From Clostridia bacterium (GTDB taxonomy: Bacteria; Bacillota; Clostridia; TANB77; CAG-508): a DNA stretch of 64,000 nucleotides. Location: contig JAXJYD010000026.1 in assembly GCA_036307105.1 (NCBI GenBank), positions 2 through 64,001 on the forward strand, in the 5' to 3' direction. The notes under the pieces were generated by a model. It saw only the letters and a program-made list of their open reading frames with translations. It searched no databases and was not told where the DNA came from. Below, piece by piece: positions 1 to 64,000 of the stretch (position 1 is its first letter; each line of letters starts with the position of its first letter). A program made the translations under genes and the position numbers.

Positions 1-9596: not shown

Positions 9597-9735
9597 CAGA
9601 AGATTTTGATATTCAGAACAAATAAAATCTTCTTGCTTGTTAACAAGATTTTGGTATTGTTAACAAGTATTAGAACAAAAAAATTATAATTTATCAAGAA
9701 GTTCACAAAATTTTTATATTTAGAACAAAAATATA
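9597..9735 (+). repeat. Modular intergenic hairpin repeat
   Basis: AGAAGATTTT..AAAATCTTCT stem, CTTGTTAACAAG palindrome and CAAGATTTTGGTATTGTTAACAAG module. Homologous to 39007-39138 and 11661-11737. Confidence 0.65.
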
Positions 9736-9856
9736 CAATAGATTGAAATTAGGAAGATTAAAATTCTTTCTAATTTTTTTGTATTTATCTTTACAAAATT
9801 AATATAATATGATAAATTAGTTAATAGTATTAAGTAATAATTAAGGAGTGATTGCT

Positions 9857-10519
9857 ATGGATTTTAAAGAAGCTATGCAAAAAAGACACATGGTTCGTAA
9901 ATATACAGATAAACCTTTATCCGATGCGATTATTGCAAAAATAAATGAAAGAATTGAACTGAATAATAAAACTTATAATCTTAATATGAAACTTATGATT
10001 AATAATAGCAAAGGTGTAAGTAGTATTATGAAGTTAATAATGGCTAAAGGTGTAAATAACTTTATAATTCTTGCAGGAGATGTAAGTGGAAATTTAGATG
10101 AAAGATTAGGATATTCTGGAGCAGATATAATGTTATATGCTCAAACATTAGGATTAAATACTTGGTGGGTTGGTGGAACATTTAATAGGTCTGTAAGTAG
10201 TTATGTAGATAATAAAAAGGTAATTGGAATAATTGCTATTGGATATGGTCAAACACAAGGCGTTCCACATAAGTCAAAAAATGTAGAAGATGTTTCTAAA
10301 TATGAAGGTACTATTATTCCATCTTGGTTTATTAGTGGTGTGGATGGAGCTTTACTTGCTCCAACAGCATTAAACAAACAAGACTTTATGCTCATAGGAA
10401 ATGGGAATAGAGTAAAGATAGAATGTAGTAATGGTATATTTACAGGCAGTAATGTTGGTTTAATAAAATATCATTTTGAACTAGGTGCAGGAAAAGGAAA
10501 TTTCGAATGGGAGAATTAA
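9857..10519 (+). CDS. Nitroreductase-family protein
   Basis: MDFKEAMQKRHMVRKYTDKPL start typical of nitroreductases. AAGGAG RBS 8 nt upstream of ATG 9857. Confidence 0.7.
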   Translation: MDFKEAMQKRHMVRKYTDKPLSDAIIAKINERIELNNKTYNLNMKLMINNSKGVSSIMKLIMAKGVNNFIILAGDVSGNLDERLGYSGADIMLYAQTLGLNTWWVGGTFNRSVSSYVDNKKVIGIIAIGYGQTQGVPHKSKNVEDVSKYEGTIIPSWFISGVDGALLAPTALNKQDFMLIGNGNRVKIECSNGIFTGSNVGLIKYHFELGAGKGNFEWEN

Positions 10520-10521
10520 AA

Positions 10522-10944
10522 ATGAACTATAATGAAAAGGCAGAAGAAATATTTAATAGTTTAACTAATAGAAAAAAATTTGTAGATAAAATGCCATCTA
10601 ATATCTCACAAGGAGAATCGGGAGTTTTATTATATTTGCTTAATAACGATAGTGTAAGTCAAAGTGAGTTAAGTGAGAAATTAAATATAACAATGCCTAG
10701 AGTAGCTGCAATAATAAATACATTACAAGATAAAATGTTAGTAATTAAGAAAACAGATCCTAATGATAAAAGAAAGACTATTATTACAATTACAGAAAAA
10801 GGAAAAAAAGACATCCTCCAAAAAAGAAAAAATGCAATTATATTTATAGAAAGTATTATAAAAGAATTAACTGATGAAGAAATAATGCAATATATTTCTA
10901 TCAATAAAAAGATAGAGGAAATTTCAAATAACTTGAAAGGCTGA
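10522..10944 (+). CDS. MarR-family transcriptional regulator
   Basis: Winged HTH (SQSELSEKLNITMPRVAAIINTLQDKMLVIKKTDPNDKRKTIITITEKG). GGGAGA RBS before ATG 10522. Confidence 0.8.
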   Translation: MNYNEKAEEIFNSLTNRKKFVDKMPSNISQGESGVLLYLLNNDSVSQSELSEKLNITMPRVAAIINTLQDKMLVIKKTDPNDKRKTIITITEKGKKDILQKRKNAIIFIESIIKELTDEEIMQYISINKKIEEISNNLKG

Positions 10945-10949
10945 TACTA

Positions 10950-11648
10950 TTGAATAGTCAAATTGAAGAATTAAAAAGTTTTATTAATAATAGTAATTAT
11001 ACAATTGTTATAACAGGAGCAGGTGTATCAGTATCTTCTGGAATAGGAGATGTTGAACATTGGCATTTACCAACAGTTCTACAAATGAGTTCAGAAATAA
11101 TATTAAAAACTATGCCTAAAAGGTATTATAAAGCAGCTTGGAAGTCATTTTTAGAGCCTATATTTAATAATGGTGCAACTGTAACACATAGGAAACTTGC
11201 AGAATTAGAAAATGAAGGCAAAATACAAGGAATAATAACAACTAATATAGATCATTTACATTCTATTGCAGGGTCAAAAAATGTTGCTGAAATACAGGGA
11301 AGTTTTGCAGTTAATAAATGTTTAAAATGTGGTAAACAGTATAATGATATAAATATATGGAATAAAGGAAAAACACCAAGATGCGAGTGTGGAGGAGTAA
11401 TTGGGGCTTTTCCAATATATGCTCATGTCGGACAATTAAGAACAGAGGCAGAAAAAGCAAGAAGATGGGTAGAACTTGCAGAACTGATTATCATAATTGG
11501 AGCAAATGGTTCATATTATTGGTCTTATGGGAATCATATAAATAAAAATGCTAAAATAGTTCAAATAAATCCTAAAAAGACGTATTTTGATAGTAAATCA
11601 ATATTAAATATAAGAAAAAAATCAGATGAAATATTTAGGTTATTGTAA
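10950..11648 (+). CDS. Sir2-family NAD-dependent protein deacylase
   Basis: GAGVSVSSGI, TTNIDHLH and a Zn ribbon CLKCG...CECGG. TTG start. Confidence 0.8.
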   Translation: MNSQIEELKSFINNSNYTIVITGAGVSVSSGIGDVEHWHLPTVLQMSSEIILKTMPKRYYKAAWKSFLEPIFNNGATVTHRKLAELENEGKIQGIITTNIDHLHSIAGSKNVAEIQGSFAVNKCLKCGKQYNDINIWNKGKTPRCECGGVIGAFPIYAHVGQLRTEAEKARRWVELAELIIIIGANGSYYWSYGNHINKNAKIVQINPKKTYFDSKSILNIRKKSDEIFRLL

Positions 11649-11660
11649 AAATAAATTTGT

Positions 11661-11737
11661 TCAGAAGATTTTGATATTTAGAACAAAAATTACAAGTTGT
11701 TGAGATGTTCGCAATATTTTGGTATTGTATACAAGTT
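11661..11737 (+). repeat. Modular intergenic hairpin repeat
   Basis: Contains the CAGAAGATTTTGATATTTAGAACAA, AATTACAAGTTGTTGAGATGT and GTTCGCAATATTTTGGTATTGT modules shared with the other copies. Confidence 0.6.
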
Positions 11738-11750
11738 AAAAACATAATAA

Positions 11751-11787
11751 AGTAGAGAAAACAAAAATCTCTACTTTTATTTTTTTG
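11751..11787 (+). terminator. Intrinsic terminator after the Sir2-family gene
   Basis: Stem AGTAGAGA (11751-11758) / TCTCTACT (11768-11775) followed by a T-rich run. Confidence 0.7.
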
Positions 11788-11806
11788 ACAAAATCATCAT
11801 AATTAG

Positions 11807-11835
11807 TTGACAGAATAAAAAAATGATGATATAAA
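11807..11835 (+). promoter_or_regulatory. sigmaA-type promoter of the non-coding unit
   Basis: TTGACA 11807-11812, 17-nt spacer, TG-extended TATAAA 11830-11835. Confidence 0.55.
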
Positions 11836-11841
11836 ATAGGT

Positions 11842-12384
11842 GTATTCGATAAAGGATACAACTGAAAAATTAAATAGTAGATATTTCCCTGTTGTAGGTT
11901 GAGCCGCAGAATTACATTATATTTGAGGTGGTTGAACGCAAAAAAGTACATCGCAAGATAATACTTTCCCTACTGATCGGAAGCCAGTTCGTTTCAAGGA
12001 GCCCATAGTCTCGTAGGCTCAGTGTTGGTTTTATCATAGGATATGTAATTTATCTCCAACCAATGTAAAGAAGTAATATTGATGTCGTAAGCGCTAACAG
12101 ATATCTTATTTAATTTGCAGGTACAATATTTTATATGTCTAAAAGTGTAAAAACTATTAGGCTTATTAAAGATTTGCTTTTAGCAAGTAAATTGTACCTT
12201 GTGGATAAGTAAGAAATCTGATATCTCTTTTAGAAAAATTTTAATGCAAGTTAGCAAAGAAGTTTTTCAGTAAGAGTAAGCGAAACATCATATCAATTAT
12301 GGCTCTAAAAGGGAAAATAATAAATATAGCCAAATAATAGTGATATAAATAAAAGGTTTCGTTTATGATAACGAAGCCTTTTTT
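11842..12384 (+). ncRNA. Candidate large (~540 nt) non-coding RNA / long structured leader, family unknown
   Basis: Bounded by the promoter at 11807 and a terminator (GGTTTCGTT 12355-12363 / AACGAAGCC 12370-12378 plus T6). No ORF of 60 aa or more on +. Islands are GC-richer than their surroundings. Long-range stem AGGTACAAT 12119-12127 / ATTGTACCT 12191-12199 plus local hairpins. Confidence 0.35.
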
Positions 12385-12422
12385 GTGCTTACAAATGCAT
12401 ACTTGCTAGAAAGGAGGAACAC

Positions 12423-13481
12423 TTGGAAGACTTAAAAATAGTAAATGCAGATAATCTATTATATACATCTTTAGATGAAGTAGAATTTATAATAGAAGAT
12501 ATTTTACCAATAGGACTTCATATATTTTGTGGAGCTCCTAAAGTAGGAAAAAGCTGGTTAATGTTAGATATTTGTATAAGAGTTTCAAAGGGCGAAGAAA
12601 TATGGAACTTAAAAACAAATAAATGTGATGTTTTATATCTTGCTTTAGAAGACACTTATCAAAGACTTCAAAAGAGATTGTTTAAGTTAACTGATGATAT
12701 AGGCTCTAATTTTCATATATCAATAGAGTCAAACAAAATTGCTAATGGTTTAATATCTCAATTGGAACAGACATTACAAAAATATCCTAATACAAAATTA
12801 ATAGTTATTGATACTCTTCAGAAGGTAAGAAAGCAAAATAACGATATAAATTATTCTAATGATTATACAGATATATCTTTATTAAAACAATTCGCAGACA
12901 AAAATAAGATAGCTGTAATATTAGTACACCATCTAAGGAAACAAGATGATAGTGATGTATTTAATAGAATTTCTGGAACAACAGGAATAATGGGAAGTAG
13001 TGATACAACATTTATACTAGAAAAGAAATCTAGAGATGATTCAGTAGCAACATTATTTGTTACAGGTAGAGATGTTGAATATCAAACTTTCACATTAAGA
13101 TTTGAAGAATGCAGATGGAACTTACTAGAAAGATCATTTCAAAAGGATATTGAAATGAAAAATGCTCCAGAGATTATCTATAATGTTATATCTTTTGTTA
13201 ACGAAAAAGGAGATTGGCAAGGCACAGCAACAGAACTTCTTACTTCTTTAGATGAAAAAGATATAACACCGCAATATCTTACAAAGTTATTAAACGAGTA
13301 TAGTAAAACAATTTTATTTGATAATAAAATTTGTTTTAAGACATCAAGGACAAGCACATCTCGTTTAGTAAATTTGAAAAAAGATATTGACGGCAATGAC
13401 GATGATGACGGTAAAACTATACCACATGAATCGTCATTGAAAGGAAGTCCAGAGGGAACATCTGGCACACAACTTTTGTAA
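12423..13481 (+). CDS. AAA-family ATPase (RepA/AAA_25-like, RecA fold)
   Basis: Walker A GAPKVGKSW and Walker B-like LIVIDTLQKV. TTG start with an AGGAGG RBS. Confidence 0.7.
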   Translation: MEDLKIVNADNLLYTSLDEVEFIIEDILPIGLHIFCGAPKVGKSWLMLDICIRVSKGEEIWNLKTNKCDVLYLALEDTYQRLQKRLFKLTDDIGSNFHISIESNKIANGLISQLEQTLQKYPNTKLIVIDTLQKVRKQNNDINYSNDYTDISLLKQFADKNKIAVILVHHLRKQDDSDVFNRISGTTGIMGSSDTTFILEKKSRDDSVATLFVTGRDVEYQTFTLRFEECRWNLLERSFQKDIEMKNAPEIIYNVISFVNEKGDWQGTATELLTSLDEKDITPQYLTKLLNEYSKTILFDNKICFKTSRTSTSRLVNLKKDIDGNDDDDGKTIPHESSLKGSPEGTSGTQLL

Positions 13482-13568
13482 AAAGTGTAGTGTGTTACAC
13501 TCATAAATGCGATTTTGAAAAATTATGTGGCTGATTATATCGTTACTTAAATTTTTCAAAAAGAGAAT

Positions 13569-13689
13569 GTTAAATATTATTTGCCTTTGGCAAGATAATA
13601 TTTAACAGGCGAAGAAGCATATGAGTGTTCTCACATTTTGATGAAGCAGTCCTATAGGATTTTAGCGTCATTATCGTCATCAAAATGTG
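13569..13689 (+). promoter_or_regulatory. oriT-like inverted repeats upstream of the relaxase gene
   Basis: Near-perfect IR GTTAAATATTATTTGCC / TGGCAAGATAATATTTAAC (13569-13606) and perfect 13-bp IR CACATTTTGATGA (13632-13644) / TCATCAAAATGTG (13677-13689). Confidence 0.45.
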
Positions 13690-13724
13690 GGCTACGAAGA
13701 TAAAACAAGGAAGGAGAAAATAGA

Positions 13725-14705
13725 ATGGCATACACAATATTGCGATTTAAGAAAGACAAAGGTGGTGCCATAGCTGGATGTGAAAGACACAATGAAAGAA
13801 AAAAAGAAGCATATAAAAGTAATCCAGATATAGATATGAATAAATCCAAAGAAAATTATCATATCATACAGGCACCACAATACACATATTCAAGAAAAAT
13901 AAAAGATTTAATAAAAGAATATGGTTGTAAAACAAGAAAAGATAGTGTCAAGTTAGTTGAAACACTTATAACAGCTTCTCCTGAATTTATGAATAAATTA
14001 AGCAAAGGAGAACAAAGAGAATATTTTGAAAGAGCAGTTAAATTTATGAAAGAAGAAATTGGCGAAGATAGAATAATATCAGCTGTAGTACACATGGATG
14101 AGGCAACACCTCATATGCATTTAGTATTTTGCCCTATAAATAAAGACGGAAAGCTATCAGCTAAAAGTATTCTTGGTAATCAAAAAAGCCTTTCAGAATG
14201 GCAAACAAGATACTATAATTATATGCACGAAAGATGGAATGAACTTGAAAGAGGAAAATCAGCTCAAGAAACAAAAAGAAAGCATATTCCAACTTGGTTG
14301 TTTAAGTTAGCTGATAATTTAGATAACTTATATAATCAGCTATTAAAGACAATAGAGAATATCAATATGATAGGAATGAAAAAGAATAAGGAAGAAGCTA
14401 TAACTTTACTTTCAGAATTTGTTCCAAAGGCACAAAAGTTTTCGGTAAAGGTAAATTCATATAACGATTATATAAATGAACTTGAAGAAAGAGTTTATAT
14501 TCAAAAAGAGGATAATAAAGAACTTGCTGAAGAAAATTATGACCTAAAAGAGCAAATAAGAAACAAAGATGTAGAAGTTAGCGAAAGAGTTAGATTAATG
14601 CAAAATCAAGTTCAAAAATATGAACGACTTATAAAGAAAGTTCCAGAGGATATTATTGAGAAAATCCAAAAGGAAGAACGAAATAGAAAAAATAGAGAAA
14701 GATAG
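13725..14705 (+). CDS. MobV-family (Mob_Pre) relaxase/mobilization protein
   Basis: MAYTILRFKK...ERHNERK N-terminus and the HMDEATPHMHLVFCPI (HxDExxPHxH) motif. Coiled-coil C-terminus. Confidence 0.9.
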   Translation: MAYTILRFKKDKGGAIAGCERHNERKKEAYKSNPDIDMNKSKENYHIIQAPQYTYSRKIKDLIKEYGCKTRKDSVKLVETLITASPEFMNKLSKGEQREYFERAVKFMKEEIGEDRIISAVVHMDEATPHMHLVFCPINKDGKLSAKSILGNQKSLSEWQTRYYNYMHERWNELERGKSAQETKRKHIPTWLFKLADNLDNLYNQLLKTIENINMIGMKKNKEEAITLLSEFVPKAQKFSVKVNSYNDYINELEERVYIQKEDNKELAEENYDLKEQIRNKDVEVSERVRLMQNQVQKYERLIKKVPEDIIEKIQKEERNRKNRER

Positions 14706-14717
14706 GAGGTTAATTAT

Positions 14718-14963
14718 ATGACACAAATAGTAAAAGAAGAAAAATTAGTATATACAGCTCAAGAAATAGCTAAAATATTACACTCAAGCCCAAATTATGT
14801 TTATGAATTAATACGAAAAGGAAAATTAAAGGCTTTTAAGTTAAAAAGCATACGAGTGCCAAAATCTGCTTTAGAAGACTTCCTGAAACAAAATGAGGGG
14901 AACGATCTATCTGATATAGATAATGTAAAAAGATTATCTGAATATGAAGATGGAGAAAGATAA
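14718..14963 (+). CDS. Excisionase-type HTH DNA-binding protein
   Basis: 81 aa with YTAQEIAKILHSSPNYVYELIRKGKLKAFKL...VPKSALEDFL. Directly upstream of the integrase. Confidence 0.75.
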   Translation: MTQIVKEEKLVYTAQEIAKILHSSPNYVYELIRKGKLKAFKLKSIRVPKSALEDFLKQNEGNDLSDIDNVKRLSEYEDGER

Positions 14964-14968
14964 AGTCT

Positions 14969-16246
14969 ATGGGAAATGTCACTATTCAAAGACGAGGTAA
15001 ATATTATCAATATAAATTTGAAGTGGCTAAAGTAGATGGAAAAAGAAAATTTGTAAATAAATCTGGGTTTGAAACAAAAGAAGAAGCAATAAAAGCTGGA
15101 AATCTAGCTTATGCAGAATATTTAAATACAGGATTAAACTTTAAGGAATCGACAATTTCTTTTAGTGATTATCTAGATTATTGGTATGAAAATTATTGTG
15201 AAACTACTCTAAAATACAATACAAGACGAACTTATAAAACTATAATGGATAAATATTTGAAAACAGAACTTGGGAAGTATAGATTAAGTACTTTATCAAG
15301 TGTTAAGTTAAATTCTTTTATAGTAGAACTTTGCAATAAATACAATTATAAGAAATCATATTTTAATAATATTTTGAAGGTATTAAAAACAAGTTTTAGG
15401 TTAGCAACAGATGTATTTGGATTTATAAGATATAATCCAGCAGTAACATTAAGACTGCCTAAAATAGAAGATGAAGTAGAATTTGAGAAACATCTTTATA
15501 ATCAAAATGAAATAAACACGATTTTAGAACGATTTAAAGATGATGATGTATTTACTTGTGCTTTTATTACAGCTTGTTATACAGGAATGAGAACAGGAGA
15601 AGTTTGTAGCTTAACTTGGGATGACATCGATTTTGAAAACAGAATTATAAATGTTGAGCATACTGTATATGATAAGCCCAATGATGGAAAAGGTAGATGG
15701 TATATGGGAACAACTAAAACTAAAAATGGAACAAGACAAATATATATGAGTCCAACTTTATATCAAGCCTTAAAGAATTTTAAGAAGAAACAACAATATC
15801 TAAAGAAAATGTATGGCTCTAATTATATAACTTATTATTTTGAAGATATAATTGGAAAAAATGGAAGGTTAATAGAAAAAAGAATTGTTGAAAATACAGG
15901 AAATATTCTTCATATGAATAACGCAAATTTAGTATTTACAAGACCTAATGGAAAATATGTGGGAAGAAATATATTAAACTATCCATTTAAGATAATTCAT
16001 AAGGAATTAGGTATTGAGGATTGCAGGTTTTATGATTTAAGAGGAAGTTATGCAACAACTAATTTGAGGAATGGAGTTGAGATTAGAGATGTTGCAGATA
16101 TTCTGGGACACAAATATATTGAGACAACTGAAAACTTTTATATATCAAGTACAGAACAAAATAAGAAAGAGGTTACAACAGCATTTGATAAGGTTATGAC
16201 TTCTGAATTAATAAATAATATTATAAAATATGAAATTGCATACTAA
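14969..16246 (+). CDS. Tyrosine integrase (Tn916-Int-like, N-terminal arm-binding domain)
   Basis: N-terminal IQRRGKYYQYKFEV...GFETKEEA fold. C-terminal R..H-x-x-R..Y elements (YTGMRTGE, HDLRGSYAT, LGHKYIETTENFY). Confidence 0.9.
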   Translation: MGNVTIQRRGKYYQYKFEVAKVDGKRKFVNKSGFETKEEAIKAGNLAYAEYLNTGLNFKESTISFSDYLDYWYENYCETTLKYNTRRTYKTIMDKYLKTELGKYRLSTLSSVKLNSFIVELCNKYNYKKSYFNNILKVLKTSFRLATDVFGFIRYNPAVTLRLPKIEDEVEFEKHLYNQNEINTILERFKDDDVFTCAFITACYTGMRTGEVCSLTWDDIDFENRIINVEHTVYDKPNDGKGRWYMGTTKTKNGTRQIYMSPTLYQALKNFKKKQQYLKKMYGSNYITYYFEDIIGKNGRLIEKRIVENTGNILHMNNANLVFTRPNGKYVGRNILNYPFKIIHKELGIEDCRFYDLRGSYATTNLRNGVEIRDVADILGHKYIETTENFYISSTEQNKKEVTTAFDKVMTSELINNIIKYEIAY

Positions 16247-16483
16247 AATGTAGAGGGCTAGTATATTTACTAGCTCTTTATATTTGCAAATTTTTTCATA
16301 AGACTTGCATATTTCTTTTAGTTAGTATATACTAAAAACATTATAACGAATGTAAACATTGTTTGCATTTTGTTTGCAAAAAATTGGAAAGCATAATATA
16401 AATAATACTAATAATACAATAAATACAAATGGCAAAAATACTTGATATTATTAGTATAAATAGATATGAATAGTATTGATAAT

Positions 16484-16770
16484 ATGCTTATTAAATCGCC
16501 ATGTGGAAGTGGAAAGAAATATAAGAACTGTTGCGGTAAAAATCAATAAGACCTGTAAAGCCCTTAAATTAAGGGCTTTTTATTATAACATTCACAAGAC
16601 TATTTTTTACATACGTTATTACATACGTTGCAAAGAGCGTATATAAAACGTATGTAAATTACTTTTTGAAATTTAAAAGTCAGTATTTTCAACGATTACA
16701 GAATATATGTACCACTGTCACTGTGGTATGGGTAAGTATTGAAAAAAATAATAAAAAATGATAAAATAAT
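16484..16770 (+). repeat. Repeat family S, copy 1 (SEC-C mini-ORF, terminator, TTACATACGTT iterons, outward promoter)
   Basis: Mini-ORF 16484-16549 (MLIKSPCGSGKKYKNCCGKNQ). Terminator 16558-16581. Iterons at 16607-16617 and 16619-16629, and inverted at 16647-16657. Promoter TTGAAA 16739 / TAAAAT 16762. Near-identical to 19618-19890. Confidence 0.75.
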
Positions 16771-16798
16771 TGAGTAATAGAAATAAAGGAGAAAAAGA

Positions 16799-17305
16799 AT
16801 GGAATTAGTTTATAAGAAGATTGAAGAAAAAGATAAAGAACAATTATTTAAATTAATAGAAACTGTATTAGGTGGGTTGCCTGATCCAAGTCATTTTATT
16901 CCTTATGAACAATGGGAGTTGGACAGTATGTTTGATGAGGTTAATTATGCACCTTTATATGGAGCATATGATGGAGATAAATTAGCTGGAATGGCACAGC
17001 TATATGTTTCACAAGATATGCTAGATGATTTTAAAAAAGAATTTGGATTAACAGAGTATAGAGTATGTGAATTAGGTGGTAATTTAGTATTACCAGAATA
17101 CAGAGGATTAGGAATAACTACAAAACTACAAAGTATGGAGATGGAATTAGCTAAAAAACTTGGATTTGATTATATTATTTCAATGGCCCATCCTGATAAT
17201 GTTGCTAGTTGTAAGACATTAGAAAAAGTTGGTTTAGATTTTGTAAAGGAAACAAAATTATCAAATGGATTTTTAAGAAGACTATATATGAAGAAATTAG
17301 TATAA
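16799..17305 (+). CDS. GNAT-family N-acetyltransferase
   Basis: VLPEYRGLGITTKL acetyl-CoA-binding motif; 168 aa. Confidence 0.8.
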   Translation: MELVYKKIEEKDKEQLFKLIETVLGGLPDPSHFIPYEQWELDSMFDEVNYAPLYGAYDGDKLAGMAQLYVSQDMLDDFKKEFGLTEYRVCELGGNLVLPEYRGLGITTKLQSMEMELAKKLGFDYIISMAHPDNVASCKTLEKVGLDFVKETKLSNGFLRRLYMKKLV

Positions 17306-17490
17306 TTTTACATACGTTTTTACATACGTTTTGGTAGTAAATTCGAGTGAAAAGTAGTGTAATGAAGTGCAAAAATGTGAAAATTAATGAGGTAAAATGC
17401 AGATTTGTGCAGTAGAATATACCCAGAATAAAAGCCATGTGGATCTAGGAAGAAATACAAAAATTGTTGCGGCAAAAATGCATAAATAGG
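17306..17490 (+). repeat. Repeat family S, copy 2 (left half)
   Basis: Tandem TTACATACGTT at 17308-17318 and 17320-17330 right after the stop codon, a ~100-nt conserved block, then a SEC-C tail (KPCGSRKKYKNCCGKNA*) lacking a start codon. Confidence 0.7.
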
Positions 17491-17740
17491 GCATCTGCAA
17501 TTTTGAATATAGTGAAAAATTGTAAAATGTCAACGGATTGAGAGACTTTACGAAAACTCGAAATATGCAAAAATTCTGCATTTAAATACAAATTAGATAC
17601 AAGTTGCAAAACTTGAAAAGTATTGATATATAAAGTAAAACTAATATTTTAAATATTTTTAAGAGAGCAGATATAGAAAATTTGCTCCTTTTGTTATATA
17701 ATAATTAATGATTTATATTATTCTTTTAGGAGGATTTGTT

Positions 17741-18880
17741 ATGATTTCTAAAATATATCTAGATAATAATGCTACTACAAAAGTAGATGAAGAAGTTTAT
17801 AATGTAATGTTACCACATTTAAAAGAAGAATATGGTAATCCAAGCAGTATATATTCTTTTGGTAAAGAGGTTAAAGAAGAAATAAATAAAGCAAGAAAAA
17901 ATGTAGCAGATTTATTGAATGCAAATCCTGAAAATATAATTTTTACAAGTTGTGGAAGCGAGAGTAATGTGACAGCTATCATGAGTTCAATAAAATTAAA
18001 TCAAAATAAAAAGCATATTATAACTACTAAAGTGGAACATGCTTCAATTATAGAAGCGATGAATTATTTAAAAGAGCAAGGATATAATATAACATATTTA
18101 AATGTGGATAATAATGGAAGATTAGATTTAAATGAATTAAAAGAATCAATAACTTCTGATACTTGTTTAATATCAGTAATGATGGCAAATAATGAAATTG
18201 GTAATATTTATCCAATTAAAGAAATAACAAAAATTGCCCATGAAAATAACATAATTGTACATTGTGATGCTGTACAAGCTGTTGGGAAAATAAATATAGA
18301 TGTTCAAGATTTAGATGTTGAGTTCTTATCGATTTCTGGTCATAAAATAAATGCTCCTAAAGGAATTGGTGTTTTATACATAAAAGATACTGAAAAATTT
18401 ACTCCTTTGATTTTTGGACATCAAGAGAAAAATAGAAGAGGCGGAACGGAAAATGTTCCATATATAATTGGATTAGGAAAAGCAGCAGAACTAATTATTA
18501 GTGACAATTTTAATAAAGAAAAAGAGATTGAAAAACTACGAAACTATATGGAAGATAAAATAAAAAATAACATTGATGATGTATTAATTTATGGAGATAT
18601 AAATAATAGAACTCCTAATACTTCAAGTATTGCTTTTAAAGGTGTAAAAGCTGATGAATTGATGTTGATATTAGAATCTTTTCGCATATTTGTATCAACA
18701 GGATCTGCTTGTAATTCAGAAATAGTATTACCATCACATGTATTGACAGCTTGTAATGCAGACCTAGATAATTATAGCCCAATTAGAATAAGCTTAGGTA
18801 AATATAATACTAAAGAAGAAATAGATAAATTTATAAAGAGATTAATAAATATAGTTAATATGATTAGGAGGAGAGGTTAG
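17741..18880 (+). CDS. nifS: Cysteine desulfurase NifS
   Basis: YLDNNATT, FTSCGSESN, SGHKINAPKGIG, GSACNS. AGGAGG RBS before ATG 17741. Confidence 0.88.
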   Translation: MISKIYLDNNATTKVDEEVYNVMLPHLKEEYGNPSSIYSFGKEVKEEINKARKNVADLLNANPENIIFTSCGSESNVTAIMSSIKLNQNKKHIITTKVEHASIIEAMNYLKEQGYNITYLNVDNNGRLDLNELKESITSDTCLISVMMANNEIGNIYPIKEITKIAHENNIIVHCDAVQAVGKINIDVQDLDVEFLSISGHKINAPKGIGVLYIKDTEKFTPLIFGHQEKNRRGGTENVPYIIGLGKAAELIISDNFNKEKEIEKLRNYMEDKIKNNIDDVLIYGDINNRTPNTSSIAFKGVKADELMLILESFRIFVSTGSACNSEIVLPSHVLTACNADLDNYSPIRISLGKYNTKEEIDKFIKRLINIVNMIRRRG

Positions 18881-18881
18881 T

Positions 18882-19484
18882 ATGTCAGTATTAATAAATT
18901 TTAAAATATGTGATAATGCAAAAGAATGTGGAGGAATTGAAGTATGTCCAACAGAGGCTTTGTCATGGGATGAAGAAAATGAAACAATAAAAATAGATAA
19001 TGAAAAGTGCATTTCTTGTGGTACATGTGAAAGAAACTGCCCAATAGGTGCAATTTCCGTTACACATACAGAAGAAGAATATTCAAAAAAGAAACAAGAA
19101 ATTGAAGAAGATCCAAGGACAACAAAAGATTTATTTGTTGATAGATATGGTGCAGCTCCATTATCTGATTTTTTTATGATAGAAGAAGATGAGTTGGATA
19201 AAAAAACAGGAAATGGAATAACATTAGTTGAATGCTATGAAGATGATTCAATACAATGTTTATTAAAATCAATTCCAATTAAAGAAATTACTTCTGATAT
19301 GCCAAAAGATACAATGTTTTATAAAATAAAAACAGGAGCAGAAACAAAGGGAAAATATGATATAACAGAATTACCAACTTTATTAATATTTAAAAATAAA
19401 AAATATTTAGGTAAAATTGATGGATATTATTCAACAGAAAATAAAGAAGAATTTATGAATAAGATAAATGAAATAATAAATTAA
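18882..19484 (+). CDS. 4Fe-4S ferredoxin domain fused to a thioredoxin-like domain
   Basis: CISCGTCERNCPIGAI cluster motif. The C-terminal LPTLLIFKNKKYLGKIDGY resembles a thioredoxin fold. Confidence 0.6.
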   Translation: MSVLINFKICDNAKECGGIEVCPTEALSWDEENETIKIDNEKCISCGTCERNCPIGAISVTHTEEEYSKKKQEIEEDPRTTKDLFVDRYGAAPLSDFFMIEEDELDKKTGNGITLVECYEDDSIQCLLKSIPIKEITSDMPKDTMFYKIKTGAETKGKYDITELPTLLIFKNKKYLGKIDGYYSTENKEEFMNKINEIIN

Positions 19485-19494
19485 ACAATAATAT

Positions 19495-19890
19495 TTTAGA
19501 TACAAATTTAGATACAAATGACTAGCAAAGCCGAGTGTAGAGAAGTGTAGCTAAGTGCAAAAATGCAGAAAAAAGTGGAATAAAATGCAGTCAAGTGTAG
19601 CTAAATGAACGAAATTGAAAAGCCATGTGGCAGTGGTAAAAAGTACAAAAATTGCTGCGAAAGAAATTAATAAGACGTTTAAAGTCCTTAAATAAAGGGC
19701 TTTTTATTATAACATTTACAAGATTATTTTTTACATATGTTATTATATACGTTGTGAGGGCGTATATAAAACGTATGTAAATTACTTTTTGAAATCTAAG
19801 AACCAGTATTTTCAATGATTACAGAATACATGTACCACTGCCAATGTGGTATGGGTAAGTATTGAAAAAAATAATGATGAATGGTAAAAT
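19495..19890 (+). repeat. Repeat family S, copy 3 (complete unit)
   Basis: TTTAGATACAAA x2 (19495-19518). Conserved block. Mini-ORF 19605-19670 (MNEIEKPCGSGKKYKNCCERN). Terminator. Iterons at 19731-19741 and 19770-19780. Promoter TTGAAA 19862 / TAAAAT 19885. Confidence 0.75.
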
Positions 19891-19934
19891 ACTAATGACA
19901 TAAATATTGATTATGTTAGAGGAGCTGTTGTAAA

Positions 19935-20534
19935 ATGAAAATTGGATTAGATTTAGATGGTGTCGTTTTTGATAGTGAAACAACTTTTAGAACATACGAA
20001 GAATTGTTTGATATAGAAAGAAATCAAAACAAATTAGTTGATAAAAGTGAGCCTAAATTTCAGAAAAGATATTCATGGAATGAAATAGAATTGAAAGAAT
20101 TTCAAAAGTATTATTTAGAAGTGTCACAAAATAGTCCACTAATGCCAGGATTTAAAAAGGTATATGAATTGCTTAAAAAATCAGGAGTTGAATTAGTTAT
20201 TATTTCTGCAAGAGGTTTAGGTGGAGATGGAACTGATTTGCAATGTATGGAAGACGATGCCAAAAGAATTTTAGAAGAGAACAACATTATTTTTGATAAA
20301 TACTATTGGAAACAAGCCAATAAATTAGAAGTATGCAAAAGAGAAAATATAGATATTATGATTGATGATGATTATAATATAATTACTGATTTGTCAAACA
20401 ATAATATCAAGACACTATATTTTAGAGATACGAATCTAAAGGAATTAGAAGAAAATGAATATATTACAGAGGTAAATAATTGGGGAGATATTTATAGGGT
20501 AATTCATAATTTATTAAATAATAAGGAAGTGTAA
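19935..20534 (+). CDS. HAD-superfamily hydrolase (5'(3')-nucleotidase-like)
   Basis: N-terminal DLDGVVFD catalytic motif; 199 aa. Confidence 0.55.
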   Translation: MKIGLDLDGVVFDSETTFRTYEELFDIERNQNKLVDKSEPKFQKRYSWNEIELKEFQKYYLEVSQNSPLMPGFKKVYELLKKSGVELVIISARGLGGDGTDLQCMEDDAKRILEENNIIFDKYYWKQANKLEVCKRENIDIMIDDDYNIITDLSNNNIKTLYFRDTNLKELEENEYITEVNNWGDIYRVIHNLLNNKEV

Positions 20535-20537
20535 TAC

Positions 20538-21071
20538 ATGGAAGAATATATTGACATTTTAGATGAAGAGGGAATTTCTACAGGTGAAATAAAAGAAAGA
20601 AACGCTATTCATAAAGACGGCGATTGGCATAAAGTTATACAAATTTTTATAGTTAATGGAGATAAGATATTATTGCAACAAAGAGCATTAACAAAGAAAT
20701 CTGATCCAGGAAAATGGTGTGCTTCAGCTTCAGGACATATTAGTGCTGGTGAAACAAGCTATGAAGCAGCTATAAAAGAATTTAGTGAAGAATTAGGAAT
20801 AAATGTAGATAAAGAAAAGTTATTATTGGTTGATACATTTAAATCTCCATCTATAACATATAATAAAGATGTAAAAATATATAATAATCATTTTGTTGAT
20901 TTATATATTAGTACGCAGAAAGTTAATTTAAAAGATATAAAATTACAGAAAGAAGAAGTTGAACAAGTAAAGTTTTATTCTATTGATGAATTTAAAGAAA
21001 TGGTTAAAACAAAAGATGAAAGATTAACAAATACTCCCATTTTATTTGAGCATTTATTAGAAGCAATTTAA
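20538..21071 (+). CDS. NUDIX hydrolase
   Basis: Nudix box GHISAGETSYEAAIKEFSEELGI. Confidence 0.8.
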   Translation: MEEYIDILDEEGISTGEIKERNAIHKDGDWHKVIQIFIVNGDKILLQQRALTKKSDPGKWCASASGHISAGETSYEAAIKEFSEELGINVDKEKLLLVDTFKSPSITYNKDVKIYNNHFVDLYISTQKVNLKDIKLQKEEVEQVKFYSIDEFKEMVKTKDERLTNTPILFEHLLEAI

Positions 21072-21086
21072 AATTACAAATAGAAT

Positions 21087-21250
21087 TTTAGATACGTTTT
21101 TACATACGTTCTACTAGTAGTGCCGAGTGAATTTGAGTGTTCTCAAGTGCAAAAATATGCAAAATAATGGGTAAAAATGCTCATTAGTGTAGTAGAATAT
21201 AGCCGGAATAAAAACCATGTGGCATTGGAAGAAATTTAAGAAATAAATAT
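21087..21250 (+). repeat. Repeat family S, copy 4 (degenerate left half)
   Basis: TTTAGATACGTT and TTTACATACGTT (21087-21110), a conserved block, and a decayed SEC-C tail (CCATGTGGCATTGGAAGAAAT...). Confidence 0.6.
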
Positions 21251-21413
21251 GACTTATATATGAAGGTAGAAAGATACATATTAGAAGATAATTATCAAAG
21301 CGATAAAAAGTACATAAAAGATTAGAAGACTATAAAAGTTTAAAATATTAAATCTTGGTGTTATGAACTACAGATATCATGATCGTAACAAAGAAAAGAT
21401 GGAGGTAAGAAAT

Positions 21414-21878
21414 ATGAGCAAAATATTAATAAGTTATTTTTCAGCAAGTGGAGTAACAAAAGCGATTAGCAAAAGAGTTGCAAGTGCAATAAATGGAGAT
21501 TTATTTGAAATTGAGCCTAAAGATAAATATACGGATGAAGATTTAGATTGGACAAATAAACAAAGTAGATCATCTATTGAGATGAATGAAAATATTAAAC
21601 CAGAAATATTAAATAGAGTATCTAATTTAGATGAATATGATACAATTTGTTTAGCATTTCCAATTTGGTGGTATAAGGAACCTACAATTATTGATAAATT
21701 TTTAGAAGAAAATGATATGTCAAATAAAAAAATCTATGTATTTGTAACAAGTGGTTCTTCTTCAATAGATTCAACTTATAAAAGTTTAAAGAATAATTTT
21801 CCTAATTTAAATTTTATTGATGGAAAAAGATTTACAGGAAGAGAATCTGATGGAGAATATATAAATTGGATTAAATAG
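21414..21878 (+). CDS. Flavodoxin-family protein
   Basis: MSKILISYFSASG start and a PIWWY motif. GGAGG RBS before ATG 21414. Confidence 0.75.
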   Translation: MSKILISYFSASGVTKAISKRVASAINGDLFEIEPKDKYTDEDLDWTNKQSRSSIEMNENIKPEILNRVSNLDEYDTICLAFPIWWYKEPTIIDKFLEENDMSNKKIYVFVTSGSSSIDSTYKSLKNNFPNLNFIDGKRFTGRESDGEYINWIK

Positions 21879-21890
21879 GAGGAATTTAAA

Positions 21891-22430
21891 ATGTCAATTT
21901 ATGATTATAAAGTTAAAAATAGAAATGGAAAAGATATTTCTATCGCAGATTATAAAGGAAAGGTTTTAATAATTGTTAATACTGCAACAGGTTGTGGTTT
22001 TACACCACAATATGATGGTTTAGAAAAATTATACAAAGAATATCATGAAAAAGGATTAGAAATTTTAGATTTTCCATGCAATCAATTTGGAAGTCAAGCA
22101 CCTGGAACTGATGAAGAAATACATCAATTCTGTCAATTCAAATATAATACCTCTTTTGATCAATTTACAAAAATAGATGTAAATGGAGAAAATGAAAGTC
22201 CATTATATACTTATATAAAAAATGAGGTAAAAGAGGATATTATTGTAGGTATGAAAAATCAGATTGCCATGAAAGCGATTGAAAAAATTAGTTCAACCTG
22301 TAAAAAAGATGGAGATATTAAATGGAACTTTACTAAATTTTTAATAGATAGAGAAGGAAATATCATTGCTAGATATTCACCAACATTTAAACCAGAAGAC
22401 ATGGAAGAAAAAATTAAGGAAATTATATAA
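21891..22430 (+). CDS. Glutathione peroxidase
   Basis: KGKVLIIVNTATGCGFTPQY, FPCNQFGSQAPG, KWNFTKFLIDREG. Confidence 0.9.
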   Translation: MSIYDYKVKNRNGKDISIADYKGKVLIIVNTATGCGFTPQYDGLEKLYKEYHEKGLEILDFPCNQFGSQAPGTDEEIHQFCQFKYNTSFDQFTKIDVNGENESPLYTYIKNEVKEDIIVGMKNQIAMKAIEKISSTCKKDGDIKWNFTKFLIDREGNIIARYSPTFKPEDMEEKIKEII

Positions 22431-22609
22431 GAATTAAATTATTGCATAAGAGTACAAAAATATTGAAAAAAAATTAGATTATTGATAAAATTAAAAATGA
22501 AGTAAATTGAATTAAAATATAGATAAAATTTATCCATGATGTGAAAAAAATGATAGAATTTAAAAAAATGACACTTGTCAAAATGTATTAAAGAAAGAGA
22601 GTAATTGAT

Positions 22610-23716
22610 ATGGAAAAAATAAATAATAGCCAAAATATTGCAAAAGGAATATTAATATGTTCTGTAATATTTTTTCATAGTATGATATTTTTAGACTATT
22701 CATCATTAAATACTTTTAACGTTTTATTTTTGCTATTTCCTTGTGTTATAGGTGTATTTTTCTTTTATTCTGGCTATAATTATAAGTCACAAAAAAGAAC
22801 ACCGAAAGAAAGCATTAAAAAGAGAACAAAACAATTATTGTTACCACTTCTCATTATTTGGGTATTAACGACAATATTAGTGGTGCCAATGCTTCGCTTA
22901 ACGAATAGTGCCACATTAGATAGTATAAAACAATCGTATATGTATGTTGCATTGTCAGAACCATGGGCAATGCTGAATGGAATGAATATATCAACATGTA
23001 ATTTTGACTTAGTTCTTTGCATTCAATCAGGCTGGTTTTTATATACGTTATGGGTTGTATCTTGTATTTTTTATTTGATTGTAGATTTTGTAAATGAAAA
23101 ATTATCAAGACACATAATAACAGTTGCACTATTATTATTTTTATCATTTTTAATGGGAAAATTTATTGGAACATATTTACCATTTGTTGTTAACTGTTAT
23201 CCGGTAGTATTAGCAATAATGCTTACAGCAGCATATTTAAAAAAGAGCAACTACCTTGATAAAGAGGAAAGTACTTCAAAGATTTGTAAAAAAGTTATAG
23301 TATTTGAACTGATTATTTTTTTAATTTCTTTCATTTGTTATTTAACTTTTGGAACAAATGTAGTGGGATCATTAATGGGTGGAAAATTTAATGATATTAT
23401 TACTGGTTTAGATGCTTATATAGCATATATTTTTGCAATACTTGGAACATATATAATACATAGTATTTCAAAATTAGTTAGCAAAATACCGGTAATTAGC
23501 AGTTTGTTTGAAAAATTTGGCGAAAATTCAGCTTTTGTTTATATAACTCATGGAATTACTATTTCTTACATAGATACACTTATATTTCATAGAAATCATA
23601 ATCTGTTTAGTAGTACTGTTCAAAGTACTATATATTTATTAATAGCTATAGTTATCTACACGATTTTATTTAGAATATTTAAAAGAGGAAAGAAAAAAAA
23701 TGAACAAAGAAATTAA
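22610..23716 (+). CDS. Acyltransferase-3 family membrane protein
   Basis: About 10 TM segments. The N-terminal AKGILICSVIFFHS pattern is typical of the family. Confidence 0.55.
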   Translation: MEKINNSQNIAKGILICSVIFFHSMIFLDYSSLNTFNVLFLLFPCVIGVFFFYSGYNYKSQKRTPKESIKKRTKQLLLPLLIIWVLTTILVVPMLRLTNSATLDSIKQSYMYVALSEPWAMLNGMNISTCNFDLVLCIQSGWFLYTLWVVSCIFYLIVDFVNEKLSRHIITVALLLFLSFLMGKFIGTYLPFVVNCYPVVLAIMLTAAYLKKSNYLDKEESTSKICKKVIVFELIIFLISFICYLTFGTNVVGSLMGGKFNDIITGLDAYIAYIFAILGTYIIHSISKLVSKIPVISSLFEKFGENSAFVYITHGITISYIDTLIFHRNHNLFSSTVQSTIYLLIAIVIYTILFRIFKRGKKKNEQRN

Positions 23717-25332
23717 TAATTATATATTTTCTGATATATATGAAGTACCAGAAGAATATTCAAAAAATATTGCAATATGTTTTGAAAAGAAAACATATAG
23801 TTACAATGAATTGGCTAAATCTGTCGATTATTTTGCAAATTTATTACTAAAAATGGGTGTAAAAAAAGATGATCATGTTGCTATCCTATCAATGAATTCA
23901 TTTAATTGGATTGCATCTTTTTATGCCGTTATAAAAATTGGTGCAGTAGCAGTTCTATTAAACTATATTTCAAGGCATGACGATATTGTAAAAGCTATTA
24001 ATTTTACTGATTGTAAATATCTATTATATGGAAAATACATAGCATTTGAAAAAAATGAAAATGAATTTGATAAACTTTTAGCAGATACAAATATTGACGT
24101 ACAAAATACATTATCTATTAAACATACTGATATAGAACCAAAATATTATTTAAATAATAATATAGAAAAAGTAAGTAGCGCATATACAAGAGATGAAGAT
24201 AGCAAAAGAACATCATTTATTATATTTACTACAGGAACCACAAGTGAACCTAAAGCTGTTGAATTATCACAATTTAGTATTTTAAATCATATATATCATA
24301 ATTTATATAGATTAAATGAAATTGCATCTGATAAGTTTATGTGTTTACTTCCAATGTTTCATTGTTTTGGATTACTTGTTGTAAATACTTATTTATCATT
24401 TTATAGGATTGTATATTTAAATGAGATGAGTAATGCAATTGGGGTATATAAGGAATTTATCCATGCTAAATGTGGTGATAGTGCTTCGATAGGATATATT
24501 TATGACAAAATAGCAAGAGTGCCAGGATTTTGGATTCATCGGAAGTTCATTTGTAAAACATGCAATAGTTGGTGGAGGATTTACTTCAGAAAAAGAATAT
24601 AAATTTTTAGAAAAAAAATATGGTAAAGATAAATTCTTAAATGGTTATGGACAAACAGAATGTTCACCATTAATTTCATTTGTATATCCAGATTCACCAA
24701 AAGAAAAAATGAAAAAAACAGTAGGAAAGATATTAGATGATATAGAATTTGCTATTCAAGATCCTATAAGTAAAAAACTCTTATCCTCAAATGAAACAGG
24801 AGAAATATTAATAAAAGGCTACAATACATGTAATGGATATTATAAAATACCAAATGAAAAACAACCATTTGATAATGATGGATATTTACATACAGGAGAT
24901 TTAGGATATATAGACAAAGATAAATACTTAATTTTAACAGGTCGCTTAAAAGATATAATTGTTAGAAGAGGAGAAAATATTTCACCTGCAGAAATAGAAA
25001 AAGCATTTGAAAAATATAAGGAATTTACCAAAGTTAGAGTTATAGGAGTACCTTCATTAACAGATGGAGAAACCATTATTGCTTGTGTTGAATCAAAAAT
25101 ACATATGACACATTCAAAAGAACAGCAATATTTAAATGATTTACATTCAATATTACCTTCTTTGAAAATTCCTGAACACATAATTTGTATTGAAGAATTT
25201 CCTTTAATAGCTAGTGGTAAATTAGATGAAAGAAAAATTAAAGAAATTGTGCTAGACAAGTTAAGTCATTCTATAAATCCAAAACTTGCAATAAAAGCAT
25301 TTAAAATTCAGAAAAAATTAAGAAATCAATAA
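23700..25332 (+). pseudogene. AMP-binding acyl-CoA ligase, reading frame broken once at CGG 24540-24542
   Basis: FTTGTTSEPK AMP-binding motif, GYGQTE, GDLGY. ORF 23700-24602 and the +1 frame open from 24514 join as ...PGFWIH|GSSFVKHAIVGGGFTSEKEY. Confidence 0.8.
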
Positions 25333-25426
25333 TGACTAGAAAAAAATACTAAAAAATTTTTAAAACTTGAAGTAAAAAATAAAGATTAATAATAAAAATA
25401 TATAATACAATTATTTTAAAGGAGTG

Positions 25427-26534
25427 ATGAAAGTGATAGAATTAGAAGAAAATTCAAGACTGCTAGAACTACTTAGTAATAAAATAAAAGATTTAGGTGA
25501 GTCTCTTTGACATCTCAAAATTAGAAAATGAACTTAAATTATTAGAAGAACAAACAACAAATGAAAACTTTTGGAATGATAGTAAAAATTCTAAAAAAGT
25601 TTTATCAAGAATAAAACAGTTGAAATATAAATGCACAGAATATAATAAAATAAAGACAGAAATCAATGATTTGATGGAATTATCAGAATTGGCAATTATG
25701 GAATCTGATACGGAAGTTGATAAAGAAATATTAAAAAATACAAAAAAATTAGAAAATAGTTTTGAAAAATTACAACTACAAACTCTTTTATCAGGTAAAT
25801 ATGATTCAAATAACGCAATTGTAACAATTCATCCAGGGGCAGGAGGAACAGAGTCACAAGATTGGGCTGAAATGTTATATAGAATGTACACTAGATGGGC
25901 AAATAAGAATAATTATGAAATAAAAGAATTAGATTATCTAGAAGGTGAAGAAGCAGGTTTAAAAAGTGTTACTTTTGAAATAATTGGAGAAAATGCATAT
26001 GGATATATGAAGTGTGAAAAAGGTGTACATAGATTAGTTAGAATATCTCCTTTTGATTCAGGAGGAAGAAGACATACGTCTTTTGCTTCTGTTGAAGTAC
26101 TACCTGAGATTACAGATGATATTGAAATAGAAATTAATCCTGATGACCTAAGAGTAGATACTTATAGAGCATCTGGAGCAGGAGGACAACATATAAACAA
26201 AACCTCTTCAGCAGTACGAATTACACATATTCCAACAAATACAGTAGTTGCTTGCCAATCTGAACGTTCTCAAATACAAAATAGAGAAACCGCTATGCGT
26301 ATGTTAAAATCAAAGTTATTGGATTTAAAAGAAAAAGAACAAAAAGAAAAAATAGAAGATTTAAAAGGAGAACAAAAAGATATAGCTTGGGGTAGTCAAA
26401 TACGTTCTTATGTATTTTGCCCATATACAATGGTTAAAGACCATAGAACAAATTATGAAGTAGGAAATGTAGAGGCTGTAATGAATGGAGAAATAGATGG
26501 CTTTATTGAAAGCTATCTTAAAATGAAATTATAA
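25427..26534 (+). CDS. prfB: Peptide chain release factor 2 with programmed +1 frameshift (25427-25507 joined to 25509-26534)
   Basis: Frame 0 is MKVIELEENSRLLELLSNKIKDLGESL then TGA at 25508-25510, in the context AGGTGAgtcTCTTTGAC (CTT TGA C with an SD-like AGGTGA). The +1 frame continues DISKLENEL... with SPF and GGQ (SGAGGQHINK) motifs. Confidence 0.95.
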
Positions 26535-26580
26535 TAAAATTATATAATTTTTAACATAAATTTATATTTTAGAATACAAT

Positions 26581-26624
26581 ATATAGAGCAGGTTTTAAAA
26601 TAATCAGCTCTATATATTTTTTTT
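26581..26624 (+). terminator. Intrinsic terminator after prfB
   Basis: ATATAGAGC (26581-26589) / GCTCTATAT (26607-26615) followed by a T-run. Confidence 0.75.
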
Positions 26625-26638
26625 AAGAGGTGGCCACA

Positions 26639-27607
26639 ATGGACACAATTGTAGTTTTAAAATTTGGAGGCAGCTCTGTTTCTGATAATGATAAGTTAAA
26701 AATAGTTGCAGACAAAATAATCTGTGAATATAAAAAAAATAATAAAGTTGTTGTAGTTTTATCAGCACAAGGAAAAACAACTGATAAATTAATAGAACAG
26801 GCAAACGAATTATCTGATAATATATCTAAAAGAGAATTAGATGTTTTACTTAGTTGTGGTGAACAAATATCAATTTCTAAACTTGCTATTTTATTAAACT
26901 CTATGGGATATAAGTCAATTTCATTAACAGGATGGCAAGCTGGAATATACACAAATAATACAAATCAGAATGCAATAATTGAAAGAATTAATACAAAAAG
27001 AATATTAGAAGAATTAAATAATAACAAAATAGTTATAGTAGCTGGATTTCAAGGCTTAAATGAAAAGTTAGATATAACAACATTAGGTAGGGGAGGCTCA
27101 GATACAACTGCAGTTGCTATCGCTGCAGCTCTAAAAGCTAAAAAATGTTATATATTTTCAGATGTTGATGGTGTATATACAACAGATCCTAATAAAGTGA
27201 AGGATGCAAAAAAATTATCTAATATAGCATATGATGAGATGTTAGAAATATCTAGTGAAGGAGCTAAAGTCCTTCATAATAGATGTATAGAAATTGGAGA
27301 AAAATATAATATTCCAATAATTACAGAATCAACTTTTAATAATAAAGAAGGTTCAATTATATCCGATAAAATAGAAGAAAATTCCGTAAAAAGTATTGTA
27401 AAAAAAGAAATTTCAAGAATATCTATTGTCGGAAATGGAGTTAGTAGAAATATTTATTTAATAAAAAATATCCTAAATATAATTGATACAGAAAAATTAG
27501 AAATTTTAAACTTTGAAGTTTCAGAATCAAAAATAAGTATCACATTTAAAAATATTATTGAAGATAGAATTTTAAATATATTTCATAATGAAATATTTAA
27601 ATCATAA
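26639..27607 (+). CDS. Aspartate kinase (monofunctional class)
   Basis: IVVLKFGGSSV, GRGGSDTTA, ACT-like C-terminus. ATG 26639 is 8 nt from AAGAGG; GTG 26630 is an alternative start. Confidence 0.88.
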   Translation: MDTIVVLKFGGSSVSDNDKLKIVADKIICEYKKNNKVVVVLSAQGKTTDKLIEQANELSDNISKRELDVLLSCGEQISISKLAILLNSMGYKSISLTGWQAGIYTNNTNQNAIIERINTKRILEELNNNKIVIVAGFQGLNEKLDITTLGRGGSDTTAVAIAAALKAKKCYIFSDVDGVYTTDPNKVKDAKKLSNIAYDEMLEISSEGAKVLHNRCIEIGEKYNIPIITESTFNNKEGSIISDKIEENSVKSIVKKEISRISIVGNGVSRNIYLIKNILNIIDTEKLEILNFEVSESKISITFKNIIEDRILNIFHNEIFKS

Positions 27608-27815
27608 TAAATATTGAAGAACAATAGTGGGCTAGTATTAATTTTCTATTTTCTTAATATAGAGTTCAGCCCACGTTTAATTGTTAGTGCACGAAAATTT
27701 CTTTGAAATTTTCTGTGCTCTTTAAAATATCAGAAAATTACCTGTTATAGAAGTTCTAAAACAGACAAACCCTGAATATATATAAATAGGCAAGAAATAA
27801 GGGGAGGTATGAATT

Positions 27816-28115
27816 ATGACTATAGAAGAAAGAAAAACAATAAATACGGGAGTAATTCAAAATTCAATTTTAGAAAATAGACAAAAGCTGAGTATTTCAG
27901 GAGTCATTGATGTATTAAGTTTTGATGACCAAGTTGTGATAATTGAAACTGAATTAGGTTTATTAACCGTAAAAGGTGACAATTTACGAATAAACAAATT
28001 AAGTATAGATACATCAGAAGTAATTATAGAAGGAGATATCACTTCTTTAACATATAGTGATAACAAATCTGCTGATAATAATAAAGGCACTTTTTTAGGA
28101 AAATTATTTAGATAA
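27816..28115 (+). CDS. yabP: Sporulation protein YabP
   Basis: LSISGVIDVLSFDDQVVIIETELGLLTVKGDNLRINKL; followed by yabQ. Confidence 0.85.
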   Translation: MTIEERKTINTGVIQNSILENRQKLSISGVIDVLSFDDQVVIIETELGLLTVKGDNLRINKLSIDTSEVIIEGDITSLTYSDNKSADNNKGTFLGKLFR

Positions 28116-28159
28116 TTACTTAAATAAAATATATTTTAATACCTAGGGAGAAAATATAA

Positions 28160-28636
28160 ATGATAAATAATCAAGCACAATTATTTCTTGTTTTCATTAT
28201 AAATGGAATTATAATTGGTATTTTTTTTGACTTTTTTAGAATACTAAGAAAATCCTTTAAAACCAGTGATTTTTCTACATATATAGAGGATTTATTATTT
28301 TGGATATTAACTGGATTTAGTATTTTATTTACATTGTTTAAATATAATAATGGTGAAATAAGATTATATATGTTTCTTGCAATTGCAATTGGCATTTTTC
28401 TTTATATGCTAATATTTAGTTCATATATTATAAAAATAAACGTATCTATTATACTATTATTAAAAAAACTTTTAAAAAAAATAATATATTTTATATTTAT
28501 TCCCATTAAATTTATATTAAAAATAGTCAAAAAGATTATATTCAAACCAGTTTCTTTTATATTTATCAATATAAAATCATTATATACAAATATATTTAAA
28601 TTTAATACAAAAAAAGTTAATAAAATTAAAAATTAA
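28160..28636 (+). CDS. yabQ: Spore cortex biosynthesis protein YabQ
   Basis: Multi-TM protein with an FFDFFRILRK motif, in the conserved yabP-yabQ-divIC order. Confidence 0.75.
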   Translation: MINNQAQLFLVFIINGIIIGIFFDFFRILRKSFKTSDFSTYIEDLLFWILTGFSILFTLFKYNNGEIRLYMFLAIAIGIFLYMLIFSSYIIKINVSIILLLKKLLKKIIYFIFIPIKFILKIVKKIIFKPVSFIFINIKSLYTNIFKFNTKKVNKIKN

Positions 28637-28716
28637 GAAGGATTTTGAAACTAAATGTAGAATTATATAATTATGAGGTCCGTAGGGATATATTCATTTG
28701 AATTGGAGAAAAACTG

Positions 28717-28992
28717 ATGAAGAAAAATAAAAAATTATATAGAAATTTAATAATATTGGGTATTAGTGTGTATTTTATATTCACTATATTTAGCCAACAG
28801 ACCACATTAAGTCAATATACAGAAGATGCAAAGGAATTATCTCAAAAAATAGAATGTGAAAAAGAAAAGAAAGAAGAATTAGCTAAAAAGAAAGATGATG
28901 TAAATTCGTTAGAGTTTATAGAACAAACTGCAAGAGAAAAGTTGGATATGTATTATCCTAATGAAAGAGTATATGTAGATAAAGGAATGTAA
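28717..28992 (+). CDS. divIC: Septum formation initiator (DivIC/FtsB family)
   Basis: N-terminal TM helix plus a coiled coil, with IEQTAREKLDMYYPNE at the C-terminus. Confidence 0.75.
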   Translation: MKKNKKLYRNLIILGISVYFIFTIFSQQTTLSQYTEDAKELSQKIECEKEKKEELAKKKDDVNSLEFIEQTAREKLDMYYPNERVYVDKGM

Positions 28993-29252
28993 CTGTTTTT
29001 TTACATTCTTTTTATTTATGTCTGATACATGGAAAGTGATTTTTTCGTTTAGATTAAAAATCTTTCATTATTTACATACCATTTTGTGTAATTTTTCATA
29101 AAAAATTTGATTTTATTTAAATATATGTTATAATATATATATATATTAAATTCATTAATTAGATATTTTAATACTTTTTATTTTAGATTTATTCTTAAAT
29201 CCCCAAATTAATTTGTAAAAAAAATGATAAAAATATTATAGGAGGTTTGTGT

Positions 29253-30602
29253 ATGTTAGATTTAAATGAAATGACACTAACAGAACTAAAAGAATTAGCA
29301 AAACAAAATAATATAAAAAACATATCAAAATTAAAGAAAGAAGAATTAATTATAGTTTTAAAACAAGTTGTAAAAAATGAAAATAATGATATTAAAGATA
29401 ATAATGTATCTGAAAATATTAAAGTAGAAAGACAATATGATGAAAATGGAAATTCAATTGTTGATTATAAACTAACAAATGATGGAGATTCTATTGTTGA
29501 AGGAATATTAGAAATATTACCAGATGGATATGGTTTTTTAAGAGGAGATAATTTTTTATCAAGTGATAAAGATGTATACATATCTATGGTTCAAATCAGA
29601 AGATTTAGATTAGATACTGGTGATATAGTAAAAGGTATATCTAGATTTAGAGAAGGTGAAAAATTCCCATCTTTAATATTTGTAGGTGAAGTAAATGGAG
29701 AACATCCTGAAAAAGCTATGAAAAGAAAAAGGTTTGATGAATTAACTCCAATTTATCCAACTGAAAGATTAAAATTAGAAACAACTTCAAATGAATATGC
29801 AACAAGAATAATAGATTTGATGTGTCCAATTGGAAAAGGGCAGAGGGGAATGATAGTTGCTCAACCAAAAGTAGGAAAAACTACATTATTAAAGAAAGTT
29901 GCAAATAGTATAAGTGCAAATAATCCAGAGGTAGAATTAATAGTATTATTAATAGACGAAAGACCTGAAGAAGTTACAGACATGAAACGTTCTATTAAAG
30001 GACAAGTAATTCATTCTACTTTTGATGAATTGCCAGAGCATCATGTAAAAGTAGCAGAAATGGTTTTAGAAAGGGCTAAAAGATTAATAGAACATGGAAA
30101 AGACGTTGTTATTTTGTTAGATAGCATTACAAGACTTACTAGAGCATATAACTTAGTTATTCCATCATCTGGAAGAACTTTATCTGGAGGTATTGATCCT
30201 GCTGCATTACATAAACCAAAAAAATTCTTTGGTGCAGCAAGAAATATTGAACATGGTGGAAGTTTAACAATTTTAGCAACAGCATTAATTGATACAGGAA
30301 GTAGAATGGATGATGTTATTTTTGAGGAATTTAAAGGTACAGGTAATATGGAAGTACACTTAGATAGAAAACTATCTGAAAAACGTATTTTCCCAGCTAT
30401 TGATATTAATAAATCTGGAACAAGAAGAGAGGATTTATTATTAACAAAACAAGAAAGAGAAACAGTATTTGCCCTAAGAAAAGCAATGAATAGTATGCCA
30501 GTTGCTGATGTAACAGAACAAGTTATTAGCCAAATGACACAAACAAAAAACAATGAAGAGTTCATAGAAAAAATGGATTTATATTTAAGAAGATTTAAAT
30601 AA
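29253..30602 (+). CDS. rho: Transcription termination factor Rho
   Basis: N-terminal SAP-like [23 protein letters not shown], Walker [29 protein letters not shown] 7 nt before ATG 29253. Confidence 0.95.
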
Positions 30603-30614
30603 AATATTTACCAT

Positions 30615-30655
30615 ACAACCAAGTCACATATTTAAAGTGACTTGGTTGTTCGATT
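30615..30655 (+). terminator. Hairpin terminator after rho
   Basis: 13-bp stem ACAACCAAGTCAC (30615-30627) / GTGACTTGGTTGT (30637-30649). Confidence 0.65.
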
Positions 30656-30776
30656 TTATAAAATCAATATATTGTAAATGTATACATAGATTTGAACACT
30701 GGTATTTTTTAACTTCAAAACGAAATAGGAGAGCAAAGGAATATGGATAAAAAGAAGAATAAAAAGAAATGTATAA

Positions 30777-30806
30777 CATTGCACAAAATAAAAGTTTTCG
30801 TGCGTT
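30777..30806 (+). repeat. dif-like site copy S1 (intact left arm, degenerate right arm)
   Basis: CATTGCACAAAA-TAAAAG-TTTTCGTGCGTT. Preceded by a short version of the conserved GGAGAGCAAAGGAATATGGAT block. Confidence 0.6.
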
Positions 30807-30840
30807 TTTATTGCAAGTTGTTTGAATAATGTGTAATTTG

Positions 30841-30882
30841 TCACAAAAGTCGTTTGACTTTTGTGATTTTTAATGTTACAAT
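30841..30882 (+). promoter_or_regulatory. Promoter overlapped by a perfect 11-bp palindrome
   Basis: TCACAAAAGTC (30841-30851) / GACTTTTGTGA (30856-30866). TTGACT 30854-30859, 17-nt spacer, TACAAT 30877-30882. Confidence 0.55.
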
Positions 30883-30917
30883 ATAAGTGTAATCTAGAAA
30901 CAGAGGAGTGATGTATA

Positions 30918-32220
30918 ATGTATAGAAATCAAATTGAAAAACTTATAGAATGGAAAAATAATAAAAATAAAAAACCATTAATTATAAGAGGTGCTAGGCA
31001 AGTTGGAAAAACATGGCTTATGAAAGAATTTGGAGAAAAATACTATAAAAATTTTGCTTATATAAATTTTGATAGAAATACAAGAATGGAACAACTTTTT
31101 TCTGGTGATATGAATATAGAAAGAATAATACAAGGTTTAAAACTTGAATCTGGAGTTAATATAAATTCAAGTGATACACTAATTATTTTTGACGAAGTTC
31201 AAGAAGTTCCAAATGCATTAACATCTTTAAAATATTTTTATGAAAATGCACCTGAATATAATATTATTTCTGCAGGATCATTACTTCGGAATTGCAATGC
31301 ATAGTGGAACATCATTTCCAGTTGGAAAAGTAGATTTTTTAGATTTATTTCCATTAAATTTCTTTGAATTTCTTAATGCACTTGGTGAAGAAGAGTTGGT
31401 TAAACTCATAAAATCAAATGACTTTGAACTTATAAAAGTATTTTCTGGTAAATTTATAGATTACTTAAAACAATATTTGTATATAGGTGGAATGCCAGAA
31501 GTAGTTAATGCTTTTATTCAAAACAAAGATTATAATGAAGTAAGAGAAATTCAAAATAAATTATTAATTGACTATGAACAAGATTTTTCAAAACATGCTC
31601 CTAATAACATTGTTCCAAGAATTCGTGCTTTATGGAATAATATTCCTACACAGCTTTCAAAAGAAAATAAAAAATTCATTTATGGTTTGGTAAAAGAGGG
31701 GGCAAGAGCTAGAGAATATGAAACAGCTTTAGCATGGCTTATTGATTGTGGCTTGATATATCAAATAAATAGAGTAAATGACTGTAAAATTCCACTTGCT
31801 GCATATCAAGATTTTAACTCATTTAAATTATATTTATTAGACCCAGGATTATTATGTGCTATGGCAAAAATAGATAGTAGTTCAATATTAGAAGGAAATG
31901 ATTTATTAGTAGAATTTAAAGGGTCATTAACAGAACAATTTGTATTAACTGAATTAAAATCCAATACAGATGTACCTATATTTTATTGGTCAGCTGATAA
32001 AGGAATAGCTGAATTAGATTATATTATTCAATTAGGAAAAAATAATATTCCAATAGAAGTAAAATCGAGCGAAAATTTACAAGCTAAAAGTCTAAAAACA
32101 TTTGTAGAAAAATATAACACAAAAATAAATATTAGAACTTCTTTATCTGATTATCGAAAAGAAAAATGGCTAACTAATATTCCTTTATATATAATTGGAA
32201 ATATTAAAAATATTATATAA
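30918..32220 (+). pseudogene. AAA_14/DUF4143-family ATPase, reading frame broken once at CGG 31287-31289
   Basis: GARQVGKTW Walker A. ORF 30918-31304 ends ...SAGSLLRNCNA*. The +1 frame from 31288 gives GIAMHSGTSFPVGKVDFLDLFPLNFFEF, the expected continuation of this family. Confidence 0.8.
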
Positions 32221-32248
32221 TATTTTATAATCTGATAAATATATTAAA

Positions 32249-32540
32249 GATGGTGGGAACATATTTATGGTGTTCAAATATTAGCCATAAGAATTTTAAA
32301 ATTGCAAATTTTTTATTATTTTGTAAAAAACTATAATTTAAATATCTTATAAAAAATATATAATAAAAAATTAAATATAAATGATTAACTTATATAAAAA
32401 AAGCTAATTTAATAAGAAATATGATTTAATTGAATGTTACTTTAATCCATAATAATGATATAGGAGAGCAGGGGTATATGGATCAAAACAATCAAAAAAG
32501 AAATATATAACATTGCACAAAATCAAAGTATCCGTGCGTT
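32249..32540 (+). repeat. Left-array terminus repeat unit plus dif-like site copy S2
   Basis: G-box GATGGTGGGAAC, AAAATTGCAAATTTT palindrome, an A+T-rich tract, a conserved ATAGGAGAGCAGGGGTATATGGAT block, then CATTGCACAAAA-TCAAAG-TATCCGTGCGTT (32511-32540). Confidence 0.65.
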
Positions 32541-32570
32541 CAAATTTATAAAAATAAGCCTAGTAGTTAG

Positions 32571-32671
32571 TTGTAATTATCAGTCTTTTGTTATATAATA
32601 AGGAAACATTCGTAATATTACAATATTACGAACAAGTTAGAAAACCGTAGATTTGTGAAATCTACGGTTTT
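32571..32671 (+). promoter_or_regulatory. Promoter and two-hairpin leader upstream of the recombinase gene
   Basis: TTGTAA 32571-32576, 17-nt spacer, TATAAT 32594-32599. Palindrome TTCGTAATATT/AATATTACGAA (32609-32632). Terminator-like AAAACCGTAGATTT-gtg-AAATCTACGGTTTT (32641-32671). Confidence 0.55.
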
Positions 32672-32714
32672 CGGTTTATAATAGATTCATTCTTATTGAT
32701 TGGAGGAATGAATT

Positions 32715-33677
32715 ATGAACGAAAGTGTTATAAAAACTATAAGTTCAGAAATGAACAGATATTTGAATAATTATCAAATGTCCAAACTAAATGAAGTTCT
32801 TTACAAAAGATTAGATTTAGATGAAGAAGAAATATCTAATGAAGAATACTTAAATAAATTTATTAACTCTAAAAGATTAGAAGGATGTTCAAATTTAACA
32901 TTAAAGAATTATACTATTCATGTTAGTAAGTTATTTAATTATTTAAATAAAGATATTAGAACAATGGATACAGAAGATTTAAGGAATTATCTATCATACT
33001 ATCAAAGTAAAAACAATTGTAATAGTTTAACCATTGATGGAGTTAGAAGATCATTATCAAGTTTCTTTACTTTTTTAGAAGTTGAAGATTATATTGTAAA
33101 AAGTCCTGTAAGACGAATACATAAAATAAAAACAGATATTTTAGTTAAAGAAACATATTCAGATGAAGTATTAGAAAAATTAAGGAATAATTGTAGTAAT
33201 ATCAGAAATCTTGCAATTATAGATTTGTTAGCTTCATCAGGTGTAAGAATAAGTGAACTTGTTAATCTTAATATTGAAGATATTAATTTTGAAGAAAAAT
33301 CATGTGTAGTATTTGGAAAAGGCAAAAAGATGAGAGAGGTTTATTTTGATGGTAAAACTAAGTTACATTTACAAGAATATTTAAATAGTAGAAGAGACTC
33401 AAACAATGCATTGTTTGTAAGTTTATATAAGCCATATGAAAAGTTAAAAAGTCGAGGTATAGAATTAATGCTTCAAAGACTAGGTGAAAAAAATGGGATT
33501 AGTAAAGTTCATCCTCACAAATTCAGGAGAACATTAGCTACTCGTGCAATAGATAAAGGAATGCCAATCGAGCAAGTACAACATTTGCTCGGGCATACAA
33601 AAATAGAAACAACACTTCTTTATGCAATGGTTAATCAAAATAATGTTAAAAATTCGCATAGGAAATATATCTCTTGA
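32715..33677 (+). CDS. Tyrosine recombinase (XerD-like, 320 aa)
   Basis: SAM-like N-terminal domain (NLTLKNYTIHVSKLFNYL). Catalytic ASSGVRISE (R), HPHKFRRTLAT (H-x-x-R), LGHTKIETTLLYA (H..Y). Confidence 0.88.
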   Translation: MNESVIKTISSEMNRYLNNYQMSKLNEVLYKRLDLDEEEISNEEYLNKFINSKRLEGCSNLTLKNYTIHVSKLFNYLNKDIRTMDTEDLRNYLSYYQSKNNCNSLTIDGVRRSLSSFFTFLEVEDYIVKSPVRRIHKIKTDILVKETYSDEVLEKLRNNCSNIRNLAIIDLLASSGVRISELVNLNIEDINFEEKSCVVFGKGKKMREVYFDGKTKLHLQEYLNSRRDSNNALFVSLYKPYEKLKSRGIELMLQRLGEKNGISKVHPHKFRRTLATRAIDKGMPIEQVQHLLGHTKIETTLLYAMVNQNNVKNSHRKYIS

Positions 33678-33979
33678 TATAAATTATACATATAAAATAA
33701 TACAGAAAATGAGTTTAAATAAACAAATGTTTATCTCATTTTTTGTCCTTATAGATTATGAAATCAGTGGAAACAATTAAAGTCCTATCATTAATTTGAA
33801 GAGTAACTGAATTAGTTTTATAATGTGATAAATCAATCACATATTGTTCTAAACCTGTAGAATTGTTATTTCCACCAATATACTTGTAATTACTTTAATT
33901 CCATCAAGTATATCAAAAATATCTTTTCTTGGGACTATCTTTGTGTTATAATGATAGTAATTAAGAAAGGTGGGTAATT

Positions 33980-34420
33980 ATGAGGATAGTAATACAAAGA
34001 GTTGACCAAGCTAGTGTTAATGTAGATAGTAATGTAGTAGGAAAAATAGGCAAAGGATTTGTAGTTTTATTAGGAATTAAGAATACAGATACATATAAAG
34101 ATGCTGATTATTTAGTAAGGAAATTAACAAATTTAAGAGTATTTATGGATGATAAAGATAAAATGAATTTATCTTTATTAGATGTAGAAGGTGAATTATT
34201 AATTATTTCCCAATTTACGTTATATGGCGAATGTAAAAAAAGTGGAAACAGACCGTCGTTTTCAGAAGTAGCAAAGCCTAATATTGCAATACCACTATAT
34301 GAATATTTTATAAATGAATGCAAAAAGGTAATTCCTATAGTTCAAACAGGAACTTTTGGAGCTCATATGAAAGTTGATTTAATAAATGATGGACCTGTTA
34401 CAATTATTATTGATTCATAA
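33980..34420 (+). CDS. dtd: D-aminoacyl-tRNA deacylase
   Basis: MRIVIQRV...SQFTLYG...GNRPSF...GPVTIIIDS. Confidence 0.92.
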   Translation: MRIVIQRVDQASVNVDSNVVGKIGKGFVVLLGIKNTDTYKDADYLVRKLTNLRVFMDDKDKMNLSLLDVEGELLIISQFTLYGECKKSGNRPSFSEVAKPNIAIPLYEYFINECKKVIPIVQTGTFGAHMKVDLINDGPVTIIIDS

Positions 34421-34447
34421 AAAATAGAATTAGGAGGAAATAAAAAA

Positions 34448-35530
34448 ATGGAGTTAAAAATATCGAATTTAATAAAAAATGAAGAATTAAATAATTATGC
34501 AAATGGAAAAAAATTAAATTACAAAACATTAATTGACTGCTCTGATGGAAAAAACCCATATGGATGCTCAAAAAACATATTACAAATTTTAAATAAAATA
34601 AATATGGAAGATATAACTGACTATTCCCATGATAATAAATTTAAAGAAGAAATTGCTAAATATTGGAATATAAAAACTAATAATATAGTTTTATATGATG
34701 GTTCTATTGAAGGATTGTGTGCAGTAAACTTATTATTTAGAACAGCAAATCCAAAATTATTAACCTTTATACCACATTTCCCGGATTTTAGTAATTATTC
34801 TAAAATTATGGGATATGAACACAAAAAAATTTTATTAAATCGTGAGAATAACTATAAATATGATATTGATGAAATGATAAGAAATATTGATGATTTCGTA
34901 AATGTAATTTATATTGATACACCCAATAACCCAACAGGGCAGATATTAAACAAAGTAGAGGCAATTAAGTTAATTGAATATGCGGAGAAAAGAGGGATAG
35001 GAGTAATAATAGATGAAGCATATGGAGATTATGTCGCAAAGGAAGAATCATGTATTGATCTTGTAAATAAATATAACAATTTATTAGTTATAAGAACATT
35101 TTCAAAAGGATTTGGTTTAGCCGGTTTAAGGGCAGGATATGTGATATCTAACGAAAAAGTATGTAGTTATCTTGAAAAAATATCTAGTCCGTATAATATA
35201 TCTTTGATATCAAAAAAATTAGCTATTAGTGCAATCAAAGATATTAAATTTTTAGAAGATTGTATGAAGAAAATAGAAAAGAATAAAATAGAATTATCAA
35301 AAGCAATTCAAGGTAAATTAAGAATGGCAGTTACTCATAAAAGTGCATCTATTTGTTTATTATATTCTGATAATGATATCGATTTATGTCAAAAATTTGC
35401 TGAATATGGAATAAAGGTATATTCAGGGAATTCTTTTGAAGGGCTGGGGAGAAATAGTGTAAGACTTAATTTACCTTGTGAAGAAAAAATGGAAAAATTA
35501 TTAGAGTTGATTAAAAAATTTGAAATATAG
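34448..35530 (+). CDS. Class I/II PLP aminotransferase (HisC/CobD-like)
   Basis: NPNNPTGQ and RTFSKGFGLAGLRAGY (PLP lysine) motifs. Confidence 0.8.
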   Translation: MELKISNLIKNEELNNYANGKKLNYKTLIDCSDGKNPYGCSKNILQILNKINMEDITDYSHDNKFKEEIAKYWNIKTNNIVLYDGSIEGLCAVNLLFRTANPKLLTFIPHFPDFSNYSKIMGYEHKKILLNRENNYKYDIDEMIRNIDDFVNVIYIDTPNNPTGQILNKVEAIKLIEYAEKRGIGVIIDEAYGDYVAKEESCIDLVNKYNNLLVIRTFSKGFGLAGLRAGYVISNEKVCSYLEKISSPYNISLISKKLAISAIKDIKFLEDCMKKIEKNKIELSKAIQGKLRMAVTHKSASICLLYSDNDIDLCQKFAEYGIKVYSGNSFEGLGRNSVRLNLPCEEKMEKLLELIKKFEI

Positions 35531-35556
35531 ACTCACGGAGAAACTACAATTTAACA

Positions 35557-35590
35557 ACTTGTTCGCACTATTTTGATTTTGCGAACAAGT
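35557..35590 (+). repeat. Perfect 10-bp stem hairpin of the modular repeat family
   Basis: ACTTGTTCGC (35557-35566) / GCGAACAAGT (35581-35590) with a 14-nt loop. Confidence 0.6.
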
Positions 35591-35922
35591 GAATAGGGAA
35601 TATAGTAAAATTTGCAATTTATGAGATAAGAACTAAAAATCTTCAAAATTGCAAATTTTTGTTATTTTGAGGAAAATTAAAAATATTAGTAAATTTTATA
35701 AATTTAGAAAAATTATTAGAAAATAAAAATCTAAGAAAAAATAAAATGAAAAAAATTTTGATAAAAAGAAAAACTTAAAAACAAAAATAAATTTAATAAT
35801 TTACAAAAAGATAAACATTTAAAAATTTATAGAAATCTAAGTGAGGGAGGTAAGAAGATACCATATTGATTGACCTAATTTCTTATATATAACATTGCAC
35901 AAAATAAAAGTTTTCGAACATT
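35591..35922 (+). repeat. Left-array terminus repeat unit plus dif-like site copy S3
   Basis: GAATAGGGAAT G-box, AAAATTGCAAATTTT, an A+T-rich tract of about 250 nt, AGTGAGGGAGGTAAGAAGATACCATATTGA block, then CATTGCACAAAA-TAAAAG-TTTTCGAACATT (35893-35922). Confidence 0.7.
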
Positions 35923-35993
35923 AGAATGTTGATATATCAATAATTATACGTTATATAATTAAAATATTGACATCGAAAAAAAACGCAAAACTA

Positions 35994-36105
35994 TTGACAA
36001 ATTCAAAAATATTATGTATAATAAGTAAAGATGTTATGAGATAATTAAATATAAAAATGCAGATATGGAAACCAAGGGAGTATTCTCTTTGATTTCCATT
36101 TTTTA
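35994..36105 (+). promoter_or_regulatory. Consensus promoter followed about 45 nt later by an intrinsic terminator (short RNA or attenuator)
   Basis: TTGACA 35994-35999, 17-nt spacer, TATAAT 36017-36022. Hairpin ATGGAAA...TTTCCAT (36065-36099) plus T6. NUDIX gene RBS follows at about 36160. Confidence 0.5.
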
Positions 36106-36171
36106 TTGTGAAGTTTTATACTGAGTAATCAAAGATTCTTTCTGGTTTCAAATATATTAAAAGGAGGAACA

Positions 36172-36609
36172 ATGAATATGAGTGAAAGACATGTTTCAAA
36201 AATAGTAGTTGATTTACTACTAGAAAGGAGGAATTCGACAACAGGAAAAACAGAAATTCTAATGATGTTAGCAGAGTATTTAGACAATCAATATGATTTA
36301 CCAGGAGGACATTTAGAACCAGGAGAAGATTTATATGATGCAATGATAAGAGAAGCAAAAGAAGAAATAGGAATTACGATTAAAAGAGAAAATATGCAAA
36401 TAGTACATATTTATCACCATTTTAGTAAAGATGTATTAAAATTTGTGTTTAAAGTAGCAAATTACAGTGGTGAAATAAAAAATTTAGAGCCTGAAAAATG
36501 TAAAGAAATAAGATGGATAGACATTAATAATTTGCCAGAAAATACAATTAAGGGTATTAAAAATGAGATAATAAACATTTACAATGATGTATATTACAGT
36601 AAAAATTAA
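36172..36609 (+). CDS. NUDIX hydrolase
   Basis: Nudix box GGHLEPGEDLYDAMIREAKEEIGI. Confidence 0.8.
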   Translation: MNMSERHVSKIVVDLLLERRNSTTGKTEILMMLAEYLDNQYDLPGGHLEPGEDLYDAMIREAKEEIGITIKRENMQIVHIYHHFSKDVLKFVFKVANYSGEIKNLEPEKCKEIRWIDINNLPENTIKGIKNEIINIYNDVYYSKN

Positions 36610-36623
36610 AGGAGGATAATAAA

Positions 36624-36881
36624 ATGATAGATTTACATATACATACTACTTGTTCAGATGGGCAATTAACTGTAGAACAGTTACTAGAAAAAGCAAATAA
36701 TGCAAGACTATCTGTAATTTCATTTTGTGATCACAATGTTCTAGGAGCATATCAAATATTAGATAATATGGATTTAAACAAATATAGAACAAAAATTATA
36801 ACAGGTATAGAATTCGATTTTGTATTTAATCATAAAGACTTTCACATGTTGGGATATGATTTTGAGAAGAATACTGTTTAA
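36624..36881 (+). pseudogene. 3'-truncated PHP-domain phosphoesterase (first ~80 codons only)
   Basis: MIDLHIHTTCSDG...SFCDHNVLGAY aligns with the N-terminus of the full-length PHP protein at 47686-48567, then stops. Confidence 0.7.
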
Positions 36882-37000
36882 AAAATTATACACAGATAGA
36901 AATTCATGAAAGGTAAATTATTATTAATATAATAAAGAGCTAAATATATTAATTTTTGTATATTTAGCTTTTGAACTATTATAAATTGATATATAAGGAA

Positions 37001-37305
37001 ATAGGGGAATAGTAGATAAAAATTTCAAAAAATACAAACTTTTTGGTTTTTTTATAAAAATAAATTTATAAAATCTAAAATAAAAAAATTTATAAATAAA
37101 AATTAATGAAATATAAGGTTTATAAAAAAGTTTAACAAATATATAATTAACGAGATTAAAAATCTAATTTAATAATTAAATATGATTTAATTGGAAACTA
37201 CTTTAAATCCAGCAAAAACAACATAGAAGAGACAGAGGGAAATAGATCAAAAGTAGTATAAAAAGGAATATATAACATTGCACAAAATAAAAGTGTCCGT
37301 GCATT
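37001..37305 (+). repeat. Left-array terminus repeat unit plus dif-like site copy S4
   Basis: ATAGGGGAATAG G-box, an A+T-rich tract, a block shared with 32400-32510, then CATTGCACAAAA-TAAAAG-TGTCCGTGCATT (37276-37305). Confidence 0.65.
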
Positions 37306-37335
37306 CATATTTATACAATTAAAGCTGATAGTTTG

Positions 37336-37364
37336 TTGTAATTATCAGTCTTTTGTTATATAAT
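37336..37364 (+). promoter_or_regulatory. sigmaA-type promoter (same module as 32571-32599)
   Basis: TTGTAA 37336-37341, 17-nt spacer, TATAAT 37359-37364. The surrounding GTTGTAATTATCAGTCTTTTGTTATATAAT is identical to the copy upstream of the recombinase gene. Confidence 0.6.
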
Positions 37365-37439
37365 GAGAAAAATCGTAATATAGTAATATTGCAAATAAGT
37401 TTGATAAAGAAAAATAGTAATTTGAAAGGAGATTAAATT

Positions 37440-38099
37440 ATGGGACTATTTAATAAAAAAGAAGATAGAAAAGAGGGAGAAAAGTCTGAGTTTTATGCTA
37501 CTGGTTGGGATGCAATCGACGAAGAAGCCAAAAGAATATATCCAGGTCAAGATAATCCAAAACATTATGCAGCTTTGATTAAATGGAGATTGGGTGGACC
37601 AGATCCACTTGATGGTATAAGTGTATATGATGGTGGAGATTATTGGCATTTCGTAACTTACGGATTATCAGAACTATATGAAAAAGAAAGCGAAAATAAA
37701 GAGTGGAGTGGTTACGGGATGGAATTTACTTTTAAATTAAAAAAAGACAACTATGTAGATGAAGAACAAGAAATAAAGTGTATTTGTGGAGTATTACAGC
37801 AAATTGCACGAATTACTTTTAAAAATGGTGAAATATTTAATCCATTTGAATATCTATATACAGGACAAACAGTAGGTATTGATTCAAGACAAATTTCAAA
37901 TATAACAGGATTCATAACAATACCAGATACAAAATTCCAAACATTAAATACGAAAAATGGTAGGGTTGATTTTGTTGAATTTATTGGTGCTACAAATAAT
38001 GAATTATTAGCACTTAAAAATAAAGAATTAGATGTAAAAACTTTGTATAGAAAAATAGGCAGTGATGTGACTGATTATAATAGAAAATCAGTTATATAA
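37440..38099 (+). CDS. Suppressor-of-fused (SUFU)-like domain protein
   Basis: YPGQDNPKHYAALIKWRLGGPDPLDGISVYDGGDYWHFVTYGLSELYEKES...GYGMEFTFKL is typical of bacterial SUFU-like proteins. Confidence 0.75.
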   Translation: MGLFNKKEDRKEGEKSEFYATGWDAIDEEAKRIYPGQDNPKHYAALIKWRLGGPDPLDGISVYDGGDYWHFVTYGLSELYEKESENKEWSGYGMEFTFKLKKDNYVDEEQEIKCICGVLQQIARITFKNGEIFNPFEYLYTGQTVGIDSRQISNITGFITIPDTKFQTLNTKNGRVDFVEFIGATNNELLALKNKELDVKTLYRKIGSDVTDYNRKSVI

Positions 38100-38124
38100 A
38101 TTACAAGTTATTGCTGAATTAAAT

Positions 38125-38153
38125 TTGAAAAAAAAGTAGTATTATGCTATAAT
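38125..38153 (+). promoter_or_regulatory. sigmaA-type promoter of the riboswitch-controlled gene
   Basis: TTGAAA 38125-38130, 17-nt spacer, TATAAT 38148-38153. Confidence 0.6.
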
Positions 38154-38164
38154 ATTAGTAGATA

Positions 38165-38250
38165 TGTAAAAAGCAAAATAAACGAAAGTTTATGACGCAA
38201 AGCCAATGGTCTAAAGGTTATATAATAACCCACGATAGCAGGTTGCACAG
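38165..38250 (+). promoter_or_regulatory. c-di-GMP-I (GEMM-I)-like riboswitch
   Basis: GCAAAAT-AAAC-GAAAG-TTTAT-GACGCAAAGCC-AATGG-TCTAAAGG...CC-CAC-GATAGCAGGTTGC follows the GGCAAACC..GAAAG..GACGCAAAGCC..CTAAA..GGTAGC.GGGTTACC order of GEMM-I. The 3' end abuts the GAGGAG RBS. Confidence 0.65.
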
Positions 38251-38266
38251 AAGAGGAGTGGTTGTT

Positions 38267-38935
38267 ATGAATAAAAAGAAAGTATTAAAAATAGTATTAT
38301 TGATTATTTTAGTTATATTAATTGTTTTTATGGTAATAACAATTAGAAGAATGATAATAATTAAAGCCTTAAGTGAAAAAGTATCAAAATATGTAACTGA
38401 TGATAATCATTATGAAAAAATTATAAACAATTCTATTGAAACAGAAACTATTACAGAGTATTATTGTAGAGGAAATAACGCAGTAATGTTTTTGACAACA
38501 ACTACAAAAAATACTGGGGAGAAAAGAAAACTTACTCAATATTTTAAAGGCGACAAATGCAATACTTATATTGAAACGGATAAAGATAAGATTGCAATAT
38601 TGGACTCCAACGGAATTCCAAGTAAATTAACAATATGGGGATTAGATTATAATGATAGTTTATGGAACTTGTTTTATTTAGCAGTAAAAACACCTATAAG
38701 AAGTGTAAAATATAATAATAAAGAATGTTATTTCTTGAATTCACCTATTGCAAGAAATTGCTATATGGAAAAGGATACAGGGTTAATACTTAAAGCAATT
38801 GATGGACAAATAGAAGATGCCAATGGAAATGAAACAGATATAATAGTTGAGTATAATTATGAATTTGGTAATGTTGATGAGAGTATATTTGAAGAGCCAA
38901 ATATTAGCGAGTATAAAGTGCAAGAAAATCAATAA
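38267..38935 (+). CDS. Hypothetical membrane-anchored/exported protein
   Basis: MNKKKVLKIVLLIILVILIVFMVITI signal-anchor. GGAG RBS before ATG 38267. The upstream extension of the tracked ORF overlaps the riboswitch. Confidence 0.6.
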   Translation: MNKKKVLKIVLLIILVILIVFMVITIRRMIIIKALSEKVSKYVTDDNHYEKIINNSIETETITEYYCRGNNAVMFLTTTTKNTGEKRKLTQYFKGDKCNTYIETDKDKIAILDSNGIPSKLTIWGLDYNDSLWNLFYLAVKTPIRSVKYNNKECYFLNSPIARNCYMEKDTGLILKAIDGQIEDANGNETDIIVEYNYEFGNVDESIFEEPNISEYKVQENQ

Positions 38936-38943
38936 TTATTATG

Positions 38944-38973
38944 AGAAGATGATGTAGTAATCATCTTCTTTTT
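38944..38973 (+). terminator. Intrinsic terminator
   Basis: AGAAGATGA (38944-38952) / TCATCTTCT (38961-38969) plus TTTT. Confidence 0.75.
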
Positions 38974-39006
38974 AAAAAGATACAATAGAAATAATTAGTA
39001 GATATT

Positions 39007-39138
39007 CAGAAGGTTTGGATATTCAGAACAAGTAAAATATTCTAACTTGTCAACAATATTTTGGTATTGTTAACAATTATTAGAATGAAAAATTACAAGT
39101 TATTGAGATGTACAGAAATTTTATTTTTACGAACAAAG
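39007..39138 (+). repeat. Modular intergenic hairpin repeat
   Basis: CAGAAGGTTTGGATATTCAGAACAAGT, CAATATTTTGGTATTGTTAACAA and AATTACAAGTTATTGAGATGT modules, collinear with 9597-9735 and 11661-11737. Confidence 0.65.
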
Positions 39139-39160
39139 TAATTAATGAATTAGTAGTTTT

Positions 39161-39473
39161 GGAGGTAGGGGATTAAAACCTTCAAAATTGCAATTTTTTT
39201 GCTATTTTTATAAAAATATGTAGTTTTTGAAATTTCAGAAATTTTTGTAAAAATGAAAAATTTCGAGATTTTTTAAAATTTTGAAAATAATAAAATGTAA
39301 GTAAAAATAAAAATTGGAAATTACAAAATAGAAAAGGAATATAAAATAAAAAGTTGATAAAATAATTTTAAAATGTATAAAATCACAAAAACATAAAAAC
39401 TAAAAAAATTTGGAAATTAAAGTGAGGGAGGTAAGAAGATACCATATTGACTGACATAATTCGTGATATATAA
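39161..39473 (+). repeat. Innermost left-array terminus repeat unit
   Basis: GGAGGTAGGGGATT G-box. Perfect palindrome AAAATTGCAATTTT (39184-39197). An A+T-rich tract of about 220 nt. AGTGAGGGAGGTAAGAAGATACCATATTGACTGAC block. Confidence 0.7.
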
Positions 39474-39503
39474 CATTGCACAAAATCAAAGTTTTGTACA
39501 ATG
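39474..39503. other. Candidate chromosome dimer-resolution (dif-like) core site: 12-6-12 palindrome at the strand-switch point
   Basis: CATTGCACAAAA-TCAAAG-TTTTGTACAATG; the arms are reverse complements with 1 mismatch. Hand alignment of the 11-nt arms to E. coli dif GGTGCGCATAA/TTATGTTAAAT gives 15 of 22 matches. It lies between the last + gene (end 38935) and the first - gene. Confidence 0.5.
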
Positions 39504-40393
39504 AGAGATAGGAGTAAATTATAAAACCATACATATATGGTCCTACCAGCAAAATCTTGCAATTCCTTGCTATTACTAGTATTTAATCTATTTATTCTAA
39601 CAACAAACTATATTACTTTCTTATAAAACTCTCTTAAATTTGATTCTGAAGCCTCATTATTTTTAATTGTTCCTGGTTGGATTTTTTTTCATTATTGTAA
39701 CCACATATTTAAAAAAATTTATATAACTTTAGATTATTTTTATCAAAATTTCACAAATCCCCATATTTCAATATTTTGCTCAATTATTCAAACAACAAGT
39801 TATATGTCTAAAAAATAAAAACGCCTTAAAATCGATTCTCGTGCGTCGCTTTTTTAGCCTTTTTCGAGCATTTTTAATAAATGCCTAAAAATCAGCATTT
39901 TACTAAAAATTATATAATAAACACTAGATTTATAAATTAACATATCTAATCATAAACATATAACTTGTTTGATTAAATATAAAAATGTCTTAAAATCGAT
40001 TTTAGCGTGTTATAATTGCAAAATTATATTATGGATTTGTAATCTAAAATTGTATAATATTTTTATAAGAAAATTTATTAAATTAATTTATTAAATTATA
40101 ATGAAAAATTATTTACAAGCATTATTAACAAATGTTCGTTAATAAAAAATTATATAAAAAATTTAACTTTACACAAAATTTTAATTTTTAAAATTTCTGA
40201 ATCTTAATTACTAATCTTTTTTTACTTTAAATTATTTTAAGTTTAGTTTTATACTTTTAAGAAATTTTTATTTTATATAGAATAAATTTTTTATGTATTT
40301 ATTTTTCTGTTTTAAAATTTATTTTAATATTTTAAATCTCTTTTTTATACTTTTTATACATTTCTAAAAATAGCCTATTCCCCTATTCCCTAC
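39492..40393 (-). repeat. Right-array terminus repeat element B' (arm, 0.69-kb non-coding body, arm, A+T tract, G-box)
   Basis: TTTTGTACAATG at 39492 ... CTTTACACAAAA at 40167-40178, an A+T tract, then CCTATTCCCCTATTCCCTAC at 40374-40393. Internal boxes at 39631, 39821 and 39986. No ORF of 60 aa or more. Confidence 0.7.
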
Positions 40394-40431
40394 TTATTTC
40401 TTTGTATACATGAAAAAATACTATATAGCTT

Positions 40432-40746
40432 TTAAGTTATTCTTTTGCTGTGTTGAACAAAATTATTACTTAATAACTTGCCCAAACTACTTAAATTATC
40501 AATATTATTAGCTTTTGTATTAACTTGTTCAGCTTGTGATACTAAAACTTGTTCATAAGTATACTTTAACATTGATATTTTCTCTTGTTTTTGCTCATCT
40601 GTAGCATCATTACTGTTAAGCCTATATTCAAGATTATAACAATATAATTCTAATGCTCTCAAAATAAGTTCAACTTATCCATCTAATAGATTTAATTCTA
40701 CAGAATGAATTTTATTTTTATCAAATTTTCTTTCATAATCTGCCAT
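40432..40746 (-). pseudogene. Small conserved hypothetical gene with an in-frame TAA (paralogue of 51011-51297)
   Basis: MADYERKFDKNKIHSVELNLLDG*VELILRALELY... The TAA at 40677-40675 corresponds to CAA (Gln) in the paralogue. AAAGGAG RBS at about 40761. Confidence 0.6.
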
Positions 40747-40942
40747 TGTTTTATATCAACTCCTTTTTATAATAAATTATGCACAAAAAACCTCTGCTGT
40801 ATCAATTTGAACATGTCCTAATAATTCTTGAATAGTTCTAATATAGGTAATTTTGGACGCTATAAAAAATAGTATTACATTTTTTTATAATGTAACACTA
40901 TTTTTTATAATGTATCTTATTATCTTTTTAGTTATAATTTTC

Positions 40943-43579
40943 CTATAACCAATTTCCAACTTTTTTAATGTATATTTTCTTTACAATCTGAACTAAAATT
41001 ACATATAGGATAGTCAATCCTGCTACTATTAAATAATATAATGGTGGCATTATTTCAAAATGGAATGATTTAATATTATGCAATAATATTGGTGCAAATA
41101 TTGTTCCTATTATTGTAACCATTGTTAAACAAGTTAATATTGGGTTTGCTTTTGACTGTACAAAAGGTACTTTTTCAGTACGAACGAAATGAATTATCAA
41201 TGTTTCACTTATTAGACATTCAACAAACCATGCTGTTTGAAAATAACTTTCACTTACAGCTCCATTATATCCTAATATAAACCAAAATGCTAAAAACGCC
41301 AAAACATCTATTATCGAACTTACTGGTCCCATTACATTCATAAATGTTCCCAATCCTTTTGTATCCCATTTTCTTGGTTTTATTAAAAATTCCTCATCAA
41401 CATTATCATATGGTATTCCTATTTGAGAAAAATCATATAAAAAGTCTTGAATTAACATTTGAATTGGCAATAATGGTAAAAATGGTAAGAAAATACTTGC
41501 AATAAATATACTAAATACATCTCCAAAATCTGAACTTAAAGCCATTTTCATATATTTTATAATATTTCCATATACTTTTCTTCCTTCTATTACTCCATTA
41601 AATATTACTTTTAAACTTTTTTCTAATAAAATAATATCACTTGCTTCTTTAGCAATGTCTGTTGCTGTATTTACACATATTCCAACATCTGCATTATGTA
41701 GTGATGGTGCATCATTTACACCATCTCCCATATAGCCTACTACATGTCCATTTTTTCTAAGAGCCTTTATTATTCTTTCTTTTTGTAAAGGATTCATTCT
41801 AGCAAAAACATTTACTTCCTCAACCTTTTTAGCAAATTCTCCATCTGGCATCCTATCAATATCTGTACCTAATAATATTTTTGAATCTTCTATTCCTACC
41901 AAGTTACAAATATTTTCAGTGGCATATTGGTTATCTCCTGTTAAAATCTTTGTTGTTATTCCATATTCTTTTAATTTCTTTATTGTACTTTTTACTTCTT
42001 TTTTTGGTGGATCTAAAAATGCTACAAATCCTATAAATGTCATTTCTTTTTCATCATCGCTATTAAATATATCTTTTCCTCTATACTCTCTTTTTGATGC
42101 TAACGCGATTACCTGCATTCCTTGTTTTGCAAGATTTTCAGCATTTTTATTAATATTTTGTATCATTTCTTGAGTTAGCTCTTTATGTTCGCCATCTATT
42201 TTTACTTGATTACAACTTTTTAATACTTCTTCTAATGCTCCTTTAGTAATTATCCTATAATGATCATCATGTTTTACTACAATACTTACTTTTTTTCTAA
42301 TATAATCAAATGGAATTTCATCAATTTTTTCATAATTAATAACTTGTTCTTTTATTTTATGCTGAACTCCATATGTTATTACTGCTTTATCTACCAGATT
42401 TTTCATTCCAGTACTATAATAGCTATTTAAAAATGCATATTCTAATATAGATAAATCTTCTTTTCCTTCAACATTTATATATTTCTGTAATACTATCTTG
42501 TCTAATGTTAATGTTCCTGTTTTATCAGTGCATAAAACATCTATTGCACCTAAATTTTGAATTGCCTGAATGTTTTTTACTAATGTTTTTTTCTTTGCAA
42601 GAGTTTTCGTTCCTTTAGTTAAATTAACATTTACTATCATAGGCAACATTGTTGGAGTAATTCCAACAGCTACTGATAATGCAAATAGCACTGCTTCTAA
42701 TATATCTTTTCGTATAAATGCATAAATAATAAATACTGCTATTGAAACTACAACCATGTATTTTATTAATAATTTTGTAATTCCATTCATACCTTTTTCA
42801 AAATTTGTCGTTTCTCTTTTATTATCAATTTGTTTTCCCATACTTCCTAGATATGTAGAAAAACCAGTATTAATTACTATAGCTGTTGCATCTCCACTTA
42901 TTACACTTGTTCCCATTAAACATATATTTGAAATTGAAAATATTTCATTTGAGTTATTAAATTTATCTGTTTTTTCAATAGGCGCACTTTCACCTGTAAA
43001 AACAGATTGATTTAAAAACAAGTCCTTATTTTCTATAATCATTACATCAGCTGGAATAATAGAACCTGCATTTAGATGAATAATATCACCTTTTACAACT
43101 TTTTCTGTTCTTATTGTTTGTTCTTTTCCATTTCTTATAACCGTTGCCGTTGAAAACATTTCACTTTTTAATTTTCTATTGAATTTATATGTTGAATAAT
43201 TTTGGGCAAATTTTATCATAGCACTTACAAATCCAATTGCTAAAATAATAACTGTACCTAATGTATCATCACCAACAAATTTATTTATTATTGCTAAAAC
43301 AACTAAAATTAAAATAAATTTATCTTTAAATGAATTTATAAAAAAATAAAACCATGAATGTTTATCATCTTTTACAACAACATTTTCTCCATCTTCTTCT
43401 AATTTTTGTTCTGCTTCTTTATTTGTCAATCCTTTTTCAATATTAGTTTTAAGCTCTTTTATTATTTCTTGTTTTTCTTTTTGTGCAATTTTCTTATATT
43501 TTTCTAGTATTTTCTCATCATTATTACTCATTAAATTTTTATTTTTTAATTTGTTCTTTATAAAAAATAATCTAATCAA
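40943..43579 (-). CDS. mgtA: Mg2+-importing P-type ATPase (MgtA/MgtB-like)
   Basis: CTDKTGTLT phosphorylation site, TGES, MGDGVNDAPSL, 10 TM segments. TTG 43579 is 11 nt from GGAG; ATG 43531 is an alternative start. Confidence 0.88.
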   Translation of the reverse strand: MIRLFFIKNKLKNKNLMSNNDEKILEKYKKIAQKEKQEIIKELKTNIEKGLTNKEAEQKLEEDGENVVVKDDKHSWFYFFINSFKDKFILILVVLAIINKFVGDDTLGTVIILAIGFVSAMIKFAQNYSTYKFNRKLKSEMFSTATVIRNGKEQTIRTEKVVKGDIIHLNAGSIIPADVMIIENKDLFLNQSVFTGESAPIEKTDKFNNSNEIFSISNICLMGTSVISGDATAIVINTGFSTYLGSMGKQIDNKRETTNFEKGMNGITKLLIKYMVVVSIAVFIIYAFIRKDILEAVLFALSVAVGITPTMLPMIVNVNLTKGTKTLAKKKTLVKNIQAIQNLGAIDVLCTDKTGTLTLDKIVLQKYINVEGKEDLSILEYAFLNSYYSTGMKNLVDKAVITYGVQHKIKEQVINYEKIDEIPFDYIRKKVSIVVKHDDHYRIITKGALEEVLKSCNQVKIDGEHKELTQEMIQNINKNAENLAKQGMQVIALASKREYRGKDIFNSDDEKEMTFIGFVAFLDPPKKEVKSTIKKLKEYGITTKILTGDNQYATENICNLVGIEDSKILLGTDIDRMPDGEFAKKVEEVNVFARMNPLQKERIIKALRKNGHVVGYMGDGVNDAPSLHNADVGICVNTATDIAKEASDIILLEKSLKVIFNGVIEGRKVYGNIIKYMKMALSSDFGDVFSIFIASIFLPFLPLLPIQMLIQDFLYDFSQIGIPYDNVDEEFLIKPRKWDTKGLGTFMNVMGPVSSIIDVLAFLAFWFILGYNGAVSESYFQTAWFVECLISETLIIHFVRTEKVPFVQSKANPILTCLTMVTIIGTIFAPILLHNIKSFHFEIMPPLYYLIVAGLTILYVILVQIVKKIYIKKVGNWL

Positions 43580-43664
43580 TTTCTATGTATCTCCTTTTTT
43601 TATATTTTATAAAATTGTATCACTTAATATATTTTTTGTATATACTTTTTATATTTCTTTTTTC

Positions 43665-44050
43665 TCATATTACTTTGTTTTCTTCTTTTAAAAATTCACT
43701 TTCTATTTTTATATATTCTTTTAATATTGCAGTTGCCCATTTTCTAAACATTATACCACGTTTACTATTTACCCTGTATCCAACTGAAATAATCATATCA
43801 AGATTATAATATTGAACTTTATAATTCTTTCCATCTTCAGCAGTATGCTCAAAAAATGAGCATACTGAATTTTCTTCTAGTTCGCCATCTCTATAAATAT
43901 TTTGTATATGTCTAGTAATTGTTCTTCTGTCTTTATCAAATAATTCTGCCATTTGTTTTTGTGTAAGCCACACAGTTTCATCCTTTAAGTTTACTTATAA
44001 TTTTACTCCTTGGTTTTCAAATAAAATAATTTCATTCTTTTTTTCGTCTA
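43665..44050 (-). pseudogene. RhuM-family gene remnant (in-frame stop, truncated C-terminus)
   Basis: ...EIILFENQGVKL*VNLKDETVWLTQKQMAELF...YNLDMIISVGYRVNSKRGIMFRKWAT. It lacks the C-terminal half of the family. Confidence 0.65.
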
Positions 44051-44200
44051 TAAGAACACATCCTTTTATATAAATTTAGTTCTTAATATTTTTATTAGTT
44101 CATTTAAAATTCATTATTTATAACTTGCGAACTATTGTTTTTATTATATTTGATATTTTGATATCTGTCAACAAATTTTGTGGAATTTTATTAAAAAAAT

Positions 44201-44229
44201 GTACCACCCTTTAACTTAAAAGGTGGTAC
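44201..44229. terminator. A-run/hairpin/T-run bidirectional terminator-like hairpin
   Basis: GTACCACC (44201-44208) / GGTGGTAC (44222-44229) flanked by A7 and A5. The homologous copy at 50079-50107 is at the same position relative to the repeat element. Confidence 0.55.
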
Positions 44230-44245
44230 AAAAAATAGCCCAGTA

Positions 44246-45270
44246 TCAAAGTTTTGTGCAAATAGGAGTAAGGATACAAAAATAACCAGTATGTATTGCT
44301 ACTACTGGCTTTGCTGCACGTCTATCCTACTAAAATTGCTTATTTTCCTAATTATCTAATTATTATTCTATATTATATATAATTCTTTGTAATCTGCTTT
44401 ATTACTGTGTTTTAACTTACTTTGCTTATTATCTTATTACTATTATATTATTACCTATATTATTTTCCCAAAAACCCAACGTTTTTTATTTTAAAATATA
44501 ATTTTAAATACTTATTCTAATTTGTTTTATTATTTTATTAAACAAGTTATATGTCTTCCATATAAAAGTGCCTTAAAATCGATTTTAGAGTCTCAACCTA
44601 AATAAAGCCTGAAACATCAATATTTTCAGGCAACAAACTATATGGCTAATTTTTAAAAACGCCTTAAAATCGATTCTCGTGCGTCGTTTTTTTAGCAATT
44701 TTTGAGCAAAATCCCAGTTGTTGCAATAATTACAAAGATTTATACAAATCAAAAAAAATCACATATTATTATAATAAATATGTATAAAAATTAAATAATA
44801 ATTTTATAAAAGTGTTTATATAAGAAGATTTCATTAAATATAAAATAAAGTATTTAATATTTAGAGGATTAAGTTTTATTAGTTAATTATAAAAATGTCT
44901 TAAAAACGATTCTCAGAGGTCTAGATTTATAAAAATATAATTAAATACAAAAGTTTTTGTAAAAAATTTCAAAATCAACAAATGTTCGTTTTTTAGATTT
45001 ATTAACCGAACAATTTTAAAATTTAACATTGCACAAATTTAAAATAATAAATTTTGAAATCTAATAAATTAAATCTAAAATTTCTAAAATTCAAAAAATT
45101 TAAAAATTTATAATTTTATTTTTAAAAATATTTTTTAAATTTATTTTTATTAAAAATTTTTTTACTGACTTCTTCCCTTTTATTACTTTTAAAAATTTTT
45201 TAAAACTAAATATTATATTTTTAACAATTTTATTAATTATGAAATACCTCTATTCCCCCCTACTCTACCG
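44246..45270 (-). repeat. Right-array terminus repeat element C
   Basis: TCAAAG-TTTTGTGCAAAT (44246-44263), a 0.8-kb body with boxes at 44568, 44660 and 44896, CATTGCACAAAT (45027-45038), an A+T tract, CTATTCCCCCCTACTCTACCG (45250-45270). Confidence 0.7.
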
Positions 45271-45454
45271 TTTTTTATTAATAAAATAATTATACAATTT
45301 TAAATTTTCGTTCATTTTTACTTTTATCCTCGATATATAAATTATCATAGATATTTTAAGTTGCCGAATATTCTAAATCCACAATTAACATATGTTATTT
45401 ATTTAAATTAATTTGTTTAATATAATATATTCATATATTTTAGGAGGTTTAACT

Positions 45455-46129
45455 ATGAAAGTAAAAAATGCATATAAAGCTTTAATAATTTTAATGTTTA
45501 TAACAATTACAATTTCAGGCTATGAGTTTTTAACTGCACTTAAAAATTTTAATCCAAATGGTACAATTTTTGATTTTTGTAGCGGAGCGGTAGAATATAT
45601 CCCATATTTTATGATTTTCTTATTAGCACTTTTCTTAGTGCTTCCAATATCATTGTTGCTTTTTAAAGAAAACAACATCCAACTTAAATCCGCAATATTA
45701 GACAAAAAGCATTTATTTAAAGACATACTCTATGGAATTATTTTAGGACTTATATCAGAATGTATTGTTTATTTGTTTTATGTTATGCGTAATGCCGGCT
45801 CTACTTATGAACATACTATGATTTATAATAATTCTATTACATTCTACATTTTATATTTTCTTTCTTTATCACTAGTATGCGGAATATTAAAAGAATTATA
45901 TTTTAGAGGTTTTGCTAAATTCTTTTTAGCCGATATATTTGGCGAAAATTTTTCTTATCTATTAACTGCAATTTTATTTGGTATAGTGGATTGGCAAAAT
46001 ATGGGGTCTTCAGTAATTCTTGGTTTATTGTGGGGATTTGCTTATAAGAAAAATGGACGTCTTATAGTTCCAATGATAGCACACGGTTTAATAAACGCTT
46101 TAGGTATTATTGGATTGTTTATTCTTTAA
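45455..46129 (+). CDS. CPBP-family intramembrane glutamic endopeptidase (CAAX protease-like)
   Basis: KELYFRGF (EExxxR-type) and HGLINA (HxxxN) motifs, multi-TM. AGGAGG RBS before ATG 45455. Confidence 0.75.
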   Translation: MKVKNAYKALIILMFITITISGYEFLTALKNFNPNGTIFDFCSGAVEYIPYFMIFLLALFLVLPISLLLFKENNIQLKSAILDKKHLFKDILYGIILGLISECIVYLFYVMRNAGSTYEHTMIYNNSITFYILYFLSLSLVCGILKELYFRGFAKFFLADIFGENFSYLLTAILFGIVDWQNMGSSVILGLLWGFAYKKNGRLIVPMIAHGLINALGIIGLFIL

Positions 46130-46717
46130 ACTTTTTTTTATGCGGCTGAGAGATTGAGGTTCTATTCCTAGGTATGTTGCAATATCACATTGTTTTACTG
46201 TATCTATTAATTCAGGAAAATCTGTAACAAACTGCTTATATCTCTCAGTGGCATTTTTTGTCATAAATTCATTTTCACGGTAAATCTTATATCTCATCCC
46301 ACTTTCTAATGCTTTAATATAAAATTGATTCCATGTTTTATTATTATTTATTAATTCTTTTAGTTTTATAGTATCAAACAATAAAACAGTACTATCATTT
46401 ACAACTTCACATCTGTATTTTGATTCTGTAAATCCTAATAAGCTTTCATCGAAAAACATACTATATTTTGTATGGAAAAACCTTGTAATTTCTTTGCCAT
46501 CATATGTAATAAAAGAGGTTTTGATAATTCCATCCAGTATAAAGCCAGTTTGTGTTAATTCAGCTCCAATTTCGCATAATATATCTCCAGAACTATATTT
46601 GACTATATTTGCTTCTTTAATTAAAATATCAATATCCTCTAAAGTTATTTCTATATCATAGATTCTTTTTGCATCTTCAATTAATTGTGATTTAAGTAAT
46701 TTATTCATATAATCCAC
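46100..46717 (-). CDS. Crp/Fnr-family transcriptional regulator
   Basis: cNMP-binding-like N-terminal domain and a C-terminal HTH (QCDIATYLGIEPQSLSRIKK). Confidence 0.75.
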   Translation of the reverse strand: MDYMNKLLKSQLIEDAKRIYDIEITLEDIDILIKEANIVKYSSGDILCEIGAELTQTGFILDGIIKTSFITYDGKEITRFFHTKYSMFFDESLLGFTESKYRCEVVNDSTVLLFDTIKLKELINNNKTWNQFYIKALESGMRYKIYRENEFMTKNATERYKQFVTDFPELIDTVKQCDIATYLGIEPQSLSRIKKSLKNKQSNNT

Positions 46718-46793
46718 CCCTTTATCATTATATAGAAGATATTATAAAATAGCAACTGATTCATGTAATACATCTATAAAAAGGTAACTATTA

Positions 46794-47653
46794 TGAAAGT
46801 TTTGTGCAATAAAAGATAGGAACAAATATATAATACTCTAAATATGCCTCTATTCCTATATTTCAGACTATTATTGAAATATGATTTATTCCTTACTTTT
46901 AATCGTTTTATTTCTTACTTATTACTTACTATCTTAAAATAATTACTAAAATACTATCTTTATAATTATCAAATTGTATGTATTTATTTATTATTTTCTT
47001 ATAACAAATTTATATTACTTTAGTAAAAAAACATCTTAAAAGTTATTTGGCACGTTGGCTCAAAATACCCTTATATTATAGTCAACAAAACTATATGGCT
47101 AATTTTTAAAAACGGCTTAAACTCGATTCTCGTGCGTCGTCTTTTTAGCAATTTTTGGGCTAAACTCAAGTTGCTGCAATAATTACAAAAATTTATACAA
47201 ATCAATAAAAATTACATATTATTATAATAAATATGTATAAAAGTTTAAATATAATCTTATAAAAGTGTTTATATAAGAAGATTTCATTAAATGTAAAATA
47301 AAGTATTTAATATTTAGATGATTAGTTTTATTGGTTAATTATAAAAATGTCTTAAAAACGATTTTCAGAGGTCTGAATTTATAAAAATATAATTAATTTA
47401 TAAAATAATTTAAAAAATATTAATATACAAATGTTCGTTTTTTAAATTAATAAACCGAACATTTTAAAATTTAACATTGCACAAAATTTAAAATCGGATT
47501 TTTAATTTAAAATTTTCTGATTTATTTATAAACTTTCAAAATTTTTTATTTTAGATTTTATATTTTAAAAAATCAAATTTTTAAAAATTTATTTTTTTAT
47601 TAATATTTTAAATTCATAATTGTTGAAAAATCCGCTATTCCCCTACTCCACCG
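46794..47653 (-). repeat. Right-array terminus repeat element D
   Basis: TGAAAG-TTTTGTGCAATA (46794-46811), a body collinear with element C (boxes at 47032, 47113, 47348), CATTGCACAAAA (47475-47486), an A+T tract, GCTATTCCCCTACTCCACCG (47634-47653). Confidence 0.7.
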
Positions 47654-47685
47654 TTATTATAAAACTCAAAATTTATATGAATAGA

Positions 47686-48567
47686 TTATAAATTCCAATC
47701 AATTAAAATTTTATCTGGAACTTTTAAATTTCCTTTTCCGATACCTAAAGATATATCAGGCTTATTCTTGCCATGATAGTCACTTCCACCACTTATCAAT
47801 AAATTATGTGCTTTAGTAAATTTTAGTAATTTTTCATTTTCTATATTAGAGAAAATAGAGTGATAGCACTCAATACCATCTATATTGTATTTGCTTATAA
47901 TCTTTTTTAGTTCTAAAATTTTATCTTCAATTTCTTTATACTGATATATATGAGCTATAAATGCTTTTCCCCCTGATCGGTGTATAATATCAATTATTTT
48001 CTCAACTCTAGGATAATCCTTTGCCATATTTATGTAAAAAGTATTTCCTCTTATATGATAATGGTTATTTTTAAAATTCTTAAAATCTTCCCATAAATCT
48101 GGTGGGACTTTTGATTTGTTTTCTAAATGAGATTTAATCTCATTATAAAATACTATACTAGCCCAATCTCTTGTTCTATCCCAATTTAATTCATCAATTG
48201 GTCGCAAAGTTAATTGTTCCTTTAATCCTATTTTATAAAATTCTATTAATTGTGATTCTTGTATTTTTTGCCTAGTTATGTCTTTGTAACATTCTTCCAA
48301 GTATTTACTCATTTTTTTATAATTAATACCATATCCTAAAATATCCATAACAATGTCTTTGTATTGGCTTTTTAATTCGATACCATTAATTATATTCCCT
48401 TTAAAATAATCTTTAATATTTATTCTTTCGAGTTCATTATATGCACCACATGTTTCATGATCAGTAAACGAAATCGTAGTTAATCCTAATTTTTGTGCTT
48501 CTATTAAAATTTCTTTAACTGTTTTACTACCATCAGAATTTGTAGAATGTATATGCAAGTCAATCAT
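47686..48567 (-). CDS. PHP-domain metal-dependent phosphoesterase
   Basis: MIDLHIHSTNSDG, FTDHE, IAHIY, GGSDYHG. The start is 10 nt downstream of the AbiEii stop. Confidence 0.8.
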   Translation of the reverse strand: MIDLHIHSTNSDGSKTVKEILIEAQKLGLTTISFTDHETCGAYNELERINIKDYFKGNIINGIELKSQYKDIVMDILGYGINYKKMSKYLEECYKDITRQKIQESQLIEFYKIGLKEQLTLRPIDELNWDRTRDWASIVFYNEIKSHLENKSKVPPDLWEDFKNFKNNHYHIRGNTFYINMAKDYPRVEKIIDIIHRSGGKAFIAHIYQYKEIEDKILELKKIISKYNIDGIECYHSIFSNIENEKLLKFTKAHNLLISGGSDYHGKNKPDISLGIGKGNLKVPDKILIDWNL

Positions 48568-48577
48568 ATTTTACCTC

Positions 48578-49423
48578 CTAATTTTGTAAAATCTTTCCAA
48601 TTTGTTTCAAACTCTCAATTAAATTTTCATACTCTATATCTTTAGCATAAAAATTATCTTTTTGATATCTTTCCCATTGTTTTTTCATAATATTGCTATT
48701 TTCTAATTGCACAATTGATTTTGGCCATTCATTTATTATCGCTAATGAATTTCGATGTTCTGCCGTAGAATAAATAGCATTTTTCAATATATCATAATCT
48801 ATGTTTTTCTTTTGTGTATTTAATAACATATATACATCATAATAATCTCTAACTCTAGTTCCTAAAATTCCTCTTTTTATAATAGATTCAAATTTTTCAG
48901 CAATGACAGTTTCAATATTATATGACCAAATTTTTATTTTTCTATCTTCTAACATTAAATCAAAAGTATATTCAATTTCCTTGTATGTAATTTTATCTCC
49001 AGTAGTTATATCTATCTTCATAATAACTGGCATTGAATATAAATAATTGGCTTTAAAAGTAACTCTAAAGCCACCATAATCATCATCTTCTCTGATTAAC
49101 TCTATTTTTTGTATATCAAAAGTAACATCATCATCAAGAGATATATTACAAATTTCATTAATAATTTTGGTTATATTTTCTTCGGTAAGTTTAAATCCTT
49201 TTATAGTAGTATCCATATCCATTGTTGTTCTACTATCAATTCCGAGCATTGCTGAAATTAACATTCCACCTTTTAAAATAAAGTTATCTTTGTATTTTGA
49301 GATAGAAATTCTCTCTAAAAATCTTTCAAGCATATATGTTTGTAAAACTGATTGTGCAGAAACCTTATTCTCTTTTGCTATATTATTTATTATTGCTTTT
49401 AAACTCATTGGATTTCTTTTCAT
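48578..49423 (-). CDS. AbiEii/AbiGii-family nucleotidyltransferase toxin
   Basis: MKRNPMSLKAIINNIAKENKVSAQSVLQTYMLERFLERIS..KGG...RTTMDMD is typical of AbiEii. Overlaps the AbiEi stop by 4 nt. Confidence 0.85.
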   Translation of the reverse strand: MKRNPMSLKAIINNIAKENKVSAQSVLQTYMLERFLERISISKYKDNFILKGGMLISAMLGIDSRTTMDMDTTIKGFKLTEENITKIINEICNISLDDDVTFDIQKIELIREDDDYGGFRVTFKANYLYSMPVIMKIDITTGDKITYKEIEYTFDLMLEDRKIKIWSYNIETVIAEKFESIIKRGILGTRVRDYYDVYMLLNTQKKNIDYDILKNAIYSTAEHRNSLAIINEWPKSIVQLENSNIMKKQWERYQKDNFYAKDIEYENLIESLKQIGKILQN

Positions 49424-49995
49424 CCAAGTACCTCCATATATTGTGCTAATATTTTATCTATTTTAAATTTTTTTGCATATTCTGATAATAGAATTAAATT
49501 TTTATCTTTTCTTTTCATGTATTCGTTTATTGCTGTATTAAATATCTGCAAATCAATTTTGTTTCTATCTCTAATAATATCACACATAGTCCTTTCTAAA
49601 TTATAAATTTTTACGGTCAAATTTTTCTCTATTTCTAATTCTGTTAATCCTAAATTATATAATTCTTTTTTTATATAGTGTACATTTAATAAATCGTTAT
49701 TAATTCTATTATTACTTGGAAATGTCATATCTAATTTGAATGGAGTTCTATCAGTCATTCCATAAAAATATAAAGCAGTATTATGTGAGTATACACCATT
49801 TTTATATTTCTTTCCTGTTAACCAAAATTCATTTATATCTTTATTTGGACTAGCATATATACCATGAGCTATTCTGTTTAATAATCCTATTTGAACAAGT
49901 GAATATAAAACATGCCTATCTATAGGATATTCATCTAATTTATTAGCATAAATTATTCCATTATTCTTCTCTATAATTTTTTTATAATTTTCCAT
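49420..49995 (-). CDS. AbiEi-family antitoxin (type IV TA)
   Basis: MENYKKIIEKNNGIIYANKL...LVQIGLLNRIAHGIYASP wHTH. GGAGG RBS before ATG 49995. Confidence 0.8.
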   Translation of the reverse strand: MENYKKIIEKNNGIIYANKLDEYPIDRHVLYSLVQIGLLNRIAHGIYASPNKDINEFWLTGKKYKNGVYSHNTALYFYGMTDRTPFKLDMTFPSNNRINNDLLNVHYIKKELYNLGLTELEIEKNLTVKIYNLERTMCDIIRDRNKIDLQIFNTAINEYMKRKDKNLILLSEYAKKFKIDKILAQYMEVLG

Positions 49996-50078
49996 AATAC
50001 ACCTCCGACATTTCATATACATATTATAATTCAAATGTATATGAAATGTCAAATGAAATTTAAAATTAAACAAAAAAT

Positions 50079-50107
50079 GTACCATTCTTTAAGCCAAAGG
50101 ATGGTAC
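50079..50107. terminator. Bidirectional terminator-like hairpin (copy of 44201-44229)
   Basis: GTACCAT (50079-50085) / ATGGTAC (50101-50107) flanked by A-runs, followed by the shared AAAAATAGCCCAGTATC. Confidence 0.5.
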
Positions 50108-50123
50108 AAAAAATAGCCCAGTA

Positions 50124-50983
50124 TCGATCTTTTGTGTAAATAGAGATAGGATGCAAAAAGAAAATACTTAAATTAAGTACCTCCCTTGCAGATTTTGCTA
50201 TTCCTTGATATAAGCCTATTATAGCTATATTTTATAGACAATAAAACTACATTGCTTTTTAATTAAAACTCCTTAAAATTGATTCTAGAGCTTCATAATT
50301 TTGTATTATTTTTGGTTGGATTTTTTTTCATTATTATAACCTTATAATTTATAAAAAATTATATAACTTTAGATTATTTTTTCAAAAATTCGTAAATCCT
50401 TTCATTTCAGTATTTTGCCTTATTTTTTAGGCAGTAAACTATATGGCTAATTTTTAAAAATGGCTTAAAATCGATTTTCGTGCGTCGTTTTTTAGCCATT
50501 TTTTAGTACTTTTTAAAGATACTAAAAATTAAGCATTTTTGCAAATTTTACATTATAATTATTATATTATATAAATTACACATCAAAGTCTAGACATATA
50601 ACTTGTTGGATTTTATAATAAAATGTCTTAAAAACGATTTTGACGTGTTATAAATATAAATTAATATTATAAATCATAATCTAAATTTATATAATAATTA
50701 TCATTATAAAAAATCTATATTATTAAATTATTTAAAATTATATTTTTAACATAATTAACAAATGTTCGGTTCTTAAAATTATAAATTTAACATTGCACAA
50801 ATTTAAAATTTAATTTTTCAAACTAAAATTTTTATAATTTAAAATTTAAATTATAATTTTATTTTTATTTATAATTTTGTTTCAATTTTATATACTTATC
50901 TTTGATAAGTATAATATATTTAGAATTAAAAGTTTTTAAAATTACAAATATTCTAAAAAAACTGCCTATTCCCCTATTCCCTC
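50124..50983 (-). repeat. Right-array terminus repeat element E
   Basis: TCGATC-TTTTGTGTAAAT (50124-50141), a body collinear with B' (boxes at 50269, 50461, 50624), CATTGCACAAAT (50791-50802), an A+T tract, CCTATTCCCCTATTCCCTC (50965-50983). Confidence 0.7.
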
Positions 50984-51010
50984 TTAATTTTATAATATTT
51001 ATAAAAAATT

Positions 51011-51297
51011 TTAAATTGCTTTTAATATATTGTTTGCTTTAGTATTACCAAAATCTTCACTTAATAATTTGCCTAAACTGCTTAAATTATCAAGATTATC
51101 AGCTTTAGTGTTTACTTGTTCAGCTTGCGATGCTAAAATTTGTTCATAAGTGTATTTAAGCATTGATATTTTCTCTTGTCTTTGTTCATTTGTAATTCTA
51201 TTACCATTTAACATATAATCTAAATTATAACCATATAGTTCTAAAGCTCTTAGTATTATTTCAACTTGTCCATCTAATAGACTTAATTCTACTGATA
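51011..51297 (-). pseudogene. 5'-truncated paralogue of the small gene at 40432-40746
   Basis: ...HLSVELSLLDGQVEIILRALELYGYNLDYMLNGNRITNEQRQEKISMLKYTYEQILASQAEQVNTKADNLDNLSSLGKLL. An in-frame TGA lies upstream and the paralogue's N-terminus is absent. Confidence 0.55.
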
Positions 51298-51347
51298 GAT
51301 GTAGAATTCACGATGAATTACTATTTATATAGTGTAATTTATAATTA

Positions 51348-51836
51348 TTAGTTTTCAAAATAGAATGCATATCTGCTATTATTTCTTATTAACTGTTCTC
51401 TATAATCTCCATTACTAACTTCTTTTACAATTTTTCTCCAAAATTCTTGAGCTCTCTTATTTTTTAATAATGTTCGTATTTCCCATTTACCTTTAAATTT
51501 TTTGAATATTTCATTTGCCATAAATGTTCCTGCTCCAAGTTTTCTATATTTATTTAGTACAAAAAATTCTGCTATTTCATTATAATTATCTTCATTATGC
51601 CTTTGTAAAACAAATCCTGCTAATTTTCCATTACATTTTAAAATATATGGATGTCTTTTATCTTCTTTCCAATATAATTCAAGATATTTACTCATAGCAA
51701 ATAGACCTGTATCTAGTAACTCAAAATTAGTAGTTTCATCTTCAAAAAAACTTAATTCATATGTATATAATTGCATTAAATTTAATATTATATCTTTGCC
51801 TGTTTCGTTTTTAGCTTCATACATTTCAAAATTCAT
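51348..51836 (-). CDS. GNAT-family acetyltransferase
   Basis: FVLNKYRKLGAGTFMANEIF acetyl-CoA-binding motif; 162 aa. Confidence 0.75.
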   Translation of the reverse strand: MNFEMYEAKNETGKDIILNLMQLYTYELSFFEDETTNFELLDTGLFAMSKYLELYWKEDKRHPYILKCNGKLAGFVLQRHNEDNYNEIAEFFVLNKYRKLGAGTFMANEIFKKFKGKWEIRTLLKNKRAQEFWRKIVKEVSNGDYREQLIRNNSRYAFYFEN

Positions 51837-51917
51837 AATTCATTCTCCAATCCTTTTAATATGTCTTTTTAGACTTACTTTATTACTTCAATCCATATAA
51901 ATAATTTGTGTTTCATA

Positions 51918-52391
51918 TTAACTTATCATATTTAAAGTTTTATTCATTTTTTCTATACAATAATCATTAAGTTCATCATCACTATAATTTAATAGCTTTG
52001 ATATTGCTACTAAATTTGATAATATTTTAAGTAAGTTTTCTTTTTCTAAATTCATTGTTAGTGAAGATGCAATTTTATTTGCTTCAATAAATAATTTAAC
52101 CATGTCTTTTTCACCAACATCTTCTATTCTTATCTCATCAATATTTGCTAAATCACAAAAACATAAAGTTATCATTAAACAATCAGCAAATTCAGGTATT
52201 GTTATATCAGGACTACTTTGTTTTTCGTCTTTCCAATATTTAAAACATTTTGTTTCGTATGCAAATTCACTTAATTCGCATAATAATTCTAATACTTGCT
52301 TATTAAATATCTCTTCACTTTCATAATTATATTTCTTTCTAAAATGAGCGTTAATTATTTTTTCCTTTTTATATATTTCACTTATATTCAT
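51918..52391 (-). CDS. Dimeric (all-alpha) dUTPase-like NTP pyrophosphohydrolase
   Basis: LELLCELSEFAYETKCFKYWK resembles the dUTPase_2 family core. ATG 52391 preferred. Confidence 0.55.
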   Translation of the reverse strand: MNISEIYKKEKIINAHFRKKYNYESEEIFNKQVLELLCELSEFAYETKCFKYWKDEKQSSPDITIPEFADCLMITLCFCDLANIDEIRIEDVGEKDMVKLFIEANKIASSLTMNLEKENLLKILSNLVAISKLLNYSDDELNDYCIEKMNKTLNMIS

Positions 52392-52487
52392 ACTATATCC
52401 ATCCTTCAAATTTAATACTTTTACTGTAATTATTCGATAAAATTATCTTTCTAGATCGTCTTTATTATCTTTTATTCTTGCATAAAG

Positions 52488-52934
52488 CTATCTTCTATAT
52501 ATTTTACTATCAAATAAATCTAATGGGTAAATTTTCCCTTCTTCCATATTCTTAATATCATTTAATGCTGTATCAAATCCTCTAAGTTCTTCTTTATTCA
52601 TACTTTTTACTTTATCTAATTCAATCCATTGTACATCTAACTGCTCAGTTTTATCAACTTTTATATTTTCATCTATAATATCTGCTGTAAATTTAATAGT
52701 TACAACTGTTTGTCTATTAGCTAATACGATTGTACTAATTGGTAAAACACCTGTTAATTTTATTTTACAGCCTGTTTCTTCAAATGCTTCTCTAATTGCT
52801 GCATCAGTTATAAGTTCTTTTTTATCAACATGACCTGCTGGAAAATTCCATTGACCATAACATTCTTTTTTTGCCTCTTGAACCATTAATATTTTATTTT
52901 CTCTTACAATTAAAGAACCAGCTACTATTATCAT
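52488..52934 (-). CDS. NUDIX hydrolase
   Basis: Nudix box PAGHVDKKELITDAAIREAFEETGC. Confidence 0.8.
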   Translation of the reverse strand: MIIVAGSLIVRENKILMVQEAKKECYGQWNFPAGHVDKKELITDAAIREAFEETGCKIKLTGVLPISTIVLANRQTVVTIKFTADIIDENIKVDKTEQLDVQWIELDKVKSMNKEELRGFDTALNDIKNMEEGKIYPLDLFDSKIYRR

Positions 52935-53016
52935 AATTTAATCATCTCCTATCAATATTTATTTTTCGTCAATAACTTGTTTTTTATTGATATTATATAA
53001 TAAAAATGTTTTTTTA

Positions 53017-53541
53017 TCAACGCTCATGATTATTTTTATTTGTTTTATTTATATGTGCTTTTTCTTTATTATATTTAAACATTCTTTTAGTTAAATCTAT
53101 TCTTGCTTTCTTTATTTCTTCTTCAGTGAGTGATCTAAAACCTGCATTTTCAAAATCATCTCCAATTACAAAGCAATTTCCTGCAATATAATCATAAGTT
53201 AAATCTAAATTAGGGTACATTTTTAATATTTTTCCTTCTTCATTACATATAAGTAGCATATCATCAATATAGGGTACTACCTCGATTAGTCCATCTACTA
53301 ATTTTTGCTTTGCCTCTAAAGTATCCTCTATTTCTATTACTTCAGGTAATTTTACTGTTTTTTCTAAATATTCTAATCTTCTTTGATTTACAGCATAACC
53401 TTTTAGCATATAATCTTTTAAAATTTTGTTTGCCCATTGCCTAAAAATTACACCATTTTTTGATTTTACGCGATAACCTACAGATATAATTACATCCAAA
53501 TTATAGAATGGTACCTGTTGTTTTACTCCATCAACGCGCAT
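53017..53541 (-). pseudogene. Chimeric fragment: 5'-truncated RhuM-family core fused to an unrelated (DUF3846-like?) C-terminus
   Basis: PFYNLDVIISVGYRVKSKNGVIFRQWANKILKDY is the RhuM core, but the family N-terminus is missing. The ORF starts 8 nt from a truncated transposase gene. Confidence 0.5.
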
Positions 53542-53548
53542 TTTTTGC

Positions 53549-54442
53549 GTGTTGTTATTTTTACATCACAGAAGAAAAAGAAAAGAATGTGAAGGAATGA
53601 TGTTACAAGCAGATGGTACTCCATTTGATTGGTTTGGAAGTGGAGAAAAATACTCGCTTCATGGTTTTATAGATGATGCTACAGGAAAAGTAACAGGATT
53701 ATATATGTGTAAGAATAAATGTTTACTTGGATATCTAGAAGTTTTAAGACAGACATTAGAAAATTATGGGATTCCAATTTCTCTATATCCAGATAAATAT
53801 AGTGTATTTTTTCCGCCAAAAAAAGTTAACGACCATATAACAATTGAAGAGCAGTTAAATGGTCGTGAAAAAGGTATTACTCAATTTGGTAGAATTGTAG
53901 AAGATTTAGGAATTACTATGTTTGCAGCATCATCTCCCCAAGCAAAAGGAAGAATAGAAAGATTATGGGAAACATTACAAAGTAGGCTTGTAACAGAATT
54001 TAGAATTAATAAAATAACATCTATAGAGCAAGCAAATAAATTTCTAATAACATATATAGTTAAGTATAATTCACAATTTGCAATAAAGCCACAAAACAAA
54101 CAAAACATGTTTTTAAAACTACCAAAAAGATATAATCTTGATGAACTTTTATGTGTTAGATTTGAAAGAACAATTGACAATGCTGGAGTATTTTCAATAA
54201 ATAATAGCAAATTCCAAATAATGGATAAAAGTCTACCACCAAAGACAAAAGTTCAAGTATATTTAAGTAAAAAAATTGGAATGCGTGTTAAATCTAAGAA
54301 TAAAATTTATGATGTACAGCCTTTAGAAGTAATATCTAAAGACATAATAGATAATAATTCACTAGATTTACATTTATGGTTACCAGACGTTGTAGTTGAT
54401 TTAATCAATGAATATTATCTAAAAGATGCAAAAGCATCATAA
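53549..54442 (+). mobile_element. 5'-truncated DDE (rve/integrase-core) transposase remnant
   Basis: ...QADGTPFDWFG....LHGFIDDATGKV...YPDKYSVF...SPQAKGRIERLW (D, D, E region). It lacks the N-terminal HTH, and no inverted repeats were identified. Confidence 0.65.
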
Positions 54443-54816
54443 AATAAATCTATCGCCTAATTATATTATAGGCAAAAAGATAGAATTTAAACAAAAAATA
54501 AATCTTGATCCTGCCTCCGCGGCGAGCGGATTAACTCAAGATATACATATGGTGAAATATTCGCTAATAAAATAAAGTTATTTTAAAGTGAAATTTTCAA
54601 AAATTATTGACAGTTAATATTTGAATTGTAATTAAAATTTAATAAAATTGTAATAATTAATAAGCCATATCTTTATCAATTATAAATTTTGTAAAAAGCA
54701 GTTTTAGAATTATATTTTTTATTTAATATATTAAATATTTATGTCTATAAATTGATACTCTGTCCTTCTCTTTCCCATTCTAGCTTAATGACTACAATAA
54801 ATTTAATCTATGCCTA

Positions 54817-55509
54817 TTATTTCTCATCTTTTTTATTGAATTTCCAAATTATTAAAGCTATTATATATGTTATAACCAGCATCACAAATGGAATAGATAT
54901 TGCTATTAATAAACCATTTTGAGTAAAATAATACCAATCGTGTGCTGGTGATACTTTCCCATCTTTCATATTTAGTAATACATTACTTGTATAATACATT
55001 TCATACAATATAGTTGGAATTAATCCATAAAATGTGTGTTTAAATTTTATAGCATTTGTTTTTTCAAAAATTGTAAAATTGATTATGCTAGTTACAGGTA
55101 TTATACAATGAAAAAACAAATTACTATTCCTTATTAATGGCAAAAGTCCATTTTTTAATAAGATAGAGAAAATAATAAATACAACAAAAAATGTTAAACC
55201 AATAGCAGTTACAGCTATCATCTTTAAGATGTAATATTTAAATGGTATTTTTGTTATTTTTCCTCTTAAAAGTTGTATTTCTTTTATTGCAAAAGCAAAT
55301 GATACTATTGCCATAAACACATTAGATTGAACAGTAAAATAGCCAAATGCTTGAAGTCCTGTTAATTCTCCAGGAGTTTCATAACCTTTCATAAATTTAA
55401 ATCCTGAGAGTGCAATAGCCAATGCTACTACTGTCATAATTACTATTAATATATTTAATGCTATTGAAATTTTTATATTTGTATTATTTATTTTTTTCAT
55501 CTTTTGCAT
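54817..55509 (-). CDS. Hypothetical 6-TM membrane protein (Pr6Pr-like?)
   Basis: FGYFTVQSNVFMAIV motif and six hydrophobic segments. Family assignment is tentative. Confidence 0.4.
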   Translation of the reverse strand: MQKMKKINNTNIKISIALNILIVIMTVVALAIALSGFKFMKGYETPGELTGLQAFGYFTVQSNVFMAIVSFAFAIKEIQLLRGKITKIPFKYYILKMIAVTAIGLTFFVVFIIFSILLKNGLLPLIRNSNLFFHCIIPVTSIINFTIFEKTNAIKFKHTFYGLIPTILYEMYYTSNVLLNMKDGKVSPAHDWYYFTQNGLLIAISIPFVMLVITYIIALIIWKFNKKDEK

Positions 55510-55662
55510 ACCTCACTTTTTGTTTCTATTTTAATTTTATACTAATATTTTCTTTTTTTTGCAACACCTTATAATCAGGATTTTTATATATTATTTGATA
55601 CATTGTTGCAATTAATAACTAATAATACAAGCATTAGGAAGCATATAAATTTTTAATAATAA

Positions 55663-64000: not shown

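Follow-up and report, generated by a model that had tools for sequence, protein, structure and literature searches.

What produced the row of repeated sequence arms that lies beside a single full palindrome in this DNA? We analyzed the whole stretch of 64,000 nucleotides (the window), from a lineage of uncultured gut Clostridia that is represented by metagenomes only. We found CATTGCACAAAA as an exact match on the + strand at 30777, 32511, 35893, 37276 and 39474. With up to one mismatch, there were 12 matches in the window compared to 0.98 expected, and none of 100 shuffled sequences reached 12. All five sites have ATAACATTGCACAAAAT followed by (A/C)AAAG, and the arm is preceded by ATATATAA at four of them and by ATGTATAA at 30777. 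The second arm is degenerate at the first four sites and forms the full palindrome at 39474, as the initial annotation had described (an arm, T(A/C)AAAG, and a degenerate second arm at four positions). We consider it highly likely that this left array (Table 1) was built up as small circular gene cassettes entered the chromosome in successive site-specific events at dif, the site for resolution of chromosome dimers.

An intact dif site and its degenerate relatives

We identify the palindrome at 39474-39503 as the chromosomal dif in a clade of uncultured gut Clostridia, based on its position at the GC-skew switch and on the presence of the same intact site in ~80 species loci, usually beside rho. 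The palindrome has two 12-nt arms around a 6-nt center, with the second arm, TTTTGTACAATG, one mismatch from a perfect inverted repeat. Its position coincides exactly with the change in sign of the GC skew, from +0.185 (bin 38001-40000) to -0.272 (bin 40001-42000). The consensus across loci is ATATATAA-CATTGCACAAAA-TCAAAG-TTTTGTGCAAAw, the arms are near-perfect inverted repeats, and 60 loci have rho as the neighbor.

The four degenerate sites are very probably the outer scars of four cassettes that were inserted serially into dif. The outermost follows a short ancestral flank (30649-30776) with the purine box ATAGGAGAGCAAAGG. The sequence of the crippled arms is non-random, with the consensus T-W-T-Y-C-G-N-N-C-R-T-T, which could reflect recognition by another factor or common descent. 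To the right of dif there is a mirror-image array, with sites at 44234, 46782 and 50112. Paralogous copies of the right flank of dif start after every one of these right-hand sites (44264-, 46812- and 50142-). The sites were restricted to the terminus region.

Table 1. Features of the dif locus in the window. Promoters, promoter-like sites and terminators are predictions from sequence; fractions give matches to the promoter consensus.
Feature	Position	Strand	Description
rho	29253..30602	+	Conserved chromosomal neighbor left of dif; Pfam Rho_N, Rho_RNA_bind, ATP-synt_ab
rho terminator hairpin	30616-30648		
Site 1, outermost scar	30777..30806	+	L arm CATTGCACAAAA, center TAAAAG, degenerate arm TTTTCGTGCGTT
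Cassette 1	30795..32510	+	Promoter-like site 30854-30882 (10/12 with TG); AAA_14/DUF4143 ATPase as two overlapping ORFs (30918-31304, 31240-32220); decayed terminator head 32252-32348; A-rich spacer; type-A tail
Site 2	32511..32540	+	L arm, TCAAAG, degenerate arm TATCCGTGCGTT
Cassette 2	32529..35892	+	Promoter-like site 32571-32599 (10/12); hairpin 32640-32672; XerA-type tyrosine recombinase 32715-33677; dtd 33980-34420; aminotransferase 34448-35530; hairpin 35557-35590; terminator 35606-35668; spacer; type-B tail
Site 3	35893..35922	+	L arm, TAAAAG, degenerate arm TTTTCGAACATT
Cassette 3	35911..37275	+	Consensus promoter 35994-36022 (12/12); NUDIX 36172-36609; PHP fragment 36624-36881; decayed terminator head 36992-37077; type-A tail
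Site 4	37276..37305	+	L arm, TAAAAG, degenerate arm TGTCCGTGCATT
Cassette 4	37294..39473	+	Promoter-like site 37336-37364 (10/12); SUFU-like gene 37440-38099; promoter 38125-38153, c-di-GMP-I riboswitch 38162-38250, 222-aa protein 38267-38935; terminator 38943-38973; terminator head 39148-39237; spacer; type-B tail
Intact dif	39474..39503	+	CATTGCACAAAA-TCAAAG-TTTTGTACAATG
Right flank of dif	39504..40100		Conserved, non-coding; includes near-invariant block 39792-39860
Cassette between dif and 44234			P-type ATPase 40943-43579 (-); RhuM fragment
Right-array site	44234..44263	+	Degenerate arm AATAGCCCAGTA, TCAAAG, R arm TTTTGTGCAAAT
Right cassette	44264-46781		CAAX protease (+), Crp-like gene (-)
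Right-array site	46782..46811	+	Degenerate arm, TGAAAG, TTTTGTGCAATA
Right cassette	46812-50111	-	PHP, AbiEii, AbiEi-like gene
Right-array site	50112..50141	+	AATAGCCCAGTA, TCGATC, TTTTGTGTAAAT
Xer-family tyrosine recombinase	58311..59333	+	Candidate enzyme for dif

The left cassettes are 1.4-3.4 kb each and have the same order of parts: degenerate arm, promoter-like site, one to three cargo genes, terminator, A-rich spacer, purine box and perfect left arm. Matches in Pfam and Rfam confirmed the cargo that had been proposed (a DUF4143 ATPase; recombinase, dtd and aminotransferase; NUDIX plus a PHP fragment; a SUFU-like gene plus a riboswitch-controlled gene). Three of the four cassettes have no recombinase gene; cassette 2 is the exception.

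Five non-coding units had been counted here. In an alignment, a unit of ~290-330 nt precedes the sites at 32511, 35893, 37276 and 39474 (profile matches at 32252-32348, 35600-35697, 36992-37077 and 39148-39237). Only a short flank of ~130 nt separates the rho terminator from the site at 30777, which makes four full units and one short flank. The unit contains a hairpin 200-300 nt from the site, noted before as a G-box with a palindrome. It is a predicted intrinsic terminator, with 16 bp and a U tract, 89% pairing compared to at most 57% in slid registers, and covariation (seven pairs changed on both sides). A conserved block of 30-60 nt duplicates the sequence that normally lies left of dif. 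Although found here, the long A-rich unit is not obligatory for cassettes.

Promoter-like sites follow all four degenerate sites, in agreement with the earlier prediction of a promoter after each site except 39474. Such matches were not enriched over the whole region (72 found compared to 77 expected). Across many species, matches of at least 10/12 followed 41% of 96 unique degenerate sites compared to 16% of AT-matched windows, and the enrichment after the degenerate arm was 2.5- to 4.5-fold over AT-matched windows.

Cassettes are gained, lost and reordered at the sites

We compared the window to strain contigs, all from metagenome assemblies (loci and contigs are given L numbers). The decisive test, set beforehand, was whether cassettes are present or absent precisely at the arms, and this is the pattern that we observed. 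In other strains, these cassettes were missing, replaced or reordered, with junctions nearly always in the 6-bp center. L004 is 99.7% identical to window positions 27581-35905 and then has an intact dif in place of site 3. That is, cassette 2 is followed directly by dif, whose right flank best matches window positions 50123-50320 (91%). L001 and L002 have cassette 1 in common with the window and diverge from the center of site 2 onward, where a different cassette (with a DNA_alkylation gene) is followed by dif. Cassette 4 was present in six contigs (98.7-99.9% identity), two of which end earlier. The remaining four, which reach further, all lose homology at 39495, beyond which there are three different degenerate arms. 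With the window included, cassette 4 thus continues into dif or into three different degenerate arms, and site 4 with cassette 4 has at least three different upstream neighbors in other contigs. The cassette-1 gene of L147 and that of the window are 90.3% identical, compared to 99.2% for the adjacent cassette 4, a contrast that suggests independent cassette histories. One junction, in L144 (NUDIX), is away from any arm. The key junctions were repeated in independent samples (L001/L002, L004/L005 and L145/L146).

Similar arrays occur in more than 25 species, with up to six or more sites and cassettes of 0.6-7 kb. The sites are arranged as L-c-R' to the left of dif and L'-c-R to the right. The polarity that had been predicted held in all 25 loci that could be scored, in which an intact dif accompanied degenerate sites: each of the 37 degenerate sites was direct, with the crippled arm facing dif. 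ORFs were on the + strand in left cassettes (104 of 114) and on the - strand in right cassettes (21 of 23), indicating that cargo is transcribed toward dif. Counterparts of cassettes 1 and 3 and of the AbiE cassette are present in other species with 88-92% nucleotide identity (cassette 1 is 91.5% identical in L077). In addition, the site-3 degenerate arm, identical and together with AGAATGTTGATATAT, precedes a NUDIX homologue in L089. Among 89 cargo proteins from arrays of other species, the most common families were GNAT (6), DUF4143/AAA_14 (5), NUDIX (4) and HAD (3); methyltransferases, AbiE and aminoacyl-tRNA synthetases were also common, and one protein was an ANT(6)-type adenylyltransferase. 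The 25 most common families included none for replication, transfer, phage or recombinase functions.

The strain junctions, the polarity and the confinement to the terminus support the earlier suggestion of serial accretion of Xer-exploiting elements (IMEX) next to an intact site. Each cassette would carry a dif mimic with a perfect left arm, a 6-bp center and a crippled right arm. Crossover in the center would leave the cassette flanked by two sites: on the outer side, a hybrid of the chromosomal L arm and the cassette R', and on the inner side, a regenerated dif composed of the cassette L arm, its flank and the chromosomal R arm. The next cassette would enter the regenerated dif, so that cassettes would stack with the newest beside dif and every crippled arm facing it. 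A second class of cassettes, with the opposite arm crippled, would give the mirror-image array on the right. A sigma-A-type promoter just past the crippled arm would drive cargo expression toward dif, and the intrinsic terminator would stop transcription of the cassette. The cassette end (purine box, ATATATAA and L arm) would reproduce the whole functional left half of dif, and the host would afterwards rely on this cassette-borne half. Of this scheme, we observed the anatomy of the sites, their polarity, the changes at the sites between strains, the occurrence of shared cassettes in different species, the cargo and the terminator hairpin; we infer the recombinase, the circular intermediates, the activity of the promoters, the order of strand exchange and the role of the A-rich spacer.

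Candidate recombinases and comparison with known systems

Because the cassettes, with one exception, have no recombinase of their own, the enzyme would be supplied in trans, most likely as a host Xer-family recombinase; the system may use a single Xer-type enzyme. The product of the gene at 58311-59333 is the likely one, and is closer in sequence to XerA and XerD than to XerH. Orthologues (68-85% identical) are encoded 0.3-4.5 kb from dif in eight other species. An arm-like half-site, GATTGCACAAAATTTTTTAAAT, starts at 58257, upstream of the gene, and an arm half-site is upstream of genes of this type in four loci. In L093, a complete dif is 70-100 nt upstream of a gene for a 49% homologue. An orthologue was near dif in only ~9 of ~35 loci with enough flank, and most arrays have no adjoining recombinase gene.

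It is possible, though unlikely, that a dedicated integrase is responsible for cassette movement, in the manner of IntI in integrons, and that dif is merely the target. One candidate is the XerA-type recombinase of cassette 2, which scored above the cut-off for the NCBIfam model 'XerA/integron integrase' (243.5 compared to 220). However, it is found in this strain group only, and arrays are found in more than 25 species. The other candidate is a trio, a small protein and two tandem tyrosine recombinases, encoded to the right of dif, at 1.2-2.4 kb, in L001/L002, L039, L050, L052 and L118. Remnants of the small gene are in the window (40432-40662 and 51089-51253), but the window has arrays without an intact trio. 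A dedicated enzyme would also fit with the crippled arms having their own consensus and with a viral contig (L143) that has an integrase beside its dif mimic. In contrast, there were no recombinase genes in the array-rich stretches of L014, L029, L055, L069, L084, L089, L110 and L122.

We think it quite improbable that the cassettes derive by decay from larger IMEX-type prophages at dif, as accessory genes left after deletion of the phage body. Phage-sized contigs do bear the identical perfect arm and a degenerate arm, indicating that larger elements also target dif. There are nine such contigs, viral, low in GC and up to 43 kb long; L130 carries Erf, a replication initiator and a ParB-like gene, and the degenerate arm of L135 is identical to a site in the genome locus L089. 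Cassette 4, however, is intact at 99% identity with different neighbors on both sides, the cassettes have a regular promoter-cargo-terminator-flank layout, and phage families were missing from the most common cargo. Slightly less probable still is local duplication with homologous recombination between dif-flank repeats, or misassembly, without site-specific recombination: the flank copies (tails and right-hand units) are indeed 75-90% similar and many metagenome contigs break right after rho, but the junctions are in the 6-bp center and not at variable points of the longer repeats, the degenerate arm changes along with the following cassette, the strict polarity would be unexpected, and the repeats are too short and divergent to mislead k=141 assemblies, whose junctions recurred between samples.

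The insertion of cassettes into dif works like IMEX accretion, and not like Acinetobacter pdif modules or integrons. IMEX integrate by a dif mimic at the chromosomal dif, leave a modified outer site and a regenerated dif, stack serially and have no integrase of their own. They have a free circular, often replicative form, and the attP of TLC-phi has one crippled arm. Known cases are the TLC-phi, VGJ-phi and CTX-phi arrays at dif1 of Vibrio cholerae, the gonococcal genetic island of Neisseria and LME-1 of Legionella (PMC6744903, PMC9226527, PMC9765430). The elements described here are similar in having a dif mimic with one crippled arm, a modified outer site and a regenerated dif, stacking beside dif, and apparently no integrase (cassette 2 excepted). 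Four L-c-R' sites followed by an intact dif bound the inserts in the window. As in IMEX, integration is at the chromosomal dif (the palindrome at the skew switch, with its rho-linked conservation), and L004, L001/L002 and L145-L148 differ from the window exactly at the site. In contrast to IMEX, the cassettes are 0.6-7 kb and cargo-only, without replication, phage or activator genes. They fall into two mirror-image classes with arrays on both sides of dif. Such arrays, of up to six sites or more, are found across many species of a Gram-positive clade; every cassette has a predicted promoter, and many have a terminator. One pattern search of JGI metagenome contigs, assemblies of a kind that rarely captures rare circles, found no circle or tandem junction of cassette 4.

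In pdif modules, sites alternate in orientation and both arms are recognizable. Acinetobacter has small cargo modules between Xer-type sites, as pdif or chromosomal dif modules and 'module islands' (PMC12907356, PMC11705084). The likeness is in the small modules (toxin-antitoxin, resistance, enzymes), the linear multi-module arrays and the lack of a recombinase in the module. However, pdif modules are mostly on plasmids and pass from one plasmid to another, and the arrays here are anchored on a true dif at the chromosomal terminus. The analogy to pdif modules made in the initial annotation did not hold, given that all sites here are direct and have one degenerate arm. A region with unit, site and promoter (36990-37440) had no match in PLSDB plasmids.

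Integrons have a platform of intI, attI and Pc and promoterless cassettes with an attC that folds as an imperfect hairpin. Like them, the arrays are unidirectional rows of short cassettes at one recombination site, with the newest beside the entry site and a similar cargo spectrum (GNAT, NUDIX, toxin-antitoxin systems, aminoglycoside adenylyltransferase). Unlike them, they have no intI, attI or Pc, most cassettes have their own promoter-like site, and growth is on both sides of the entry site. The promoter-like sites are enriched after the arms, the sites are 12-6-12 dif mimics and not attC hairpins, and all recombinases tested scored far below the cut-offs of the models for integron integrases. 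Tycheposons of Prochlorococcus use tRNA-gene attachment sites and encode tyrosine recombinases. They too pile up cargo elements and remnants in tandem at one attachment site and leave degenerate half-sites, but here the target is dif and there is no element-encoded enzyme (again excepting cassette 2). In XerS, XerH and XerL systems, one recombinase is encoded beside a nearly palindromic dif; the arms here are near-palindromic, and a 58311-type gene is 0.3-4.5 kb from dif in nine loci and absent from many stretches.

We found no earlier description of such dif cassette arrays in the literature. It is plausible, but far from certain, that this clade uses dif as a two-sided, integron-like capture platform on which cargo-only cassettes, each with its promoter, its terminator and one complete functional half of dif, are moved by a housekeeping Xer-type enzyme alone, between strains and species. 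New cassettes may form when the enzyme recombines dif with a weak pseudo-site beyond neighboring genes. Such an origin would explain why every cassette has a copy of the chromosomal dif flank, and why cargo resembles ordinary chromosomal genes and is always transcribed toward dif. If true, Xer exploitation would extend from a few phages and islands of Proteobacteria to systematic cassette exchange in abundant uncultured gut Firmicutes, and the terminus would be a hotspot of strain-level variation in gene content. The cargo seen includes toxin-antitoxin systems, NUDIX, GNAT, a c-di-GMP-controlled gene and an aminoglycoside adenylyltransferase. The arrays would also be a natural experiment in how dif tolerates repeated replacement of one half, and they may offer a compact, defined integration site, with promoter and terminator parts, for engineering these organisms.

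The dif site and the polarity of its copies

As noted in the initial annotation, the 12-mer CATTGCACAAAA is found on the + strand of the window at 30777, 32511, 35893, 37276 and 39474; all five are exact matches. Allowing one mismatch, there are 12 copies in the window compared to 0.98 expected. All five exact copies have ATAACATTGCACAAAAT followed by (A/C)AAAG, and four are preceded by ATATATAA (the copy at 30777 by ATGTATAA). At 39474-39503 a second arm, TTTTGTACAATG, completes an inverted repeat (12-6-12) that has a single mismatch; the remaining four positions (sites 1-4, from left to right) have a degenerate second arm. GC skew turns from positive to negative at 40,000, indicating that the palindrome is at the replication terminus.

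In an entire clade of uncultured gut Clostridia, this palindrome is the dif site. We scanned for TATAACATTGCACAAAATNAA, using one genome per species, and found at least 119 stretches. Among the matches listed, nearly all were from MAGs of uncultured gut 'Clostridia bacterium' or 'Clostridium sp.' (hosts were human, rabbit, goat, chicken and others), ~80 loci had an intact site with the consensus ATATATAA-CATTGCACAAAA-TCAAAG-TTTTGTGCAAA(A/T)-AGAGATAGGAG, and rho was the left neighbor of the site in 60 loci. The window's organism is represented by metagenome contigs only. Its rho starts with the ATG at 29253; the TTG start that is listed is wrong.

We classed the sites in 129 loci by their conserved arm and the orientation of the asymmetric centre. 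Of these loci, 25 combine an intact dif with degenerate sites (37 in total), and every one of the 37 was in direct orientation. Sites with a perfect left arm and a crippled right arm (L-c-R') were always to the left of dif, and sites of the mirror class (L'-c-R) were always to the right. That is, the crippled arm faced dif in 37 of 37 cases. This rule is predicted by a model in which a circle bearing a one-armed mimic of dif would insert into dif, dif would be regenerated, and the next circle would enter the regenerated dif.

The window also has a right-hand (mirror) array (Table). When read on the minus strand, right-hand cassettes are organized like left-hand ones: the site comes first, followed by predicted promoter, cargo, G-rich box, A-rich spacer, a copy of the flank, and the arm. 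Functional dif sites differ in centre and right arm within one species: TCAAAG-TTTTGTACAATG in the window, TCAATC-TTTTGTGCAAAT in contig L004 (8314-8343) and TCAATC-TTTTGTGCAAAA in contig L001 (14521-14550). Replacement of the right half of dif by right-hand cassettes would produce such differences.

A non-coding block to the right of dif is nearly unchanged across 33-34 species. It consists of AGACAACAAACTATATG, ~12 variable nt, AAAAACG(G/C)CTTAAAATCGATTCTCGTGCGTCG and a T run, and each right-hand cassette has its own copy. The motif is also just upstream of the Xer-like gene in loci L011 and L094. The block had no Rfam match and no covarying RNA structure.

Table. Features of the array and its surroundings in the window
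Feature	Position	Details
Unit head before site 2	32262-32335	-9.1 kcal/mol; z about -0.6; decayed
Unit head before site 3	35606-35680	-15.0 kcal/mol; z -3.2; intact
Unit head before site 4	36995-37070	-6.8 kcal/mol; z about -0.6; decayed
Unit head before dif	39150-39225	-18.3 kcal/mol; z -3.8; intact
Promoter-like sites (predicted)	30854, 32571, 35994, 37336	35994, 12/12
Cassette 1		AAA_14/DUF4143 ATPase
Cassette 2		tyrosine recombinase, dtd, aminotransferase
Cassette 3		NUDIX, PHP fragment
Cassette 4		SUFU-like gene, c-di-GMP-I riboswitch, 222-aa protein
Right-hand (mirror) array sites	44234-44263, 46782-46811, 50112-50141	
Right-flank block	39792-39860	
Further copies of right-flank block	39965-40005, 44548-44679, 44875-44915, 47092-47132, 47327-47367, 50248-50288, 50440-50480	
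Remnants of small gene	40432-40662, 51089-51253	
RhuM fragments / rve-type ORF	43665-43973, 53017-53541, 53549-54442	right of dif
Xer-family recombinase	58311-59333	340 aa

Cassette boundaries in other strains and species

We compared the window to related DNA, all of it from metagenome assemblies; key junctions recurred in independent samples. An exact-sequence look-up with Rho gave ten contigs from the window's own species. L004 was 99.7% identical to window 27581-35905. Its sequence then runs ...ATATATAACATTGCACAAAAT CAATC TTTTGTGCAAAT AGAGATAGGATGC, an intact dif at the position of site 3, indicating that cassettes 3 and 4 (cassettes 1-4 are the segments between sites 1, 2, 3, 4 and dif, in that order) are absent from this strain. 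The short right flank of L004 best matched window 50123-50320 (91%), DNA that lies beyond the third site of the right-hand array. Contigs L001 and L002 come from independent samples; both have rho and cassette 1 in common with the window and split from it at the centre of site 2 (TGAAAG TAGTCGCTCGTT). After site 2 they have a DNA_alkylation-repair gene, a non-coding unit, and then an intact dif.

A look-up with the SUFU protein gave six contigs that were 98.7-99.9% identical to cassette 4. In all four that reach that far, homology to the window stops at 39495, four bases past the centre. There were four continuations: the window's dif, or one of three different degenerate arms (in L145/L146, L147 and L148), each followed by other DNA. 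Upstream of cassette 4, L147 has cassette 1 directly, and L148 and L150 have yet another neighbor. The cassette-1 gene of L147 was 90.3% identical to that of the window and its cassette 4 was 99.2% identical, indicating that these adjoining cassettes have different histories.

By strain comparison, cassette boundaries are at the centre of the sites, with one exception: a single junction, in L144 upstream of the NUDIX promoter, is off the arm. Presence or absence of cassettes at the arms had been suggested as a check on the array, and L004, L001/L002 and the cassette-4 contigs do differ at site centres. In a scan of metagenome contigs for a free circle or tandem copy of cassette 4, there was no match to the exact junction pattern.

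Cassettes also recur between species. Cassette 1 in locus L077 was 91.5% identical over window 30761-32225, the NUDIX cassette in L089 was 88% identical with an identical R' arm, and the AbiE cassette in L125 was 90% identical. An argument for horizontal transfer from gene identity alone was rejected: DUF4143 was 93% identical between species compared to at most 86.5% for rho, a contrast that is only suggestive because the rho genes of those DUF4143 genomes are outside the stretches compared.

Predicted promoters and terminators within the cassettes

The degenerate arms group into families common to several species, with the consensus T-W-T-Y-C-G-N-N-C-R-T-T (95 unique sites; the R' consensus is also written TWTYCGNNCRTT). 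A +1 register shift in the crippled arms (giving a 7-bp, cer-type centre) restored the GTGC core in 17 of 95 sites and brought only a slight improvement (mean 5.24 vs 4.98 matches of 12); we did not rely on this shift.

A promoter had been predicted after each degenerate site, and each of the four is followed by a promoter-like match (Table). Such matches were scored over 130 nt downstream of each of 96 unique L-c-R' sites. Matches of at least 10 of 12 were found after 41% of the sites, compared to 8% of random and 16% of AT-matched windows. For matches of at least 11 of 12, the values were 12.5%, 1.2% and 2.8%, respectively. The commonest promoter-like form, TTGTAA-17-TATAAT, is within a conserved block, TAGTTAGTTGTAATTATCAGnCTTTTGTTATATAAT.

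The initial annotation described a non-coding unit of 270-330 nt before four of the five sites. Four sites do have such a unit, of 290-330 nt; 30777 has only ~130 nt from the rho terminator to the arm. With a profile of the unit head we found 35 copies, distributed over 22 loci and ~100-340 nt before an L arm (for most, 200-340 nt). In the head, a hairpin precedes a T run. Among 26 distinct heads, the 16-pair stem was 89% paired compared to at most 57% with a slid partner, seven pairs were changed on both sides, and the observed measures were reached by 0-7 of 500 shuffles. Because of its G-U pairs, the hairpin is specific to the cargo-sense strand, as expected for an intrinsic terminator. Based on pairing and covariation, the unit head is a predicted intrinsic terminator, and the 'G-box', previously listed with a palindrome as separate elements, is the loop of the modeled hairpin. 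Within the two intact heads, the terminators are predicted at 35606-35668 and 39153-39200.

The spacer that follows is 88% A+T (57% A on the + strand) and variable in length. Intrinsic curvature of this DNA was considered and rejected, as the spacer lacks a 10-11-bp A-tract periodicity. The tail of the unit, of which there are two types, is a version of a purine box, (A)TAGGGAGAG. In other species this box is 30-60 nt upstream of dif even where rho adjoins dif without any cassette. Thus, each left cassette ends with a complete copy of the left, functional half of dif. The long unit is not an obligatory part of a cassette: cassette 1 in L077 and L147 ends in a canonical terminator and a short tail, indicating that the long unit is dispensable.

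Recombinases, related elements and cargo

We infer that the Xer-family recombinase encoded at 58311 is the best candidate enzyme for cassette movement. It scored 229 bits to NCBIfam XerC and 208 bits to XerD, both under the equivalog cut-offs, and its nearest solved structures are XerA and XerD. Orthologues that are 68-85% identical are 0.3-4.5 kb from dif in eight other species; none was found in many other stretches. In locus L093, a complete dif is 70-100 nt upstream of a 49% homologue. The block TTGCACAAAATTTTTwAAAT precedes the Xer-like gene by 53-73 nt in the window and in loci L101, L012 and L072. An arm-like half-site, GATTGCACAAAATTTTTTAAAT (58257-58278, 53 nt upstream of the gene), is conserved in L101, L012 and L072, in contrast to the intergenic DNA around it, and may serve as a binding site in autoregulation.

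The cassette-2 recombinase (32715-33677) is XerA/integron-integrase-type (NCBIfam 243.5 bits vs a cut-off of 220). It is confined to the window's strain group and was rejected for that reason as the general enzyme of the arrays. In L001 (15479-17838), and also in L002, L039, L050, L052 and L118, a small protein (76-110 aa, no Pfam match) is encoded 1.2-2.4 kb to the right of dif, followed by a tandem pair of Xer-like tyrosine recombinases with ~39% identity to the 58311 protein. The window has remnants of the small gene only. These genes may form a mobile element of their own, or may help cassettes to move. Further decayed mobile DNA to the right of dif is suggested by a weak rve-type integrase-core ORF and two RhuM-family fragments, one of which is fused to DUF3846.

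The same perfect arm and centre, with a degenerate second arm, are also present in nine viral contigs that are low in GC and up to 43 kb long (IMG/VR; L130, L133, L135-L139, L141 and L143). Among the genes of L130 are Erf, a replication initiator and a ParB-like gene, and in L143 the contig's own integrase adjoins the site. A short hairpin precedes the arm in the viral sites, and the degenerate arm of L135 is identical to a site in genome locus L089.

The pdif/dif modules of Acinetobacter are bounded by sites that alternate in orientation. In contrast, the sites described here are all direct, and the proposed analogy to those modules fails on site orientation. Integrons also do not match: the arrays are without intI or attC, and the cassettes have promoter-like sites. 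The other proposed analogy, accretion of IMEX at Vibrio dif1, does match in anatomy and logic, as does LME-1 in Legionella (PMC6744903, PMC9226527, PMC9765430). Module islands have been described for Acinetobacter (PMC12907356). A full-text literature search found no description of such arrays in Clostridia, nor of cargo-only cassettes at dif, and an older survey of predicted dif sites had prediction failures for two Clostridium species and described no such arrays (PMC3025954).

We extracted 62 cassettes of 0.6-7 kb with 1-8 ORFs (usually 1-4). Cassette ORFs read toward dif: 104 of 114 in left cassettes are on the + strand and 21 of 23 in right cassettes on the - strand. The cargo initially assigned to the four cassettes in the window was correct. 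The DUF4143 ATPase is two overlapping ORFs, 30918-31304 (128 aa, AAA_14) and 31240-32220 (326 aa, DUF4143). All strains share this split, and it is also seen in other species (L077; gene calls for L001-L010), indicating either that an arrangement of two genes or a frameshift is conserved or that the defect is old and inherited. In cassette 4, the c-di-GMP-I riboswitch (71.9 bits; 38162-38935 with its gene) controls a 222-aa protein without a Pfam or NCBIfam family; L107 has a 33% identical homologue close to dif, preceded by a similar leader. The SAM riboswitch at 3601-3709 (66.4 bits) is ordinary and unrelated to the array. Rfam gave no family in the units and right flank besides these two riboswitches, and window 36990-37440 had no match in INPHARED phages or PLSDB plasmids. 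A 54-nt 'empty cassette', two sites with only TGTCCGTGCATT-CAAATCTATGAAAAAAATAAATGA between them, is recurrent (L151 3731-3796, L153, L154 and L155; reverse-strand positions), and L151 has six sites in ~5.3 kb.

We assigned Pfam families to 89 cargo proteins of other species. The commonest were GNAT (6), DUF4143/AAA_14 (5), NUDIX (4), HAD (3), methyltransferases, AbiEii/AbiEi and class II aminoacyl-tRNA synthetases. None of the 25 commonest families was a replication, transfer, recombinase or phage family. One cargo protein, from another species, matched streptomycin adenylyltransferase (PF04439, E = 2e-112), indicating that the arrays can carry antibiotic-resistance genes.

Follow-up and report, generated by a model that had tools for sequence, protein, structure and literature searches.

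The question raised by this locus is what purpose is served by a 30-bp palindrome in a non-coding gap within the 64-kb window, as we call the whole stretch of DNA that was analysed. A first-pass annotation had taken it for a candidate non-canonical dif with the layout of a tyrosine-recombinase core site.

39474 to 39503, no strand assigned: full dif-like core site, arms CATTGCACAAAA and TTTTGTACAATG around the centre TCAAAG

The 30-mer consists of two inverted 12-nt arms, which differ by one C/T mismatch, and a 6-nt centre; this is the 12-6-12 layout of a dif core site, and the palindrome was recovered as the annotation had described it. The surrounding non-coding gap is about 2 kb long. The upstream plus-strand ORF ends at 38935 and the first minus-strand ORFs to the right span 40432-40662 and 40943-43579, so that the coding strands converge on the palindrome and its claimed position at a coding-strand switch holds. 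Palindromy by itself is not exceptional, since the window contains 11 palindromes of the 11-6-11 form with at most one mismatch. The arm CATTGYACAAAA, allowing one mismatch, occurs 13 times in the window against 2.64 expected, and 13 copies were obtained in none of 100 shuffles. The complete palindrome is present in a single copy within the 64 kb, and the dispersed full copies named beforehand as evidence against a dif were not seen there. The additional arm copies are best read, from their sequence context, as half-site scars at cassette junctions and lone half-sites, not as a generic repeat.

The palindrome was compared with known dif sequences. A recount by hand against the E. coli dif sequence gave 15 identical positions among the 22 arm positions (7 + 8), the same figure as in the first-pass annotation. 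Neither Bacillus-type nor E. coli-type dif 28-mers, nor the Firmicute dif consensus ACTTCCTAGAATATATATTATGTAAACT, matched the window at up to 6 mismatches, which agrees with the claimed dissimilarity to Bacillus-type dif; no canonical dif thus competes for the skew switch within the 64 kb. A canonical dif hidden elsewhere in the window was rejected on the same searches, and the pattern ATAA-N6-TTATGTNAA was absent as well. Two further candidates at the palindrome were discarded. A small ORF running through it reads MEKQIYNIAQNKSFVQ and then stops in locus L075, but frames and starts vary among the other copies. A covarying hairpin to the right of the palindrome, considered as a structured RNA, is better read as a minus-strand intrinsic terminator; Rfam gave no known RNA family in the 2-kb gap at gathering score, and a microRNA match (E = 0.03) was spurious.

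Conservation in related genomes, proposed as a check on the dif reading, was examined by a genome scan. The pattern ATTGYACAAAA-N6-TTTTGTRCAAT was found in at least 119 contigs from at least 117 assemblies, nearly all of them Clostridia, against about 4 matches expected by chance (our estimate, for uniform base composition). Because near-perfect palindromes were required, the symmetry of the arms among the scan matches is partly by construction. There was a single match in 115 of the 117 assemblies listed; the other two carry two copies of the site, which counts against the dif reading. A rival view is that the palindrome terminates transcription in both directions, as an ordinary intrinsic terminator placed between two convergent transcription units. 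It does lie between convergent genes, and a scan with a loose pattern flags it on the minus strand (12-bp stem, 6-nt loop, T-rich tail), which counts against the dif reading, but the stem has just 3 G-C pairs and the separate covarying hairpin beside it already resembles a minus-strand terminator. Terminators conserve structure rather than sequence, whereas here the 22 arm bases are retained in genomes from 21% to 64% GC, and half-sites persist at cassette junctions (see below) that are unable to form a hairpin. As the main role of the palindrome, termination is thus extremely improbable.

The full site was also observed on nine IMG/VR contigs, which are phage or chromosomal fragments; a xer-like gene lies nearby on four of the nine. 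The literature searched, mostly without subscription journals, contained no description of the site or of the single recombinase discussed below, and full-text searches on the arm sequences, and on dif or Xer in Clostridia, returned only primers and unrelated papers.

If the palindrome is a dif, a skew extremum is expected at about 39.5 kb. Within the window, the cumulative G-C maximum falls at 39514, 11 bp beyond the end of the palindrome, in agreement with this expectation; the cumulative purine and A-T maxima fall at 39526 and 39554. On crossing the palindrome, the GC skew drops from +0.33 to -0.27. Across taxa, the sign of the skew could be tested at 62 loci, in which each flank of the site extends for 1.5 kb or more. 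Among the matches listed, a change from plus to minus was found at 43 of these 62 loci, and at 30 of the 36 loci with a GC content below 0.40. The other 19 loci count against the dif reading; they are mostly high-GC genomes with weak skew and include a few unrelated taxa, e.g. Bacteroidaceae, Bacillus, and Oceanospirillum. Of 50 loci, again among the matches listed, 16 had their local skew maximum no more than 300 bp from the site, where 7.5% would be expected. In the window and at the related loci, the site was found at the location of a terminus, that is, at a skew switch in non-coding DNA. These data support the view that many Clostridia carry it in about one copy, at a local skew switch.

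Two recombinase genes of the window, each with an arm copy upstream, had been put forward as candidates for acting on the site.

58341 to 59333, plus strand: candidate cognate Xer-family recombinase, 330 aa
58257 to 58268, plus strand: lone left-arm copy GATTGCACAAAA, 84 bp upstream of the start of this xer gene
32715 to 33677, plus strand: XerA-like tyrosine recombinase, cargo of cassette el2

Arm copies do lie 84 bp upstream of the 58341 gene and 204 bp upstream of the 32715 gene. Of the two candidates, the 58341 gene held up, being linked to the site across taxa, whereas the 32715 gene is strain-variable cargo and the arm copy upstream of it is therefore a cassette boundary. The 32715-33677 protein passes the NCBIfam XerA_Arch cut-off, and its closest relatives adjoin type I restriction hsdS genes. 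It was rejected as a partner or second Xer: the gene is absent in strains L125/L126, and there is no half-site around its homologues of 52-57% identity, which follow hsdS genes.

The 58341-59333 protein has the R-K-H-R-H-Y catalytic set of Xer-subgroup tyrosine recombinases (R175, K199/K202, H274, R277, H301, Y310) and contains a Pfam Phage_integrase domain and a SAM-like N-terminal domain. XerC, XerD, and XerA are its best profile and structure matches, and the closest PDB chains are XerA and XerD. It scores below the NCBIfam cut-offs for XerC (229 bits; cut-off 335), XerD (208; 330), XerA (200; 220), and XerS (160; 267). It matches the XerH structure less well (58 bits, E = 7e-15) than XerA or XerD, and integron-integrase models gave 42-106 bits where 265-435 are required. 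Among the matches listed, 58 of 119 loci have an orthologue whose start is 3-135 bp downstream of the site, and such an orthologue is always directed away from it. In a reciprocal test, metagenome loci were picked by the protein, not by the palindrome. An AAA-N6-8-TTT palindrome was present within 400 bp upstream in 20 of the 35 loci of at least 41% identity, and in only 2 of 32 more distant relatives. Both arms of these palindromes vary symmetrically (TTGCAC, TTGAAC, TTATAC, TTAGAC, TTAAAC, CGCAAC, TTTCGC, TTTCAC), as would be the case if a single protein bound the pair. Judged by these gene neighbourhoods, the palindrome is tightly linked to one lineage of Xer-family recombinases. The dif-like site lies beside xer in the related loci counted above; in the window itself it is 18.8 kb away, which counts against the dif reading, and a lone arm is kept beside xer.

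The lone arm at 58257-58268 is followed by neither the centre nor a right arm. Related species have the same lone arm 80-90 bp before xer (at 7238 in L065 and at 9911 in L144-L151), and we infer that it may serve in autoregulation or as an XDS-like half-site. It could be argued from here that the main task of the palindrome is to bind a protein as an operator or to organise the terminus, in xer autoregulation, as a replication-fork trap or in SMC unloading, and that recombination is incidental. The promoter or 5' region of xer indeed holds the site in 58 loci among the matches listed, the lone arms upstream of xer are conserved despite a dif 9-19 kb off, and B. subtilis is known to have lone XerD/XDS half-sites at which SMC is unloaded (cited in PMC11894783). 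However, half-site junctions and breakpoints inside the centre, described below, point to strand exchange, and the conserved neighbouring gene encodes a tyrosine recombinase with intact catalytic residues. Operator or terminus roles could, moreover, coexist with dif function instead of replacing it. As the main role of the palindrome, they are very unlikely.

The remaining arm copies delimit two arrays of cassettes, one on either side of the palindrome.

29253 to 30602, plus strand: rho, ancestral left neighbour of dif
30777 to 30806, plus strand: hybrid junction S1, CATTGCACAAAA-TAAAAG-TTTTCGTGCGTT
30807 to 39473, plus strand: left array of four cassettes, el1-el4, with genes on the plus strand
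30807 to 32510, plus strand: el1, split AAA_14/DUF4143 ATPase
32511 to 32540, plus strand: hybrid junction S2, CATTGCACAAAA-TCAAAG-TATCCGTGCGTT
32541 to 35892, plus strand: el2, XerA-like recombinase, Dtd, aminotransferase
35893 to 35922, plus strand: hybrid junction S3, CATTGCACAAAA-TAAAAG-TTTTCGAACATT
35923 to 37275, plus strand: el3, NUDIX, PHP fragment
37276 to 37305, plus strand: hybrid junction S4, CATTGCACAAAA-TAAAAG-TGTCCGTGCATT
37306 to 39473, plus strand: el4, SUFU-like protein, c-di-GMP riboswitch, membrane protein
39504 to 54460, minus strand: right array, units A-D, with genes mostly on the minus strand; the right end of D is undefined
39504 to 44233, mostly minus strand: unit A, module, small ORF, P-type ATPase, RhuM fragment
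39825 to 39839, plus strand: centre of the nearly invariant 40-nt module core, AAAACGSCTTAAAATCGATTCTCGTGCGTCGYTTTTTT
44234 to 44263, plus strand: hybrid junction S5, AATAGCCCAGTA-TCAAAG-TTTTGTGCAAAT, with conserved centre and right arm
44264 to 46781, mostly minus strand: unit B, module, Rce1-like protease, cNMP-binding regulator
46782 to 46811, plus strand: hybrid junction S6, AGGTAACTATTA-TGAAAG-TTTTGTGCAATA
46812 to 50111, mostly minus strand: unit C, module, PHP, AbiEii toxin and adjacent upstream ORF
47475 to 47486, plus strand: lone left-arm copy ending a module
50112 to 50141, plus strand: hybrid junction S7, AATAGCCCAGTA-TCGATC-TTTTGTGTAAAT
from 50142, mostly minus strand: unit D, module, small ORF, GNAT, dUTPase_2, NUDIX, RhuM/DUF3846, transposase-like ORF

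The four left junctions keep the left arm and the centre, and the three right junctions keep the centre and the right arm. S1 lies 175 bp after rho, which is the position of dif in relatives. The cassettes are 1.3-4.7 kb long and carry one to three ordinary genes each; six of the seven bounded cassettes (el1-el4 and units A-C) encode no recombinase. Each left cassette has a promoter-like element (TTGTAA/TTGACA-17-TATAAT) just inside its degenerate arm. The right units share a conserved non-coding module of 0.7 kb, with three operator-like CTTAAAATCGATTYT repeats each and with further copies of the 40-nt core at 44663, 47116, and 50464. Besides the lone left arm at 47475-47486, modules end in lone left arms at 45027-45038 and 50791-50802 and in a degenerate one at 40167-40178, each preceded by a hairpin AAATGTTCG..CGAACATTT. 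The idea that the lone arm marks exactly where module and cargo meet was rejected: in comparisons with L029 and L182, the homology switches at a distance of 120-330 bp from it, in one case within the small ORF. It follows that homologous recombination also shuffles the units.

Comparison of strains revealed how the arrays differ. Close relatives have dif 70-400 bp after rho or carry inserts of 1.5-4.6 kb in between. Even where the Rho protein is identical, strains differ in entire cassettes, and the breakpoints are inside the 30-bp site. Strain L128, whose Rho is identical, has 99.6% identity to the window up to S3 and a full dif at the S3 position; the right half of this dif and its flank equal the window from S7 on, so that the homology switches inside the 6-bp centre. 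Strain L125 diverges from the window at S2, and other cassette sets are present in strains L125/L126 and L182. Cassettes common to the strains are distant from dif, and the strain-specific ones adjoin it. Two features that characterise IMEX, namely bounding by a full dif and a hybrid site and presence or absence between otherwise identical chromosomes, were both found. As read from these alignments, inserted cassettes separate dif from its ancestral neighbours rho and xer.

The same arrays could suggest that the site is the attachment or crossover site of a cassette-capture platform or an integrative element served by the 58341-type recombinase, and that chromosome dimers are resolved by a separate, perhaps canonical, dif/XerCD system elsewhere. 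The precise junctions within the site indicate integration and excision activity, and by the NCBIfam cut-offs the 58341 recombinase is no equivalog of XerC, XerD, XerS or XerA, both of which would suit such a platform. A capture platform would, however, have no reason to sit at a skew switch, as the site does in 43 of 62 loci among the matches listed. The site and the gene occur without any cassettes in most species, and there is no canonical dif at the skew switch of the window. We consider this alternative unlikely.

Skew, conservation, recombinase linkage, and strain crossovers inside the site, in the 64-kb window and the related loci, all favour the initial reading of the palindrome as a tyrosine-recombinase core site and a non-canonical dif. 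The palindrome is likely to serve as the chromosomal dif for an Xer system of Clostridia that works with a single recombinase. By analogy with XerH, XerS, XerA, and XerL, monomers of the 58341-59333 recombinase would bind the two near-identical 11-12-nt arms, and the two dif sites of a chromosome dimer would pair at the division septum. The tetramer would then swap strands at the borders of the 6-bp centre and thereby resolve the dimer. The asymmetric centre TCAAAG would set the direction of the site, and control would presumably be exerted by an FtsK/SpoIIIE-type translocase. Sequence comparison shows that small, presumably circular cassettes, each with a good arm on one side of its centre and a degenerate arm on the other, have recombined repeatedly with this dif. 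Each insertion would restore a full dif on one side and leave a crippled hybrid site on the other; the cassettes would therefore stack, with the newest adjoining dif. Cassettes with a good left arm gather between rho and dif, and those with a good right arm between dif and xer. The distances from dif of 8.9 kb to rho and 18.8 kb to xer are thus due to the accumulation of cassettes on both sides.

Taken as a whole, the picture is more tentative, and we would give it slightly less than an even chance. Much of Clostridia may use an undescribed single-recombinase Xer with a symmetric dif beside its gene. The same dif may double, within one low-GC gut lineage, as a two-sided integron-like platform, with mirror-image families of promoter-bearing cassettes with conserved ends stacked on either side, a conserved 0.7-kb non-coding module, and lone Xer half-sites that are maybe SMC-unloading or autoregulatory.

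The palindrome at 39474-39503 is very probably, on the sequence evidence, where this gut Clostridium untangles joined sister chromosomes. If true, Clostridia gain a dif site where published HMM predictions for Clostridium failed or hit the wrong side of the chromosome, about 175 degrees off the skew shift point (PMC3025954), and one more lineage joins the few single-recombinase Xer systems. The 28-mer could be used as a terminus marker in fragmented metagenome-assembled genomes. The arrays suggest that dif can serve as an acquisition hot spot for small non-phage cassettes, whose cargo here includes toxin-antitoxin genes, transporters, and regulators; strain history may be readable from them because the newest insertions are closest to dif. 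For gut anaerobes that resist genetic engineering, the recombinase and its site are, in addition, candidates for a site-specific integration tool.

In XerS/difSL of streptococci and lactococci and XerH/difH of Helicobacter and Campylobacter, a single Xer acts with a dif-like site just upstream of its gene at the terminus (PMC1914069, PMC2731167, PMC9765430). The present system is alike in 58 of 119 related loci, among the matches listed, where the site is just upstream of the gene. It differs in that the recombinase belongs to another lineage, outside the XerS and XerH families, the arms are almost perfectly symmetrical, and site and gene are 9-19 kb apart in the window's own clade. With XerL/dif and archaeal XerA/dif it shares a single recombinase and long, uninterrupted inverted-repeat arms. 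The XerL/dif site of Legionellales was recognised via integration of the mobile element LME-1, an IMEX, and more than 400 kb separate xerL from dif in Legionella (PMC9765430), unlike the linked pairs of the Clostridia loci; the site sequences are unrelated. XerA and XerD are the closest solved structures, yet the 58341 protein falls below the XerA cut-off. The 11-6-11 layout, the inner A-run and T-run, and the location at a skew switch are common to canonical XerCD/dif (E. coli; CodV/RipX of B. subtilis), whereas here the arms are symmetric and do not form separate XerC and XerD halves, and the 58341 recombinase scores below the equivalog cut-offs for both paralogues of canonical Firmicute XerCD.

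IMEX at dif, such as Vibrio CTX/RS1/TLC, the gonococcal genetic island, and Legionella LME-1, form tandem insertions flanked by full and altered dif and mostly lack an integrase (PMC5357621, PMC9765430). The arrays described here resemble them in integration at dif, in full and dif-like flanks, and in tandem stacking. They are made, however, of small ordinary-gene cassettes instead of phages or large islands, with conserved ends and promoters of their own, and two mirror-image classes fill both sides of dif. Strain-variable arrays of small cassettes, each bounded by a recombination site and carrying toxin-antitoxin genes and miscellaneous enzymes, are also seen in integrons and Acinetobacter pdif modules. 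Acinetobacter pdif sites are in alternating inverted order; those here are in direct order. Integrons differ in their IntI-type integrase and attC-type sites, neither of which was found here, where the cassettes bear promoters, the junctions are of the dif type, and the platform would be the chromosomal dif itself.

The 12-6-12 palindrome that the first-pass annotation placed at 39474-39503 was borne out: CATTGCACAAAA-TCAAAG-TTTTGTACAATG consists of a 6-nt centre between two inverted arms of 12 nt, with a single mismatch between the arms. It lies at the coding-strand switch, as had been stated, in a ~2-kb A+T-rich non-coding gap between the last + strand ORF (end at 38935) and the first - strand ORFs (40432-40662 and 40943-43579). 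The GC skew changes at the palindrome from +0.33 to -0.27 in 2-kb windows. The single-base cumulative maxima of the window fall at 39514 (G-C), 39526 (purine) and 39554 (A-T), 11-51 bp beyond the palindrome, which agrees, at the scale of 64 kb, with the skew extremum expected near 39.5 kb. A switch in this direction, + to -, marks a terminus rather than an origin. Palindromy by itself is not special in this window, which holds 11 palindromes of the 11-6-11 form with at most one mismatch. With one mismatch allowed, the arm is present in 13 copies where 2.64 would be expected, and none of 100 shuffles attained 13. Neither a Bacillus-type nor an E. coli-type dif was found in the 64-kb window at up to 6 mismatches, in keeping with the earlier remark that the site is unlike Bacillus-type dif. 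The palindrome is thus confirmed, and its reading as a non-canonical dif is probably correct, being supported by the skew switch, the Clostridia-wide conservation, the linked recombinase and the crossovers within the centre.

A ~130-bp block with two copies of GATATTCAGAA and the palindrome TTGTTAACAATA-TTTTGG-TATTGTTAACAA occurs four times (~3100-3230, ~9600-9730, ~11640-11760 and ~39000-39130) and resembles a common promoter or operator. No gene is present between the copy at ~39000 and dif. A SAM riboswitch (3601-3709, + strand, 66.4 bits) lies 5' of the ORF 3821-4972.

When one genome per species was scanned for the exact pattern ATTGYACAAAA-N6-TTTTGTRCAAT, matches were obtained in at least 119 contigs from at least 117 assemblies, against ~4 by chance in our estimate for uniform base composition. 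The taxa among the matches listed are nearly all Clostridia, with ~20 Anaerococcus as well as Oscillospiraceae, Monoglobus, Ruminococcus and Peptoniphilaceae, and many more are low-GC uncultured 'Clostridium/Clostridia' genomes. The few listed in Bacteroidaceae, Prevotella, Bacillus and Oceanospirillum are without the skew and recombinase features of the other loci and look like chance matches. Among the matches listed with at least 1.5 kb on each side, 43 of 62 loci had + skew to the left of the site and - skew to its right, as did 30 of the 36 with GC below 0.40, which supports the proposed conservation at the termini of relatives. Where the listed site was at least 2 kb from both contig ends (50 loci), the local cumulative-skew maximum was at most 100 bp from it in 12 and at most 300 bp from it in 16, the expectation for 300 bp under uniform placement being 7.5%.

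The window encodes two tyrosine recombinases, both of which had been noted earlier, each with an arm copy upstream:

58341-59333, + strand, xer, candidate partner
32715-33677, + strand, second recombinase

Of the 119 loci among the matches listed, 58 have an orthologue of the 58341 gene (42-57% identity) next to the palindrome; the palindrome precedes the xer start codon by 3-135 bp, and xer is oriented away from it in every case. In ten further listed loci, xer is 0.3-6.8 kb from the palindrome. In a reciprocal test, an alignment of 58341-type proteins was searched against metagenome contigs, and a palindrome within 400 bp upstream (arms of at least 10 nt, form ...AAA-N6-8-TTT...) was detected in 20 of 35 loci at 41% identity or above, versus just 2 of the 32 that were more distantly related. 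The arms vary across lineages (TTGCAC, TTGAAC, TTATAC, TTAGAC, TTAAAC, CGCAAC, TTTCGC, TTTCAC), always with both sides altered together, as predicted if one protein binds both arms. The protein has the catalytic set R, K, H-x-x-R, H and Y, is under the cut-offs of the NCBIfam XerC, XerD, XerA and XerS models, and has XerA and XerD as its nearest structures. Its relatives at E < 1e-30 number at least 7,999, and no named protein is among the best 120 of them.

The 32715 protein is above the XerA model cut-off. Since some strains of the species lack its gene, and its homologues (52-57% identity) lie immediately 3' of the hsdS genes of type I restriction systems, where no half-site is close by, it was rejected as the partner and concluded to be cassette cargo. 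The 58341 gene is most likely the cognate recombinase of dif. The XerA-like family is found in IMG/VR contigs (L152-L168) directly 3' of type I hsdS, a position that suggests membership among hsdS-shuffling recombinases.

Some relatives differ in arrangement. Clostridium sp. CAG:343 (L012 3534-5476) has two tandem xer paralogues facing a palindrome ~1.5 kb off, in contrast to the single xer pointing away from the site in most taxa. In two relatives of 36-37% identity (L226, L229), AGTTCCCAAA-TTTATA-TTTGGGAACG precedes the recombinase gene by 35-56 bp; the linkage may therefore extend past the 41% group. Near xer in the window, a PF02441 flavoprotein gene (60286-60865, - strand) is split into ORFs of 95 and 103 aa, and in some related strains it is a single 120-aa gene.

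Seven hybrid sites surround dif. In the four on the left, the left arm and centre are kept and the right arm is replaced; in the three on the right, the centre and right arm are kept and the left arm is replaced:

30777, S1, left-side hybrid, CATTGCACAAAA-TAAAAG-TTTTCGTGCGTT
32511, S2, left-side hybrid, right arm TATCCGTGCGTT
35893, S3, left-side hybrid, right arm TTTTCGAACATT
37276, S4, left-side hybrid, right arm TGTCCGTGCATT
44234, S5, right-side hybrid, AATAGCCCAGTA-TCAAAG-TTTTGTGCAAAT
46782, S6, right-side hybrid, AGGTAACTATTA-TGAAAG-TTTTGTGCAATA
50112, S7, right-side hybrid, AATAGCCCAGTA-TCGATC-TTTTGTGTAAAT

Circular elements with an attP of one good and one degenerate arm would give this pattern on recombining with dif, each insertion restoring an intact dif at one end and leaving a hybrid site at the other. 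The extra arm copies are scars left by an array of cassettes on both sides of dif. In close relatives (L021, L040, L052, L083, L084, L095) rho is followed by the palindrome after 70-400 bp, and in others (L112, L090, L085, L028, L105) 1.5-4.6 kb separate the two; in the window, S1 comes 175 bp and dif 8.9 kb after rho.

Strains with the same Rho protein as the window were compared. Contig L128 is 99.6% identical to 27581-35914, past which comes a full dif, CATTGCACAAAA-TCAATC-TTTTGTGCAAAT; the right half of this dif and its flank equal the window from S7 on. Because L128 passes at one dif from the S3-side to the S7-side match, the window has an extra 14 kb (35893-50112) comprising left cassettes el3 and el4, dif and right units A-C, and the homology switches within the 6-bp centre. 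L125 and L126 share el1, followed by another cassette (DNA-alkylation repair gene) and a full dif. In L182, the unit A cargo is joined directly to AATAGCCCAGTA-TCAATC-R and module D, and units B and C are missing. Cassettes shared between strains are far from dif and strain-specific ones adjoin it; homologous recombination also rearranges the right units. A pure operator or fork-trap role, which could coexist with dif function, does not explain the crossovers within the centre or the neighbouring recombinase, which is catalytically intact by its residues. An intrinsic terminator is argued against as the main role: a terminator scan flags the palindrome, but its sequence is invariant from 21% to 64% GC and half-sites survive at the junctions.

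The left cassettes (1.3-3.4 kb) start with a degenerate arm and a promoter-like element (TTGTAA-17-TATAAT in el2 and el4, TTGACA-17-TATAAT in el3) and end with one of two conserved non-coding tails and the left arm. The right units start with the right arm and a covarying hairpin whose T-run is on the - strand (a putative - strand terminator), followed by a ~0.7-kb non-coding module and the cargo.

Left cassette cargo 1, + strand, split AAA_14/DUF4143 ATPase
Left cassette cargo 2, + strand, XerA-like recombinase, Dtd, aminotransferase
Left cassette cargo 3, + strand, NUDIX, PHP fragment
Left cassette cargo 4, + strand, SUFU-like protein; membrane protein behind c-di-GMP riboswitch
Right unit cargo 1, - strand, P-type ATPase
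Right unit cargo 2, - strand, Rce1-like protease, cNMP-binding regulator
Right unit cargo 3, - strand, PHP, AbiEii toxin gene, adjacent upstream ORF
Right unit cargo 4, - strand, GNAT, dUTPase_2, NUDIX, RhuM

The AAA_14/DUF4143 ATPase consists of two overlapping ORFs (30918-31304 and 31240-32220; 128 and 307 aa) and, since the split is identical in every strain contig, would carry an old or a programmed frameshift. The c-di-GMP-I riboswitch (38162-38250, + strand, 71.9 bits versus a gathering score of 35) heads the membrane-protein ORF 38192-38935 of el4, whose true start is probably the internal MNKKK. A 297-aa ORF (53549-54442, + strand) without a match in Pfam resembles a transposase fragment; several metagenome contigs of the same species end near it.

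Within every module, CTTAAAATCGATTYT (near-palindrome TTAAAATCGATTTTAA) is present three times on the same strand, and it has 14 matches in the window versus 1.8 expected. The repeat-bearing modules right of dif are:

39633-40006
44572-44913
47116-47368
50272-50641

The middle copy sits within a 40-nt core, AAAACGSCTTAAAATCGATTCTCGTGCGTCGYTTTTTT, which has no Rfam match and is almost unchanged among ~21 low-GC-clade species, where it lies 100-430 bp from dif; in its right half, the core is similar to the degenerate right arms found in the left cassettes. Left arms without centre or right arm close the modules at 45027, 47475 and 50791, with a degenerate copy at 40167, and the same lone arm 80-90 bp upstream of xer is conserved in several species. 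Lone arms may possibly serve xer autoregulation or, by analogy, act as XDS-type half-sites; SMC unloading at the terminus by XerD/XDS half-sites of B. subtilis is cited in PMC11894783. A small ORF family accompanies the modules (40432-40662 and 51050-51253, both - strand) and occurs elsewhere (L106 5906-6106, L125 15521-15730, L012 5598-5774). It has the conserved motif LRALELY.YNL.Y...KYTYEQVL.SQAEQVN and no Pfam or NCBIfam match, and could be an accessory factor.

The most serious alternative is that the site is a cassette platform and a separate dif lies elsewhere in the genome. Against this stand the coincidence of the site with the skew switch and the large number of species in which site and gene occur without cassettes. 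In one related species (L149, Xer 84% identical), rho, dif, ~9 kb of cell-wall genes, a lone arm and xer follow one another with no cassettes between rho and xer. The preferred reading remains a non-canonical dif. In Kono et al. 2011 (PMC3025954), dif prediction failed in C. perfringens and C. beijerinckii, and the C. botulinum predictions were ~175 degrees off the skew shift point. Searches of full-text literature with the arm sequences returned nothing relevant, and as subscription journals were mostly outside the search, an earlier description is possible. The single-recombinase systems named in the reviews and later papers searched were only XerS, XerH, XerA and XerL. The cassette insertions may be likened to IMEX arrays, and the site and gene to XerS/difSL, XerH/difH, XerL/dif and XerA/dif. 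The arrangement of xer beside dif, with the site upstream of the gene, is that which defines XerS/difSL and XerH/difH (PMC9765430), whereas the site sequence differs from canonical dif and the 58341-59333 protein is outside the XerS, XerH, XerA, XerC and XerD families by model cut-offs.

Follow-up and report, generated by a model that had tools for sequence, protein, structure and literature searches.

Four non-coding elements at a Clostridia replication terminus are probably the ends of cassettes stacked at a dif-type site

Elements of the IMEX type reside at the chromosomal dif site, with an attachment site that retains one good arm and the centre next to a degenerate arm. Each insertion restores a functional dif on one side of the element, and successive insertions lead to arrays. 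The arrays described here, from uncultured low-GC gut Clostridia, share these properties and can be regarded as a novel form of the Xer/dif-targeted (IMEX-like) array. Several features set them apart from IMEX. The host belongs to the uncultured Clostridia, and the arms of its site are near-palindromic, which would suit a single recombinase. The arrays grow on both sides of dif. Cassettes on the right carry a 0.7-kb copy of the leader between dif and the recombinase gene, and some relatives encode one or two Xer-like recombinases of their own together with a 109-aa protein (p109). The cargo consists of small accessory gene sets, not of filamentous phage genomes.

Xer modules with a single recombinase are known from streptococci (XerS/difSL), Helicobacter and Campylobacter (XerH/difH) and archaea (XerA/dif), and the single-recombinase Xer system of Legionellales was uncovered through mobile element integration (PMC5357621, PMC9765430). 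The present system likewise has a terminus site with 11-6-11 layout, and the gene is found beside the site in the simplest relatives (L113, L116, L017) and in related viral contigs. However, the sequence of the site, ATTGCACAAAA-TCAAAG-TTTTGTGCAAT, differs, and the protein encoded at 58341-59333 belongs to none of the named equivalogs tested (XerC, XerD, XerS, XerA). The pdif/dif modules of Acinetobacter plasmids and chromosomes are also small gene modules bounded by Xer sites that reassort between replicons and strains, and each lies between two complete XerC/XerD sites that are inverted relative to each other (PMC11705084, PMC12907356). Here, in contrast, the sites on either side of the cargo are one-arm hybrids in direct orientation, and the location is the chromosomal terminus. 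Chromosomal integrons resemble the arrays in that small, mostly promoter-poor cassettes form a strain-variable array next to a tyrosine recombinase system. There is no IntI, however (integron-integrase models score 80-106 bits with a cut-off of 265), the sites are dif-like without attC-type folded sites, and dif itself serves as the platform.

The window is a stretch of 64,000 nucleotides, and all positions are counted from its first letter. It is derived from the genome of a low-GC, spore-forming, uncultured gut Clostridia bacterium. The GC skew changes sign at 39-40 kb, where genes converge, and a 28-bp palindrome (39475-39502) is located at the same point. It comprises the L arm ATTGCACAAAA, the centre TCAAAG and the R arm TTTTGTACAAT (11-6-11). 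Judged from the sequence, this palindrome is the dif-type site of the chromosome and the region is the replication terminus. The original prediction had attributed the palindrome to the head-to-head abutment of two units. This is not the case, as the site is conserved in its own right in at least 84 related loci. These loci were gathered by exact match to the 24-nt core CTTAAAATCGATTCTCGTGCGTCG, which is part of the ~75-nt unit described below; its invariance is therefore partly a matter of construction. A scan with the core pattern yielded at least 120 genome stretches, almost all from different Clostridia assemblies, and 11 phage contigs contain the same 24-mer. In at least 84 loci the core is flanked on one side, at 130-440 nt, by a full site of the form ATTGCRCAAAA-N6-TTTTGYGCAAW. 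Just beyond the dif-type site, rho is present in about 48 loci among the matches listed.

To the right of the palindrome, four homologous elements without ORFs (B', C, D and E) are confirmed in the positions originally proposed for them. Their layout is also as expected: six nucleotides and an TTTTGTGCAAT-type arm are followed by a body of 0.67-0.79 kb, an inverted ATTGCACAAA arm, an A+T tract of ~150-215 nt and the complement of a G-box (ATTCCCCT type), which each tract precedes. The arms are TTTTGTACAAT (39492-39502) and TTTACACAAAA (40168-40178, a right arm with two mismatches) in B', TTTTGTGCAAA (44252-44262) and ATTGCACAAAT (45028-45038) in C, TTTTGTGCAAT (46800-46810) and ATTGCACAAAA (47476-47486) in D, and TTTTGTGTAAA (50130-50140) and ATTGCACAAAT (50792-50802) in E. 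The G-box complements are located at 40377-40392, 45250-45270, 47635-47653 and 50966-50983. With up to one mismatch allowed, 30 arm matches are found, compared to 13.3 ± 4.0 in shuffled sequences, and 0 of 100 shuffles reaches 30. The two arrays account for nine of the twelve exact matches, and another one is located upstream of a recombinase gene (58258).

Alignments within and between types bear out the proposed division into two body types. The bodies of B' and E are 76% identical over 660 nt and those of C and D 89% over 419 nt, whereas bodies of different type have in common only the repeated unit (84-197 nt). The longest ORF does not exceed 59 aa in any of the four bodies, in agreement with their predicted non-coding character. 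ARAGORN detects no tRNA in them, and Rfam covariance models give no match at the gathering thresholds and none at E ≤ 1.

Each body contains a hairpin with a U-rich tail that is read towards dif, three ~75-nt units on the same strand, a CAAATGTTCG box and a half-site. The box is mapped in B' and E, and a palindrome TGTTCG...CGAACA in C and D. All these features are given on the + strand. Body B' (39492-40178) is the innermost one, with the hairpin at 39524-39548, units at 39599-39651, 39787-39859 and 39958-40009, the box at 40129-40138 and a degenerate half-site at 40168-40178. The hybrid site TCAAAG + TTTTGTGCAAA and body C extend over 44246-45038 (hairpin 44286-44308; units 44540-44585, 44624-44697 and 44872-44914; palindrome 44979-45012; half-site 45028-45038). 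The hybrid site TGAAAG + TTTTGTGCAAT and body D extend over 46794-47486 (hairpin 46816-46859; units 47080-47149 and 47328-47366 and a weak one at 47007-47041; palindrome 47429-47461; half-site 47476-47486). The outermost body E, with the hybrid site TCGATC + TTTTGTGTAAA, is located at 50124-50802 (hairpin 50165-50179; units 50236-50294, 50426-50497 and 50589-50641; box 50759-50768; half-site 50792-50802).

In the 64-kb window, a search with a profile of the unit gives 11 copies at E ≤ 0.015 and one weak match. All of them are on the + strand within the four bodies, three per body. In phage intergenic regions the unit also stands alone, without any arm. An alignment of 66 sequences shows conserved blocks that correspond to those of the window bodies, and the sequence between the units is poorly conserved. 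The site and the body are thus conserved across many species, but the right arm is absent from the bodies of many of them. The hairpin is found 15-30 nt from the dif-type site. On the strand towards dif its mean folding energy is -7.0 kcal/mol, compared to -4.6 kcal/mol in shuffled sequences. The sequence of its stems varies between species, but the pairing is kept, and a T-rich tail follows. A strict terminator rule is passed by 11 of 84 loci among the matches listed; the energy-based test is the more informative one. RNAalifold recovers for the hairpin region only the conserved outer pairing GGTAGGA/TCCTAYC, because the variable inner stems were misaligned by MAFFT.

Other assignments for parts of the body were tried and rejected. 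A hairpin between GYCTAA and TTAGRC around the core shows no covariation. A scan for the sigma-70 consensus does not discriminate in this A+T-rich DNA (134 sites compared to 113 expected). The unit as a minus-strand promoter (TTAGAC-17-TAAAAT) would fit upstream of recA in L105 and L074, but the phage copies do not retain the hexamers. The CAAATGTTCG box is not a LexA (Cheo) box, as the left half-site is not kept as GAAC. The sequence ACTATATGTCTAAA presumably resembles Bacillus Ter/RTP sites; it is of low complexity and its context does not fit such a site. The body may well have a cis function: it could serve the attachment site as an accessory or regulatory arm, or block transcription from running into dif.

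Comparison of strains reveals precise gain and loss of cassettes. Strains L006 and L008 lack the cassettes at 35911-37293 and 37294-39491, with the junction right after the 6-nt centre. In L006 an E-like body is located directly at dif. Cassettes C and D are missing from L131, where the switch occurs inside the weak-arm/6-nt/R-arm site. In strains L152, L153 and L155, body C lies directly at a full dif together with the CPBP and cNMP-regulator genes and the weak arm GGTAACTATTA. The window and L156-L159 have a hybrid site ahead of the body C cassette; body C and its cargo are accordingly linked. The cassettes that come after the SUFU cassette differ among L160-L163. The polymorphic unit on the right side consists of arm, body, half-site, A+T tract, G-box, cargo and weak arm. 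Hybrid sites are of the form L-c-X on the left and Y-c-R on the right, with the single full palindrome at the inner boundary. Strains with and without a given cassette differ at the 6-nt centre and arm, that is, the cassettes are inserted exactly at dif.

Body B' is 96% identical to L077, from the genome of another species, compared to 76% for its paralogue E. Body C is 94% identical to L105. B' and C thus appear, by these sequence identities, to be of horizontal origin, and body E is probably the resident copy. L147 is a phage-like contig that has holin, integrase and p109-like genes as well as a unit and a weak-arm/TCAAAG/R-arm site; it is possibly an autonomous relative. The ATPase cargo in L131 is flanked by a body of a different type than in the window, with the break inside the p109 pseudogene. 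This mismatch indicates that homologous recombination also reshuffles bodies and cargo.

The four elements are best explained as copies of dif-flanking non-coding DNA that were brought by cassettes inserting at dif and now form a strain-variable stack (probability roughly 0.7). Cassettes would have entered on both sides of dif through site-specific recombination. Each insertion would rebuild the full site on the inside and leave a hybrid of one good and one weak arm on the outside. On the + strand, a right cassette would read R arm, body, half-site, A+T tract, G-box, minus-strand cargo, weak arm and six nucleotides. With this order, each of the four elements would be the dif-proximal end of one cassette. 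The body would duplicate the conserved non-coding stretch that separates dif from the recombinase gene in relatives, and the second, inverted arm would be the half-site that also precedes this gene. In other contigs, genes of the same recombinase family are directly preceded by a palindromic site that the arms match. Circular intermediates presumably occur.

Alternatively, the body itself could be a small integrated circle (a mini-IMEX) at a pre-existing weak site, whereby its own full site came to form the two inverted arms. A full 11-6-11 site would be restored if the right arm were joined to the 6 nt and the left arm, and the combinations of body and cargo differ between L131 and the window. 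However, the polymorphic blocks always include cargo, and the strain and species comparisons contain no indel of a body alone. Beyond the right arm there is T/A-rich sequence without a partner arm; this arm is missing from the bodies of many species and has an identical counterpart upstream of the recombinase gene. Furthermore, the breakpoint in L131 is not at an arm. A body-only circle is therefore unlikely. Of the Xer-type integration originally envisaged, site-specific gain and loss at the 6-nt/arm junctions stands, and the integrated segment includes the cargo instead of being the body alone. Tandem duplication or unequal crossing-over of the dif flank could have generated the bodies in place, with no horizontal transfer. 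The repeats are direct and similar in length, and common sequences would favour unequal exchange. This origin is nevertheless quite improbable, since the bodies are 94-96% identical to those of other species but match their paralogues with 76% or in the unit alone. Additionally, the cargo is wholly different between the units, and one cassette occupies different array positions across strains.

The bodies might also be functional transcription units or leaders (an ncRNA or an attenuated leader) that are needed for each cassette, which would be compatible with cassette stacking. The hairpin with its compensatory stem changes and U-rich tail on the strand towards dif is consistent with this function, as are a possible hairpin of the unit, AAAATCGA-N10-TCGATTTT with a U-run, the occurrence of the unit upstream of recombinase genes in both orientations, and the overlap of promoter and site in L172. 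The function is rather doubtful, as the bodies have no Rfam match, a larger fold lacks covariation support, the inter-unit sequence is poorly conserved and the phage copies do not preserve the candidate promoter hexamers. A Ter-like replication fork trap, with the units as polar protein-binding sites, would suit a region at the terminus in which the units on one side of dif all point the same way, and L155 has a partial mirror-image unit opposite them. It is very improbable, as the left side is normally devoid of units, and units also precede recombinase genes, occur in intergenic regions of phages and travel with the cassettes. The original prediction had further considered invertible segments and MITEs. 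Inverted arms bound each body and tyrosine recombinase genes are nearby, but in the four window copies and in all of the at least 84 listed loci with a site, units, hairpin and box always point the same way with respect to the asymmetric centre TCAAAG. This constancy argues against switches for phase variation between inverted recombinase half-sites, and no gene or promoter is placed to be switched by a flip; the chance of such a function is minimal. MITEs bounded by terminal inverted repeats, or decayed protein genes, are suggested by the terminal inverted arms of 10-11 nt and the lack of ORFs. Both are extremely improbable and already largely refuted. There are no target-site duplications, and all units of the window are inside bodies. 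In other genomes, the whole bodies among the matches listed are all next to dif-type sites, which speaks against MITEs. The conservation is confined to short blocks typical of DNA or RNA motifs and shows no codon pattern.

An Xer-like tyrosine recombinase is encoded at 58341-59333 (+), and the half-site ATTGCACAAAA is located ~70 nt upstream of the gene (58258-58268, +). From its sequence and context, this protein is proposed to be the cognate recombinase of the dif-type site, and we infer that it is the enzyme acting on these sites. Homologues with 63-92% identity are encoded on the same side of dif in at least 20 species. In L113 and L116, dif is followed by one unit and, 88 nt later, by the start of the gene; L017 is similar. 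The recombinase gene adjoins an 11-6-11 site in L113, L116, L017 and L201, and a half-site is present 60-110 nt upstream of it in the window, L016, L017, L028, L095 and L102. In viral contigs, a full palindromic site is found 65-320 nt upstream of related recombinase genes. The location of the site upstream of the gene is thus a property of this recombinase family. In L171/L172 the palindromic site overlaps a TTGACA-17-TATAAT promoter. The gene in the window is 18.8 kb away from the dif-type site and may have been displaced over this distance by the cassette stack. The protein scores below the NCBIfam cut-offs for XerC (229/335), XerD (208/330), XerA (201/220) and XerS (160/267), and its closest solved structures are XerA and XerD. 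Alternative catalysts are the XerA-type recombinase encoded in left cassette 2 (32715-33677) and the recA/recB/p109 trios of relatives.

Tentatively, this clade of gut Clostridia may use its own dif as a two-sided, integron-like capture platform, driven by a distinct Xer-like family with the site in its own promoter region. The ~75-nt unit would then be a new cis element (a recombination accessory site or an attenuator/operator) that cassettes and phages must carry. If so, capture of accessory genes at dif extends from Proteobacteria to abundant uncultured low-GC gut Clostridia. Its form would be unusual, as the arrays are two-sided, the site is near-palindromic and the host's dif-flanking leader is copied in the cassettes. 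The arrays vary between strains of one species, which makes the terminus a hotspot of strain-level variation, and this hotspot is broken apart by short-read assemblies. Occurring in many genomes and phage contigs, the unit is a concrete target for studies of binding, transcription and recombination.

The array cargo of the window includes AbiE toxin-antitoxin genes (type IV TA) as well as NUDIX, PHP, transporter and regulator genes; Fic- and SLFN/AlbA-domain genes are seen in strain contigs. In cassette 1 the features beyond body B' are on the - strand. The A+T tract and G-box (40179-40392) are followed by the cargo (40393-44245), which comprises a p109 pseudogene with an internal stop (40432-40770), a P-type ATPase (40943-43579), a RhuM-like fragment (43665-43973), a hairpin terminator (44200-44230) and the weak arm ATAGCCCAGTA (44235-44245). 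Beyond body C, cassette 2 continues with A+T tract, G-box, cargo and the weak arm GGTAACTATTA (45039-46793); its genes encode a CPBP/Rce1-like protein (45455-46129, +) and a cNMP-binding regulator (46100-46717, -). The remainder of cassette 3 (47487-50123, -) consists of A+T tract, G-box, cargo and a weak arm ATAGCCCAGTA. A PHP-domain gene (47686-48567), AbiEii (48578-49423), a 221-aa ORF (49420-50085) and a hairpin (about 50079-50109) are all on the - strand. The 221-aa ORF has no family match and sits where the AbiEi partner is expected. No exact-protein record was found for the Crp-like, AbiEii and PHP proteins as delimited here. Outside body E (50803-51300, -), the A+T tract and G-box are followed by a 5'-truncated p109 pseudogene (51011-51300, -), and in strains L131-L136 this position is occupied by an intact p109, a fragment of an integrase and an HTH repressor. 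The p109 protein has no relative in Pfam, NCBIfam or PDB. Cassettes C and D have no recombinase gene of their own; the B' and E cassettes carry the p109 pseudogenes, and relatives carry recA/recB/p109 or an integrase.

The left array extends over 30778-39474 (+), with L arm - 6 nt - weak arm sites that start at 30778, 32512, 35894 and 37277. Each of its last four cassette ends has a G-box, an A+T tract and an L arm. In some of the left units, a promoter-like box TTGAYT-16/17-TATAAC adjoins the L arm.

The G+C content of the window is approximately 25%. The cumulative GC skew peaks at 39–40 kb and the genes converge at the same point, which places the replication terminus there. The palindrome ATTGCACAAAA-TCAAAG-TTTTGTACAAT (39475–39502), with the 11-6-11 layout of dif sites, lies at the skew switch. 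A search of one-genome-per-species contigs with the 24 nt best conserved among the bodies, which are the non-coding segments of the right array, yielded at least 120 stretches. The matches listed are nearly all from separate uncultured Clostridia assemblies, including Clostridium sp. CAG:343, CAG:492, CAG:780 and CAG:921. Among them, 84 loci carry the full ATTGCRCAAAA-N6-TTTTGYGCAAW palindrome 130–440 nt to one side of the core, mostly with TCAAAG as the centre, and in about 48 the end of rho lies just past it. An exact 24-mer match was the criterion for choosing these loci, so part of the invariance of the 24-mer is built in by the selection; this does not apply to the conserved site or the other conserved blocks. 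Judged by this recurrence, the palindrome is an ancestral conserved site and not, as the original prediction held, a product of the head-to-head abutment of two units. In two species (contigs L092 and L126) rho is found on the body side, 4.5–5 kb from dif and directed towards it. Thus, the dif-body module is inverted relative to rho in these genomes.

The right array comprises the elements B' (39492–40393), C (44246–45270), D (46794–47653) and E (50124–50983), and their predicted boundaries and common layout are confirmed. Six nucleotides and a TTTTGTGCAAT-type arm (39492, 44252, 46800 and 50130) are followed by a body of 673–787 nt. An inverted ATTGCACAAA arm (40168, 45028, 47476 and 50792; two mismatches in the first), an A+T tract of about 150–215 nt and the G-box complement complete the layout. 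The longest ORF of any body has at most 59 aa, in agreement with the description of the elements as ORF-less. The window contains 30 arm matches compared to 13.3 ± 4.0 expected, and none of 100 shuffles reaches 30. The two proposed body types are also found: B' and E are 76% identical across 660 nt, C and D 89% across 419 nt, and bodies of different types have only a short repeated unit in common.

The order of the body features was derived from an alignment of 66 loci and the window copies. The R arm and AGAGATAGGAG are followed by a hairpin with a T-rich tail on the strand read towards dif, three copies of the ~75-nt unit and a CAAATGTTCG box. In about half of the species a half-site (A/T)TTGCACAAAA and T/A-rich sequence come next. 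The hairpin stems vary among species yet remain paired (ACCATA/TATGGT, ACTCT/AGAGT, ACCCT/AGGGT, TACTTAA/TTAAGTA), with a mean best energy of −7.0 kcal/mol compared to −4.6 kcal/mol in shuffles. Searching the 64 kb with a profile HMM of the unit gave 11 copies (E ≤ 0.015) and one weak match, all on the + strand and all within bodies, three per body. The middle copy of each body is by far the best match (E 1e-18 to 1e-22). Known RNAs are excluded in the bodies, where no Rfam family matched even at E ≤ 1.

Two tyrosine recombinases are encoded in the window. The protein encoded by 58341–59333 is Xer-like, scores under every NCBIfam equivalog cut-off and has XerA and XerD as its closest solved structures. 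Homologues with 63–92% identity occur in at least 20 related loci, with strand and side of dif unchanged. In contig L113, dif is followed by about 70 nt, one unit, 88 nt and the recombinase start codon. The arrangement in L116 is the same with about 310 nt after dif, and L017 is similar. The half-site lies 60–110 nt upstream of the recombinase gene in the window (58258), L016, L017, L028, L095 and L102. Viral contigs were searched with an alignment of this family. The members in L171/L172, L187/L188 and L201 have a full palindromic site with the same arms 65–320 nt upstream of the gene, overlapped in L172 by a TTGACA-17-TATAAT promoter sequence. From these sequences we infer that the family is cognate to the arms. 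The body would then be the ancestral non-coding region between dif and the recombinase gene, and its second arm the half-site from the upstream region of that gene.

Many small viral-like IMG/VR contigs (L166–L192, 4.4–9.5 kb, 31–47% G+C) end with a recombinase 41–51% identical to the window enzyme. In a few of them an 11-6-11 palindrome of their own directly precedes the gene, such as ATTGCGTAAAA-GAGAAA-TTTTACGCAAT in L187/L188. In left units 3 and 5 a promoter-like TTGAYT-16/17-TATAAC box adjoins the L arm (39447–39476 and 35866–35893), and in L172 the L arm of the full site is overlain by a consensus promoter. An additional role of the site as an operator is possible, and the TTGAYT-16/17-TATAAC box may drive whatever is downstream.

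An operon of two Xer-like recombinases and a 109-aa protein (p109) lies before the G-box in about 15 species; L074 differs in having this trio on the rho side. The operon (e.g. L091, 186–2550; also L021, L030, L041, L049, L074, L076, L096, L097 and L105) is always directed towards dif and ends at the G-box. Its recombinases (345 and 331 aa) are about 35–40% identical to each other and to the 330-aa enzyme of the window. No relative of p109 was found in Pfam, NCBIfam or the PDB. The window has only p109 pseudogenes, beside B' and E, and strains L131–L136 have an intact p109 gene, an integrase fragment and an HTH repressor beside E. In L147, a phage-like contig, genes for a holin, an integrase and a p109-like protein occur together with a single unit and a weak-arm/TCAAAG/R-arm site. 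These findings suggest a relationship of the cassettes to dif-targeting integrative elements, of which they would be degenerate or non-autonomous forms. At 51295, about 1.1 kb of L131–L136 (L131, 3167–4285) is missing from the window. It comprises a CI-like HTH repressor, a 92-aa integrase fragment and the start of p109, and its loss leaves a truncated p109 pseudogene.

Xer-integrated circles, invertible segments or TIR-bounded MITEs had been proposed as possible explanations of the arm-bounded bodies. Inversion is not supported, as body orientation is constant in the window copies and the related loci with a site. Neither are MITEs, as there is no target-site duplication and no dispersed whole bodies were found. 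Xer-type integration agrees with gain and loss exactly at the 6-nt/arm sites. Strain contigs L006 and L008 are 99.6–99.7% identical to the window (27581/29718–35914) and then pass straight into the R arm and body. Thus, the window has two extra cassettes (35911–37293 and 37294–39491), and their insertion point lies exactly behind the 6-nt centre. The weak arm of the SUFU cassette (TGTCCGTGCAT) is retained in L160–L163, where different cassettes follow. On the right side, L131 is without cassettes C and D; in a three-way alignment the switch from the ATPase-cassette flank to body E falls within ATAGCCCAGTA-6 nt-TTTTGTGCAAA. Body C, its half-site, the CPBP and cNMP-regulator genes and the weak arm GGTAACTATTA travel as one block, which lies directly at a full dif in L152, L153 and L155 but follows a hybrid site in L156–L159 and the window. 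The mobile unit on the right therefore runs from the R arm through body, half-site, A+T tract, G-box and cargo to the weak arm and 6 nt. Hence the proposed circle is modified: the mobile unit includes cargo, and a body-only mini-circle is seen in no comparison.

Hybrid sites (weak arm, centre, R arm) followed by bodies are found in other species (L026, L075, L081, L114, L115, L120, L123 and L127). Body B' is 96% identical to L077 and body C 94% to L105. The bodies are thus nearer to copies of other species than to their paralogues, which argues for acquisition rather than local duplication. In L131, the ATPase cargo adjoins a C/D-like body and the breakpoint lies within the p109 pseudogene; therefore, homologous recombination also reshuffles the array.

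The system resembles IMEX arrays at dif (PMC5357621; bioRxiv 10.64898/2026.06.12.731946) in how it works, and single-recombinase Xer modules (XerS, XerH; also PMC9765430) in having the recombinase gene beside its own site. It differs in host clade and site sequence, in growing on both sides of dif, in the 0.7-kb copy of the leader that right-hand cassettes carry, and in having recombinase-plus-p109 relatives. It is neither a pdif module nor an integron as these are defined.

The unit contains a near-invariant CTTAAAATCGATTCTCGTGCGTCG, and many copies can form AAAATCGA-N10-TCGATTTT. Its right half resembles the left-hybrid weak arms (TTTYCGTGCGT). It occurs upstream of recombinase genes in both orientations and, without arms, in intergenic regions of eight IMG/VR phage contigs (L141–L146, L149 and L151). 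Phage copies retain the 24-mer core and lie, for example, between holin-like and lysin-like genes or beside XRE-type repressors. Three more contigs have the unit beside dif-type sites: one integrase and a hybrid site accompany it in L147 and L148, and in L150 it occurs with a full palindrome of the dif type, a p109-like gene and recombinase-like matches. The unit may serve as an operator or attenuator, or else as an accessory or secondary site for recombination; its other contexts make a fork-trap role unlikely. In L155 (1899 and 4791; region 4740–5135), partial units of opposite orientation lie left of dif, the one at 4791 just before the left-hand G-box. Thus, the mirror symmetry reaches unit fragments in some strains.

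Left cassette 1 (30918–32220) has an AAA_14/DUF4143 ATPase gene frameshifted into two ORFs; in strains L006–L008 it is likewise called as two ORFs. A c-di-GMP-I riboswitch (72 bits, 38162–38250) precedes a 247-aa ORF in left cassette 4, and a SAM (S-box) riboswitch is found at 3601–3709. Short ORFs were noted at 30745–30832 and 32463–32496. At the left hybrid site 30778, such an ORF with a ribosome-binding site (MDKKKNKKKCITLHKIKVF...) extends across the site. Its homologue at site 32512 ends at the TATATAAC box, and the one at 37277 has lost its start codon. A second palindrome family (CTTGTTCGCAMTATT-TTGA-...CGAACAAG) lies just 3' of genes (3108–3140, 11650–11730, 32606–32634 and 35558–35589). 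Synteny in strain contigs (L001–L005, L009 and L010) breaks exactly at the centres of these palindromes. The block 32611–35589 (XerA-type recombinase, D-Tyr-tRNA deacylase and aminotransferase), or only its first 2 kb in several contigs, is found in at least three genomic contexts with 99.7–100% identity.
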